A stretch of 42,843 nt of DNA, from assembly GCA_965204115.1 (NCBI GenBank), contig OZ241963.1, positions 76,632 through 119,474 of the forward strand, written 5' to 3'. How positions within the stretch are numbered: position 1 is the stretch's first letter; each line of letters starts with the position of its first letter. This stretch comes from Minisyncoccota bacterium (GTDB lineage: Bacteria > Patescibacteriota > Minisyncoccia > Phycocordibacterales > JABAAK01). Shown here piece by piece: positions 1-42,843 of this stretch. The notes beneath the pieces are model-generated. The model was not told where the DNA came from and did no database searches. It saw only the letters and a program-made list of their open reading frames with translations. A program made the position numbers and the translations under genes.

Positions 1-2690
1 GCCCCGGTTTGTGTAGGGCGGGCGGATGTCGCCTCTATCGTGTAGGTGCCGGGGGAGAGAGTGCGTATGATGCGTGCACCACCCAGGAATGTTAGACCAT
101 TATCATCGCTTACTATAAGGTCTCCAGAACGATTCCGGTTTGCAGAAGTATGATTTCTGAGATATAAGTAGGGATCAACATTAATATCCCTTGCACGGGT
201 CATATCGATAGTAACCTTCTTGCGACCATTGATGGTAAAGGTATAGTAATGCGCATATGTTCTTCCACGGGCAGTGCTTTCACAGCCGGAAGCCAAAGAA
301 CCATTTCTGGTAACCGTACCATCTGAAAGCGCCTTGAGATCAGTAACGCAAGTGTGCGTTTGCGAACAGGTGTTTTTCACTTCAACCCAAAGCCCTCTTT
401 CGCAGCGGTACGAACAGGACTTGGTACTATCGTCAAGGTCGGCAGAGCAAGTGCCAGAAGAAGTACTGAGATGATTGGTTGACGGCAAATTACAACTTGC
501 GACTGCACCAGGGTCACAGCCCCAATAGGTATCGTTGATGAATATCGGATCTCCTATCTGCGCACCGGAGGCAAGGGTGCCAAAAATAGTATGTCCTGAC
601 GAGGAAGAGCGAGAGCTAGAGAGATTGTGGACAGAGTAGTCGTGTCCTTGAAAAGTTCCACTGAAGCCGTCAATCGGCACCCATCTGCCGTCCGTAAATT
701 CACTGCCACGAAAGTCAATGTCATGCAATAACTCGTAACCATAACACCCTGTTGATGGGCAGCCAGTAGTAACACCTTGATCGGTTTCGCTGGTTTTGTA
801 GCTAGTACCCGCAAGGTTATGTCGCATGTTATACAATTGTCCAAGTGTGCTGATATCTATAAGACCATCGCCGTCCACATCACTACCTCCTTGGACACAA
901 CTGCGCCGTTGCTCGTCAGTCAGATCAGACACCTCTTTCTTTGTGTACGGAAGCCCCAAGGCAGCTTGCACCGCATTGTACGCATTTACTCTCCTCCCTC
1001 GATGCACATAGTCATCATTGGTGCCGACTGTACAATCAGGTCCTGTCAACGATATCAATTCATCCGCTGACTCAAGGAGTCGCTGTTTCAGTTGTGCGGT
1101 AGTAAGGTTTTTATTCGCCTGTAACATCAAAGCGAGGACGCCGGCAATCTGCGGTGTAGCAACCGAAGTACCGCTTACAGTTTGTGTCCCGTACACTTCT
1201 TTGCCATCAACAGTTTTAACGGTTGGCACAAGAATGCTATGTGCCGGTGCGGCGATGTCTATGCTGGGGCTGTGATTAGAGCCGAGAAGTCCATGATGGC
1301 GATTGGCATCCCAGCGAACCTCATCTATCCCTTGCGCTGCTATAGTGGATTCTTCAACAGAGCGGACAGTGCCATCGCCATTCAGGTCTTTCCCTTTTTC
1401 TGTCCCTCCAACAGAAATAACATTCGGCAGTGCACTCCAGCAACCTTGATCTGTCATATCTGTATTAAAGTCAGCAGGTACCACAAAGATAGCATTACCG
1501 TCACTTATTTTTCTATTCCGATTACCTGCAGCTGCAACAAACAGCCCGGGGAAGTTACCAATTTGCTGATGCTCTAAGAGATTTTTGGGACGAGCCGGAT
1601 AATCAGAACGATATAACGCAGTACACGGTATGGTACTGTGCCTACTGCCAAAGCTTGTGTTAATAACGTCTGCCCCGTTTAATCGGGCAAAAGCAACACT
1701 CTTCAGAAAAGATAGTGTGTCTTTAATATTGTTATGAATGGGCATTATGGTAACAGACGGTGCAACCCCGGCACCTCCAAACTCGTTATCACGGTTTGCT
1801 GCCGCAACCCCGGCAACCCCGGTCCCATGAGAGGAAGGATAAGCTTTATCATGCCTGACATCATTACTGTTATTAGAGAAATTGTATCCACCCATAGGGC
1901 AGGTAGTTGAAGTGGATTTCGCACTGTCTGTCTCTATGCCATTGCTAAAAACAGGAAGATTACAGTGCGACAGATTTGGTAATCTATTAAACTGCGGGCG
2001 ATACCCGGTCACATCTTTAAACTCAGGATGATCAGGGCTGATGCCATCATCTATAAAGGCAATAGTCGGTAGATAACCCGAGTTACTTTCTTCCAGCACT
2101 TTCCATGCAGTTTCTTCTTCATCAGCATCAGTGTCATACACCTGTGTATGGATAAGGTGCCAGGAAGTACTCAAATCGGGGTCGTTAAAAGCAGGAGCGG
2201 ACTCGGAAGGTTGATCGGTAGTGTCGGTAGTATAAATAAGATTGGGCTGTACCAGTACCACTCCCGGCAGGTCAATAAGCGAATCCATTACAGAGAGTGG
2301 GTCAGTATCCTCACCGATGCGTATTGCCTCAGTATTGAGATCTGGGAATTGTTCAATAACTTGTGGTGTGTACCCTTTTTCAGTAAGCAGATTATCTACA
2401 ACTGCTATCGGAGCAATTGGACCATCTGTATTATCAAGTAATCCACCCGGAACTTTAACAGGACCAAGGTTTTCTGATTCATTCACTTGTGGTTGAAAAG
2501 TATCTTCGTCATACTGCACCAAAACAACACCGAGTTCATACGGAAGTTTCTCCTGTGTCTCAGCTGCCTGAGCAGGAGGCGACTCCTGTGCATATGCAAA
2601 GAAAGAAATAATAGATAATGAAAAAATAATAAAGAGCACAAATGCGCTCTTCAGAATGTTTGTGATTAAAATGCTTTTTTTATTGGTCAT
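1..2690 (-). CDS. Secreted S8 (subtilisin-like) serine peptidase, multidomain, 3'-truncated by the window edge
   Basis: Translated by hand from ATG at 2690 (MTNKKSILIT..., hydrophobic signal). It carries IAFIDDGI (Asp), SHGTGVAGVAAA (His), VAAAGN (oxyanion Asn) and SGTSVATPQIAG (Ser). These are followed by a DVDGDGLIDI...GCPSTGCYGYEL domain and a PPC-like segment (DPYLYL...LSPGTYTIEAT). It is absent from the ORF track because no stop lies in the window. Confidence 0.9.
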   Translation of the reverse strand, partial: MTNKKSILITNILKSAFVLFIIFSLSIISFFAYAQESPPAQAAETQEKLPYELGVVLVQYDEDTFQPQVNESENLGPVKVPGGLLDNTDGPIAPIAVVDNLLTEKGYTPQVIEQFPDLNTEAIRIGEDTDPLSVMDSLIDLPGVVLVQPNLIYTTDTTDQPSESAPAFNDPDLSTSWHLIHTQVYDTDADEEETAWKVLEESNSGYLPTIAFIDDGISPDHPEFKDVTGYRPQFNRLPNLSHCNLPVFSNGIETDSAKSTSTTCPMGGYNFSNNSNDVRHDKAYPSSHGTGVAGVAAANRDNEFGGAGVAPSVTIMPIHNNIKDTLSFLKSVAFARLNGADVINTSFGSRHSTIPCTALYRSDYPARPKNLLEHQQIGNFPGLFVAAAGNRNRKISDGNAIFVVPADFNTDMTDQGCWSALPNVISVGGTEKGKDLNGDGTVRSVEESTIAAQGIDEVRWDANRHHGLLGSNHSPSIDIAAPAHSILVPTVKTVDGKEVYGTQTVSGTSVATPQIAGVLALMLQANKNLTTAQLKQRLLESADELISLTGPDCTVGTNDDYVHRGRRVNAYNAVQAALGLPYTKKEVSDLTDEQRRSCVQGGSDVDGDGLIDISTLGQLYNMRHNLAGTSYKTSETDQGVTTGCPSTGCYGYELLHDIDFRGSEFTDGRWVPIDGFSGTFQGHDYSVHNLSSSRSSSSGHTIFGTLASGAQIGDPIFINDTYWGCDPGAVASCNLPSTNHLSTSSGTCSADLDDSTKSCSYRCERGLWVEVKNTCSQTHTCVTDLKALSDGTVTRNGSLASGCESTARGRTYAHYYTFTINGRKKVTIDMTRARDINVDPYLYLRNHTSANRNRSGDLIVSDDNGLTFLGGARIIRTLSPGTYTIEATSARPTQTG

Positions 2691-2845
2691 ATAATCAACA
2701 GGATAGCACATTTTTAAAAGTATGAGAGGTTGTGTGAAAAACTTGTAGTTCTTTGTATGAAAAAATAGCAAAGATAAAATCCTTGCTGGGCGTGTGGAGC
2801 GTGTGGGGTTGGTTAGAGCGAGTGTGACAGAGTTTTCCCATTGGG

Positions 2846-2917
2846 CTCCGCGGGCGGGATTCGAACCTGCGACCTACCGGTTAACAGCCGGTTGCTCTAC
2901 CGCTGAGCTACCGCGGA
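2846..2917 (-). tRNA. tRNA-Asn (GTT)
   Basis: Reverse complement reads TCCGCGGTAGCTCAGCGGTAGAGCAACCGGCT-GTT-AACCGGTAGGTCGCAGGTTCGAATCCCGCCCGCGGAG. It forms a cloverleaf, and CCA is not encoded. Confidence 0.96.
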
Positions 2918-3026
2918 ATATATACCTATATAGTATAGGATAGTTATACTATACACGATATTTGATGCTGCTGGTGGAATACAGTGAGAAAAACTGAATG
3001 GTAAATAGGTATGGAATACTATAGAT

Positions 3027-3149
3027 ATGGACTTAAAAATGGACTTTGTTATTATAATTTTCTCGATCCTGCTTATTATCTTTGTAGTAAGGAGGATGAG
3101 AAGAGGTTGGGATAAAGATACCCAGAGAGGAGACAAAGAGATGAATTAA
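3027..3149 (+). CDS. Putative 40-aa single-pass membrane peptide
   Basis: MDLKMDFVIIIFSILLIIFVVRRMRRGWDKDTQRGDKEMN*: a hydrophobic helix followed by a basic patch. It fills an intergenic gap and is below the ORF-track cutoff. Confidence 0.45.
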   Translation: MDLKMDFVIIIFSILLIIFVVRRMRRGWDKDTQRGDKEMN

Positions 3150-3183
3150 AAGGTGTCCGGAGGCAAGGGGCCTGTGATGGGCA

Positions 3184-3468
3184 TTATGTTTGCTTTGCCT
3201 CGGCAAGTTGGGTTTTAATTGCCTGTTGTTTTTCACGGACGAGTTTCCAGAAGAGGGCTTTTGGGTTGGTTTGCCAGGATTTTGCCTGGTCGAAGATGTC
3301 GCGGATTTCTGCGGTGGTGAACTGGCGGGTTTGCCCGAGGATTTTTTTGAAGTGCTTGTCGTCAAAGAGAGTGTCGCAGATTGTTTGGATGAGGTGGGCG
3401 CGTTCTGAGGTTGGGCGGTTTTTGTCGCTGCTCATAAATTGTTGTATGTGGGCGTTGAGGGAATCCAT
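3184..3468 (-). CDS. Hypothetical helical protein (~94 aa)
   Basis: ORF 3184..3522 trimmed to MDSLNAHIQQ, which lies 7 nt after a TG-C-TATCAT extended -10. Confidence 0.7.
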   Translation of the reverse strand: MDSLNAHIQQFMSSDKNRPTSERAHLIQTICDTLFDDKHFKKILGQTRQFTTAEIRDIFDQAKSWQTNPKALFWKLVREKQQAIKTQLAEAKQT

Positions 3469-3549
3469 AGGTACTATGATAGCACGGTGCGGTTTTTGTG
3501 CGGGGGACAGAGAGCTTTGCAACGCGGGACAGCGGTATACTATAGAAGT

Positions 3550-4149
3550 ATGACTGTTGCAGAGATTGTCGCCTACACACTTTTTTTCACGGCGGGTACT
3601 ACCGTCCTTTATGTTGTGTTGCTTGCGGTGGAGCAGAAGCGGGGAGTTCGGTTTGGGAGGCGGTTTCGTCAGTATTTGGATCGGAAGGTGGAAGCGGTGG
3701 CAAGACGGCTCGGGAAAAATGCTGCCTTTGTGAATACGCTCTACGAGCGAGGGCTTGATGAGGTGGAAAAAGATTTGATTGATCCGGTCGCCAAGCCGAT
3801 TGTAGAAACACAGCAGCGTTACGCTACCCTCAAGACCGGCGAGCGGGATATTACTTATACCGGCAAGAGAGGCGCGTCACCATTTTTGCAGGATATAGCG
3901 GAAATGCGCAAGAAGGATAAAAAAGATAAAAAGAAGAAGCGGAAAAAGCGAAGACGAGGAAAAAATAAGCGACGGGCATCGAAGGAACAGCAGTTGCAGC
4001 AGGAGCAGGTATCGTCGGAGGAGAAGCCACGCCAGAAGCAGCAGCGTCAACAGCCACAGCAGCAGGAAGGGAAGAAGCAGTCGGAAGAGAAACCGCAGCC
4101 GGAGCAAAAATCGGATCACCGTCACACCCCGCAGCATGATGAACAATAG
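3550..4149 (+). CDS. Membrane-anchored hypothetical protein with Lys/Arg-rich and Gln-rich C-terminal tail
   Basis: Start MTVAEIVAY lies 8 nt after TATACT. It has an N-terminal TM helix, KKDKKDKKKKRKKRRRGKNKRR and Q-rich low complexity. Confidence 0.7.
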   Translation: MTVAEIVAYTLFFTAGTTVLYVVLLAVEQKRGVRFGRRFRQYLDRKVEAVARRLGKNAAFVNTLYERGLDEVEKDLIDPVAKPIVETQQRYATLKTGERDITYTGKRGASPFLQDIAEMRKKDKKDKKKKRKKRRRGKNKRRASKEQQLQQEQVSSEEKPRQKQQRQQPQQQEGKKQSEEKPQPEQKSDHRHTPQHDEQ

Positions 4150-4699
4150 ATTGCAGCAAAAATTTTTCACTATCCCGACCGTTCGCCTCGCGAAAGCGTT
4201 GCTCGGGTGTACGCTGGTGCGGGAAATGCCGTCGGGTCGGTTGGCGGGGACTATCATCGAGACCGAAGCATACACTGAAGACGACCCCGCGGCACACTCG
4301 TTCGGTGGCAGGCGCACAAAACGAAATGAGATGATGTTTGCTCCCGGTGGCTATGCGTATGTGTATGTGTCCTATGGTATCCATCACTGTCTCAACATTG
4401 TTTCAGGGCAGGAAGGACGGGGAGATGCGGTTCTCATTCGCGCTATCACGCCGACGGAGGGCATCGCACAGATGCGAAAAAGCCGTGGTGGTAAAAAAGA
4501 TGCTCTGCTTGCCGACGGTCCGGGCAAACTTTGCCAAGCGCTTGCTATCTCATTGGCAGAAAACGGTGTCAATATGACTGATGCAGCGGCACCGCTCTAT
4601 GTCCTGCCGAGAGATGGGGAGCTGGCTGCCATTACTGTGACTCCGAGGGTCGGCATTTCGAAAGCCCGAAACAAGCTGTGGCGATTTCTGCTCGGCTAA
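4136..4699 (+). CDS. mpg: DNA-3-methyladenine glycosylase (MPG/AAG family)
   Basis: Motifs IIETEAY, YVYVSYGIHHCLNIV, AVLIRA, GPGKLCQAL and TPRVGIS. Confidence 0.95.
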   Translation: MMNNRLQQKFFTIPTVRLAKALLGCTLVREMPSGRLAGTIIETEAYTEDDPAAHSFGGRRTKRNEMMFAPGGYAYVYVSYGIHHCLNIVSGQEGRGDAVLIRAITPTEGIAQMRKSRGGKKDALLADGPGKLCQALAISLAENGVNMTDAAAPLYVLPRDGELAAITVTPRVGISKARNKLWRFLLG

Positions 4700-4768
4700 C
4701 TTTGTACACCGCTGCTTTGTGTGAGAAAAATAATGTATCAAGTGTGAGATGTGGTATAGTACCTCTAT

Positions 4769-5659
4769 ATGAAGCATTTGCAAGACCGAGAGGTGGAGAT
4801 GATTGAGAAAAAAGCGAATCAAATTCGTATATCGGTTATTGAGTCCCTCGTTGAGGCGGGATCAGGACATACTGCAGGGCCGTTGGGCATGGCGGATGTG
4901 TTTGCCACGCTGTTCTTCTCAGTGCTGCGGTATGACCCGAAGAATCCGCAGGCGGAGGGGCGGGATCGACTGATACTTTCTAACGGGCATATCTGTCCGG
5001 TGCTGTACGCAACGATGGCGCATGCGGGGTATTTTCCGGTGAAAGAGTTGGCGACTTTGCGAAAATTCGGATCACGGCTGCAGGGGCATCCACATCGCGA
5101 GTATCTGCCGGGGATTGAGACGAGTTCCGGTCCGCTCGGCTCCGGCTTGTCGCAGGCATTGGGTATGGTGCTGGCAGATCGAATAGACAGGCCGCAATCA
5201 CAAACCTTCTTTTACTGCATGCTGGGTGACGGTGAGCTGAACTGCGGGCAGAACTGGGAGGCGATTATGCATGCGGGGAAAGAGCAGCCACACAATCTCA
5301 TCGCTGTTATAGACCGAAACGGGATACAGATAGACGGCTATACGCGGGATGTTATGCCGCTTGAGCCGCTGGAGGAGAAATTTGCGGCGTTTAACTGGCA
5401 CACTATTAATGTTGACGGGCATAATATTCAGGAGCTGTATGATGCGTTCGGTGAGGCGCAGTCGGCGATGCAGCCGACGGTGCTCATCGCGCACACCATA
5501 CCCGGCAAGGGGGTGCCGCAGTTTGAGCGGGATTATCGCTGGCATGGCGCTCCGCCCGGCAAGGGTCCTGAGGATATTCTGACGAAAGATAAACAGGGGG
5601 AGTGCGCGCTTAAGCAGCTGCGCAGTTTGAAAGGGGTGATTGTGTCGGATTGCGATTAG
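4769..5659 (+). CDS. tktA: Transketolase, N-terminal (TPP-binding) subunit
   Basis: Motifs GSGH, RDRLILSNGH, LQGHP, GPLGSGL, GDGE...N and TIPGKG. Confidence 0.95.
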   Translation: MKHLQDREVEMIEKKANQIRISVIESLVEAGSGHTAGPLGMADVFATLFFSVLRYDPKNPQAEGRDRLILSNGHICPVLYATMAHAGYFPVKELATLRKFGSRLQGHPHREYLPGIETSSGPLGSGLSQALGMVLADRIDRPQSQTFFYCMLGDGELNCGQNWEAIMHAGKEQPHNLIAVIDRNGIQIDGYTRDVMPLEPLEEKFAAFNWHTINVDGHNIQELYDAFGEAQSAMQPTVLIAHTIPGKGVPQFERDYRWHGAPPGKGPEDILTKDKQGECALKQLRSLKGVIVSDCD

Positions 5660-5677
5660 CATATTATATACAACGCT

Positions 5678-6676
5678 ATGTTACAGGAAGCAATACATTT
5701 TCATAAAAAAGTATTCACGACGCAGGAAGAGCGTGTACCGATTCGTGAGGGGTACGGGAAAGGGCTCCTTGAGGCGGCTGAAAAGGATATTAATGTTGTT
5801 GCGCTGTGTGCTGACTTGACTGAGTCCACCAAGACGCTCTATTTCAAAGAGCGATTTCCCGGACGGTTTATTGAGATGGGTATTGGCGAGCAGTCTATGG
5901 CATCGGTTGCCTCTGGTATGGCGGCAATGGGGAAGGTACCATTTTTCACTTCTTACGCGATGTTCTCTCCCGGGCGAAACTGGGAGCAGATTCGCACGAC
6001 CATCTGCTACAACAAGGTAAATGCGAAAGTGGTCGGTTCGCATGCGGGGGTGTCGGTGGGGCCGGATGGCGGCACCCACCAAGCGCTTGAGGATATCGCT
6101 ATTACCCGGGTGATTCCGCGGATGACTGTGCTGGTGCCGTGCGATATGGAAGAGGCGCGTAAGGCGACCCTTGCGGCGGCGGAGCACGATGGTCCTGTGT
6201 ACATTCGTCTGCAGCGGGAGGCAACGCCGGTGATGACCACTGATGTGTCACCGTTCCGCATCGGGAAAATGCAGTGTTTCTATCGTAGCAGAAATCCAAA
6301 GGTGACCATTTTTGCCTGCGGTGCGATGGTGTATACCGCTCTTGAGGCGGCGCGGGAGCTTGAGGAAGAGGGAGGGGTCGGTGTGCTGGTGATTAATGTG
6401 CCTACCGTGAAGCCGTTGGACAAGGATGTGTGTCGCTATGCCGAAGAAACCGGGCGGGTGATTACTGTTGAAGAGCACCAACGAATCGGCGGACTCGGTT
6501 CGGCAATCGCGGAGTATCTTTCTGAGCAGTGTCCGATGCCGGTGTACCGTATTGGTGTTGATGATGTGTTCGGTCAGTCGGGAGAGCCGGAGGAGCTGCT
6601 GGAACACTACCGCTTGTCTAAGGGACATATTATGCAAATGGTGCAGACCGTAACAGGAACGCAGTATGATAAGTGA
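5678..6676 (+). CDS. tktB: Transketolase, C-terminal subunit
   Basis: Motifs ADLTEST, GIGEQ, GPDGGTHQALED and TVEEHQRIGGLGS. Confidence 0.95.
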   Translation: MLQEAIHFHKKVFTTQEERVPIREGYGKGLLEAAEKDINVVALCADLTESTKTLYFKERFPGRFIEMGIGEQSMASVASGMAAMGKVPFFTSYAMFSPGRNWEQIRTTICYNKVNAKVVGSHAGVSVGPDGGTHQALEDIAITRVIPRMTVLVPCDMEEARKATLAAAEHDGPVYIRLQREATPVMTTDVSPFRIGKMQCFYRSRNPKVTIFACGAMVYTALEAARELEEEGGVGVLVINVPTVKPLDKDVCRYAEETGRVITVEEHQRIGGLGSAIAEYLSEQCPMPVYRIGVDDVFGQSGEPEELLEHYRLSKGHIMQMVQTVTGTQYDK

Positions 6677-7325
6677 TGTTATTACGACCGCATTTTCAAC
6701 CATCTCGTTTGACGGGCTTGTTGTTCTGTTCCATGAACACCAGTTTCTCATTTCAGTGCTGCTGCCGTTTTTTGCAGGGGAGCTTAGTATCCACCTGTTC
6801 GGTATACTCAACGGGTCAGGTGACATTTCGCTGGCGCCGGCGCTGATTGCCGTTGCCAGTGTACTCTTTTTTGATGTACTGATTTACGGGGCAGTGCGGG
6901 TATTGCAGCGTCATGACCGGCTGATGTATCGTTTTCGTACGATATCTTTTTTTGCCAAACTTGAACGTTTTTTTAAAAAGCATGAAGAGCGGTATAGCGC
7001 AAACCAACTGTTGTTGCATATTGCTGTTAAGTTGATGCCGATGACAAAAGTCACCCTCATTTTTTTTGCTTTCTATCAGAAGATGTCAATGTTACGATTT
7101 ATCATCCAGGATGCGCTGATTACCGTGGTTTGGGTTACTATCATCTTTTTGCCCGGCTGGCTTGTGGGGAAAGAATTTCTCACGGAAGAGGTCGGGCGGC
7201 GGCTGGGTGTTTTCATTATCTACTTCATCCTCCTCATTGTGCTGATGCTTTTGTTCGGCGGCAAGATTGACAGTTTTATCATGCGTGTTGTTACTAAAAT
7301 ATCAGAAAAGATGAGGAGAGAGTAG
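6666..7325 (+). CDS. DedA/VTT-like integral membrane protein
   Basis: Several hydrophobic helices in a DedA-like layout (...LERFFKKH...KLMP...M..LRFIIQDAL...W). Confidence 0.55.
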   Translation: MISDVITTAFSTISFDGLVVLFHEHQFLISVLLPFFAGELSIHLFGILNGSGDISLAPALIAVASVLFFDVLIYGAVRVLQRHDRLMYRFRTISFFAKLERFFKKHEERYSANQLLLHIAVKLMPMTKVTLIFFAFYQKMSMLRFIIQDALITVVWVTIIFLPGWLVGKEFLTEEVGRRLGVFIIYFILLIVLMLLFGGKIDSFIMRVVTKISEKMRRE

Positions 7326-7414
7326 GGAAGGGTGTGCTGGTGCTTGAAAATAGTGCGAATGCGGTGTAGCATGGGGGTATATAGGTTGAATTATATTGCA
7401 TAGGAGGCAAAGCA

Positions 7415-7798
7415 ATGAACATTAAAATGACCGTCGTGGCGTTGTGTATTTCAGTTGCGGTGATCTTGAGCGGTTGTGCGATTTTCTATCGGCCGGCTCC
7501 GTATGAGCAGCACCTGTGGAGTTTGGCGGAATCTCATGGGTATGAAAGGGTATTTCATGCTCATATCCAAGGACACGGAATGTGTGCCGCTGTGATGACT
7601 AAAGGTGTGGGCGGTTCTCGATGGACTGCGAAATGGGAAGCGGAACATCGGGGTGTGACATTCTTTAATTCCACCATTGGTACTGCTATTGGTGATATCG
7701 TCATCCATGATAATGCCACTGTTCCTGTCAAGCAGCGTGCTTACAGGCGGGAAGATGGTCGGTGGCAGGTTGATATTATAACTGCCATGGTGGAATAG
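7415..7798 (+). CDS. Hypothetical lipoprotein
   Basis: GGAGG RBS, signal peptide with lipobox LSGC, and its own terminator. Confidence 0.75.
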   Translation: MNIKMTVVALCISVAVILSGCAIFYRPAPYEQHLWSLAESHGYERVFHAHIQGHGMCAAVMTKGVGGSRWTAKWEAEHRGVTFFNSTIGTAIGDIVIHDNATVPVKQRAYRREDGRWQVDIITAMVE

Positions 7799-7813
7799 CA
7801 GTAAGTTTTTTAG

Positions 7814-7847
7814 AAGCAGGGTGCTTTACACACCCTGCTTTATTTTT
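7814..7847. terminator. Intrinsic terminator between convergent genes
   Basis: AAGCAGGGTG/CACCCTGCTT stem followed by a T-tract. Confidence 0.75.
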
Positions 7848-8840
7848 TTAGAGCACTGAAACGGTGTGCTCTTTCGGTGCTTTTTGGAGGTAGTGCTCTA
7901 TATCCTGTTCGGTGAGGAGCCCCTTTTGGGCGCCGATGTGCTGGACAACGGACATACTGTTTATCGGCGCGCGCAGCAGGGCCTCCTTGAGCGGGAGTCC
8001 TTTGGCGAGGAAGGCGGCGAGTGCTGAAGAGAAAGCATCGCCGGCACCGGTGCGCTCTTTCGGCGGGGCAGGGTCAGGGTATTGCGGGACGAAGTAGGTC
8101 ACCTCGCCGTTGAAGGCGTATGCGCCGTTCGGTCCGTCGGTGATGATGGCTATGGTCGGACCTTTTTCATGCATTGCCTGCAGCAATGTTTTTATATTTG
8201 TCTCCGACGAGTTGAGTATGCGCTGTGCCTCCTGCTTATTGCAGATGAAGAGGTGTGCGTGCGCATAGAGGTCTTTGAGGCGGTCGTAGCCGAGCCGCAT
8301 TTGGAAGGTGCCGGGCTGGAAGACCAGCTTGGTGTCAGGGTGCTGCTTGAGCCACGCGACTACATCGTCGTGCAGGTTTTCAGCCGCTTCACCGACCGAT
8401 GAAAAATAGAGCCACGGTGTGTCAGCAGGGATATCCGGCAGGGAATAGGTGAAGTGTTCGTGGCGAACAAGAATGGTGCGCTCCGCCTCGTACGAGAGGA
8501 CATAGTGGTAGTTTGTCTTTTTGCCCGTCTCTTTTGTGATGTAGGTCGTATCTATCCCCTCATCGCGCAGAACGCTGATACATTCCTCACCGTTTTTGTC
8601 ATCGCCGACAAAGGAGATGAATGCGGTGGGGAGCCCAAGGCGGGCGGCGGATACGGCCGCGTTGGCGCTGTTGCCGACAGCCGGGACAACCGTCACATCC
8701 TCGTAGGGGATTTTATCACCCCAGCGCATCGTGATGGTACAGCGTTCCGTTGACACATCACAGTGTACGCTCGCCTCCTTGAGTGTGATAAACGCATCGT
8801 TTGTCACATCGCCGAGTGTTATGAAAGCGGGAGTGTTCAT
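7848..8840 (-). CDS. PfkB-family carbohydrate kinase
   Basis: Motifs GNSANAAVSAARLG, VGDD, NKQEA, ITDGPNGA and RTGAGDAF. Confidence 0.93.
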   Translation of the reverse strand: MNTPAFITLGDVTNDAFITLKEASVHCDVSTERCTITMRWGDKIPYEDVTVVPAVGNSANAAVSAARLGLPTAFISFVGDDKNGEECISVLRDEGIDTTYITKETGKKTNYHYVLSYEAERTILVRHEHFTYSLPDIPADTPWLYFSSVGEAAENLHDDVVAWLKQHPDTKLVFQPGTFQMRLGYDRLKDLYAHAHLFICNKQEAQRILNSSETNIKTLLQAMHEKGPTIAIITDGPNGAYAFNGEVTYFVPQYPDPAPPKERTGAGDAFSSALAAFLAKGLPLKEALLRAPINSMSVVQHIGAQKGLLTEQDIEHYLQKAPKEHTVSVL

Positions 8841-8878
8841 TACCTATATAATACACATTTTTTGCCTATACTATTGGT

Positions 8879-9073
8879 ATGACTATGAATACAATTATTT
8901 TTTGGGTGGTGTATGTTGGGGCGGGGTTGTTTTTAGTGTTTGCAGGACTTTCACTGATTTTTTACCTGCAGGATCCGTTTTGTTCCCTTGGGGTTGACAC
9001 CGTGAATGAATGCTGGTCTGCGGCATTTGAGCGGTTGCAGGAACAGGCGAGCAGGGTGTTGTATGTCTTCTAA
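8879..9073 (+). CDS. Small membrane protein, hypothetical
   Basis: One TM helix, a Cys pair, and TATACT just upstream of the ATG. Confidence 0.55.
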   Translation: MTMNTIIFWVVYVGAGLFLVFAGLSLIFYLQDPFCSLGVDTVNECWSAAFERLQEQASRVLYVF

Positions 9074-9136
9074 TACATAGGGCTTGATTTGCTGTTGAGC
9101 GAGGTGTGTTGTATTATGAGGGCAGGAGGTAGCAGA

Positions 9137-9373
9137 ATGCTATTTGTTAGGACTAGGAGATTTCTGAAAAAGTTTAAGAGGCCAAAGAAAAGAGGCAGGG
9201 TGGTGAAGGCGAAGCTTGTTTTTCTTGATGAGGCAGGAGGCGGTCGTGAGGTTTTTGGCATGCTGTTGCGTGTGAAGGTTCCTTACTTCCTTTCTCATGA
9301 CAAGGAGACAAAAGGACACATTGTCTCTATTGATGATCAGTTGTTTTTTATTCCCGATAAAAAAGATGATTGA
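9137..9373 (+). CDS. Small basic hypothetical protein
   Basis: GGAGG at 9125-9129 before ATG 9137, followed by a palindromic terminator. Confidence 0.55.
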   Translation: MLFVRTRRFLKKFKRPKKRGRVVKAKLVFLDEAGGGREVFGMLLRVKVPYFLSHDKETKGHIVSIDDQLFFIPDKKDD

Positions 9374-9392
9374 TTTTTACCGTGTTACTGTA

Positions 9393-9424
9393 CCCCGCAA
9401 CAAATTTGTTGCGGGGATTTTTTT
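9393..9424 (+). terminator. Perfect 24-bp palindrome plus T-tract (terminator)
   Basis: CCCCGCAACAAATTTGTTGCGGGG followed by ATTTTTTT. Confidence 0.7.
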
Positions 9425-9442
9425 GTGGCATACTGAAACTAT

Positions 9443-10042
9443 ATGCAAACAGATGTGTTAGATTTTGAGGAAGCGCCGCTTATGGTCGGTGATACCGTGC
9501 CGGAGGCGACCGCTTTTCAGGTGTTTCATAAAGATGAGATACAGGATGTGACTATTGCGTCTTTTCGTGGTAAGTGGCTGGTGCTTTTTTTCTATCCGGG
9601 TGATTTTACCTTTGTGTGTCCGACTGAGTTGGGGGAATTGGCGGGTATGTATGATAGTTTTCAGAAAGAGGGAGTGGAGATTGTCTCTATGAGTACTGAT
9701 ACGGTGTTTTCACATAAAATGTGGCATGAAACTTCACCGGTTATCAAGACCGTGCCGTTTCCGATGGGTTCTGATCATCGACATATTTTTGTCAACATGT
9801 TTGGTGTGTACTGCGAGGAGGACGGTTTGGCGTATCGGGCGTCTGTGGTGGTTGATCCGAATGGTGTTGTTCGTGCGATGGAGGTGCATGATAATTCCAT
9901 CGGTCGTTCGGCTACTGAATTGCTGCGTAAGGTGAAGGCGGCGAAATATGTGAGTGAGCACTCGGGGAAGGTGTGTCCGGCCAGTTGGCAGGAGGGTGAT
10001 GATCCTCTGACACCGGGAACTGACTTGGTGGGAAAGATATAG
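9443..10042 (+). CDS. ahpC: Peroxiredoxin (2-Cys, AhpC/Prx1)
   Basis: Motifs FFYPGDFTFVCPTE and VCPASW. Confidence 0.96.
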   Translation: MQTDVLDFEEAPLMVGDTVPEATAFQVFHKDEIQDVTIASFRGKWLVLFFYPGDFTFVCPTELGELAGMYDSFQKEGVEIVSMSTDTVFSHKMWHETSPVIKTVPFPMGSDHRHIFVNMFGVYCEEDGLAYRASVVVDPNGVVRAMEVHDNSIGRSATELLRKVKAAKYVSEHSGKVCPASWQEGDDPLTPGTDLVGKI

Positions 10043-10044
10043 CT

Positions 10045-10659
10045 ATGGCATTTCATGGACTACTTGTATCAAGCGGTTTCAGTTCCGATACTATTCGGGA
10101 GCGAGTTGCCCATATTGCCAAAGAGCGGGGGTACCGTAAGGCGCATATTATTACCACTGCCCGTCCTGAGAAAGAGCATGCGCCGTGGAACAAAGTGACA
10201 AAAAAGCAGTTGGAAGAGATGGGTATGCAGGTCTCGTTTGTTGATTTTGATGCCGGAGAGTCGTTGGCGGATGATGTAGATTTGATATATGTCTGCGGCG
10301 GGAATACCTTTCACCTGTTGCACAGTATACAAACTGCTGCTGCGTCGATACGGGAACAAGTTGTCGCGCTCTGCGATCGCGGGGGATTGTATATCGGCTC
10401 CAGCGCGGGCGCGGTGCTGGTGTCGCCGACTATTGCAAGCGCCGGAGAAGTGCATCCGGATAAAAATGAGGACGGCGTGGTTGACCTGACCGGACTGCAC
10501 TTCATTGAGCAGCATATTATTCCGCACTATCACTCATCGCTTGATGAGGAGATTGACCGCTTTCGTGAAACATACAACCTGCGTGAGCATGAAGTGGTGT
10601 TGTTGCAGGACGGGGAAGGGCTGTATGTAAACGATGGCGCGCAGGAGATTGTTTCCTGA
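10045..10659 (+). CDS. Peptidase S51 / dipeptidase E-like (class I glutamine amidotransferase-like fold)
   Basis: Motifs IYVCGGNTFHLL, YIGSSAGA and IIPHY. Confidence 0.88.
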   Translation: MAFHGLLVSSGFSSDTIRERVAHIAKERGYRKAHIITTARPEKEHAPWNKVTKKQLEEMGMQVSFVDFDAGESLADDVDLIYVCGGNTFHLLHSIQTAAASIREQVVALCDRGGLYIGSSAGAVLVSPTIASAGEVHPDKNEDGVVDLTGLHFIEQHIIPHYHSSLDEEIDRFRETYNLREHEVVLLQDGEGLYVNDGAQEIVS

Positions 10660-10687
10660 AGGTGTTTTTTCGTGCATTGCGGCGCGG

Positions 10688-11593
10688 TTAATTTCTTATG
10701 AACTCAAAAGTGGCGATGGGGATTGACGGCGGGTTTCTGAGCCTGCTGATCGGCTCCTTCGGATCTGTATCGTCATTAGCAGAGGTGAATTCGGGTCCGC
10801 TGTCAGTGCCGGCATCGTAGAGTGCGGCGGGAACGCTCACCCGCTCTAACCACCTGCCATTTTTGTAGAGCTCTACATTGCGCGCGGCGATAAACCAATC
10901 CGGGCTGGGGGCGATCATGGAAACAACGGTGATGTATGGGACATTTCTTGCCATAGTTATCTGTGTCGCATCCTCTCCCGGCGCATTGAAGACTCTCCCG
11001 GTACCGTGTGACAGGATGGCGCCGATGCGCGTGATGTTTTGTATTTCCTGTACTAATGTTCTTGTACCCCCGGTTTCCGCCATTATTTCCATCCCTTTAC
11101 TCGCGATCTCGTTTGACCGAAAAACTGTGTCTTTGAGGCGGTGTGACCATGCGACCATCGGTGAGATATGCGCACCCTTTGGATACCAGTTAGGATGCAA
11201 ACGCTTGCTCCAAGAAACGCCAAGACGAACCGTGTACGATATGGTAGTGTCACCGGAAAGGGTGAGAACAGCATCCGGCTGACGCAACTGCTTCTCGGGC
11301 GGCTGGTTGTCCACAAAGGTGATCGTTGCCAGGACATCTTCGTCCTCCTGCGGGCTTGGTGAGTCTGTTGGCGGTGTTTCTGCCGGTGGGGTGACTGTTT
11401 CTTGTGCTATCTCTTCCTGCTCTTCTGTTTCTTCAAACAGTGTTTCAATATCAAAATTCACCGGCTCCTGCTCCGGATCCGGCTCCTGCGACCCGGGGCT
11501 GCTTGTTGCGGAGAAAAATACCAACACACTGAGAATGATGACAATGATAATCAGCGTGGTCATATTCAGCGTGAATTTCTTTCTCACATCCAT
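10688..11593 (-). CDS. Membrane-anchored Spondin_N domain protein
   Basis: N-terminal TM and an acidic/Pro linker, then HISPMVAWSH, ASKGMEIMAETG, SMIAPSPDWF and LYDAGTDSG, typical of F-spondin/mindin domains. Confidence 0.88.
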   Translation of the reverse strand: MDVRKKFTLNMTTLIIIVIILSVLVFFSATSSPGSQEPDPEQEPVNFDIETLFEETEEQEEIAQETVTPPAETPPTDSPSPQEDEDVLATITFVDNQPPEKQLRQPDAVLTLSGDTTISYTVRLGVSWSKRLHPNWYPKGAHISPMVAWSHRLKDTVFRSNEIASKGMEIMAETGGTRTLVQEIQNITRIGAILSHGTGRVFNAPGEDATQITMARNVPYITVVSMIAPSPDWFIAARNVELYKNGRWLERVSVPAALYDAGTDSGPEFTSANDDTDPKEPISRLRNPPSIPIATFEFIRN

Positions 11594-11613
11594 ACTGCTG
11601 TATAGTATGCCAC

Positions 11614-13023
11614 CTATTTTTTCACAACGGTGCTTGCGGTGTCGGTATCTATAACATCGTAGCCGAGTTCGCTGATGCGGTCGCGGAGTGTGTCGGCAGT
11701 TGCGTAATCTTTATCGGTGCGGGCGCGATTGCGTTCGGCAAGTAGGGTGAGGACTTCCGGTGGGATTGCGGCTTTGCCTGCTGCTTCTTTTTTCGGTTTT
11801 TGCAGAATGCCGAGTACGCGATCTGCATAGCGAAGGGTGTTTCTTTTGACTATCGGGGTGAGGGAGGTGTCGCGCGCGATGTCGTGCATGACCGCGAGCG
11901 TTTTCGCGGTGTTGAGGTCGTCGGCGATTGCCGCGTCAATTGCCGCGCAGTGCGTTGTGTCACGCTCGGTGTTGAGGTATGAAAAGAGTGTATGAGGCAG
12001 TGCGGTATATTCTTTTTGGAGTCGTTGGAGTGCGGTTTGGGCGGCGCTGAGCGCATCAAAGGAGAATGAGAGTGGTGTGCGGTATGATGCCTGTAGGAAT
12101 AGGTAGCGGAGCGCGAGCGGGCTGTATTCGCGCTGTATCAGGTCGTCAATAGTGTAGGTGTTGTTGAGTGACTTTGATAGTTTCTCGTTGCCCATTGTCA
12201 GAAAGGCGACATGCATCCACAGATTTGCGAATACTTCACCGGAAGCGCCTTCGCTCTGTGCGATCTCGTTGTTGTGATGGACGGTGATGTGATCCATGCC
12301 GCCGGTGTGGATATCTATGGTGGTGTCGAGCAGTCGCATTGCCATCGCGGAGCATTCTATATGCCAGCCGGGGAAGCCGCGACCCCATGGCGAATCCCAC
12401 TCCTGTTGGCGGGTTACTCCTTCGGGGGTTCGCTTCCACAGAGCGAAGTCCTGAGGATGTTTTTTGCCGGCGACTTGCTGTATGCGTCCATGCTCGTTGC
12501 TCTCCTCGGTGTTTGGTAGTCCGAGTGCGCCGTAGGGTTGGTATGCTTGGGTGTCAAAGTAAATACCATCTGCGATATCATAGGTGTACCCTTTTTGCTC
12601 CAGTTGCTCAGTCAGCGCGATCTGCTCTTGGATGTAGCTTGTCGCGCGCGGGAAAAGGTAGCGATGCGTTTTAATGTGTAATCTTTTCAAGTCGGTGAGG
12701 AACAGGTCGCCAAAGCGCCGCGTAATCGCTTCCGCTGATTGGTTTTCCTGTGCTGCCTGTTTTTCTACTTTGTCCTCGCCCGCGTCTGCATCATCGGTGA
12801 GGTGTCCGACATCAGTGAAGTTGATCACATGCTTCGGGTGATAGCCGAAGTGACGCAAAGTGCGGTTGAGGGTGTCGGCGAAGACATAGGCGCGCATGTT
12901 GCCGATGTGGGCGGCTTGGTAGAGGGTCGGTCCACAGGAATAGATGCGCACCTGTCGTCCGACGAGGGGTGTGAGCGGGCGCAATGATTTGGTTTTGGTA
13001 TCGTAGAGTTCGAGGAGGCGCAT
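11614..13023 (-). CDS. cysS: Cysteine--tRNA ligase
   Basis: Motifs YSCGPT, HIGN, DFALWK, PGWHIECSAM and KLSKS. Confidence 0.97.
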   Translation of the reverse strand: MRLLELYDTKTKSLRPLTPLVGRQVRIYSCGPTLYQAAHIGNMRAYVFADTLNRTLRHFGYHPKHVINFTDVGHLTDDADAGEDKVEKQAAQENQSAEAITRRFGDLFLTDLKRLHIKTHRYLFPRATSYIQEQIALTEQLEQKGYTYDIADGIYFDTQAYQPYGALGLPNTEESNEHGRIQQVAGKKHPQDFALWKRTPEGVTRQQEWDSPWGRGFPGWHIECSAMAMRLLDTTIDIHTGGMDHITVHHNNEIAQSEGASGEVFANLWMHVAFLTMGNEKLSKSLNNTYTIDDLIQREYSPLALRYLFLQASYRTPLSFSFDALSAAQTALQRLQKEYTALPHTLFSYLNTERDTTHCAAIDAAIADDLNTAKTLAVMHDIARDTSLTPIVKRNTLRYADRVLGILQKPKKEAAGKAAIPPEVLTLLAERNRARTDKDYATADTLRDRISELGYDVIDTDTASTVVKK

Positions 13024-13079
13024 ATATAAAGTGTGGATTGGGTAGTATACTTACTATACCATAGTGCTATACTTACTGT

Positions 13080-14738
13080 ATGGGTGAAACAAAAAGAAAG
13101 ACGGCTAAGCAGGCAGTCAAAAAAGTTGCGCGAAAAAAGGTGGTGAAGCGGGCGACTGCCAAGCGCGCGGTTGCGAAGAAGCGTACGACAGCGAAACGGT
13201 CAGGAAGGAAGAAGGCGGGCGCGGCGAAAGGGGTTTCCATACGGCGCGTTGCTGAGAAAAAAGATGCCGCGTTGTATAGTGACGATGCGTCGGTGGTTCG
13301 GGAGATGCTCATCAGATCAGCTCCTAAGAGACGGATGAGTGTGGAGCGGTGTATGTCCGGACTCTACAGAGTTGCCAGAGCTTGCCGACCAAGGAGTGGT
13401 GCTGCTGCGGTGGGTATTTTTCTGCTCGGTGTTGTGACTACCCTGGCTGCACTGTTCGGGCTTATATATTTCAATAAAAGTGACATACTGGCGCGGCTGC
13501 TTATCGGCGCTGATACGCTGTACCTTAATGGAGTTGCGATACAGGTTGACCCGTCGTTCAGAAGATTGGTTGCTCATAATGTGCCGAGTGACTTTGAGGA
13601 TGTTAGTATGGATGATTTTTGGGAGGTTTGGCGATACCTTGAAGATTTGTATGTATCGCCGCCGGAAAAAATGACTGATGGAGTGGCGACCGAAAGGGAA
13701 GATTTGTTAGATCGGGATGCACTTCTTACCGGCGCGATTAAAGGACTTACCCGTGCGACGAAAGATCGGCATATAAACTTTTTCCTGCCGAAAGCTGCGA
13801 GTGATTTTGAAGATGAAGTGCTGAATGGTGAGATTGACGGTATCGGCGCATACCTCACTATCAACGATGATGATGTTCTCGAGGTGGCAAAGCCGATTGA
13901 CGGCGGTCCGGCCGACAAAGCGGGGTTGCGCGCAGGCGATCTCATCACGACCATTGACGGAGTGGATAGTTCGGAATACAATTTGTCCGAGGCAGCGGAT
14001 AACATTCGTGGCCCGCGCGGGACAACTGTTGTGCTGGAGATTTACCGGCCAATTCTTGAGGAGGAGTTAGAGATTCCTATTGTCAGGGCTCGTGTGGAGA
14101 TACCGACCGTTGAGACCGAAATACGAGATGGTGTGTTTGTCATATCGCTCTCAACCTTTACCAAGATCACGCCGAAAGCGTTTGGTGTGGCATTGCAGGA
14201 ATTCGCGGAAAGCGCGAACGCCGGCGGTCCGGATCGCCTTCTCCTGGATTTGCGTGGTAATATGGGCGGCATTCTCTCTGTGTCGGTGTATGTTGCCGGT
14301 ATGTTCTTGCCGGAAAATTCTGCCGTGCTCTATGAATACTCGGGTACCGAGACACTTAAAGCATACCGCACGACCAAGCCGGCATTCCAAAACGGTGTTT
14401 TGCCGAAAATGACCGTGCTCGTTGACGGCGCCACTGCTTCAGCTGCGGAGATACTTGCGGCGGCATTACGGCATTACGATATCGCTGACATCGTCGGTAG
14501 CAAAACTCTCGGCAAGGGATCGGTACAGGCAATTAAACCCGTTGGTGATAATAATGCCATTCTTAAAATTACCGTTGCTCATTGGCTCACACCGGCAAAG
14601 GAATCAATCGGGGGAGAAGGAGTTACGCCTGATGTGGATTACTCGGAGGAGTTGGAGGAGCTTTATAAGGAGGATCCGGAGACCGATATTAGTGAGGTAG
14701 AACTCAAGAAGGCAATTGAGCATTTGAAACAGCGGTAA
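13080..14738 (+). CDS. ctpA: S41 carboxyl-terminal processing protease (PDZ) with a histone-H1-like N-terminal extension
   Basis: GIGA PDZ motif, PADKAGL, LDLRGNMGG, TASAAEI and TLGKGSVQ. The first ~60 aa are K/A/R-rich, followed by a TM helix. Confidence 0.92.
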   Translation: MGETKRKTAKQAVKKVARKKVVKRATAKRAVAKKRTTAKRSGRKKAGAAKGVSIRRVAEKKDAALYSDDASVVREMLIRSAPKRRMSVERCMSGLYRVARACRPRSGAAAVGIFLLGVVTTLAALFGLIYFNKSDILARLLIGADTLYLNGVAIQVDPSFRRLVAHNVPSDFEDVSMDDFWEVWRYLEDLYVSPPEKMTDGVATEREDLLDRDALLTGAIKGLTRATKDRHINFFLPKAASDFEDEVLNGEIDGIGAYLTINDDDVLEVAKPIDGGPADKAGLRAGDLITTIDGVDSSEYNLSEAADNIRGPRGTTVVLEIYRPILEEELEIPIVRARVEIPTVETEIRDGVFVISLSTFTKITPKAFGVALQEFAESANAGGPDRLLLDLRGNMGGILSVSVYVAGMFLPENSAVLYEYSGTETLKAYRTTKPAFQNGVLPKMTVLVDGATASAAEILAAALRHYDIADIVGSKTLGKGSVQAIKPVGDNNAILKITVAHWLTPAKESIGGEGVTPDVDYSEELEELYKEDPETDISEVELKKAIEHLKQR

Positions 14739-14748
14739 AAAAAGCATC

Positions 14749-14848
14749 TTTTTCTCCAAAAAACCTTGTAAAATAAGGGATTTAGAGTTGACTTTTCTGT
14801 GTTTTTAGTGTATAATAAATCTAATCTTATTTCAAGTAGGAGGGTGTA
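14749..14848 (+). repeat. Cassette junction A: CAAAAAACC, inverted repeat and sigma70 promoter
   Basis: CAAAAAACCTTGTAAAATAAGGGATTT, then TTGACT(14788)-17 nt-TATAAT(14811). The downstream ~38 nt are homologous to 17041-17079. Confidence 0.8.
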
Positions 14849-14909
14849 CGGATTTGTATTCTGTGCGCTCTTTTTTAATTTGGTTGGAAAAAATACATGG
14901 AGGTAAATC

Positions 14910-15905
14910 ATGTATAGAGTTTTTGTTTTGTTCGGGATTCTCGTGCTGAGTTTAACGGGTGCGAGTATGGCAATGGCAGATCATGTGGTTGAGAGTGAAG
15001 TTGAGAAGTTGAGAATGCAGGTCATTAAGCTTCTTGATGAAATTAGTAAAATTCGAAATCAGGAGGTTTCTTTTGAATGGCTTGATGAAACACCCGGTTT
15101 CCGGTCTGTCTCCGGTTCTGAGATTAGTGGTTTGGACTTGGGAAATTTTGTGTACTACCGTCCGGTAGTGTGGGAAAGCGCCGGTAAAGGGAGTCCGGGT
15201 ATTTACGACCATCGTCATGGACTCCTCCTTCTCAGTAACGATGTTGAGCAAGCCGCGGTCATTTTTAATGACCGAATTATTGGTGTCAAAGACGGATCTT
15301 GTTTTTCGAGCAATTATCCGGATCCGATAGAGGCAATCAGGGTTTATGATCGTTTGTTTCCGGGAATTCACCAGAGGCGCACTGAGCCGCTTCTTGAGAA
15401 AAAAGGTTTGTTTAGGGATGAGGGTCCCGTGTACGGAGACCTGTACGACCATGTGGTCTTTCGGTTGTTTGGCCTCTATCCAAAAACAGATCATGACATC
15501 GTGATTAGGATTGGAGACACTACGATCGGTATCAGGCTTTCATCAGGTCGTCGACGGATGGAGTACCACCGAGAGGCTCGTTTGATGTTATTAGGTGGGG
15601 GTGGTATCTCTCTGCATGGGTATCCGGAGACCTTGCCGGAAGGAATTGACTATAAAGCAGTTGCCCGTACGGAAACCGATGCCCTTGGGTATCTGGTTAT
15701 CTCAGAGATTATGAGGGACATAACTCTCTTGACGCATAGAATGAACTGGGTTGACATGTCAACGGGGCTCGGAGCACCCGCAATACACTCACCCAATCTT
15801 TCTGTTGTCCCTTCGCTGGCCAGAAAGGCCGAACGGCTCTTTTTTGGGGTAAGCCCGGAAGGGAAGAAACTGACAACCTGGGGAGCGATAAAAAATCGCA
15901 AGTAA
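14910..15905 (+). CDS. Secreted hypothetical protein with C-terminal VSPEGKKLTTWGAIK tail (cassette 1)
   Basis: GGAGG RBS, signal peptide ending AMA-D, a short coiled coil and the distinctive C-terminal motif. Confidence 0.85.
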   Translation: MYRVFVLFGILVLSLTGASMAMADHVVESEVEKLRMQVIKLLDEISKIRNQEVSFEWLDETPGFRSVSGSEISGLDLGNFVYYRPVVWESAGKGSPGIYDHRHGLLLLSNDVEQAAVIFNDRIIGVKDGSCFSSNYPDPIEAIRVYDRLFPGIHQRRTEPLLEKKGLFRDEGPVYGDLYDHVVFRLFGLYPKTDHDIVIRIGDTTIGIRLSSGRRRMEYHREARLMLLGGGGISLHGYPETLPEGIDYKAVARTETDALGYLVISEIMRDITLLTHRMNWVDMSTGLGAPAIHSPNLSVVPSLARKAERLFFGVSPEGKKLTTWGAIKNRK

Positions 15906-15922
15906 AATAGCTCTCCACAACC

Positions 15923-15996
15923 AAACAAGCCAAGCGCTTTCAGTGCTTGGCTTGTTTTCTTTTTTATCCAAAAAACCTTTATAATGTGAGGGTTTT
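15923..15996 (+). repeat. Cassette junction B: hairpin/terminator, T-tract and CAAAAAACC inverted repeat
   Basis: AAACAAGCCAAGCGC-TTTCA-GTGCTTGGCTTGTTT, then TTTTTATCCAAAAAACCTTTATAATGTGAGGGTTTT. Confidence 0.8.
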
Positions 15997-16159
15997 GAGC
16001 GGGTGGACTTTGTTATATTTTATGATGTAGTAAATGGTATAATGAAGTTACTTTTATTGATAGGAAGATAAAAGAGTGTGCGTGGATATTTTTGTAATAT
16101 GTTCTTTGTAAACAGATTTTTCTTGAGTGCATAGTGTGCTCTATACATGGAGGTAAAGC

Positions 16160-16921
16160 ATGTATAAGGTTTTGGCGATTGTGATGGCATTTGTGGCAAT
16201 ACTTTTTGCTTTGGCAGGCTGTGAGAGATCTAAATCGACTCAAGACGCTGCGACTGACACGTCGGCGATTCCGGTTATTGAAGAGTCGCATTTTTATGAG
16301 AGCGATCAGCTCAGAGTGGTTCTGCCTGGAGATATAGATACGATTAAGATACTGGAGAAAGCTTCTGATGAACTTGGGAATCCTGATGTTGTTCTTCTTG
16401 AAGCTGAGAACGGAGGCGTGATTCACCGGGATCCTTCGTGGTTCTCTGAGGGACAAAAGGTCAGGTTTTTTATTATAAAAGAGATACGTTCGTGGGGCGC
16501 TGCTTCCCTCACGTTTTATTGGCTTTCTCCCGAGCACTCCCTCTCGGAGCATGTTGAGGAGTTTAAAAAACTCCCGCCGCCGGCTCTTTCCGGTTTTGAG
16601 ATCTTTAAATACGGCACTTCGATAATTGTGTTCTCTTTCGAAAGATCTAAAGAGTCAACAGAGTTTTTGGGCGTGCGGCATAAGACGCGGATTGGTACTG
16701 ATGAGTATGTTCAGGGGGCGGTTTGGTCAACCAAGTCGAATGAGTTGACTGATGGGAAAGAGGTTTGGGATGTTTTCCTCACTGACCCCTTGTCGGCCTT
16801 TGAAGATAATGTTGTATCGATATCTGCGGTCCTGATGACTGAGCTTGGGGATTACGAACTTCCTTCCGAGACGATGATGATCCCTTATGATGTGGGTAGA
16901 CCCTATAATTCTATAGAGTAA
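16160..16921 (+). CDS. Hypothetical lipoprotein (cassette 2)
   Basis: GGAGG RBS and lipobox LAGC-ER. Confidence 0.85.
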   Translation: MYKVLAIVMAFVAILFALAGCERSKSTQDAATDTSAIPVIEESHFYESDQLRVVLPGDIDTIKILEKASDELGNPDVVLLEAENGGVIHRDPSWFSEGQKVRFFIIKEIRSWGAASLTFYWLSPEHSLSEHVEEFKKLPPPALSGFEIFKYGTSIIVFSFERSKESTEFLGVRHKTRIGTDEYVQGAVWSTKSNELTDGKEVWDVFLTDPLSAFEDNVVSISAVLMTELGDYELPSETMMIPYDVGRPYNSIE

Positions 16922-16943
16922 TTGTTTCTTGCTTACATTTTAT

Positions 16944-17079
16944 AAGCCAAGCGCTTTCAGCGCTTGGCTTTTTTCATTTTTATACAAAAAACCCTTGTAA
17001 AATAAGGGTTTTTGACAGTAGACATTTATTAATTTTGTGGTATAATAAATCTATTCTTGTTTAAAGACAGGAGGGTGTA
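16944..17079 (+). repeat. Cassette junction C: hairpin/terminator, CAAAAAACCC inverted repeat and promoter
   Basis: AAGCCAAGCGC-TTTCA-GCGCTTGGCTT; AAAAACCCTT-GTAAAAT-AAGGGTTTTT; TG-G-TATAAT at 17038-17046. Confidence 0.85.
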
Positions 17080-17154
17080 TTTTTTGTTGTACCCTCATAG
17101 CAAACAATGTCACGACCCGAAAGAGGTGTGACTGCATGCCTTTAGGAGGCTAAA

Positions 17155-17826
17155 ATGCGTAATATTTTTGTTGCAATCTCGATAGCTGTGGGACTGTTTT
17201 TTGGTTTGGCGGGCTGTGATAGAGTTTCTAGTCCGCTTCAGGATAATGTTGTGACGCAAGATGATTTCAAAATCCGTCGTGGGGATCGGCTCCCTGGGTT
17301 CAGTAAGGAAATTCGTTATGGTGACGGCAACATCCTTGGTGCCTTGTCTTTGGAGTCCACAGAGGATTTTGAAGTGGAAGGTGTTAAGTTTTCTGTTTCA
17401 CTCAATCACTATGGTAGCAAGGCTGATTGGCGGAATGCTATTTTCTTCTCTGATGATGATGTTGCTATCGAGAACATTCGGTTACGGATAGTGAGTCGGG
17501 AGAGCGACCCTGCCTTAGAAGGTATTTTTTTGGATGACCGCGTGACATTCAGACCTAATGAGGATTGGAGTGAGGTTGTTGAAAGAGTAAATACTCGAGA
17601 CAGCTTTATTATTCCTGCCGGTCAGAGTATTCTTGTGATTCACGGAGACCTTGGGGTTGCGTGGGATTACCTTGCGGGTGCACATCTGCAGTTTACGCTT
17701 GATGTTGTACGTCACGCGGAAGGTGTTATTTCTGAGAAAGACTATACCGATTCCGGTGAATTTTTTTCTGAGGCACGCCGTTTTCTGGGCGTGGAAATTG
17801 TTCCTGTGCCGACTGTAGGGGAGTAA
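17155..17826 (+). CDS. Hypothetical lipoprotein (cassette 3)
   Basis: AGGAGG RBS, lipobox LAGC-DR and a beta-rich mature region. Confidence 0.85.
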   Translation: MRNIFVAISIAVGLFFGLAGCDRVSSPLQDNVVTQDDFKIRRGDRLPGFSKEIRYGDGNILGALSLESTEDFEVEGVKFSVSLNHYGSKADWRNAIFFSDDDVAIENIRLRIVSRESDPALEGIFLDDRVTFRPNEDWSEVVERVNTRDSFIIPAGQSILVIHGDLGVAWDYLAGAHLQFTLDVVRHAEGVISEKDYTDSGEFFSEARRFLGVEIVPVPTVGE

Positions 17827-17844
17827 ACGGTTTCCCCATTCCTT

Positions 17845-17894
17845 GCAGGTCACGTGCTTTTAGCATGTGGTCTGTTTTTTTATACAAAAAACCC
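17845..17894 (+). repeat. Cassette junction D: diverged hairpin plus left half-site only
   Basis: GCAGGTCACGTGCT-TTT-AGCATGTGGTCTGT, then TTTTTTATACAAAAAACCC, after which the homology stops. Confidence 0.75.
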
Positions 17895-17956
17895 GAGGAG
17901 AAAAGATGTGTACAGTGTGCTAAAAGAGGCGGAGGTGTGATAGCATATAACATATT

Positions 17957-18640
17957 ATGAGTATTGTTTCTTTTGAGGAGACAACCAAGTATTATGGCGA
18001 CAATGTTGCGGTGCAGGATGTGTCGTTTGAGATTGATGGTGGTGATTTTGTGACTTTGGTCGGGCACTCCGGTTCGGGGAAGAGTACCCTGTTTAAGTTG
18101 GTTTTGGGTGAGGAGGAGGTGTATTCGGGTGTGGTGCGGCGGGGTGGTATGGATATTTCAGAAATGTCAAAAAAAGAACTGTTGGAGCATCGGCGGAAGA
18201 CCGGTGTTATCTTTCAGGACTTTCGCCTGTTGCCGCGGAAGACCGTGTATGAGAACATCTCCTTTGCTATGGAGGCACTTGGGTATGATGAAAAGCAGAT
18301 AGAGAACGATGTGCCGTATGTACTGGACTTGGTTGATTTGCGGCATAAGGTGTGGGCGTTTTCTCAGGAACTTTCCGGCGGGGAGCAGCAACGAGTGGCG
18401 ATTGCACGGGCGATTGTGAACCAGCCGGAATTGCTGCTGGCCGACGAGCCGACCGGAAACCTTGACCCGGTGAATGCGCATGAAGTTATCAACATCCTGA
18501 AGCAGATTAACAAGCTCGGAACAACCGTTATACTGGCAACACACGATCAGTCGGTAGTGAAGCGTATTAAAAAGCGGGTTATCACCCTGGTGAATGGGGA
18601 GGTTGCGCTTGACGATCCGAAAGGTAAATATATTCTATAA
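17957..18640 (+). CDS. ftsE: Cell division ATP-binding protein FtsE
   Basis: Motifs GHSGSGKST, FQDFRLL, LSGGEQQRVAIARA and LADEPTGNLD; lies upstream of ftsX. Confidence 0.94.
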   Translation: MSIVSFEETTKYYGDNVAVQDVSFEIDGGDFVTLVGHSGSGKSTLFKLVLGEEEVYSGVVRRGGMDISEMSKKELLEHRRKTGVIFQDFRLLPRKTVYENISFAMEALGYDEKQIENDVPYVLDLVDLRHKVWAFSQELSGGEQQRVAIARAIVNQPELLLADEPTGNLDPVNAHEVINILKQINKLGTTVILATHDQSVVKRIKKRVITLVNGEVALDDPKGKYIL

Positions 18641-18642
18641 CT

Positions 18643-19569
18643 ATGGCAGGAACACAACTCAAAAGAACTTTTTATTTAGGATTGGTAAATGTCGTGCGGA
18701 ACTCGTTTGTTTCGTTTTCGGTGATATTTGTTATGACCGTTTCGCTGTTCATTGTTGGCTTTTCACTCCTGTTTGGGCAGGTGATGGACGATGTGACCGA
18801 AGAGTTGAAGAACAAGGTGGATGTGACGGCGTACTTTGTGACCGACACGCCGGAAGAGCAGATACTCGTCTTTCGAGATCGCCTTGAGGAGCTCTCTCAG
18901 GTGAAGGAAGTGTTCTATGTTTCACAGGAGACTGCGCTGGAAGAGTATCGCAAGCGGCATGAGAACGATTTAGATATTTTGCGCGGCTTGGAGATCCTTG
19001 AGGATAACCCATTCCGCGCCCGGCTCTCCATTCGCGCCCAGCAGGCCGGCGATTTTGAATCAATCGTCCGGTTCCTACAGAACGAGGACATCCTCTCTGA
19101 CAATCCGATAACCGTGATTGATAAGATTGACTTTTACCAGAACCGGCAGGTTATTATGCGGCTCTCGTCTGTGGTGGACACTGCGACACTCCTGACCCGA
19201 ATTGTCATTGCGCTGTTGGTGTTCATCTCATTTATTATTGTCTTTAATATCATTCGCCTCATCATCTACCTCAGCCGTGAAGAGATTAAGGTGATGCGTC
19301 TCATCGGTGCGGAGGATTGGTATATTCGCGCCCCATTTTTGGTCTCCGGAGGGATTTACGGATTAGTCGGCTCAATCGTGGCGACGGTGCTACTGTATCC
19401 GATTTCATACTGGCTCTCCCCGGTGGTAGAGCGATTCTTTGAAGGGCAGGGGCTGTTCTCCTACTATGTCTCAGAATTCTTTATGCTCGTCCTCATCCTC
19501 ACCGCCCTCGGCGTTTTTGTCGGCATCTTCTCAAGTTACCTCTCTACCCACCGCTATCTGGACGACTAG
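18643..19569 (+). CDS. ftsX: Cell division permease FtsX
   Basis: Four-TM layout with a large extracellular loop and REEIKVMRLIGA...IRAPF. Confidence 0.93.
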   Translation: MAGTQLKRTFYLGLVNVVRNSFVSFSVIFVMTVSLFIVGFSLLFGQVMDDVTEELKNKVDVTAYFVTDTPEEQILVFRDRLEELSQVKEVFYVSQETALEEYRKRHENDLDILRGLEILEDNPFRARLSIRAQQAGDFESIVRFLQNEDILSDNPITVIDKIDFYQNRQVIMRLSSVVDTATLLTRIVIALLVFISFIIVFNIIRLIIYLSREEIKVMRLIGAEDWYIRAPFLVSGGIYGLVGSIVATVLLYPISYWLSPVVERFFEGQGLFSYYVSEFFMLVLILTALGVFVGIFSSYLSTHRYLDD

Positions 19570-19652
19570 AAATGTTTAAAACAGCAAAACGGCACGCAGG
19601 ATAAAAAATGTTATCATACACCCATACACGCCCATCAGCGTGTATATCACAT

Positions 19653-19724
19653 TGCCGGATCGTCTAATTGGTAGGACGACGGGTTTTGGTCCCGTTAATC
19701 TAGGTTCGAGTCCTAGTCCGGCAG
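19653..19724 (+). tRNA. tRNA-Gln (TTG)
   Basis: TGCCGGA acceptor stem, anticodon arm ACGGG-TT-TTG-GT-CCCGT and GTTCGAGTC T-loop. CCA is not encoded. Confidence 0.96.
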
Positions 19725-19888
19725 CAGATTTTCTGTATGCTTGCTTATGGTGTCGAGAGTTTGTATCATAGGGTGGGGGATTGTCAAGTTTTTTGCTATT
19801 TTTTTGGTGGGTGTGTAGAATGAGGGTTGATTGGATGGTTTTAGGTTTGTAATTTTTTTTTGGTTTTTGATTTGGAGGGGTGTGTGTT

Positions 19889-20242
19889 ATGGCGACCTAT
19901 TTTGGTTTTGCTATTGCTGACAGTATGTTTGGTGATGAGGATTGTACTATTCGGCGTAAGAAAATTTCACTGAGGAGTGTGAAAGAACTGATTGGCGAAG
20001 GTGTTATTTCTTGCGTTAATAAATCGCATACTGCGACGATAGATGCTATTGAAAGAAGATTTGGTATTGCGGTGGAGGTGCCGGAAGAACCTCCGCGAGT
20101 GTCTTTGGCGCTTGGTGATAGAATTATCATTGTGGGGGTGAGAGACCTTCCCCGGCTTACTGATCGGAGAGAGTATTCTAACCGCGAGATTGCGCGGGCG
20201 AAGTTTGCGTTCAGTTTGTATGGTGTCTGGTGTGATTTTTGA
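19889..20242 (+). CDS. Hypothetical protein, distantly DUF1874 (STIV B116/AcrIII-1)-like
   Basis: GGAGG RBS. The pattern ISL..VKELI...ISCV...H.AT...I...FGI.V...RV.L..GD.IIIV...RL resembles DUF1874 as I recall it. Confidence 0.55.
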   Translation: MATYFGFAIADSMFGDEDCTIRRKKISLRSVKELIGEGVISCVNKSHTATIDAIERRFGIAVEVPEEPPRVSLALGDRIIIVGVRDLPRLTDRREYSNREIARAKFAFSLYGVWCDF

Positions 20243-20334
20243 AAGACACCGTTTTTCTTTTCGCCGTCGGAGTTTTGGGTCTCCGTTAGCAAAACCCATC
20301 TATCTATACCGTGAAGTACCATTCACGGTATTTT

Positions 20335-20856
20335 TTATTTGCTCTCGTGGAGTGTTTTTTCCATCAGGTTCCAGAAGCGGTGGGAGTGGTTCATTTCTTT
20401 GAGGTGGCAGAGCTCGTGGACGATGAGTTTGTCGGCTTCTCGTTTGGGGAGGAATATAATTTTATAGTTATAAGTGAGGTTTCTGGTGGATGAGCAGATG
20501 CCCCAGCTTGCTCTGAGCTGCTTTACTCGTATTTCATTGTATGCGAATTTATTTTTACGGTTCCAGTAGGCGACTTTTTCTTCACAGAAGCGTAGTGCTT
20601 TCTCTTTGTGTTTGAGAAAGTGTTCCCGATCGTCAACGGTGAGGTTTTCATTCGTTCCGTATTTTTTTATCATGCTCTCAACGCGCTCTGCTATCCACGG
20701 TTGCTTTTCCCGGACAAACTGTTCAATGGTTGCCTGCTTTGCCCATTTTGGTTTTGTGACGGTTATCTTTCCGCCGACACCGACGGCCAGGTGGAGATGC
20801 CGCGCTCTCGGGTGATGTAACACTTCATACGCTATGGACTGATTCTTGTATCTCAT
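20335..20856 (-). CDS. YgjP/DUF45-family metal-dependent hydrolase
   Basis: Motifs SWGICS, VHELCHLKEMNHS and RFW. Confidence 0.88.
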   Translation of the reverse strand: MRYKNQSIAYEVLHHPRARHLHLAVGVGGKITVTKPKWAKQATIEQFVREKQPWIAERVESMIKKYGTNENLTVDDREHFLKHKEKALRFCEEKVAYWNRKNKFAYNEIRVKQLRASWGICSSTRNLTYNYKIIFLPKREADKLIVHELCHLKEMNHSHRFWNLMEKTLHESK

Positions 20857-21018
20857 TTTTTGCTGTGAGCGACGGTAGTCATATGCTTAATAGTATAACC
20901 AGCGAGGGTATAAAAAAGCAACTTGACAAATAGGTGTAAACATTGTTTTTTGTATTTTTGCGGCATGCTGGCGGGTAGGGAGAGGCGTTTTCTCTGAAAG
21001 TGTGCGTATACTGTGAAT

Positions 21019-22101
21019 ATGAATATCACCATAGGGATTGTTGGATTGCCGAATACGGGGAAGAGTACGCTGTTTAACGCGTTGACGAAGAAGTCGGTGC
21101 CGGCGGAGAATTTTCCGTTTTGCACGATTGATCCGTCTGTGGGGGTGGTGCCGGTGCCGGATGAGCGGCTTGGCGCATTGGCGAAGTTGTCTGCGTCTCA
21201 GGAGGTGGTGCCAACGGTGATTGAGTTTGTTGATATCGCGGGGTTGGTACGGGGTGCCTCTGAGGGGGAGGGGTTGGGGAACGCGTTTCTCTCGCACATT
21301 CGTGAGGTTGATGCTATCGCACACACGGTGCGTTGTTTTCTGGATGATGCGGTCATTCATGTTGATGGTGAGGTAAACCCGACGCGGGATGTTGAGGTGA
21401 TTGAGACGGAGTTGCTGCTCTCAGATGTGCAGCTTGCGGAGCGGCGACTGGAAAAGGTGGAGAAGGAAGTGAAGCGGGGTGATGAAGAGGCGATATCTGA
21501 AAAAGCGCTGTTGGAAGAGGCATTGGCTGCGTTGCAGGAGGGGCGGATGGTGTCGTCTCTGTCTCTTGATGAGGAAAAGCGGGTACAGTTGTCTCAGCTG
21601 GGCTTTCTTACCATCAAACCGGTGCTGTATGTCTGCAATGTTGGTGCTCACGACGATGAGGGGAGTGTGGCGCAGGTGCGGGAGTGTGCAGCGCGGACGG
21701 GTAGTGTGGTGGTGACGATATCTGCGCAGACGGAGCAGGAATTATCTGTTCTTGATCCGGATGAGGCGCGGCAGATGCGTGAGGAGTTGGCGGTTGTTGG
21801 CGGTGGGTTGGACGCGATTATACGGGCGGCATACGAAACGCTCGGCTATATCTCGTTCTTCACTACCGGTGAAAAGGAAACCCGTGCGTGGGCGATACCG
21901 AAGGGTTCAGTTGCACCGCGGGCCGGACGCGCTATTCATACTGACTTTGAGAAAAACTTTATCCGCGCTGAGGTTATCGCTTGTGACGAACTGCTCGCAG
22001 CCGGCTCGTATGCCGCTGCCCGTGATGCCGGCACGCTTCGGTTGGAAGGGAAGGACTACATCGTTCAAGATGGGGATGTTATTGTGTTTCGGCATGGATG
22101 A
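21019..22101 (+). CDS. ychF: Redox-regulated ATPase YchF
   Basis: Motifs [29 protein letters not shown] and GEGLGN, plus a TGS domain. Confidence 0.97.
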
Positions 22102-22152
22102 CGGCGTGCTATACTTTTTATGGATTGTGCTATCACGGGAGGAGGTCTATTC

Positions 22153-22383
22153 ATGTTGATTAGTGTTGACAAAAGCAAGGTCCATGTTGAGAGTGATGAT
22201 GTGACATTCACCATGAAAGACGATGGGAGCATTATTGTCAAGAAAGGTGGTGTGGAGATTGTTGACAGAGAAGATAAGAGAAGAGAGCTCTCAATTCTCA
22301 ATGAAAAATGTCAAAGTTTGCAGGAGTTTTGGAGCATCCTTACTTTTTCAAAAATCGATAAAATCTTTTCAGAAATCTTATAG
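22153..22383 (+). CDS. Small hypothetical protein
   Basis: GGAGG 7 nt before ATG 22153, with an upstream TG-C-TATACT. Confidence 0.55.
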   Translation: MLISVDKSKVHVESDDVTFTMKDDGSIIVKKGGVEIVDREDKRRELSILNEKCQSLQEFWSILTFSKIDKIFSEIL

Positions 22384-22456
22384 GTTTTTTTAACCCGATA
22401 TGTTTTAACGAAGGTGTGGCGCATTATTGTTGGCGCTGCACCTTCTGTTTTGTGTA

Positions 22457-23902
22457 CTATGCCGGAAATTGCTGCTCCAGGGTTTCAATGATGGTGGGAA
22501 TGATGCCGCCCATGTCGCTTGAGGAGAGGATGAGGAGGGCATCGTTCGGTTTGATTTCCTGTAGGAGGGGTGCGAGGTCATCGGTGAGGCGGGCTGCGTT
22601 TGCGCCACCATCTTTGATATACGAGAATATGGTGTCTCCGTCCACGGTGGTGTCATCTTTCGGCTCCGGGATGGAGTCCGTGTAGACAAATACTTTCGCG
22701 GCGTTTTCAAAGAGTCCTTGGTAGTGTCCGCGGTATTCTTTTGTGCGCCAGGAGAGTGCGTGGGGCTCAAAGACGACTATCAGTCGTTTGTCGGGGAAGT
22801 GTGCTTGCATCGCGACGAGGGCTGAGTGGGCTTTGCTGCGTGATGAGCCGAAACCTTCGTATATGGGGATGGATGACTCCGCTGTCTTTTTATCTAAACG
22901 GCGTTTAATGCCGGTGAATGCGTGTATTCTTTTTTGGAGTTCGTCTGTAGTGAGGAATGATCTTTCCAGTAGCAGTGCGGAGACACCAACTATGTTTTCT
23001 ACATTATGTCGTCCGAGAAGAGTGGTGCTCAGCGGTACTACGCGTTTGTTATGGTGATATAGGTCGAAATGGGTTTCTTCTCCGTAAACGATGTTTTTTG
23101 CATACCAATCGGTATTGAATTTTTGGTCGGTACTGTAGGTGATCGCTTTCTTTTTTATACGCGGGAGTGTTCTTTGTATCTGTGTGTCCTCGCCGCTCAT
23201 CACCAGCAGTCCGTTGTCCGGCAGGGTGTTGATAAGTTTGAGGAAGGTTGCGGTGAAGTCCTCTTGCGTCGGAAAGACATTGAGGTGATCGTGTTCGAGC
23301 GAGGTGATAAGTGCGTCAGTGGCGTTGTAGTGGAGAAACTTTGAGGTGGTGTCGGTGTTTGAGGAGGGGTATTCGTCTCCCTCAAGTACAAAGTGATCTC
23401 CCTTTCCTGATTGCGCGTTGGTGTCAAGATTGTACGGGACAGCGCCGATAAAGAAGCTTGGGTCCTGTTTTGCCAGGCACCATGCCAGCATGCCGGCGCA
23501 GGTTGACTTGCCGTGACTGCCGGCACAAATGAGGTTATGCGTGTTTTTGGTGAGGTCGTGCAGCACATCAGGGAATGATTGAATTGTGAAGTTGTTGTCG
23601 TAGACAAAGGCGACCTCTTCGTTCTCTTCTTTAGTGAGTCCGCCGTGTTTGCCGACGACGATCAGGTCGGCATCGTTCGGCACATTGTCTTTGCTGTATG
23701 TTTTTGCGTAGGGGATACGATGCTGTTCCAGGTAGGTGGTAATCGGTGGGTACGCACCTTCATCAGAGCCGCTCACTTTCCAGCCGCGTGTTTTTAAGAG
23801 TTGCGCGGTTGCGCTCATCCCTGCCCCGGCGATGCCAATAAAGTACGCTTTCTTTTTCTTGTGCAGCATTGACCGGAGACCGAGTTTTTGCAGGATGCTC
23901 AT
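22457..23902 (-). CDS. mpl: Mur ligase family protein, Mpl-like (murein peptide ligase)
   Basis: Motifs FIGIAGAGMS, GSD..YPP, GSHGKST, EGDEY...SKFLHY, LEHDH and VVFEP. Confidence 0.75.
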   Translation of the reverse strand: MSILQKLGLRSMLHKKKKAYFIGIAGAGMSATAQLLKTRGWKVSGSDEGAYPPITTYLEQHRIPYAKTYSKDNVPNDADLIVVGKHGGLTKEENEEVAFVYDNNFTIQSFPDVLHDLTKNTHNLICAGSHGKSTCAGMLAWCLAKQDPSFFIGAVPYNLDTNAQSGKGDHFVLEGDEYPSSNTDTTSKFLHYNATDALITSLEHDHLNVFPTQEDFTATFLKLINTLPDNGLLVMSGEDTQIQRTLPRIKKKAITYSTDQKFNTDWYAKNIVYGEETHFDLYHHNKRVVPLSTTLLGRHNVENIVGVSALLLERSFLTTDELQKRIHAFTGIKRRLDKKTAESSIPIYEGFGSSRSKAHSALVAMQAHFPDKRLIVVFEPHALSWRTKEYRGHYQGLFENAAKVFVYTDSIPEPKDDTTVDGDTIFSYIKDGGANAARLTDDLAPLLQEIKPNDALLILSSSDMGGIIPTIIETLEQQFPA

Positions 23903-24037
23903 AGCAATACTATACCGTATAATTCTGTTTTTTGCATTTGTGGCGGTTTTTGTGTATACTTGAAAGGTAATCAGTTAATCAATTTATTTAAGGATTACAT
24001 AGATTATTTAATTTTTTAATAAATTAATTTTATTAGT

Positions 24038-24388
24038 ATGAATGCAGCAATCAAACCATTAGGTGACCGTGTGCTTGTTGAGGCGGAAGACAAAGGAGAA
24101 GAGACGCGGTCCGGTATTATTATTCCTAAAAACCCTGAAGAAGGCGGTGGTGCCGTTTCTATTGGCACTGTTATCGCGGTTGGTGATGGGCGAAAAAATG
24201 AAAAAGGGGATGTCATCAAGCCAGAGGTCTCAGTCGGGCAGAAAGTTGCGTTTTCGTGGGGAGAAAAGATAGAAGTCGGCGGCAAGGAGTATCATTTGGT
24301 CGGTGAGAGCAGTTTGCTCGGCATCGTGCAGGACGATGGTGGCAGCGACAGCAGTATACCGATGGGGGCGTCGACAGTGGGTGTGTAA
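24038..24388 (+). CDS. groES: Co-chaperonin GroES
   Basis: Motifs IKPLGDRVLV, SGIIIP and GTVIAVGDG; has a short C-terminal extension. Confidence 0.96.
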   Translation: MNAAIKPLGDRVLVEAEDKGEETRSGIIIPKNPEEGGGAVSIGTVIAVGDGRKNEKGDVIKPEVSVGQKVAFSWGEKIEVGGKEYHLVGESSLLGIVQDDGGSDSSIPMGASTVGV

Positions 24389-24482
24389 GCGGACAACGAA
24401 GCGCAGGAAAACAGGCAAGATTTGATTTTTTTGCCTGTTTTTACTATAATGGGATTATTAATAACTTTTATGGTGTTATATT

Positions 24483-26150
24483 ATGGTTAAACAAATTATA
24501 TTTCATGAGGATGCTCGTGCAAAAGTAAAGAGAGGCGTTGACGCTGTTGCGAAAGCAGTGGGCGTGACGCTTGGGCCGTTCGGGCGGAATGTTGCCCTGC
24601 AGAAATCATTCGGCGGGCCGACTATTACCAATGATGGGGTGTCTATTGCGAAAGATATTTCATTGGAAGATCCGTTTGAGAACATCGGTGCTGATATCAT
24701 CAAAGAGGTCGCCAATAAGACCAATGATCTTGCCGGAGACGGTACCAGTACTTCTGTTGTGCTGGCGCAGTCTATGGTTGATGAGGGTTTGAAGCAGATT
24801 GACAAGGGGGTGAATGCGATGTCCGTGCGGCGGGGTATGGAGCGAGCACACAAGTTGGTTGAAGAACAGTTAGCGCAAATGAAGCGGGACATCTCTAATG
24901 ATGCCGAGGTGGTGCATATTGCCTCAGTATCCGCTGAGTCCGAAGAGTTTGGTAAGATTATCGCTGAGACCGTGCAAAAGGTCGGTAATAAAGGGGTAGT
25001 CACGGTTGAAGAGTCGCAGTCGTTCGGTATTGAGTCGGAGGTGGTAGAGGGGTTGGAAATAGATAATGGATATATTTCACCGTACATGATGACCAATCCG
25101 GATCGACTTGAGGCGGAGTACAAAGATGTGCCGGTGCTGATAACTTCTGAGAAGATTTCCGGTGTGAAGGAGATTTTGCCGTTTCTGGAGAAGTTGACCC
25201 AGATGGGTACCAAAGATTTAGTCATTATTGCTGAGGATGTTGAAGGTGAAGCGTTGACTACCTTTGTGCTGAATAAACTGCGTGGCACCTTCAATGTGCT
25301 CGCGGTGAAGGCACCCGGATTCGGTGACCGTAAGCAGGATGTGCTTGGGGATATTGCTGTTACCATTGGTGCGCAGGTGGTTTCTAAAGATGCCGGTATG
25401 ACTTTTGAAAATATCGGTACTGATGTGCTCGGTCGGGCGTCTCGCGTTGTCGCGAAGAAAGACAGTACGGTTGTTGTCGGCGCTCTTGGCAGTAAGTCGG
25501 CGGTTGATGAGCGTGTGCGTTCTCTTGAGGCGACCCTTGCGCAAACAGAGCAGTCATTTGAAAAAGAGAAATTAGAGGAGCGAATTGCGAAATTATCCGG
25601 TGGTGTTGCGGTGATTCGTGTCGGTGCGGCGACTGAAGCGGAGATGAAGTATCTGAAGCTGAAGATTGAGGATGCCGTGAACGCGACGAAGGCGGCTCTT
25701 GAGGAGGGGGTTATTGCCGGTGGTGGTGCGGCGTTTGCGCACATTGCGAAGCATTTGCGGGATCAAAAGGCGACTGTTCAGTGGGCTGACGAGTATGAGG
25801 AAAAGGGTTATACCATTGTTGTTGATGCGCTTGAAGCACCGCTGACACGCATTGTTGAGAACGCTATCGGAGACGGTGAGGGTAAAGCGGTGGTGCGAAA
25901 GGTGCAGGACGCTGCAAGCAAGACAGCGGGCTACAATGCACTTAAGCAGTCCTATGTGGACGACATGTTTGCTGCCGGCATTATTGATCCGGTGAAGGTT
26001 GCTCGTGGCGGTCTTCAGCATGCGATTTCAACGGTTGGCATTTTCATAACAACCGAAGCGGCAGTTGCCGATGTTCCTGAGAAAGATAACGGTCCTGAAG
26101 TTGACCCGACCGCCGGCATGGGTGCCGGTATGGGCGGCGGCATGTTTTAG
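24483..26150 (+). CDS. groEL: Chaperonin GroEL
   Basis: Motifs TNDGVSIAK, AGDGTST, KAPGFGDR and ERIAKLSGGVAVI, plus a GGM tail. Confidence 0.98.
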   Translation: MVKQIIFHEDARAKVKRGVDAVAKAVGVTLGPFGRNVALQKSFGGPTITNDGVSIAKDISLEDPFENIGADIIKEVANKTNDLAGDGTSTSVVLAQSMVDEGLKQIDKGVNAMSVRRGMERAHKLVEEQLAQMKRDISNDAEVVHIASVSAESEEFGKIIAETVQKVGNKGVVTVEESQSFGIESEVVEGLEIDNGYISPYMMTNPDRLEAEYKDVPVLITSEKISGVKEILPFLEKLTQMGTKDLVIIAEDVEGEALTTFVLNKLRGTFNVLAVKAPGFGDRKQDVLGDIAVTIGAQVVSKDAGMTFENIGTDVLGRASRVVAKKDSTVVVGALGSKSAVDERVRSLEATLAQTEQSFEKEKLEERIAKLSGGVAVIRVGAATEAEMKYLKLKIEDAVNATKAALEEGVIAGGGAAFAHIAKHLRDQKATVQWADEYEEKGYTIVVDALEAPLTRIVENAIGDGEGKAVVRKVQDAASKTAGYNALKQSYVDDMFAAGIIDPVKVARGGLQHAISTVGIFITTEAAVADVPEKDNGPEVDPTAGMGAGMGGGMF

Positions 26151-26203
26151 AATGTGGATATTTCGGTGATGTCTCGTTCGGTGTGTTATTATATAAGTGT
26201 TAT

Positions 26204-26797
26204 ATGCAGTCGTATTTATTTTTCGGTCCACCAGGTTCAGGAAAAGGGACACAGAAAGGATTGTTGGCTGATGCGTTGGGCGGGGAGGAGAGCGATTCGC
26301 TTGCGGTGATAGAGACAGGGCAGTTGTTGCGTGATACGGTTGCAGAAAATGATACGCTGATAACGCGGCTTCTCAGTGAGATTATGGAGAGTGGAGGGCT
26401 GGTGCCGTCTGCGTTTCCTATTACTATGTGGGTGAATAAACTGATGGCTGAGTCCGGGGAATATGACCACATTATTGTTGACGGTGCGGGAAGGATGCTC
26501 ATTGAAGCGAAGATTATTATTGGTTTACTGCATTTTTTTCCTGATCCGAATATTCATATTATTTTCCTTGATGTGCATGATGATGAAGTGGTGGAACGGC
26601 TGCTGAAGCGGGGGAGATCGGATGATAAAGAGGATGTCATTAAGAATCGTTTGAAAGAGTACGAAAATACAGAAACCGGAACGATGGCATCTATTAATTT
26701 TTTACGGGAAAACGATGATGTTACTTTTCATACCGTAGATGGTATTGGAACTATAGAGGCGGTGCATCAGCGAGTGCGTGATACACTGGGGATATGA
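26204..26797 (+). CDS. adk: Adenylate kinase-like nucleoside monophosphate kinase (short lid)
   Basis: Motifs GPPGSGKGTQ, GGLVP and RLLKRGRSDD; lies directly upstream of map. Confidence 0.85.
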   Translation: MQSYLFFGPPGSGKGTQKGLLADALGGEESDSLAVIETGQLLRDTVAENDTLITRLLSEIMESGGLVPSAFPITMWVNKLMAESGEYDHIIVDGAGRMLIEAKIIIGLLHFFPDPNIHIIFLDVHDDEVVERLLKRGRSDDKEDVIKNRLKEYENTETGTMASINFLRENDDVTFHTVDGIGTIEAVHQRVRDTLGI

Positions 26798-27570
26798 TTA
26801 TTAACGATGAGAGCCAGCGGGAAACGCTACTTGCCGCGGGGAAGCGGCTTCGGGGGGTGTTGGATGCGGTGTTGGCACAGACCGTTGTCGGAGCGAATGC
26901 GAAATCTTTAGATGAGCTGGCGCATACCATGATTACTGAAGGCGGTGACACCCCGGCTTTTTTGGGGTATCAGCCGATGGGAATGACGGAAAAATACCCG
27001 GCGACATTGTGTGTGTCGGTCAATGATGCGGTGGTGCACGGCATTCCGCAGGAGGCGGTTGTGCTGCAGGAGGGGGATGTGGTGTCTGTTGATTGCGGGT
27101 TGGAGCATCATGGTGTCTTTGTTGACGCTGCCTGTACCGTTATTGTCGGTAAGGGGGATGACAAAGCAAAAGCGCTTTTGGAGGCGAATAAAAAGGCGCT
27201 GCGCTATGCGCTGGTGTTTGCTCGAGCAGGGGCGACGATTGGTGATATCGGCAGTGCGATTGAGACCGTTGCGGAGGAGTATGACTTTGCGGTGCCGCTT
27301 GAGCTGGGTGGGCATGGTGTCGGTAATGCGCCGCATGAAGAGCCGTTCATTCCGAATATCGGCGATCCGGGTGGTGGCGATACTTTGCAAAAAGGGCTGG
27401 TGCTTGCCATAGAGCCAATTTTCTTTGAGGGCGAAAGTCCGCATATTACCACTGCGGACGATGGCTTTACCTATAAGACGGAAAGCGGTAAGCGATCATC
27501 GCATTTTGAACACACCATTTTAATAACAGAGGGAGTGCCGGTGATTGTGACCGGACCAATGTGGGAGTAG
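26794..27570 (+). CDS. map: Methionine aminopeptidase type I
   Basis: Motifs SVNDAVVHGIP, DCG...D, GHGVG..HEEP, AIEP and HFEHT. Confidence 0.96.
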   Translation: MIINDESQRETLLAAGKRLRGVLDAVLAQTVVGANAKSLDELAHTMITEGGDTPAFLGYQPMGMTEKYPATLCVSVNDAVVHGIPQEAVVLQEGDVVSVDCGLEHHGVFVDAACTVIVGKGDDKAKALLEANKKALRYALVFARAGATIGDIGSAIETVAEEYDFAVPLELGGHGVGNAPHEEPFIPNIGDPGGGDTLQKGLVLAIEPIFFEGESPHITTADDGFTYKTESGKRSSHFEHTILITEGVPVIVTGPMWE

Positions 27571-27615
27571 TTTTGGCTGCATGGAATGTCTTATTTCTGT
27601 GGTACGATGGGGATA

Positions 27616-27999
27616 ATGCGGGTTATTGTACTCTTTCTGATACTGCTTGTAGCGTTAGGTGTGGCGTATGCATTCGTGCCGGCTGAGCAGATGCAGCTGA
27701 AGGCAAAGAACACCATTCAGCAAGTGCAGCTGCTTGAGACATCACTTGACTTTGAAGATGTTGCTGATGAATTTGGTGCGTTGTTTGAAAAACAAAAAGA
27801 ACGATTGACCAAGACAGCGGAGCAGGAAGAGGATACTGATGAGGGTGTATCTGTGGGCTGTGCCCGGGATCTGGAGAGGTGCCCTGACGGTAGCCTTGTT
27901 GGTCGTACCGGTCCTGATTGTGCCTTTGCTCCATGTCTGGGAGAGGAAGAGTCGGCAGAGGGGCAGGAAGAAGAAGGGAGTGCTGTGTTGGTGCGGTGA
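27616..27999 (+). CDS. Secreted protein with a CPDGSxVGRxGPxCxFAPC Cys motif
   Basis: Signal/TM helix and CARDLERCPDGSLVGRTGPDCAFAPC, a short disulfide motif I recall as frequent in CPR surface proteins. Confidence 0.75.
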   Translation: MRVIVLFLILLVALGVAYAFVPAEQMQLKAKNTIQQVQLLETSLDFEDVADEFGALFEKQKERLTKTAEQEEDTDEGVSVGCARDLERCPDGSLVGRTGPDCAFAPCLGEEESAEGQEEEGSAVLVR

Positions 28000-28020
28000 G
28001 GGTTGTTTTAAAACCGTAGG

Positions 28021-28698
28021 TTAGAAAGGAACATTTTCTTGGTATTCGATCCATCCTGTTTCGTCGTCCCACTTGCGTAGGCGGGGCGGGTTTGCTGGTT
28101 TTGTGTACCCTGGAGTAAACATGAGGGCGTTGTTGTTAAGGAATCCTCCGCCTGGCGTATGCACTTCAATTCGCACTTCCACACTGTCGTATGTTTGAAT
28201 GTCCTCTAGCACCTTTTTATCAATTCCTATGTACACCACTTCAGGTGTCAAATCAGGGCTTCCTTCTACCGACAAGGTTGCGACTGTTGGTTCGTGTCCG
28301 ATGCCAACCCGTAGTGTTGATCCCACTGATACACCAGGATGTCCTTGTATTCCAAAGACCTCCATTTTTTCGTTTCGCCCAGCGTAGAACAGGCGAGTGC
28401 CGCCGAGTCCCATACCGGGTACCTGTTGTGGGGTGCTGGTTCCAATGATTTTGACTGCATCTGTATAGTGGGTTGATTCGGTAGTAGTTGTTTCCATGCG
28501 TGGCTTTGATGGAATGACATCCTGTGTTTGAGTAGTTGTTTCCATGCGTGGCTTTGATGGAATGACATCCTGTGTTTGAGTAGTTGTTTCCATGCGTGGC
28601 TTTGATGGAATGACATCCTGTGTTTGACCATATTCAGAAATTGCTAGTATTGCGATAGAAAGTCCTACTGCTAAAATGACTGTTATGATTATTTTCAT
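28021..28698 (-). CDS. Secreted/anchored hypothetical protein with a 3x16-aa tandem repeat
   Basis: Start MKIIITVIL lies 6 nt after TG-G-TACAAT; contains (QTQDVIPSKPRMETTT)x3. Confidence 0.75.
   Translation of the reverse strand: MKIIITVILAVGLSIAILAISEYGQTQDVIPSKPRMETTTQTQDVIPSKPRMETTTQTQDVIPSKPRMETTTTESTHYTDAVKIIGTSTPQQVPGMGLGGTRLFYAGRNEKMEVFGIQGHPGVSVGSTLRVGIGHEPTVATLSVEGSPDLTPEVVYIGIDKKVLEDIQTYDSVEVRIEVHTPGGGFLNNNALMFTPGYTKPANPPRLRKWDDETGWIEYQENVPF
28483..28626. repeat. Perfect 48-bp tandem repeat, 3 copies (coding VNTR)
   Basis: AGTAGTTGTTTCCATGCGTGGCTTTGATGGAATGACATCCTGTGTTTG at 28483, 28531 and 28579. Confidence 0.97.
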
Positions 28699-28821
28699 AC
28701 TTGTATTGTACCACATTGTATTAGCTATTGAAGGATTTGTGGTAGGATTTTTGTTTCAAAAAGGGTTGGGCTGTCCTGGTGCAGTGAGTGTTGTTTGAAA
28801 AAATGATAATTTAGTGTCTAT

Positions 28822-29312
28822 AAAAAGCAAGTATCCCCCTAGAGACCGGAGTGTCTACGCAAAACGCGTGTGAATCGGTGTATGTGTCTCTAGGGGGTTA
28901 GTTTTTTAGCTTTTCAGTATCCACTGTCACTTTTTCTCTTGGAAGGCCCTCTGAAGATGCGAGGAGGTAGGTAATTTCTTCCGGAGAGAGGGGTGACTAG
29001 GGTTTTCTCGGACTTGCCATCGGCAAGTGTTGATTGCCCGAGAGCTGCCAAGGGTTTCCCCTCAGGACTCAAAAGTTGAAAAACTAGACTTGCTGACTGT
29101 GTGACCTGGGGTTTTTCCGACCGGCGTGCGGTAGACCCTGCGGTTGGAAACCATGCGTATTGTAATGTTGCGCAGGGGAAGTCCGCCAGGGTCGGTGTGT
29201 TGATCCCGATTTTTGACACACAGTTCTATGAAATAACCTTTTGGTGTTACCTCATAGAACCATGTGTTCTTCGCGGGTCAGCAAGTCGTTCTTTTAAATT
29301 TTCATTCTATCT
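28822..29312. ncRNA. Large structured intergenic element, candidate ncRNA of unknown class
   Basis: Multiple long stems (28835-46/28886-97, 28926-45/28978-97, 29087-97/29277-87 and others) and no credible ORF. The strand is unresolved. Confidence 0.55.
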
Positions 29313-29318
29313 ATTTTT

Positions 29319-29347
29319 ATTATAGTAGGCATTTTTCTTTTTGTCAA
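29319..29347 (-). promoter_or_regulatory. Consensus sigma70 promoter firing leftward into the structured element
   Basis: Minus strand TTGACA-17 nt-TATAAT, a perfect consensus. Confidence 0.8.
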
Positions 29348-29862
29348 ATACTCTTAATTTTATAGGTTTTTTTGTTATAATATCGCCTTGTTTCCGGGCC
29401 AATTTCCTCTGTTTTTCTGTTGTTTGGTTCGGTCATCTAATTCTCTACATAAGGTCGGGATTGTTAGCTTTTTTAACTGTATTTTCTGGCTCTCCAGGAA
29501 GGTGGTTTTCATTGGAAGAGGAGAAGGGAAAGGGCGGGGCCCGGACTATTTGCTATTTAAGGTGTTTGTTGTATAATATACCTTGATTTTATAGGGTTTT
29601 ATTGCGCTGCTTGGGGTTGTTTTTTTCGATTTTGTGTGGTATCATACTGTTGACAAGAAATATATATGTTGTGCTATTGGGCAAAATCAACATCGATTAT
29701 CCCCTTGTAAATAACAAGGTTTTTTAGTATATATTCTCATTTTTCCCCTTAAATACAGTTTAAAAAGGGTTGTTTTTTTGCATATATTGTGGTATGATGT
29801 TAGTGGTTACTATTTTGTTTGTTTACCCAACAAAAGTCGTGACCAAGCTAGAACATATTACT

Positions 29863-30882
29863 ATGAAGATACAAGTAAAAAAATTAGTAGATAAAGCATT
29901 AGAGTCGCTGACAGATCAACAGCGTCGGGTGCTTGTATTGCGTTATGGCTTGGACGGCAAAGGGAAACGAACGCTACAAGAAATCGCCGACGAATACTCA
30001 CTGACACGAGAGCGCATTCGCCAAGTGCAAAACATGGCTGTTGCTACTCTTGGGAAGGATGAGTGTGCCGGTCTGCTTGCTTCTACGATTACCTATCTTG
30101 AAGATGTGATGCGGAAGTGTGGTGGTGTGTCGTCCGCTGATGCATTGTGCGCCAGCTGTGAGTTTGCCTCAAAGGTAGAGCAGAATTACATCCACCTGCT
30201 TCTGATGGTCGGGAATTCATTCTCGCTTTCTGATGCGACTGATGACATCGCGCAGTATTGGTATGTCGATGAAAGGCACAAGCATGCGATTGACGCGACG
30301 CTGAGTAAGGTGCATGGGGATGTTGAAGGTCGTGGCGAAGTGTTGCTCACTGACGAGGATATGCGACAGTTGTTTGAAGGTCTTGCGACAGAGCATGCTG
30401 AGTACCTGCCTTCCTATGATGAGGCAATGAGTCTTTCACTTAAGATGAAGCGGAACCCGCTTGGTGAGTGGGGGCTTGCGACGCACCCTGAGATTGCGCT
30501 GAACGGTCTTGCCGGCTATATTCGCCTGGTGCTTCGTGATGCGGGCGAACCGCTCCACTTCAACAAGATTGCTGATCGTATTGCAGAGTTGCGAGGAAAG
30601 AATTGCCACCGTGGCAGTTGTCACAATGAACTGGTGCGACGAGATGAGTTTATTCTTGTCGGTCGCGGTCTCTATGCGCTTGACAGTATGGGCTACCGCC
30701 CGGGTACCATTGCAGACATTATTGCTGCCGGTATTAAGGAGCTCGGCCCGATGACTCAAAAGGAGATTATTGAGTATGTCAGTCGTGAGCGCCATGTTAA
30801 GACGCAGTCCATTGTGCTGACTCTCGGCAAGAAAGGCATGTTTACGCGAGATGAGCAGAGTCGTTATTGTTTGGCTGTCTAA
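29863..30882 (+). CDS. Sigma-70 region 4-like HTH DNA-binding protein with a C-terminal winged-helix (HARE-HTH-like) region
   Basis: LVLRYGL...TLQEIADEYSLTRERIRQVQ, then GEPLHFNKIA...HNEL..DEFILVGRGLYAL. This architecture is common in CPR. Confidence 0.85.
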   Translation: MKIQVKKLVDKALESLTDQQRRVLVLRYGLDGKGKRTLQEIADEYSLTRERIRQVQNMAVATLGKDECAGLLASTITYLEDVMRKCGGVSSADALCASCEFASKVEQNYIHLLLMVGNSFSLSDATDDIAQYWYVDERHKHAIDATLSKVHGDVEGRGEVLLTDEDMRQLFEGLATEHAEYLPSYDEAMSLSLKMKRNPLGEWGLATHPEIALNGLAGYIRLVLRDAGEPLHFNKIADRIAELRGKNCHRGSCHNELVRRDEFILVGRGLYALDSMGYRPGTIADIIAAGIKELGPMTQKEIIEYVSRERHVKTQSIVLTLGKKGMFTRDEQSRYCLAV

Positions 30883-30911
30883 TTCTAATCGCATTATCTA
30901 CGACTAATCGG

Positions 30912-30940
30912 AAACCCCCTTCCTGATGGAAGGGGGTTTT
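30912..30940 (+). terminator. Intrinsic terminator
   Basis: AAACCCCCTTCC-TGAT-GGAAGGGGGTTTT. Confidence 0.85.
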
Positions 30941-31034
30941 CGCGTGTGCGTGTGGGAGGAATAAGAGGTATATGTTGACAATCTTGCGGTGTGTTTTACA
31001 TAGTATACTGAACATACATTTCATATAATGTCTT

Positions 31035-32480
31035 GTGTTTGTTATTTTTAGAGATAATATTTATATTCCTTTTTTCAAGGTCGGCTTTTTGTGCCTGTTC
31101 TTTGCGTATCTCTCGTACCTCGCGTACAATGTTGTGACCCCCGGCTATTTCGTGGATGCTTTTTTTACTAACCCCTCCTTTTTTGTGGCGATTAAGTTTG
31201 CTACGACCTATATGCTGTTCTCTGCACTGGTAACGCTGGTGCTTTCAGCGGCACTGTATGCGTATATTGAAATCGGACGGTATCGACAGCAGGTGACTTT
31301 TCTCACTGAAGAGCGAAAGATATTTGAGGTACTTATTCCCGAGACCGGGCAGGAGACCTTGGCATCTATGGAAGCATTGCTGGAAATGATTGCTTTTGGG
31401 AGTGGTGAAGGGCGATGGTTTCCGGTGTGGTGGAACGGCAAAAAGCGGGTGCTGTATTCGTTTGAGATTATGTCGAAGGGCGGGATTGTTTCATTTGTTA
31501 TACACACCCGAGCGTTTATTGCTGAGGCCGTGACATCGGCAATTTATTCATTTTACCCAAAGGCAAAGGTGACGGAGATTGGTGACTATGTGTATGATTT
31601 TGAGTATGACCCGGAAGAGTATGATATGTTCACGATTGAGTGGAAGTTTAAGAGTGATAGTGCGCTGCCGGTTAAAACCTATGTTGAGTTTCAGGATTTG
31701 CGGCAGCCGGTTGTTGCGCTGGACAAGACCATGCAGCAGCCGATTGATCCTATTGCGGGGCTGTATGATTTTTTTGCCTCCATTTCCGCGGACGAGCAGT
31801 TGTGGGTGCAGTATGTCTTCCGCACACAAAAGTATAGCCGTGCTGAAGAAGAGGCAACTGATGATCCGTTGGCGCGGGAATACTGGAAGAAGCAAAAATT
31901 GCCGGAAGAGATACACGATGCGCTGGTTGATCTTGAGAAGAAGGCGCGTGGGGGCAGGGAAGAGGGTAGTGATCCGGTGGTGTTGAGTGCGACTGAGCAG
32001 CGATTGCGCGATATTGGTGCTCGACTTGCCGAGAAGCAGGCGCTTGAGGTCGGCATCCGTACGCTGTATATCGCGAAGTCAGATTCATTTGATCGCGGGA
32101 GAATATCTCCGCTTCTGTCTGCCTACAAGTTGGTTGAATCCACCGATAATGCATTGATACCGCAGGGGGCGGTACTGGAGGATGTCTCGGCAATACCGGC
32201 GCTTGAGCCGAAGCGGGATGACAAGGAAAAGGCGAAGGAGCAGCTGCTGCAGCTGTATCGGGACCGAATGTTTTGGTTTGCGCCTGCGCTCCGTGAATTT
32301 CAGCCCTCTGATCAAAGGAGGAAGTATGTTGATGGCCCTACTTTAAAGCGGGTTGCGACGGTTATGTCCACTGAAACTTTAGCAACTATTTGTCATTTCC
32401 CGACTGGCTACATCAAAACACCAACGGTGCGACGGGTGCTTTCTACCGAGGTTGAACCGCCGGAAAACCTCCCTGTATAA
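31035..32480 (+). CDS. Conserved CPR-type membrane protein (resembles the non-ATPase region of CPR VirD4/TraG-associated proteins)
   Basis: Two N-terminal TM helices and motifs FEVLIP, SFEI, IYSFYP, LPVKTY, WVQY and STETLATICHFP. The family assignment is from recall only. Confidence 0.6.
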   Translation: MFVIFRDNIYIPFFKVGFLCLFFAYLSYLAYNVVTPGYFVDAFFTNPSFFVAIKFATTYMLFSALVTLVLSAALYAYIEIGRYRQQVTFLTEERKIFEVLIPETGQETLASMEALLEMIAFGSGEGRWFPVWWNGKKRVLYSFEIMSKGGIVSFVIHTRAFIAEAVTSAIYSFYPKAKVTEIGDYVYDFEYDPEEYDMFTIEWKFKSDSALPVKTYVEFQDLRQPVVALDKTMQQPIDPIAGLYDFFASISADEQLWVQYVFRTQKYSRAEEEATDDPLAREYWKKQKLPEEIHDALVDLEKKARGGREEGSDPVVLSATEQRLRDIGARLAEKQALEVGIRTLYIAKSDSFDRGRISPLLSAYKLVESTDNALIPQGAVLEDVSAIPALEPKRDDKEKAKEQLLQLYRDRMFWFAPALREFQPSDQRRKYVDGPTLKRVATVMSTETLATICHFPTGYIKTPTVRRVLSTEVEPPENLPV

Positions 32481-33685
32481 TGAATGATATGCAATATTTT
32501 CATAGCACGACCTGGAAAAGAATTGTCAGTGTGTTGCAGGCGCCGTTGCCGCGTTTTGCCGTGAGCCGACAAGCTGCCCGTTACGGCAGCGCGGGGTTGC
32601 TGTTTCTATTGATTTGTTTGTTTTTCTTTTTTTTGTTGCCGCCCCTTGGGTCGGTGCAGTATCCGCAGGTGTTTATTGTTTCTAGGGGGGAGACGATACG
32701 GGCTATCGGCGAGGACTTGCGTCGTCGAAATGTGATTAGTTCGCCATCGTTGTTTATTCTTTCCAACTATCTGTTTGGTGAGAGGATTGTGTGGGGATCA
32801 TATCACTTTAATAGTCCGAAAGGACTTATCTTTCATGCGCACGACCTCTATGCCGGAGAGCGGAACATGCCGTTGCGAAGGGTGGTCATACCCGAGCAGA
32901 GTGATGCGTATGACATGGCTGATATTTTTGAAAGACATTTTTCTGACTTTGATCGGGATGAGTTTTTGGAGATGGCTTTACAGCAGCATGGATATTTATA
33001 TCCGGATACCTATTTGTTTGCCGACCATTATGTTTCTGCAGAGCACCTCATTCAGATTATGAGAGAAACCTTTAATCAGCGAACGGCTGATTTATTTGAT
33101 TCATATACTGGTGACTTGTCACGGGATGAAATCGTGACCCTTGCGTCTATTGTTGAGCTTGAGGCGAGCCGTAAGGTGGATCGTCATAAAATTGCGCAGG
33201 TATTGCTCAATCGGCTGGAGATTCACATGCCGCTGCAGGTTGATGTTTCGTTTATTTTTATTGAAGACAAGAATACCTTTCAACTGAGTCACGCTGATTT
33301 GAATTCAGATGATCCTTCCAACACTTATAAGTATGCCGGTATTCCGCCGATACCAATTACTAATCCGACTCGTGCGTCTATTGAGGCGGTTATGGATCCC
33401 ACTGAGACAGATGCGCTGTATTTTTTGGCTGATTTCTACGGCAACACCTATTATAGTAGCACTTTTGCAGAGCACCTGCGGAAAAAGGCAAAGTATATAG
33501 ACAGTGTTGTGCGTCAAAAAAATCGCAGTGCTGCCCCTGCCGCAACTGAAGCATCCGGTATTCAAGCAGAGGAGGGGAGTAATACTATACAAAACGAAGA
33601 CGCAGAAAATAATGCTGCTGCTCCGGATGATGCGGAGAAAAGTGTAGCCGCTAAGCCGGCTGATGCGGTATTGGTGCGGGAATAG
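32480..33685 (+). CDS. mltG: Endolytic transglycosylase MltG
   Basis: Motifs GYLYPDTY, LASIVELEA, NRL...MPLQVD, NTY...GIPP.PI.NP and LYF. Confidence 0.93.
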   Translation: MNDMQYFHSTTWKRIVSVLQAPLPRFAVSRQAARYGSAGLLFLLICLFFFFLLPPLGSVQYPQVFIVSRGETIRAIGEDLRRRNVISSPSLFILSNYLFGERIVWGSYHFNSPKGLIFHAHDLYAGERNMPLRRVVIPEQSDAYDMADIFERHFSDFDRDEFLEMALQQHGYLYPDTYLFADHYVSAEHLIQIMRETFNQRTADLFDSYTGDLSRDEIVTLASIVELEASRKVDRHKIAQVLLNRLEIHMPLQVDVSFIFIEDKNTFQLSHADLNSDDPSNTYKYAGIPPIPITNPTRASIEAVMDPTETDALYFLADFYGNTYYSSTFAEHLRKKAKYIDSVVRQKNRSAAPAATEASGIQAEEGSNTIQNEDAENNAAAPDDAEKSVAAKPADAVLVRE

Positions 33686-33708
33686 GGGTATGAAAAAGTT
33701 TTAATACT

Positions 33709-33970
33709 AAAACAGCCCGTTTAGATGATTACTCGCACTAATCATGCTAAACGGGCTGACCTCTTTATTCTGTCAGCAGGTAAGACCACTTATGAGCGGT
33801 GCTTTGCAACCTTTTGTGGCTGCTTTTGCCGGCAGGCCCAACCTTAGTTGGGAGTTTTTGGGAATGTAGTTTAAGGTACTGCAAGGACCTCCCCTCTCTG
33901 AATGACCCAATAGTTGATTTTTGGTCTCAGAGGAAGGAATTGTCGCACTGTCTTTACAGTGCCTCAACCT
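33709..33970 (-). ncRNA. Candidate ~260-nt structured ncRNA
   Basis: Lies between a minus-strand promoter and a terminal hairpin (CAGCCCGTTTAG/CTAAACGGGCTG plus U-tract), with five internal hairpins and no credible ORF. Confidence 0.5.
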
Positions 33971-33976
33971 ATTTAT

Positions 33977-34005
33977 ATAATAGCATATAAAATCTATTTT
34001 GTCAA
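33977..34005 (-). promoter_or_regulatory. Sigma70 promoter (minus strand)
   Basis: TTGACA-17 nt-TATTAT with an extended TG. Confidence 0.7.
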
Positions 34006-34061
34006 TCCTTTGTTTTACAAGGTCTCTTGTTTTTAAAGAACGCGGTCTATACTATTCAATA

Positions 34062-35141
34062 ATGAGTAACAAAAAAGGAGGTGGTGTTCAGGGGCGCATT
34101 GGGGTGTTGATGTCCGGAGGGGTTGATTCGTCTGTTGCGGCATATCAACTGCTCCAAGATGGCTATGTGGTATCGGGCGTGTTTATCACGATTTGGAATC
34201 CACCGCATATTCCGTGTACTGCAGCAGAGGATCGGCAGGATGCGATGCGGGCATGTGCCGCGTTGCAGATTCCGTTTATAGAATATGACGCAACTGAGAT
34301 ATATCGGGAGAAGGTGATAGAGCCGTTTGTGGAAGCATACCGCCGTGGTGAGACGCCTAATCCTGATGTGCTCTGTAATCAATTCGTGAAGTTTGATGCG
34401 GTATCTTCGTTTGTTCGGGAGAAAGGGTTTGTGCATATTGCAACCGGGCACTATGCGCAGGTGCGGGAAGTTGACGGTACACGACGACTGCATTGCTCTG
34501 TTGATCCGGAGAAGGATCAAACTTATTTTATCTATACCCTCTCCCAAGAGATACTTGACCGCGTACTCTTTCCGGTCGGCACTTACTCTAAGCAGCAGGT
34601 GCGGAAGATTGCCCGTGATGCCGGTTTGCCTGCTGCTGAAAAAAAAGACAGCGTTGGCCTCTGTTTTTTGGGAGCGGTGTCTATGCGGGATTTTTTGTCG
34701 GCATACATTGAGCCGAAAGTGGGGGCAGTATGTTTATCTGAAAGCAAGAAGAATATCGGCACTCACGATGGCGTGTGGTTTTACACGATAGGTCAGCGCC
34801 ATGGGTTTACTGTCACCGACACCGCGCAAGGTCCGTATGTGATAGTCGGCAAGGATGTTGAGAAGAATGTACTGTTTGTGCAGAAAGGCGTTGTTGCGGA
34901 TGCTCCCGGTTCTCGCCAATTCACACTTGGAGATGTCGTGTTTCGACGATTGCCCGCGGATGGGGAGCGCCTCGTTGCGCGATTTCGCCATCGAGGGGAT
35001 CTGTATCCGGTATCCCTTGCGGTGTGCGATGGCTCTGCTGAAGTTGTGTTCCAAAACGAATATGTTATTGCGAAAGGGCAATCAATTGTGGTGTATAAGG
35101 GGGATGGCGAGTGTCTTGGTGGTGGAGTAGTGTCAAAATAG
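34062..35141 (+). CDS. mnmA: tRNA 2-thiouridine(34) synthase MnmA
   Basis: Motifs MSGGVDSS, TPNPDVLCN, ATGHYA, KDQTYF, DSVGLCF and YTIGQR. Confidence 0.97.
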   Translation: MSNKKGGGVQGRIGVLMSGGVDSSVAAYQLLQDGYVVSGVFITIWNPPHIPCTAAEDRQDAMRACAALQIPFIEYDATEIYREKVIEPFVEAYRRGETPNPDVLCNQFVKFDAVSSFVREKGFVHIATGHYAQVREVDGTRRLHCSVDPEKDQTYFIYTLSQEILDRVLFPVGTYSKQQVRKIARDAGLPAAEKKDSVGLCFLGAVSMRDFLSAYIEPKVGAVCLSESKKNIGTHDGVWFYTIGQRHGFTVTDTAQGPYVIVGKDVEKNVLFVQKGVVADAPGSRQFTLGDVVFRRLPADGERLVARFRHRGDLYPVSLAVCDGSAEVVFQNEYVIAKGQSIVVYKGDGECLGGGVVSK

Positions 35142-35262
35142 TACACATAGCGCAACCATGGCTTGTTATTGTGTCAACCTTGATAATGGTGTTAATAAAA
35201 GGTATTATATATATTGGCTTGGTGTATCCACATCTTTGTTTTTTACAGGAAAGGAGGTAGCA

Positions 35263-36090
35263 ATGATGATGGTCGGGTCAAGACGGTGTCTTGGATGCGG
35301 GCAAGATAAATCGCTTAGTGGCTTTCACGAAGGTGGTAATTCTTTCCTATGTAATGAGTGCTCGTTGAAGCACAAACGGCTGTGTCGAAAGTGTAAAAGA
35401 GAAAAAAGCATTAAAGAGTTCCCGAAAGATGAAAACGGGGTGATTTCTCATTGTCAAGGGTGTATCAATGACGAAAAACCCATTGTTAATCCTGGTAAAG
35501 AGTGCGTCTTCTGCAAGAAGGTAAAGCCATGGAAAGAGTATCATAGAAATAAATGCAGCAAGGATGGCCGACGGTTCTCCTGTAAGGAGTGTGATGCGCT
35601 TCGGTACGGCAAGAGTATCAGAGTGTGTCATTTCTGCAAGCAAAGAAAAATGGGAAAGGGATTTCCCAAAAGAAACAACGGCGTAACCAAATATTGCCTT
35701 CAGTGCGTGCAGACACACAATCTGGAGAAACAGTGTTCTTTCTGTAAAGAATATTTACCGCAGGAAGAGTTTTACAGAAGTAAGGATAGCAAGGATGGTC
35801 GCCGTGCTTCTTGCAAAAAATGTTGTGACAGGCATTGTCGTAGCAAGGTATGTGAGCGATGTGGAGAGCAGAAAAGAAAAAGAGCATTTCCTAATGACAG
35901 CAAAGGACACACAACTAAGTGCTGCTTGGAGTGTGTCCGGAAGTACAACCTGAAGAAGTGGTGCTCTTCCTGTAAAAAAGAGCTGTCACAGGAGAGTTTC
36001 CCTGAGGACAAAACGAAACGAGATGGTCGAGGTAGCCATTGCAGGGGGTGTCGCAGGGAATACTACCACCAAAAGAAAGGCAGGTCTTGA
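35263..36090 (+). CDS. Tandem C4 zinc-finger repeat protein (7 units), basic
   Basis: AAGGAGG RBS and seven CxxC-x17-22-CxxC units. Confidence 0.8.
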   Translation: MMMVGSRRCLGCGQDKSLSGFHEGGNSFLCNECSLKHKRLCRKCKREKSIKEFPKDENGVISHCQGCINDEKPIVNPGKECVFCKKVKPWKEYHRNKCSKDGRRFSCKECDALRYGKSIRVCHFCKQRKMGKGFPKRNNGVTKYCLQCVQTHNLEKQCSFCKEYLPQEEFYRSKDSKDGRRASCKKCCDRHCRSKVCERCGEQKRKRAFPNDSKGHTTKCCLECVRKYNLKKWCSSCKKELSQESFPEDKTKRDGRGSHCRGCRREYYHQKKGRS

Positions 36091-36102
36091 GATCTTCAGT
36101 AC

Positions 36103-36132
36103 AAAACCCGTGGAGGTATCCGCGGGTTTTTT
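36103..36132 (+). terminator. Intrinsic terminator
   Basis: AAAACCCGTGGA-GGTA-TCCGCGGGTTTTTT. Confidence 0.8.
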
Positions 36133-36328
36133 CATAGTCAGTGGCGCGAGTATTTATACAATAATAATACACACGATGAGGCGGTGGTGTGGTATTCCAC
36201 CTCCCACAGAGTGGGTGTGGTGCTTGAGTAGCGTTTGTGGGGATTTTAGGGCATAATGATCTGCAGGTGTGGTTGGCGGCTTTTATTGCTGCAGTTTCTT
36301 AACTATCAAAACTTTAGGAGAATATCTT

Positions 36329-37171
36329 TTGAAAGTATTCACCGTGCTTTTTTTCAGCACATTTTCACTGTTTTTTGTTGTGTGGGGCGTTGCGGATGAG
36401 GTTCCTATTGTGAATGAAATGCCTTTTTCTGATAATCTGTTGACCCTTTCAATGGAGGAAATTCAGATGGTTTCACGAGCATTTTCATTTGCATGCGATC
36501 AGATGGATAGATTGCATGTTTCCCCGGAACAGGTTGCCCCGTACTTGTACCTCTTTGTGCGAAGGTGTGAGCGGCTTGTGCTGGAGAATGGCTCTTTTCC
36601 CCACGATTTTTCCGCTGACCTTTTCGATGTTCAATTTGCCTCCGCTCTTGGAGTTGAGGTTTCGGATTCTTTTGGTTCAAGCTTTTATTCACAACTTGCA
36701 GTTCATTTACTGCATGGTGTTTGGCGGAATAGTATTAAGTCGGATGTGCAATCTTTTATGGAGCTCGGGGTGTATGATCCGGATGAGTCCTTTAATTTGG
36801 CTCTTACCTATTCTGAGGAGATTTATGTTTCCAGCGCGATTTTGTCTGCTTTGACGGATGGGCCTCACGACCCCCTTTCCGATCGCCTTGGGCTGTCTGT
36901 GGATCTTCTGCTCTCTACTTCAGAAAAGCGAAAGATTGCGGCTGATAACCTTTATCGGAAACAGACCGGGGAACAAATACAGTTGTTGACCGAGAAGGTT
37001 GTCCAATCTCGGACAGAGCAAGTGCGGGGAGAACGAATCTTGCGCAAGTTTGTGATTTCTTTATTTGTTTTTCCTCTTGTACTTTCTATTAATGTGTTGT
37101 CTGTTGCGGTAGTGCTTTTTGCCGTGCGACAACGGAGATATAACAGATTACATTTTTTCCCGCGGCACTGA
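36329..37171 (+). CDS. Hypothetical protein with signal peptide and C-terminal TM anchor
   Basis: Probable TTG start after AGGAG, an N-terminal hydrophobic stretch, and a C-terminal TM followed by RQRR. Confidence 0.65.
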   Translation: MKVFTVLFFSTFSLFFVVWGVADEVPIVNEMPFSDNLLTLSMEEIQMVSRAFSFACDQMDRLHVSPEQVAPYLYLFVRRCERLVLENGSFPHDFSADLFDVQFASALGVEVSDSFGSSFYSQLAVHLLHGVWRNSIKSDVQSFMELGVYDPDESFNLALTYSEEIYVSSAILSALTDGPHDPLSDRLGLSVDLLLSTSEKRKIAADNLYRKQTGEQIQLLTEKVVQSRTEQVRGERILRKFVISLFVFPLVLSINVLSVAVVLFAVRQRRYNRLHFFPRH

Positions 37172-37207
37172 AGTGCCGCGGTTTTTAGTACATACTGTAT
37201 ATAGTGT

Positions 37208-37882
37208 ATGAGAAGCACACGGATACAAGACAAGGAGTGGTCTGACTTACCGCGGGAAAAGTTTGAGAAATATGGAGAGAGCCGGGTGTCCGATGAAGAG
37301 CTGCTCGCGATGCTGCTCGGCTCGGGAACGAAAGGGAAGAATGTCTTATCGCTCGCGCGCGAGGTGTTGCGGAAAATACAGAAAGTCGGAAATGAAAATG
37401 TCACAACTGATGACCTGCAGGAGATTCGCGGTCTTGGAAAAGTAAAGGCACAGCAGGTGGCGGCGCTGCTGGCACTGGCGAAGCGGCTGCACACGCATTC
37501 AAAGAGAGAGGTGCTGACGGGTCGGGATGCGTGGAAACTGTGTAGTGATTTTTACGGCTCGGCGCAGGAGCATCTTGCCGTGTTTTATCTGGATACCCGC
37601 TCATGCCTCTTGCAGCGGGAAATAGTGTTCGTGGGCTCACTCAATGAGAGTATCGCGCATCCACGCGACATTTTTGAAAAAGCACTCCTGTTGAATGCCG
37701 CCGCGCTCATTATTACACATAATCATCCGTCCGGTAATCTTGAGCCCTCTCATCAGGATATCAACATCACCCGTCGACTTGTTGAGGCCGGCGGCATGCT
37801 CGGCATTGCTGTTAAAGATCATCTCATTGTTACCCCTGCTGACTACCTCAGCATGCGGCAGGAGGGGATGGTGGATTTCTAA
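37208..37882 (+). CDS. radC: RadC/JAB-domain protein
   Basis: Motifs PREK, ELLAMLLGSG, GLGKVKA, HPRDIF, HNHPSGN..PS..D and DHLIV. Confidence 0.95.
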   Translation: MRSTRIQDKEWSDLPREKFEKYGESRVSDEELLAMLLGSGTKGKNVLSLAREVLRKIQKVGNENVTTDDLQEIRGLGKVKAQQVAALLALAKRLHTHSKREVLTGRDAWKLCSDFYGSAQEHLAVFYLDTRSCLLQREIVFVGSLNESIAHPRDIFEKALLLNAAALIITHNHPSGNLEPSHQDINITRRLVEAGGMLGIAVKDHLIVTPADYLSMRQEGMVDF

Positions 37883-38036
37883 ATAATAAAGCCCGCAGAA
37901 TGAATTGCAGGTCGTTTGTCAATCTCTAATTCCTTGTGCAGTATTGTCAATATTTGACATTTTTCTTAATCTGTTTTATTATATACATAGGTATAATTTG
38001 GCATCTTAAATGAAAAAAATAAGAAGGAGATAGAAT

Positions 38037-38534
38037 ATGAAACATATTTTTTTTGTTTTTCTTGCTCTTGCGATAATAATTGTTGGGTGTGACCGTCCGC
38101 ATTCAGGAGGGTCGGTTGTCGGGCCCGTAGAGGGGAATGAGCGGTCAGGTACTTTGGTTCCTACTGTAGGAATCGAATTGATGGAGATTGATGAAAGACA
38201 GGGATGGCGGCTGTTCTTGATAGACGGCAGTTTTTTTGATGACCTTGTCGTCAGGGTACAGCTGTCATACGACAGTCCGTTTCTGGAAACAAAGACGGTT
38301 CTTGTTGTGGTGCCGTCGGGAAAGCGTGTTTCCCGACTGCAGTATAATGAGGCCGATCTTTCTGCCCTAAAGGTGCGGATTATTTCTCTTCCAAGGGAGA
38401 AGGAAATGCACCTCATGCCCGAAAGAGTGGTAGGGACAGTTGAGTCGTATATCGTTCCAAATGGGTACCCGTGGTATCAGTACGAGGTATCGCAGGGCAC
38501 CTCTTTCGTGACGCTTTCGCCCAATAACAGGTAA
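38037..38534 (+). CDS. Hypothetical lipoprotein
   Basis: AAGGAG RBS and lipobox IVGC-DR. Confidence 0.8.
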   Translation: MKHIFFVFLALAIIIVGCDRPHSGGSVVGPVEGNERSGTLVPTVGIELMEIDERQGWRLFLIDGSFFDDLVVRVQLSYDSPFLETKTVLVVVPSGKRVSRLQYNEADLSALKVRIISLPREKEMHLMPERVVGTVESYIVPNGYPWYQYEVSQGTSFVTLSPNNR

Positions 38535-38539
38535 GCAAA

Positions 38540-38575
38540 AAGGCAGGTATTTCTTCAAGAAGAAATACCTGCCTT
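38540..38575. terminator. Bidirectional terminator (17-bp inverted repeat)
   Basis: AAGGCAGGTATTTCTTC-AA-GAAGAAATACCTGCCTT between convergent genes. Confidence 0.85.
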
Positions 38576-38582
38576 AATTTTT

Positions 38583-39353
38583 TTACTTGGAAATAGTAAT
38601 TCCCAAGTAAATATTCTGCGCGCCCGATTCACGAAGATAGTTAATCTCCGGAATTAGGTGGATGCTGTGAAAGATCGGTTTTGCTCTTACCATGATGCGT
38701 AAAGTACCGCCCTGGTCCTGTGGGCTGAGTTTCTCAGCAGACCCGAGATGGAGGGCGTACTTTTTTGAGTAGGAGATATCAAGCCGGATGTGGAAAGATT
38801 CGATAAACATTCCGCCGCCAAGGTAGAGGTTCCCCTCTCTGCCGGTGGTGTAGTGACTTGTGTCTATTCCCGGAAATGCATAGATACCGGCAGAAAAACG
38901 AGGGGATGAAGACCCTGCCACAGCGGCTACTTTCATATATGCTATGTGGAAGTCGTCATCGAAAAACAGTGAATCTTCTTTGGTCAGATCACTGTGAAGG
39001 AGGGTGTATTCACTCTTCATCTCTAACGCACCGGATTCCGTGCCCCATCTTTTTTTGAATCCGAGTGTTATGGTATTCCGACCGCCGGAGTTCTTTCCAT
39101 AGTTGGTGGTCTTATTAACATAAGCTTTATACCGTGCGTAAACACCAGCGCCCGTATGGGCGATAGCAGTTCCTCCGGAGAAGACCGGTGACCCAAAATC
39201 AAGGTGTATTGACCCGGGGCCAATAAACTCCACATCTTGCCTGCCTAAAAAGATCTCTGTTTTCCAGCTTTCTAATTCTGACTCTGATTTTGAAATTTCA
39301 GCGAATGCGTTGCTGCCTGTGAGCAACATAAGGATAAGAAGTAAATACCTCAT
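38583..39353 (-). CDS. Secreted beta-strand-rich protein, possibly a beta-barrel
   Basis: AAGGAG RBS, signal peptide AFA-E, and many alternating Gly/aromatic strands. Confidence 0.75.
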   Translation of the reverse strand: MRYLLLILMLLTGSNAFAEISKSESELESWKTEIFLGRQDVEFIGPGSIHLDFGSPVFSGGTAIAHTGAGVYARYKAYVNKTTNYGKNSGGRNTITLGFKKRWGTESGALEMKSEYTLLHSDLTKEDSLFFDDDFHIAYMKVAAVAGSSSPRFSAGIYAFPGIDTSHYTTGREGNLYLGGGMFIESFHIRLDISYSKKYALHLGSAEKLSPQDQGGTLRIMVRAKPIFHSIHLIPEINYLRESGAQNIYLGITISK

Positions 39354-39551
39354 CTCTGATTCTCCTTTGTGGTTTGTGTGAGTGTATCAAATTATACATA
39401 TATATAATAAAATATATTAAACAATGTGTCAATGCTTGACATTTTGGCAGTTTTAGGGTATATTTTAAGACATTATGGCGTGTAGTTGTAAGGATTGTTA
39501 CTTTGCAATTTACACAAAATCAACTTGAAAAAATGAAAGGGAGAAAGAGCA

Positions 39552-40718
39552 ATGAAAGAAATGAGATTTTTCACCACACTCGCAATCGTCACTTTTTTAG
39601 CAATATTCACTGTGCCATCCTTTGCCGGAGTGGAGAGCATCACAACTAATGTCACACTGAAAAACAGAGCAGGAAGGGCTATAAAGAACAGTCCGGAGAG
39701 TTTTGTATATGTCAGGGAAGGCGGCAGGTTGTTTACCTTGGCCAGCCCGAAGGCCGTACACATCATCACTGATGAAGATGTGATTCGGCTGACTGAGAAT
39801 GGTCGTCCTGAAATCGTCAATCACAACGCAGATCCGCTGATGACAGAGTTGCGGGCACTCAAACTACAAGGGTACCCAAGCTTAAAGAACAGTGTCACTG
39901 ACAGAAACATAATCTCCCTGCAACGAAATGTAGGCACGGATATAAAGAAGTACGATGCCATCATTCAGGTGGGAAAAAAGAAGTGGGGCATCAAAGGAAA
40001 GTCAGTCCGCTTTTTTGTCGCCGCGAACGGTGAAGTGACCTTGGGAAATTATCCAATTCACTATGCGGACTTACCTCAATTGTTTGCTGATCTGACCGAA
40101 ACCGGAGTTGTGGACTGGAGTCCATACTTTGTGCATGGAGCACTCGACCGTGCGCATCAGGTTTTGGCCTTCGCGGAATTTTTCCGCATCCTATATCCGG
40201 AGCGCCGTTTTGAAAAAGGTGAATTCAAAAGAGAGGCTGAGTATTTGCGAATTTCGCGACCCCATACCGTCAGAGACGGGAAAAGGGTTGTGGTGACGAC
40301 AGCGCAGCATCTGATTCTCAACTCTCTGGCGAGAGGCATCGTCGGGACAAACGCATTGCGGTACCATCGTTCAGGAGAAGTAGACTTTCGGGAAGTTTAC
40401 TACGCTCACTTGTACTGCAAGTATACGACGAGTGAGTGGTGGTACCCGCAGCGGTCTAACTTAACGACCGACGAACAAGTCCAGAAATTTTTGTCGGTGT
40501 GGGAAAGGATGGCGGATCATCAGATTAAGAGGCGAATGACCTGGGCGCATGTTTCCAGAAAGTATGTGAGTATGTATGAGGCAGGCAGAGATCTACCGCT
40601 CGCTCCGCCGCTTAACGGCGAAGACAGGTTTGCAGAGTTGGAGTATTGGCCGAAAGATTTCGTGTACCCGCAGGTTGGATCTCAGATAACCACCTGGGGG
40701 AATATCAAAAGAAGATAG
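39552..40718 (+). CDS. Secreted hypothetical protein with C-terminal VYPQVGSQITTWGNIKRR tail
   Basis: Purine-rich RBS, signal peptide SFA-G, and the same terminal motif as 14910..15905. Confidence 0.85.
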   Translation: MKEMRFFTTLAIVTFLAIFTVPSFAGVESITTNVTLKNRAGRAIKNSPESFVYVREGGRLFTLASPKAVHIITDEDVIRLTENGRPEIVNHNADPLMTELRALKLQGYPSLKNSVTDRNIISLQRNVGTDIKKYDAIIQVGKKKWGIKGKSVRFFVAANGEVTLGNYPIHYADLPQLFADLTETGVVDWSPYFVHGALDRAHQVLAFAEFFRILYPERRFEKGEFKREAEYLRISRPHTVRDGKRVVVTTAQHLILNSLARGIVGTNALRYHRSGEVDFREVYYAHLYCKYTTSEWWYPQRSNLTTDEQVQKFLSVWERMADHQIKRRMTWAHVSRKYVSMYEAGRDLPLAPPLNGEDRFAELEYWPKDFVYPQVGSQITTWGNIKRR

Positions 40719-40739
40719 CAACCCATAGCACATTACTAT

Positions 40740-40766
40740 AAGCGAAGCATGTCACATGCTTCGCTT
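40740..40766 (+). terminator. Intrinsic terminator
   Basis: AAGCGAAGCATG-TCA-CATGCTTCGCTT. Confidence 0.8.
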
Positions 40767-40906
40767 ATTCTTTTGTGTAGGATATTGTTGCTGCTTGCTT
40801 CTGGTTTGTGGCGCACCTAAAGCAAAGTTGTATTTGCGAATGAGCGGTATCAGCGGTATCATACATGTAGAACTGCTGCTTTACTATCTGAGGAGGTGAG
40901 TGCTGT

Positions 40907-41119
40907 ATGCACGCATCTAGTATTGAAACACGATCGACTCTGCCTACTATTGTGCTGCGAAGAAAAAAGAAAAGGGTAAACGCCACGCGTCGGTTCACCA
41001 GACACTCTCTCGGGATGGCGTATTACCACCGACTAACGGCAGAAGGGATAGAAGACAGGTATGCGAGAAAGTATGCCATGCATAGGTATGGCACTGATCC
41101 GTGGGATTACCTGCGTTGA
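40907..41119 (+). CDS. Small basic hypothetical protein
   Basis: GAGGAGGT RBS and a downstream terminator hairpin. Confidence 0.55.
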   Translation: MHASSIETRSTLPTIVLRRKKKRVNATRRFTRHSLGMAYYHRLTAEGIEDRYARKYAMHRYGTDPWDYLR

Positions 41120-41143
41120 ACATTCATTGAAGAAAAGGTATAT

Positions 41144-41178
41144 AAGTGCCCGAGTGCGTGAAGCGTGCTCGGGCATTT
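41144..41178 (+). terminator. Terminator-like hairpin
   Basis: GTGCCCGAGTGCG-TGAAG-CGTGCTCGGGCAT followed by TT. Confidence 0.6.
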
Positions 41179-41239
41179 CTCTTGTAAATACAAAGTATTT
41201 TCATCATTTTATAATCCACATTTTATACACATAGGGGTA

Positions 41240-41268
41240 TTGCGCTATTTTGGGGGGTTCGGTATACT
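41240..41268 (+). promoter_or_regulatory. Putative dedicated 23S rRNA promoter
   Basis: TTGCGC-17 nt-TATACT, with a boxA-like CTTTTAACAA at about 41382. Confidence 0.55.
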
Positions 41269-41516
41269 ATATATGTGTTAAAGAGAAATGAAAATTTTAG
41301 GAAACCTTGCGGGGCGTAATCTTTGTATACTTTTGAAGAAAGAAAATTGCTCCGAAAGGGGCAATTTTCTTTTACACTGAACTTTTAACAATTAGCATTG
41401 CAAATAGCATGAGCAATTCGTTCATCAAACAACGCGACATAGATGTTGCGTTGTGTATAGATGAATTGAGAGAACATAACAAAAAATAAAAAACATAAGC
41501 GGTTTTTGATTTCCTG

Positions 41517-42843
<1,327 letters not shown>

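Follow-up and report, generated by a model that had tools for sequence, protein, structure and literature searches.

The window, a stretch of 42,843 nucleotides from the 662-kb genome (G000) of a candidate-phyla-radiation bacterium, carries three lineage-specific secreted-protein genes in tandem on the + strand, one for a Sec-signal protein (ORF1) and two for lipoproteins (ORF2 and ORF3), and this cluster was probably diversified by duplication and homologous recombination of shared expression and secretion modules. The junctions would be paralogous copies of one module, which comprises a terminator hairpin with its T-tract, an inverted repeat rich in A/T tracts at about -50, a sigma-70-type promoter, a leader hairpin holding AGGAGG, a ribosome-binding site and a signal peptide. 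Such a module may have spread through segmental duplication, and homologous recombination or gene conversion would keep its copies alike and make them mosaic. As the junction copies within the genome are only 80-89% identical, any gene conversion is neither recent nor frequent. What moves and mixes the parts, we infer, is homologous recombination rather than a dedicated recombinase. The first-pass annotation of this DNA had offered such exchange as a fallback, and it fits the mosaic signal peptides and junctions. Each gene would, as the best explanation of the signals around it, form its own transcription unit.

The cluster lies between a ctpA-like gene and ftsEX, and its features, in window coordinates, are as follows.

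13080-14738, + strand: CtpA-like S41 peptidase with a PDZ domain, left neighbour (Pfam Peptidase_S41 2.2e-34, PDZ_6 1.4e-12)
14749-14786, + strand: junction A (family D1), T-tract, CAAAAAACC and inverted repeat AAAAACCTT-GTAAAAT-AAGGGATTT, with no G+C hairpin 5' of it
14788-14816, + strand: predicted ORF1 promoter, TTGACT, 17-nt spacer, TATAAT (11/12 consensus; best in 12500-20500)
14838-14874, + strand: predicted ORF1 5' leader hairpin, left arm AGGAGGGTGTA, then a U-run (terminator-like, 15 pairs)
14910-15905, + strand: ORF1, 331 aa, Sec-type signal peptide (…LTGASMAMA/DH), no Pfam family
15923-15957, + strand: predicted ORF1 intrinsic terminator (hairpin B), then a T-tract (16 pairs; -24.5 kcal/mol, z -7.0)
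15961-15998, + strand: junction B (family D1), T-tract, CAAAAAACC and degenerate inverted repeat, 71% identical to copy A
16035-16043, + strand: putative ORF2 extended -10 box TGGTATAAT, read from the sequence and the junction alignment
16160-16921, + strand: ORF2, 253 aa, lipoprotein (…LFALAG/C), no Pfam family
16944-16970, + strand: predicted ORF2 intrinsic terminator (hairpin C) (12 pairs; -20.2 kcal/mol, z -8.1)
16977-17015, + strand: junction C (family D1), T-tract, CAAAAAACC and the best inverted repeat, AAAAACCCTT-GTAAAAT-AAGGGTTTTT (-12.5 kcal/mol, z -3.5)
17019-17046, + strand: predicted ORF3 promoter, TAGACA, 16-nt spacer, TATAAT, with TG before the -10 box (11/12 consensus)
17071-17096, + strand: predicted ORF3 5' leader hairpin, GGAGGGTGTA … TGTACCCTC (RNAfold of the leader)
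17155-17826, + strand: ORF3, 223 aa, lipoprotein (…FFGLAG/C) with a predicted beta-sandwich body (homology and AlphaFold2)
17845-17875, + strand: predicted ORF3 intrinsic terminator (hairpin D) (14 pairs; -17.2 kcal/mol, z -4.4)
17877-17894, + strand: half-junction D, T-tract and ATACAAAAAACCC, 18/18 bases as in junction C, where homology ends
17957-18640, + strand: ftsE, right neighbour (Pfam ABC_tran 8.8e-34)
18643-19569, + strand: ftsX, right neighbour, 3' of ftsE (ftsEX together 17957-19569)

Extent of homology between the junctions

The 9-mer CAAAAAACC occurs four times on the + strand, at 14757, 15969, 16985 and 17885, as annotated earlier, compared with 0.84 +/- 0.85 copies expected by chance, and four copies were reached in none of 100 shuffles. 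Repeat finding returned the same places as a 38-nt family (D1) with four copies, and the spacing of CAAAAAACC gives unit lengths of 1212, 1016 and 900. Genome-wide, the 9-mer is found 30 times (13 on + and 17 on -), and the flanks of the 26 other sites have no likeness to the junctions. Alignment and the repeat family both bear out the proposed homology of the four junctions. Within each unit, the annotated order also holds: a T-tract, CAAAAAACC with the inverted repeat, promoter, GGAGG, signal-peptide ORF, hairpin and T-tract, with junction B missing from the promoter scan. The two irregular ends are likewise as described, in that the first junction (A) has no G+C hairpin and the last (D) keeps its homology to C only up to TTTTTATACAAAAAACCC.

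Besides the terminator and T-tract, the homology takes in the repeat, promoter, leader and ribosome site, and it extends over about 85 nt that encode the signal peptide. The alignment of junctions B and C runs from the hairpin until shortly after the lipobox (15927-16245 against 16944-17243), and that of A and B covers 14749-14939 against 15961-16191. Over 31 nt, ORF1 and ORF2 are also 90% identical in their ribosome-binding site and first codons (family D6). This extent, over the whole junction and the start of the signal peptide, speaks against the recombinase-driven, non-integron cassette system with the repeat as core site that had been proposed for the locus.

A profile of the 5' module, which was searched in 13 genomes, gave strong matches only in G000 (four) and in a relative, G002 (three). 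Those in G000 are junctions A, B and C and a copy at genome position 165381-165495 before an FKBP-type lipoprotein. One of the three in G002 lay outside the training set (E 1.5e-10), and all remaining matches in the 13 genomes had E >= 7e-4. Elsewhere in the source genome, a terminator followed by TTTTTATACAAAAAAAC lies at 136130, and repeat-only copies lie at 258557 and 279292.

Terminators, promoters and the inverted repeat

In 12500-20500, the terminator-like sites with the three longest stems are hairpins B, C and D, which, judged on sequence alone, are probably strong, ordinary intrinsic terminators. Their reported covariation was reproduced: relative to B and C, D has three double changes plus three G-U wobbles. 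When two copies from G002 were included, 55/55 cells paired and 5 of the 11 pairs changed on both sides, a level reached in 0 of 500 shuffles. Such covariation is to be expected if the hairpins are ordinary intrinsic terminators.

The promoters at A and C are the two best in 12500-20500, each matching 11/12 of the consensus. At junction B, 12 extra bases place the aligned -35 box 12 nt too far upstream of TGGTATAAT; no acceptable -35 box was found there, and the promoter scan did not list this junction. According to RNAfold, a leader hairpin at the 5' end is common to A, C, the 165-kb copy and the ORF2 orthologue of G002. These module signals are candidates for working promoters and terminators in the cell.

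Counted from the start that the -10 box implies, the repeat is centred about 49 bases upstream in A and 53 in C. As RNA, the repeat of junction A folds at -6.7 kcal/mol (z -0.8), which is no better hairpin than that of shuffles. In junction C, A/T tracts are spaced about every 10 bp. The 15-mer core of the repeat has 17 genomic matches at <=3 mismatches, against 12-27 in controls, and is therefore not enriched genome-wide. Three of the 17 have a -35/-10 pair within 25 nt, compared with none in each of 10 Markov controls and none in the reversed genome, and one of these three is a non-cassette site (genome 110653, - strand; window about 34020). At window 29342-29380 on the - strand, TTGACA-17-TATAAT is preceded by a looser, fourth copy, and this promoter too is a non-cassette one. 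Because the core is not enriched, only a handful of sites speak for a general role as a promoter element.

Promoter UP elements and curved A-tract DNA occur upstream of strong bacterial promoters, and the region from about -40 to -62 is where the alpha subunit of RNA polymerase or class I activators bind. The repeat resembles UP elements in being A/T-rich, with tracts about 10 bp apart, and in spanning about -40 to -62, but it differs in its dyad with G+C cores (CCCTT/AAGGG), which is absent from the UP consensus. The repeat could be a putative UP-element-like or regulator-binding site, and a dyad with G+C cores would be better suited to a dimeric regulator. Its position, together with the similar repeats preceding two non-cassette promoters in the window, counts against the earlier proposal that it is a recombinase core.

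Protein bodies and related species

The earlier description of the mature proteins as unrelated is upheld, as BLASTP finds nothing outside the signal peptides, where only those of ORF2 and ORF3 align, and profile comparison likewise. The hhalign probability was 0.2 both for ORF1 against ORF2 and for ORF1 against ORF3, and the alignment of ORF2 with ORF3 was limited to the N-terminal 60-78 residues. The folds predicted by AlphaFold2 for ORF1 and ORF3 also differ. The ORF1 model (pLDDT 68) is mixed alpha/beta with a long N-terminal helix and gave no match to the PDB at E<=0.001, and eight database homologues of this protein are 34-59% identical. The ORF3 model (pLDDT 69) consists largely of beta structure and weakly matches CBM35 and TNF-like jelly-roll folds (E 2.5e-3), and stand-alone homologues of this protein are 74% and 61% identical. 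For ORF2, database homologues are 64% (P0011) and 45% identical, and an orthologue in G002, which lies at another locus, is 44% identical.

An internal part of a 1316-aa protein encoded in the same genome is 34-39% identical to residues 40-215 of ORF3, and the counterparts of that part in six relatives are 25-39% identical to them. In total, the ORF3 body matches an internal domain of open frames of 813-1318 aa in 7 of 41 genomes, G000 included, so that by sequence comparison it appears to share a domain with a giant surface protein. The direction of this transfer can be suggested from the distribution only, and the tree leaves the stand-alone clade unplaced. As for the signal peptides, that of ORF3 is identical to that of P0011, the ORF2 homologue, at 20 of 26 positions, and that of ORF2 matches P0011 at only 7 of 26, though the two proteins are 64% identical overall. 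On these alignments, the signal peptides are mosaic between gene families.

Comparison of the interval across relatives, which the first-pass annotation had recommended, revealed that unit content varies between related species. Upstream of ftsE, G000 has three units and G002 a single, different one, and G004, G001, G003 and G005 have none. The ftsE and ftsX proteins of G001-G005 are 75-95% and 68-90% identical, respectively, and a ctpA-like gene adjoins ftsEX in none of the five same-genus genomes. One unit of G002 has no ORF and keeps its promoter and terminator; over 99 nt, its leader shares 90% identity with the leader of the G002 ORF2 orthologue, and relative to the G002 unit upstream of ftsE its repeat is 82% and its 3' flank 89% identical. 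In the ORF2 orthologue of G002, the repeat spacer is inverted relative to its flanks. Synteny across the genus is poor overall, and variable unit content could reflect general rearrangement rather than special modules.

Competing explanations and known systems

Part of the earlier proposal stands, since homologous junctions do flank unrelated secreted-protein bodies and make the locus modular, and part of it, site-specific mobility, is unsupported. The proposed recombinase elsewhere in the genome has a candidate: a PF00589 search found one tyrosine recombinase, of Xer type, 264 kb from the array, for which a cassette role is unsupported. It passes the cut-off of the XerA model only (247 bits vs 220) and stays below those of the integron-integrase models (140.7 vs 265; 87.5 vs 435). 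No match to PF00239 (serine, resolvase-type recombinases) was found in the genome, and neither the ORF list nor Pfam gave a recombinase ORF in 12500-20500. That the arms of about 10 bp and the 7-bp spacer form a tyrosine-recombinase core site, and that promoter-carrying cassettes were moved upstream of ftsE, possibly by this single enzyme, is very unlikely in our judgement. The differing number of units between species (3, 1 and 0), the absence of a hairpin at A, the homology of D stopping exactly at CAAAAAACCC, within the left arm, and the ORF-less unit and inverted spacer in G002 would suit such movement, and in Mycoplasma agalactiae an Xer-like recombinase does drive lipoprotein switching (PMC2268961). 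However, the homology comprises the entire junction and signal peptide rather than a core site, the arms of A and B are degenerate, with A folding no better than shuffles, and repeats of a similar kind occur at non-cassette promoters. Moreover, units that share one orientation and have their own promoters offer no obvious use for an inversion switch, the only tyrosine recombinase is distant and serine recombinases are absent, and the ORF-less unit lost its coding part only, which excision at the repeats would not yield.

An old tandem triplication, in which regulatory and signal parts were conserved by selection and mature parts diverged past recognition under diversifying selection, is unlikely, although the head-to-tail units have the same part order, the homology enters the coding region, and surface proteins evolve fast in host-dependent bacteria. 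The noncoding junctions, 80-89% identical, stand beside coding bodies without detectable similarity, the reverse of what divergence after duplication would give, and the three proteins have unequal lengths (331, 253 and 223 aa). For the ORF3 body, a domain in another protein is homologous, and each family is 34-74% identical among its own homologues, so the bodies are not unconstrained. Predicted secondary structures of ORF1 and ORF3 differ as well, but the models cover these two proteins only and are of moderate confidence (pLDDT 68 and 69), so that the three might yet share a fold. Very unlikely, too, is that the junction is a non-autonomous mobile intergenic element (MITE- or Correia-like) with a terminator and outward promoter, inserted between pre-existing genes. 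Such an element would provide both termination and promotion, and related pieces are indeed scattered in the source genome (136130, 258557 and 279292), with three module copies in G002. Yet the repeat search found no terminal inverted repeats or target duplications bounding the junctions, strong profile matches are very few (four in G000 and three in G002, not the many copies of MITE or Correia elements), no transposase is present among the locus ORFs, and intergenic insertion would not bring homology into signal-peptide coding sequence.

Diversification by duplication and homologous recombination of the module was also compared with known systems. Integron cassettes are similar in joining unrelated genes in one orientation by imperfect palindromic junctions, in which structure is conserved better than sequence. 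They differ in that the PF00589 search of this genome found no IntI-type integrase with an attI beside the array, only the one distant Xer-type enzyme, and in that the units here carry their own promoter and terminator, with homology entering the coding sequence. Instead of mostly promoterless cassettes ending in attC, with its R''/L''-L'/R' structure and conserved end motifs, two of the three units have 11/12 promoters and the third an extended -10 box, and the junction hairpins are followed by T-tracts and are terminator-like. The attC end motifs are lacking according to the first-pass annotation. The variable lipoprotein locus vlp of M. hyorhinis has a long homopolymer in the promoter spacer, which is not present here.

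The mycoplasma loci Vpma and vlp share several features with this cluster: they are surface lipoprotein clusters in small genomes of host-dependent bacteria, terminator hairpins lie between the genes, and the genes have 5' untranslated regions and signal peptides in common while their mature parts diverge. The common 5' untranslated region and lipoprotein signal peptide ahead of diverging mature parts also occur here, but ORF1 is Sec-type. In Vpma of M. agalactiae, a single promoter is moved by inversions, each gene has its recombination sites at -1 to -72, and the xer1 gene lies beside the locus (PMC2268961). In contrast, each gene here has its own promoter-like signals, all in one orientation, with no recombinase gene near; an adjacent recombinase with both orientations around one promoter, as in recombinase-switched loci (Vpma, Vsp, Vsa), was not found in 12500-20500.

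In the lpl cluster of S. aureus, tandem lipoprotein-like paralogues carry a conserved stretch in all copies, proposed as a homologous recombination site (Tsuru and Kobayashi 2008, PMC2568036). There, the variable parts are shuffled between copies and strains (PMC2568036), and the intergenic region is part of an evolutionary unit that covers two genes, as it would be here; a conserved stretch with variable parts is likewise present here, seen in the 80-89% identical junctions, the signal-peptide identities of 20/26 against 7/26, and the mosaic unit of G002. However, the conserved stretch of lpl lies mid-ORF and all members are homologous proteins, whereas the stretch here is the junction (terminator, promoter, leader and signal peptide), and BLASTP and profile comparison of the mature parts found no homology between the bodies. 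No new class of mobile cassette emerges from the locus. It suggests a known kind of change, module duplication and recombination as in the lipoprotein clusters of mycoplasmas and staphylococci, but with unrelated bodies on the module, which is the difference.

The genomes of candidate-phyla-radiation bacteria are very small, and a life attached to hosts is presumed for them, which raises the question of how they renew their surface proteins. The locus suggests renewal by ordinary duplication and homologous recombination of a shared module, and for a group whose signals are hardly characterised it provides a concrete model, at sequence level, of promoter, leader and terminator. More tentatively, and with considerable doubt, the junctions might be portable homology arms, by which unrelated coding pieces, including the giant-protein domain, would be recruited, expressed and exported at once, and swapped between loci and co-resident strains. 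If so, new surface proteins would arise by a 'plug-in' route free of recombinases, and the ORF-less unit of G002 would be an emptied socket.

Contigs from two public runs of one study, which are a weak test, contained no circle junctions or precise excision. One joint in them runs from 16773 to 17934, with only 37 nt on the shorter side. One contig, of 3396 nt, is identical to the window over 15524-16230 and unlike it on either side, and the right edge of this identity coincides with the end of the signal-peptide coding part.

Layout of the array and homology of its junctions

The genome carrying the window, G000, is a single contig of 661,662 bp with 49% G+C, and three secreted-protein genes (ORF1 to ORF3) are arrayed in it between an S41/PDZ peptidase gene and ftsE/ftsX as follows.

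13080-14738, S41/PDZ peptidase gene, left neighbour
14910-15905, ORF1, 331 aa, Sec-type signal peptide
16160-16921, ORF2, 253 aa, LAGC lipobox
17155-17826, ORF3, 223 aa, LAGC lipobox
17957-19569, ftsE/ftsX, right neighbours

The array is probably a tandem cluster of secreted-protein genes. Its junctions (A, B and C before ORF1, ORF2 and ORF3, respectively, and the half-junction D after ORF3) would be paralogous copies of one expression and secretion module, which comprises a terminator hairpin, a T-tract, the 9-mer CAAAAAACC, an inverted repeat, a promoter, a 5' leader, a ribosome site and a signal peptide, and the cluster would have diversified through module duplication and homologous recombination. 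The first-pass annotation had placed CAAAAAACC at 14757, 15969, 16985 and 17885, and these positions hold, all of them on the + strand. Four copies in the window compare with 0.84 by chance and were reached in none of 100 shuffles, and a repeat search recovered a four-copy family of 38-nt repeats at the same sites, with spacings of 1212, 1017 and 899. Of the 30 copies of CAAAAAACC in the whole genome, 26 lie outside the array and are flanked by sequence unlike the junctions, which rules the 9-mer out as a genome-wide signal; it is therefore the longer homology that counts, not the 9-mer.

The junctions are homologous well past the repeat. In local alignments, B (15927-16245) matches C (16944-17243) from the terminator, across the repeat, promoter, leader and ribosome site, to just beyond the lipobox codons, A matches B over 14749-14939 vs 15961-16191 and C over 14749-14870 vs 16977-17096, and D shares with C the hairpin, T-tract and ATACAAAAAACCC only. 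The pattern of likeness is mosaic: A is closest to C in the promoter and the first part of the leader, the likeness of B to C is in the terminator and repeat, and A and B are 90% identical over 31 nt of the ribosome site and first codons. Within the 5' module, A, B and C are 80-85% identical to each other, whereas they are 70-78% identical to the copies in the same-genus genome G002; for the 3' module, B and C reach 89%, compared with 73-82% between genomes. Such higher within-genome likeness would fit recent duplication or gene conversion, between which the sample is too small to separate. In addition, the signal peptide of ORF3 is identical at 20 of 26 residues to that of P0011, an ORF2 homologue (64% identical to ORF2), with which the signal peptide of ORF2 shares only 7 of 26, and P0014, an ORF3 homologue, starts with MYMYRFF as in the ORF1 family and is ORF3-like thereafter. 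These mixed signal peptides argue that 5' ends have been exchanged between gene families.

The closest described cases are the lpl cluster of S. aureus (PMC2568036), in which recombination is proposed to take place at a conserved segment and one evolutionary unit extends across the intergenic region, and the variable-lipoprotein loci of mycoplasmas (PMC2268961). Neither of them shares two features of the present array, namely unrelated bodies and a predicted promoter for every gene. A limited full-text literature search brought up no account of a cluster of this kind in candidate-phyla-radiation bacteria, although one may be in print.

Predicted promoters, leaders and terminators of the module

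On the 3' side of the T-tracts, the elements follow in the order of CAAAAAACC, inverted repeat and predicted promoter. The promoters of junctions A (TTGACT-17-TATAAT) and C (TAGACA-16-TATAAT) each match at 11 of 12 positions and are the top two matches of the region, while junction B, which is absent from the promoter scan list, is left with an extended -10 (TGGTATAAT) only, because 12 extra bases part TGGTATAAT from the aligned -35. Relative to the start inferred from the -10 boxes, the repeat is centred ~49 bases 5' in A and ~53 bases 5' in C, a position at which UP elements and binding sites of class I activators are found. Copy C carries A/T tracts at ~10-bp periodicity. Folded as a hairpin, the repeat reaches -12.5 kcal/mol (z -3.5) in C and -6.7 kcal/mol (z -0.8), the level of shuffles, in A.

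When as many as 6 substitutions are allowed, the 25-nt core of copy C has 6 matches in the genome vs 1 in the reversed sequence. Its 15-nt counterpart, at ≤3 mismatches, shows no enrichment (17 genomic matches vs 12-27 in ten Markov controls), which rules the repeat out as a general genome-wide promoter element; a -35/-10 pair lies within 25 nt 3' of the core in three of the 17 matches, compared with none in every control. One of these three is located outside the array, at window ~34020 (minus strand), before TTGACA-17-TATTAT. The promoter TTGACA-17-TATAAT at window 29342-29380 (minus strand) has a looser copy ahead of it, and similar repeats are found 5' of TTGAC-type promoters in G003, of the same genus, and in members of other families. 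As copies also stand before promoters outside the array, the repeat appears to be a promoter-associated element at a few sites, and the first-pass proposal that it marks the ends of cassettes was not borne out. In G004, also of the same genus, a short palindrome, CCCTTATGCATAGGG, with CCAAAAC before it, stands right after the peptidase stop codon (L009 2684-2740), which suggests that the junction A repeat may predate the array and be part of the 3' flank of the peptidase gene.

The near-consensus promoters at 29342-29380 and 33978-34037 (both minus strand) face stretches of ~300-550 nt with no convincing ORF, and may drive uncharacterised small RNAs. Rfam gave no family at E ≤ 0.1 over window 28600-34100, and nothing passed the gathering score over 14000-18500; the best Rfam match, a rimP leader on the minus strand, scored 31.9 bits, short of its cut-off of 47, and was taken as chance.

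A 5'-proximal leader hairpin is common to ORF1, ORF3, an FKBP-type lipoprotein gene (165 kb) and the ORF2 orthologue of G002. Its left arm, (A/G)GG(A/G)GGGTGTA, is Shine-Dalgarno-like, and its right arm varies with the pairing kept. It lies at the following positions (L040 and L032 are extracted loci with their own coordinates).

window 14838-14874, shared leader hairpin, ORF1
window 17071-17096, shared leader hairpin, ORF3
L040 ~930-975, shared leader hairpin
L032 ~2300-2345, minus strand, shared leader hairpin

In junction A the hairpin is followed by a U-run and is attenuator-like, while in C there is no U-run. This leader hairpin may serve as an mRNA-stabilising 5' stem-loop or as a regulatory leader of exported-protein genes. 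Short frames of 11-20 codons open from the GTG within AGGAGGGTG in every leader inspected by eye; a leader peptide was not adopted, as this start codon abuts Shine-Dalgarno-like bases.

ORF1, ORF2 and ORF3 are followed by hairpins of 16, 12 and 14 pairs, respectively, each with a T-tract next to it, and their stems are the longest among the terminator-like sites in 12500-20500. The corresponding RNA folds have -24.5, -20.2 and -17.2 kcal/mol (z -7.0, -8.1 and -4.4). The covariation that had been noticed in these hairpins is real: when the three were aligned with two homologous ones from G002, 55 of 55 cells paired and 5 of 11 pairs were altered on both sides, which was matched by 0 of 500 shuffles. 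Such covariation should also be shown by a family of working intrinsic terminators.

Protein bodies

No Pfam family was found for ORF1, ORF2 or ORF3, and BLASTP finds nothing in common outside the signal peptides, in agreement with the initial view that the mature proteins are unrelated. Profiles of 9, 4 and 8 sequences (ORF1, ORF2 and ORF3) gave a probability of 0.2 for both ORF1/ORF2 and ORF1/ORF3, and those of ORF2 and ORF3 aligned only over the N-terminal 60-78 residues. The AlphaFold2 model of ORF1 (pLDDT 68) is alpha/beta mixed with a long N-terminal helix, and that of ORF3 (pLDDT 69) is a mostly-beta sandwich; neither had a Foldseek match in the PDB at E ≤ 0.001, and the ORF3 model weakly resembled CBM35 and TNF-type jelly rolls (E 2.5e-3). 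All three families are conserved individually: there are eight homologues of ORF1 (34-59% identity), two database homologues of ORF2 (64% and 45%) in addition to the G002 orthologue, and two stand-alone homologues of ORF3 (74% and 61%).

At least one of the bodies contains a domain that is also present in another protein. Over residues 40-215, ORF3 shows 34-39% identity to an internal segment of a 1316-aa G000 protein and 25-39% to the corresponding segment of open frames of 813-1258 aa in six relatives, and matches to this domain occur in 7 of 41 genomes, G000 counted. The 1316-aa protein (L037 2070-6020, G000:523069-527019) carries an N-terminal PG_binding_1 domain, and its ORF3-like domain of ~190 aa (residues ~533-725) is kept in all five same-genus genomes and in one of another genus. 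In a tree, the three stand-alone ORF3-type proteins group together as a long-branched clade (100/100), whose position relative to the giant-protein domains is not fixed.

The longest contig is 53,744 nt for both P0004 (an ORF1 homologue) and P0014, and 3,829 nt for both P0003 and P0006 (ORF1 homologues), which is a hint of context only. Searches for related loci by ORF1 alignment found none in metagenome or genome contigs; by ORF2 alignment, genome contigs gave the G002 locus and one weak, unrelated match only, and metagenome contigs gave none.

Variation among relatives and strains

The peptidase gene and ftsX are present in all five same-genus genomes and adjacent in none. A release-factor gene (PCRF and RF-1 domains) lies immediately 5' of ftsE in G001, G003 and G005, and an FtsW/RodA-family gene lies 5' of ftsE in G004, with zero units between. 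In G002, 23S and 5S rRNA genes are followed by exactly one unit and then ftsE; this unit consists of a perfect copy of the ACCTTGTAAAATAAGGT repeat, then promoter-like sequence and a gene for a 111-aa lipoprotein, on whose 3' side are a same-family terminator, a T-tract and ATACAGAAAAATGG. The lipoprotein has the lipobox context GCDRVSS in common with ORF3, and its body showed no BLASTP similarity to ORF3. The number of units upstream of ftsE is thus three, one or zero by species. The first-pass annotation had named one arrangement that would speak against it, relatives with the same three genes in unchanged order and no empty site, and this arrangement is absent from the five genomes; poor synteny throughout the genus weakens what follows from its absence. 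The G000 orthologue of the release-factor gene has another gene directly 3', with no module remnant.

Population data came from Logan contigs of three runs of one study, two of which contain the stretch, with nearly none in X3; none of the runs listed as containing it is recorded as RNA. Over 15524-16230 (707 nt), a 3396-nt contig from run X2 (depth 36.7, ~5x that of the strain of the window) is identical to the window, and it is unlike it on both sides; this tract runs from the final third of ORF1 across junction B into ORF2, where it takes in the signal-peptide part, with its right edge at the end of the lipobox codons. The contig may come from a second strain, more abundant than the first, in which the locus (window 13000-19600) is recombinant. 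All three listed joints have short sides or are low in depth; one, from 16773 to 17934, was found in both runs, with only 37 nt on its shorter side. Together, the contig and this joint hint that strains differ at module edges.

A profile of the 5' module, built by sequence only from six copies, was searched against 13 genomes. Strong matches in G000 were four training copies, namely A, B, C and 165381-165495, the last of which precedes the FKBP-type lipoprotein gene. Of the three in G002, two had served for training and the third (E 1.5e-10) is new, and all remaining matches were at E 7e-4 or weaker. The new copy is an ORF-less unit with repeat, promoter, leader and AAGGAG, followed ~25 nt on by a same-family terminator and T-tract. 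It lies (L063 2235-2511, G002:430734-431010) directly 5' of a membrane-protein gene of >995 aa, and its predicted transcript would be ~150 nt if active. The unit is a mosaic too: the leader matches the one of the G002 ORF2 orthologue at 90% over 99 nt, while for the repeat and the 3' flank the identity to the G002 ftsE unit is 82% and 89%, respectively.

Three other explanations were weighed against a tandem cluster with recombining modules. Plain ancient triplication of one gene would also leave homologous junctions, and we consider it unlikely beside the unrelated bodies. A site-specific cassette system, for which the varying number of units upstream of ftsE might speak, seems very unlikely. 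The genome has a single PF00589 gene, 264 kb from the locus, which scores as the Xer type (XerA 247 bits, XerD 230, XerC 229; integron-integrase models under cut-offs); PF00239 gave no match in G000 and did match in the control genomes. The circular junctions expected to join one CAAAAAACC to the next were absent among the Logan contig joints. A MITE-like element, which could account for module pieces at several loci, is the least credible of the three, strong copies being few and the homology running on into the signal-peptide coding part.

As for the ORF2 orthologue of G002, it occupies a separate locus with the same 5' module, and the spacer of its repeat is inverted relative to the flanks. 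The 7-nt spacer is the reverse complement between species (L032 ~2394-2408 vs window 16991-17005) with the same arms, and the terminator loop TAAAA of G002 (L012 6801-6805) is the reverse complement of TTTTA in loop D (window 17858-17862) with the arms unchanged. Both reversals are probably small hairpin-loop inversions, which are a known by-product of hairpins.

Follow-up and report, generated by a model that had tools for sequence, protein, structure and literature searches.

Two predicted secreted proteins encoded in a Patescibacteria (CPR) genome, here called ProtA and ProtB, end in a tail which, judged from sequence, belongs to the class of C-terminal tags carried by Poribacteria, and on the same grounds both tails are real copies of this tag and under selection. 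Their occurrence here shows that the tag can be carried over between very distant phyla and that selection maintains it on orphan proteins, which narrows down the possible readers. Tentatively, and giving the idea somewhat less than an even chance, we propose that the tag would be a portable C-terminal docking label with its receptor on a Poribacteria-type cell, and that ProtA and ProtB would dock on the envelope of that cell.

A six-frame scan of the window, i.e. the whole stretch of 42,843 nucleotides that was analysed, with the pattern T[TS]W[GAS].[ILVM][KR] gave exactly two matches, at 15873 and 40689, both in plus-strand ORFs (331 and 388 aa) and both beginning 9-10 residues ahead of the stop codon. 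The same scan over the whole genome analysed (G000; 661,662 bp, one contig, 594 ORFs) gave three matches, and ProtA and ProtB were the only ones in long ORFs. From the six-frame composition, 0.0035 pattern matches are expected by chance in the last 15 residues of the 594 ORFs, and 0.007 for the strict form TTWG.IK anywhere. The segment 15837..15905, described in a first-pass annotation as the C-terminal end of a protein, was found to be the last 22 codons plus stop codon of the ProtA ORF, which ends in ...FFGVSPEGKKLTTWGAIKNRK; the secreted protein 24 kb away that was said to share this tail is ProtB, ending in ...FVYPQVGSQITTWGNIKRR, and these are the sole two such C-termini in the genome. 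The same annotation called the two proteins otherwise unrelated. This holds for BLASTP, where only the C-terminal 84 residues aligned (E 8e-4), but less well for profile-profile comparison, in which residues 112-240 of ProtA matched 67-169 of ProtB with a homology probability of 49% (E 1.7e-4). By sequence, ProtA and ProtB may be very distant paralogues.

The coordinates of both genes and of their surroundings are given in Table 1. The N-terminus of ProtA combines a basic n-region with a hydrophobic core and a cleavage-type A-M-A site, read by eye as a signal peptide, and the N-terminus of ProtB is Sec-like, also judged by eye. The ProtA tail, V-S-P-E-G-K-K-L-T-T-W-G-A-I-K, is in full agreement with the poribacterial core motif. 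The ProtB tail, V-Y-P-Q-V-G-S-Q-I-T-T-W-G-N-I-K, satisfies TTWGxIK and V-x-P and departs from the core by a one-residue insertion before G and by S instead of K. After the motif, ProtA has NRK and ProtB has RR before the stop, and no hydrophobic segment follows the motif in either. The structural model of ProtA (pLDDT 68, pTM 0.70) has a beta-rich core, while residues 314-331 have pLDDT below 50 and are predicted to be disordered or flexible and may form a short helix at 323-328; the model of ProtB, at pLDDT 33, is too poor for a fold comparison with ProtA. Neither protein belongs to a Pfam or NCBIfam family in scans with E cut-offs of 1 or 0.1, in which the neighbours were scanned too. For the ProtA fold, Foldseek found no match in the PDB at E <= 0.001, a wide search with VIA-align gave no meaningful hit (best Z 3.9), and a search of the ESM Atlas gave no usable match.

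Table 1. Features of the ProtA and ProtB regions (positions in the window)
Feature	Position	Strand	Basis or remark
S41 peptidase with PDZ domain	13080-14738	+	directly upstream of ProtA
Sigma-70-like promoter of the ProtA cassette, TTGACT-17-TATAAT, 11/12	14788..14816	+	in head module
ProtA, predicted orphan secreted protein with tag, 331 aa	14910..15905	+	ORF
ProtA predicted Sec signal peptide MYRVFVLFGILVLSLTGASMAMA, then DH	14910..14978	+	read from sequence
ProtA C-terminal tag VSPEGKKLTTWGAIKNRK and stop codon	15849..15905	+	sequence, six-frame motif scan
Intrinsic terminator 3' of ProtA	15923..15957	+	hairpin
Two lipoprotein cassettes adjoining ProtA (16160-16921; 17155-17826)	16160..17826	+	LAGC lipobox-like N-termini
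Species-specific insertion with lipoprotein ORF 38037-38534, secreted ORF 38583-39353 (minus strand) and ProtB	37883..41100	.	same-genus comparison
Sigma-70-like promoter of ProtB, TTGACA-17-TATATT, 11/12	39436..39464	+	
ProtB, predicted orphan secreted protein with tag, 388 aa	39552..40718	+	ORF
ProtB C-terminal tag VYPQVGSQITTWGNIKRR and stop codon	40662..40718	+	sequence, six-frame motif scan
Intrinsic terminator 3' of ProtB	40738..40768	+	

The likeness to a tail of secreted poribacterial proteins, pointed out in the first-pass annotation, was borne out by profile matches in both directions. In a scan of a genome collection, 75 of the 80 loci listed were Poribacteria by title, and for 94 of 95 in-frame instances in Poribacteria the distance to the stop is 1-12 residues, 3 being the most frequent value, with R as the commonest residue. 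An HMM of the poribacterial tail, run over 2,790 open frames of G000, placed ProtA first (E 0.0012) and ProtB second (E 0.0054), the next frame following at E 2.6. Conversely, in two Poribacteria-titled genomes the CPR-derived tail profile matched at least 12 and at least 23 ORF ends; in three other genomes searched it gave 45, 9 and 3 matches. The agreement of ProtA with Poribacteria extends beyond the positions of the search pattern, to V at -4 (95% there) and P at -2 (51%), and its three residues after K are the commonest spacing in Poribacteria. Literature searches with the motif alone, with Poribacteria and with sorting signal, supplements being outside their scope, found no published description of the TTWG tag.

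The ProtA family is tiny, with eight relatives among 5.8 billion clusters and six clusters among 1.84 billion representatives, and ProtB has two relatives (P0011 and P0015, 28-29% identity), both ending HKLTTWGELKK. Residues T322, T323, W324 and K328 of ProtA are invariant in all nine aligned family members, and the tail is kept in 11/11 full-length members of the ProtA family and 3/3 of the ProtB family, at identities reaching down to 28-34%; these 14 relatives have 28-59% identity, and the segment immediately upstream of the tail varies among them. Of the other 12 family members, one sits on a contig of 1.11 Mb, and none was found in 400 genomes of the class, 60 relative genomes or 151 Poribacteria genomes. 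Pattern matches to ProtA-family relatives numbered 20 in viral contigs and 159 in JGI metagenome contigs, with 0 confirmed in both.

The bodies of the two proteins were not found in the 151 genomes of the phylum Poribacteria. The ProtB profile had no match there, and the ProtA profile matched in four genomes, each time solely via its C-terminal part (of the five places, three cover just the last 27-35 positions and two begin at 245 and 269). Capture of the whole genes from Poribacteria, which the first-pass annotation had suggested, is therefore not supported, nor is the composition of the islands foreign: both GC and tetranucleotide usage are native-like, and the genes are accordingly not recent imports. 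A related idea, in which a Poribacteria-type donor passed on the tag horizontally and it is now a functionless passenger in the CPR cell, appears very unlikely to us. The missing bodies and the native-like composition speak against it as well, and so does the retention of the tail in 14/14 relatives while the sequence upstream varies. It draws some support from another CPR genome, G096, which has a tagged LamG-like protein homologous over its full length to poribacterial tagged proteins (34-39% identity, E about 1e-39); either tagged genes cross the boundary between CPR and Poribacteria, or the G096 contig is mis-binned.

The ProtA and ProtB genes are accessory, each lying in a species-specific insertion with its own promoter and terminator, and neither has DNA or protein matches in the same-genus genomes. 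The flanks of the ProtB insertion, RadC and rRNA, match those genomes while the interior does not (the gap in G004 is 378 bp), and none of its three ORFs has a homologue in the same-genus genome G002. ProtA has head and terminator modules in common with the two adjoining lipoprotein cassettes. The head module is repeated ahead of neighbouring cassettes (families D2, D5 and D6), a 75% identical copy of the terminator hairpin (D3) follows the next cassette, and the RBS with start, the spacer and the terminator modules are likewise common to the neighbouring cassettes. The two lipoproteins have homologues in G002, at 41% and 33% identity, and none in the other tail-bearing genomes. Beyond a similarity of signal peptides, no partner gene is shared between the ProtA and ProtB islands.

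A chimeric assembly, which had been a worry from the start, or a contamination that brought poribacterial DNA into the contig is hardly credible. It would account for a tag that is otherwise poribacterial, and in run X2 a 3.4-kb contig is common to the window only at 15524-16230, with unlike flanks. Against this, the genome is one contig, a 12.2-kb contig from run X1 spans 11600-15071 without any difference, and neither run leaves any of the 30 bins uncovered, X1 being possibly the source sample and so not independent. Moreover, the ProtA modules are common to cassettes with G002 homologues, the composition is native-like and the bodies were not found in Poribacteria. The ProtA island is partly covered by short contigs alone in X1 and X2, and just 14 letters span the junction with FtsE on its right. 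No RNA runs holding the sequence were listed among the sequencing runs.

The gene just before ProtA, in the same orientation, encodes the S41 peptidase, and PDZ domains of the S41 processing-protease family bind C-termini. By its position, the tail might be a substrate mark which this protease binds and trims, but we consider this highly improbable, since the protease is kept beside CysS in tag-less same-genus genomes, with housekeeping genes following it in G002, ProtB is 24 kb distant, and the adjacency to ProtA was created at a rearrangement junction. On this synteny the protease was set aside as a reader of the tag.

The first-pass annotation did not know the tail from Patescibacteria, and it is rare there indeed: none of 300 other genomes of the same order has a genuine tail, and three of 400 other Patescibacteria genomes do, all of one genus. 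The patescibacterial genus g80 has its own lineage-specific tagged family in 3/3 species sampled, with one copy on a 722-kb contig. Two viral-collection contigs also carry the tag. The g80 family might just as well indicate that certain CPR possess their own reader, and in G000, too, the cell might read the tag with an unrecognised protein and so retain ProtA and ProtB on its own surface. One sortase can serve just one or two substrates, the strict conservation of the tag in both orphan families would suit such a system, and the reader could hide among the 131 ORFs (of 594) that have no homologue in G002, many of them unannotated. Still, we think it unlikely. The same-genus genomes have no tagged proteins. 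G000 has neither a sortase (PF04203; control search positive in 3 of 14 named genomes) nor YkuD (control searches positive). The four island neighbours are absent from 5/5 other tail-bearing genomes and thus not co-distributed with the tag. With one tail-bearing (G068) and one tail-less (G002) comparison genome, eight G000 ORFs were present in the former and absent from the latter; these are of housekeeping types or a dockerin, and none is a plausible reader candidate. A dedicated machine for two accessory substrates would also be costly in a 662-kb genome.

It is distinctly unlikely, in our opinion, that the tail needs no reader at all and that a cationic, Trp-bearing end binds an anionic polymer, membrane or glycan by itself, in any organism. 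The ProtA tail is basic (K, K, K, R, K) with one Trp and predicted to be flexible, as such an anchor would be, and the tail occurs in distant lineages without visible common machinery. However, T-T-W-G and K are invariant across phyla, a better fit to a specific binding pocket, and an anchor of this kind predicts a wide spread, yet the loci listed are mostly poribacterial (the 75 of 80 above) and the tail is nearly absent in 700 other Patescibacteria genomes.

We return to the docking label. The tag comprises about 18 residues without predicted structure, V-x-P-x-G-K-x-x-T-T-W-G-x-[IL]-K, after which come 2-4 residues, mostly basic, before the stop. Poribacteria genomes each encode dozens of exported proteins that bear it, and in G000 it is found on two orphan proteins, predicted to be Sec-exported, from species-specific insertions. 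It would be a short linear label, bound after export by a specific receptor, and this receptor would most likely come from another cell running the tag system, i.e. a Poribacteria-type bacterium, on whose envelope ProtA and ProtB would dock. We infer the docking, and above all the placement of the receptor on another cell, which is suggested by the lack of a recognisable or co-distributed reader in G000 and of tagged proteins in the closest relatives. Patescibacteria in culture are known to live on host cells, to which they attach. Mimicry of a host sorting signal, the other option in the first-pass annotation, would fit the accessory location of the genes, the strict conservation of the tag and the absence of a candidate reader, as would a role of the tail as pointer to the host, with docking on its envelope. 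If the reader were periplasmic and acted during export, a protein from outside could not use it. In its most far-reaching form, the TTWG tag would be an inter-species address code: the CPR cell would live on Poribacteria-type cells, whose tag receptor would hold both proteins, marked with the host's own export tag, on the host envelope, and the same trick might be used in g80 and by the two viral-collection contigs. This form we regard as conceivable but doubtful.

If true, the tag would for the first time link an uncultured CPR genome to the phylum of its host from sequence alone; to our knowledge, the hosts of nearly all CPR/Patescibacteria are unknown and no host-predicting sequence feature is known. 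A phylum-restricted tag on strain-specific secreted CPR proteins leads to a concrete, falsifiable host hypothesis, which names the cells to seek, and the tail can serve as a peptide bait for the tag receptor. Should the host reading fail, the import is smaller, and portability and selection on orphan proteins still stand.

Like the LPXTG/sortase, PEP-CTERM/exosortase and GlyGly-CTERM/rhombosortase signals, the tag is a short C-terminal motif with a basic end on unrelated exported proteins; in contrast to these tripartite signals, it has no transmembrane helix between motif and basic end. An LPXTG signal was rejected given the lack of a hydrophobic stretch past the motif and of PF04203 in G000, and a PEP-CTERM signal given the lack of a TIGR02595-type or other NCBIfam or Pfam match and of a transmembrane segment. 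The C-terminal domain of type IX secretion (TIGR04183 type) likewise serves as an address at the C-terminus of a variety of exported proteins, in FCB-type bacteria, but it folds into a beta-sandwich of some 80-100 residues, whereas the TTWG tag has about 18 residues and is predicted to be disordered; this assignment was rejected on the 18-residue length, the pLDDT below 50 and the absence of a model match. One poribacterial protein, L086, has a type IX secretion C-terminal domain directly after its TTWG motif. The C-terminal lysine of Braun lipoprotein is attached to peptidoglycan by YkuD L,D-transpeptidases. Both this protein and the tagged ones are exported and rich in lysine and arginine at the extreme C-terminus, but G000 has no YkuD and the invariant Lys of the TTWG tag is 3-4 residues from the end rather than terminal. 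With respect to the poribacterial TTWG tag itself, G000 differs in having two carriers, perhaps distant paralogues, against at least 12 and at least 23 per Poribacteria-titled genome and 3-45 matches in other genomes, rather than many unrelated carriers per genome. The carriers here are orphans, whereas LamG-type proteins of about 260 aa are common in Poribacteria, and the phylum is small-genomed (0.3-2.1 Mb among those listed); Patescibacteria are not known to have an outer membrane. On the poribacterial carriers, which have signal peptides, and on ProtA and ProtB, whose signal peptides are putative (Sec-like by eye), the motif and its spacing, the position 2-3 residues from the stop, the basic residues that follow and the absence of a hydrophobic segment are the same.

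A six-frame scan of the window with the pattern T[TS]W[GAS].[ILVM][KR] gave exactly two matches, both in long plus-strand ORFs and both beginning 9-10 residues ahead of the stop codon. These ORFs encode ProtA and ProtB, two orphan secreted proteins. In the whole genome (G000, a single contig of 661,662 bp, 49% GC) the pattern occurs three times, and the only long ORFs among the three are these two. Since residue composition predicts 0.0035 matches within 15 residues of the C-terminus across 594 ORFs, the pair is real and not a product of chance, and the shared tail reported in the first-pass annotation is confirmed.

Tagged ORFs and other features of the window, with window coordinates
Feature	Position	Strand	Description
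ProtA ORF	14910..15905	+	331 aa; C-terminus ...FFGVSPEGKKLTTWGAIKNRK, then stop
ProtB ORF	39552..40718	+	388 aa; C-terminus ...VYPQVGSQITTWGNIKRR, then stop
Cassette array	14749-17914		three tandem cassettes: ProtA, LipoA1, LipoA2
LipoA1	16160-16921		lipoprotein cassette
LipoA2	17155-17826		lipoprotein cassette
Spondin_N domain protein	10688-11593	-	E 3e-35; 58% identical paralogue at genome position 382487-383032
Signal-peptide protein	28021-28716	-	no family; holds three perfect head-to-tail copies at 48-nt spacing (28483-28627)

The annotation had described the 'TTWG' tag as an ending of secreted poribacterial proteins, and this is borne out by enrichment in a pattern scan, by profile matches in both directions and by agreement at positions that the pattern leaves free. 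Scanning one genome per GTDB species with back-translated G-K-x-x-T-T-W-G-x-[ILVMF]-K gave at least 120 stretches. The titles of the 80 loci listed name Candidatus or uncultured Poribacteria in 75 cases, an 'uncultured bacterium' in four and a Pseudomonadota MAG in one; a genome with an 'uncultured' title (G463) belongs to the set sampled from the same phylum as the Poribacteria-titled G459. Among the loci listed, the tag is thus strongly enriched in Poribacteria, which is not to say exclusive to them. Almost all in-frame instances at the listed loci (94 of 95) end 1-12 residues ahead of a stop, with a median frame of 264 aa and the consensus L-A-V-E-P-x-G-K-L-x-T-T-W-G-x-L-K-x-x-x before the stop. 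An HMM of 94 poribacterial tails, run against 2,790 open frames of G000, ranked ProtA first (E 0.0012) and ProtB second (E 0.0054), the next-best frame having E 2.6. In the other direction, the CPR-derived tail-only profile A3 (11 tails, 22 positions) found, at E <= 0.01, at least 12 and at least 23 ORF-end matches in two Poribacteria-titled genomes and at least 45, 9 and 3 in three others, with 150 candidates scored in four of these five genomes. ProtA also agrees with Poribacteria in V at -4 (95%), P at -2 (51%) and the three residues after the K. In all likelihood the CPR tag and the poribacterial tag are the same. Seven stretches of viral contigs match the pattern as well, two of them being genuine C-terminal tails; the contigs encoding these two proteins (L181 and L184) may represent prophages or cellular DNA that was misfiled, and one of the tails is close to the tails of large poribacterial proteins at L058 and L065 (...RLKGHIGAAGK.TTTWGDLKTS...).

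ProtA matches no Pfam or NCBIfam family. It has eight relatives at 34-59% identity among 5.8 billion clusters; in a set of 1.84 billion representatives its family comprises six clusters, with P0012, P0013 and a fragment, P0014, as additional members. The C-terminus of every full-length member (11 of 11) reads P-x-G-K-x-[LIVF]-T-T-W-[GA]-x-[ILT]-K followed by one to three residues, and in a nine-sequence alignment T322, T323, W324 and K328 are invariant, with variable residues immediately upstream. HKLTTWGELKK is the C-terminus of each of the two relatives of ProtB, P0011 and P0015 (28-29% identity), which apparently lie on a single 28.5-kb contig. One family member sits on a 1.11-Mb contig. 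The tail could be a passenger relic; it is present in all 14 full-length proteins of the two families combined, and we consider it probable that it is functional, and selected, on two orphan secreted families. In the predicted structure of ProtA (pLDDT 68, pTM 0.70) residues 314-331 have pLDDT below 50, which gives the tail the appearance of a flexible linear motif.

Capture of the whole genes from Poribacteria, as the annotation had proposed, is not supported, the bodies of the proteins being unmatched in the 151 genomes searched from that phylum. Four of these genomes matched the ProtA profile, each with the C-terminal part of the profile only (E about 1e-3); of the five places, three are confined to the final 27-35 profile positions, and two begin at 245 and 269. 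The ProtB profile matched in none of the 151. By BLASTP against 86 poribacterial tagged ORFs, ProtA aligned over 18-21 tail residues only (57-72% identity) and ProtB gave no alignment. The tag is a module on ProtA and ProtB bodies that were found nowhere else in the searches. By contrast, a LamG-like protein of 255 aa in G096, a genome of the Patescibacteria genus g80, is homologous along its whole length to tagged proteins of Poribacteria (34-39% identity, E about 1e-39), so either tagged genes move between these phyla or the G096 contig is mis-binned. Loci of tagged proteins in G096 include L176 (G096:C8) and L174 (G096:C7). The description of ProtA and ProtB as otherwise unrelated is not established: BLASTP pairs only their C-terminal 84 residues (E 8e-4), but profile-profile comparison matches ProtA 112-240 to ProtB 67-169 (49% probability, E 1.7e-4), centred on a common SLHGYP / TLGNYP block. 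The ProtB model (pLDDT 33) is too poor for a fold comparison with ProtA. The two may be very distant paralogues.

The backbone of the window is housekeeping (CysS, S41/PDZ protease, FtsEX, YchF, Mur ligase, GroES/EL, Adk, Map, YceG, MnmA, RadC, rRNA). CysS, S41, FtsEX, MnmA and rRNA were matched at the DNA level in five same-genus genomes, and RadC in one of the five, G004. The five gave no DNA match to the stretch at ~14.9-17.9 kb, which holds two lipoprotein genes besides ProtA, or to that at ~38.0-41.1 kb, where ProtB lies with a lipoprotein ORF and a secreted ORF. The RadC-rRNA gap is 378 bp in G004, and in G002 RpoB and other core genes occupy the slot after S41. The ProtA profile had no match in 60 relatives (five of the same genus, six of the same family, 49 of the same order) or in 400 further genomes of the class. 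Both tag carriers are strain-specific genes, each with its own promoter and terminator. The three tandem cassettes have in common a repeated terminator hairpin, a spacer, a sigma-70-like promoter and a near-identical RBS and start (repeat families D2, D3, D5 and D6); as G002 encodes homologues of LipoA1 (41% identity) and LipoA2 (33%), ProtA is placed among native-type cassettes. The islands are not foreign-looking in composition, with GC of 47.6% for ProtA and 48.5% for ProtB (genome 49.1%) and tetranucleotide distances that rank at the 89th and 57th percentiles among windows of the genome. An artefact would be another explanation, and the chimeric assembly about which the annotation had worried is unlikely: a 12.2-kb contig of sequencing run X1 spans 11600-15071 with zero differences, and all 30 bins are covered in both X1 and a second run, X2, where X1 may be the source sample. 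In X2, a 3.4-kb contig (depth 36.7 against ~6) matches 15524-16230 only, with zero differences; this stretch takes in the tag-bearing final third of ProtA, the terminator, the head of the next cassette and 70 bases at the start of the gene that follows. On both sides of the match the contig continues into unlike sequence, which would fit a related strain whose cassettes have recombined.

Within Patescibacteria the tag was said to be unfamiliar, and it is indeed rare and patchy in the samples searched, but G000 is not its sole carrier. These profile and pattern searches used genome samples and fast filters, and a negative means that the tag was not found in the genomes searched. A3 matched in 63 of 401 genomes of the phylum sample (400 besides G000) at E <= 1, mostly noise; among the 30 loci listed, a W-G/A-x-h-K motif at most 14 residues from the stop in a frame of at least 80 aa was seen, besides G000, only in G096, G145 and G068, all of genus g80. 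In the order sample (300 other genomes) five matched at E <= 0.05 and none had a genuine C-terminal tail. Tagged ORFs in four genomes of family f73 numbered, by pattern search, one in G068, three in G096, one in G145 and none in G121. A small secreted family particular to genus g80 ends in IC.TTWGA[IL]KR before the stop and is present in three of three genomes, the G068 copy lying on a 722-kb contig. This family speaks for the rival explanation that the CPR has a tag reader of its own.

Attempts to find such a reader were not successful. No partner gene common to the ProtA and ProtB islands was found, and the four island neighbours had no homologues in three g80 and two Poribacteria genomes. 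The ORFs of G000 were compared with G002 (tail-less, same genus, 696,550 bp) and with tail-bearing G068 (1,102,672 bp), a weak test in that a single genome represents each side: 131 of 594 G000 ORFs lack a G002 match, and only eight of these match in G068. The eight, judged by eye (RadC, a LAGLIDADG-type ORF, CTP synthase, a helicase, an SPFH-type protein, two enzymes and a C-terminal dockerin repeat), include no plausible reader in this two-genome comparison. The dockerin-like repeat ends a 733-aa protein outside the window (G000:C1:504915-507116), an FG-GAP repeat protein by eye, whose match to G068 is limited to the dockerin part (49% over 47 residues). Neither a sortase nor a YkuD domain was found in G000, the control searches being positive. 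The tag could also be a protease mark. The S41/PDZ protease beside ProtA was set aside as reader; since it is conserved in tag-free relatives, its adjacency is treated as incidental.

The invariance of T-T-W-G...K across phyla argues for a specific binding partner, the rival being a cationic anchor that needs no reader. A candidate partner is not evident in the 662-kb G000 or its tag-free relatives. That the tag is a docking label seems to us an even bet. Because the motif is invariant, no partner is evident in G000 and cultivated Patescibacteria live attached to host cells, the reading we favour, with modest confidence and at odds below even, is that the receptor is on another cell. It would be supplied by a cell running the tag system, on which ProtA and ProtB would dock.

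A literature search at listing level found no paper describing the TTWG tag, and none of the curated Pfam/NCBIfam models match it; the novelty lies in a CPR genome whose accessory secreted proteins carry the tag under selection. The type IX secretion (T9SS) C-terminal domain is far longer than the tag, although there are hints of a link with type IX-like sorting. At the poribacterial locus L086 (6621-6653, plus strand) the motif is non-terminal and is followed by a 91-residue tail starting NYPNPFNPETW, which looks like a T9SS-type C-terminal sorting domain. Like LPXTG, PEP-CTERM and GlyGly-CTERM, the TTWG tag is a short motif that ends many exported proteins, but it does so without the transmembrane helix that these three possess.
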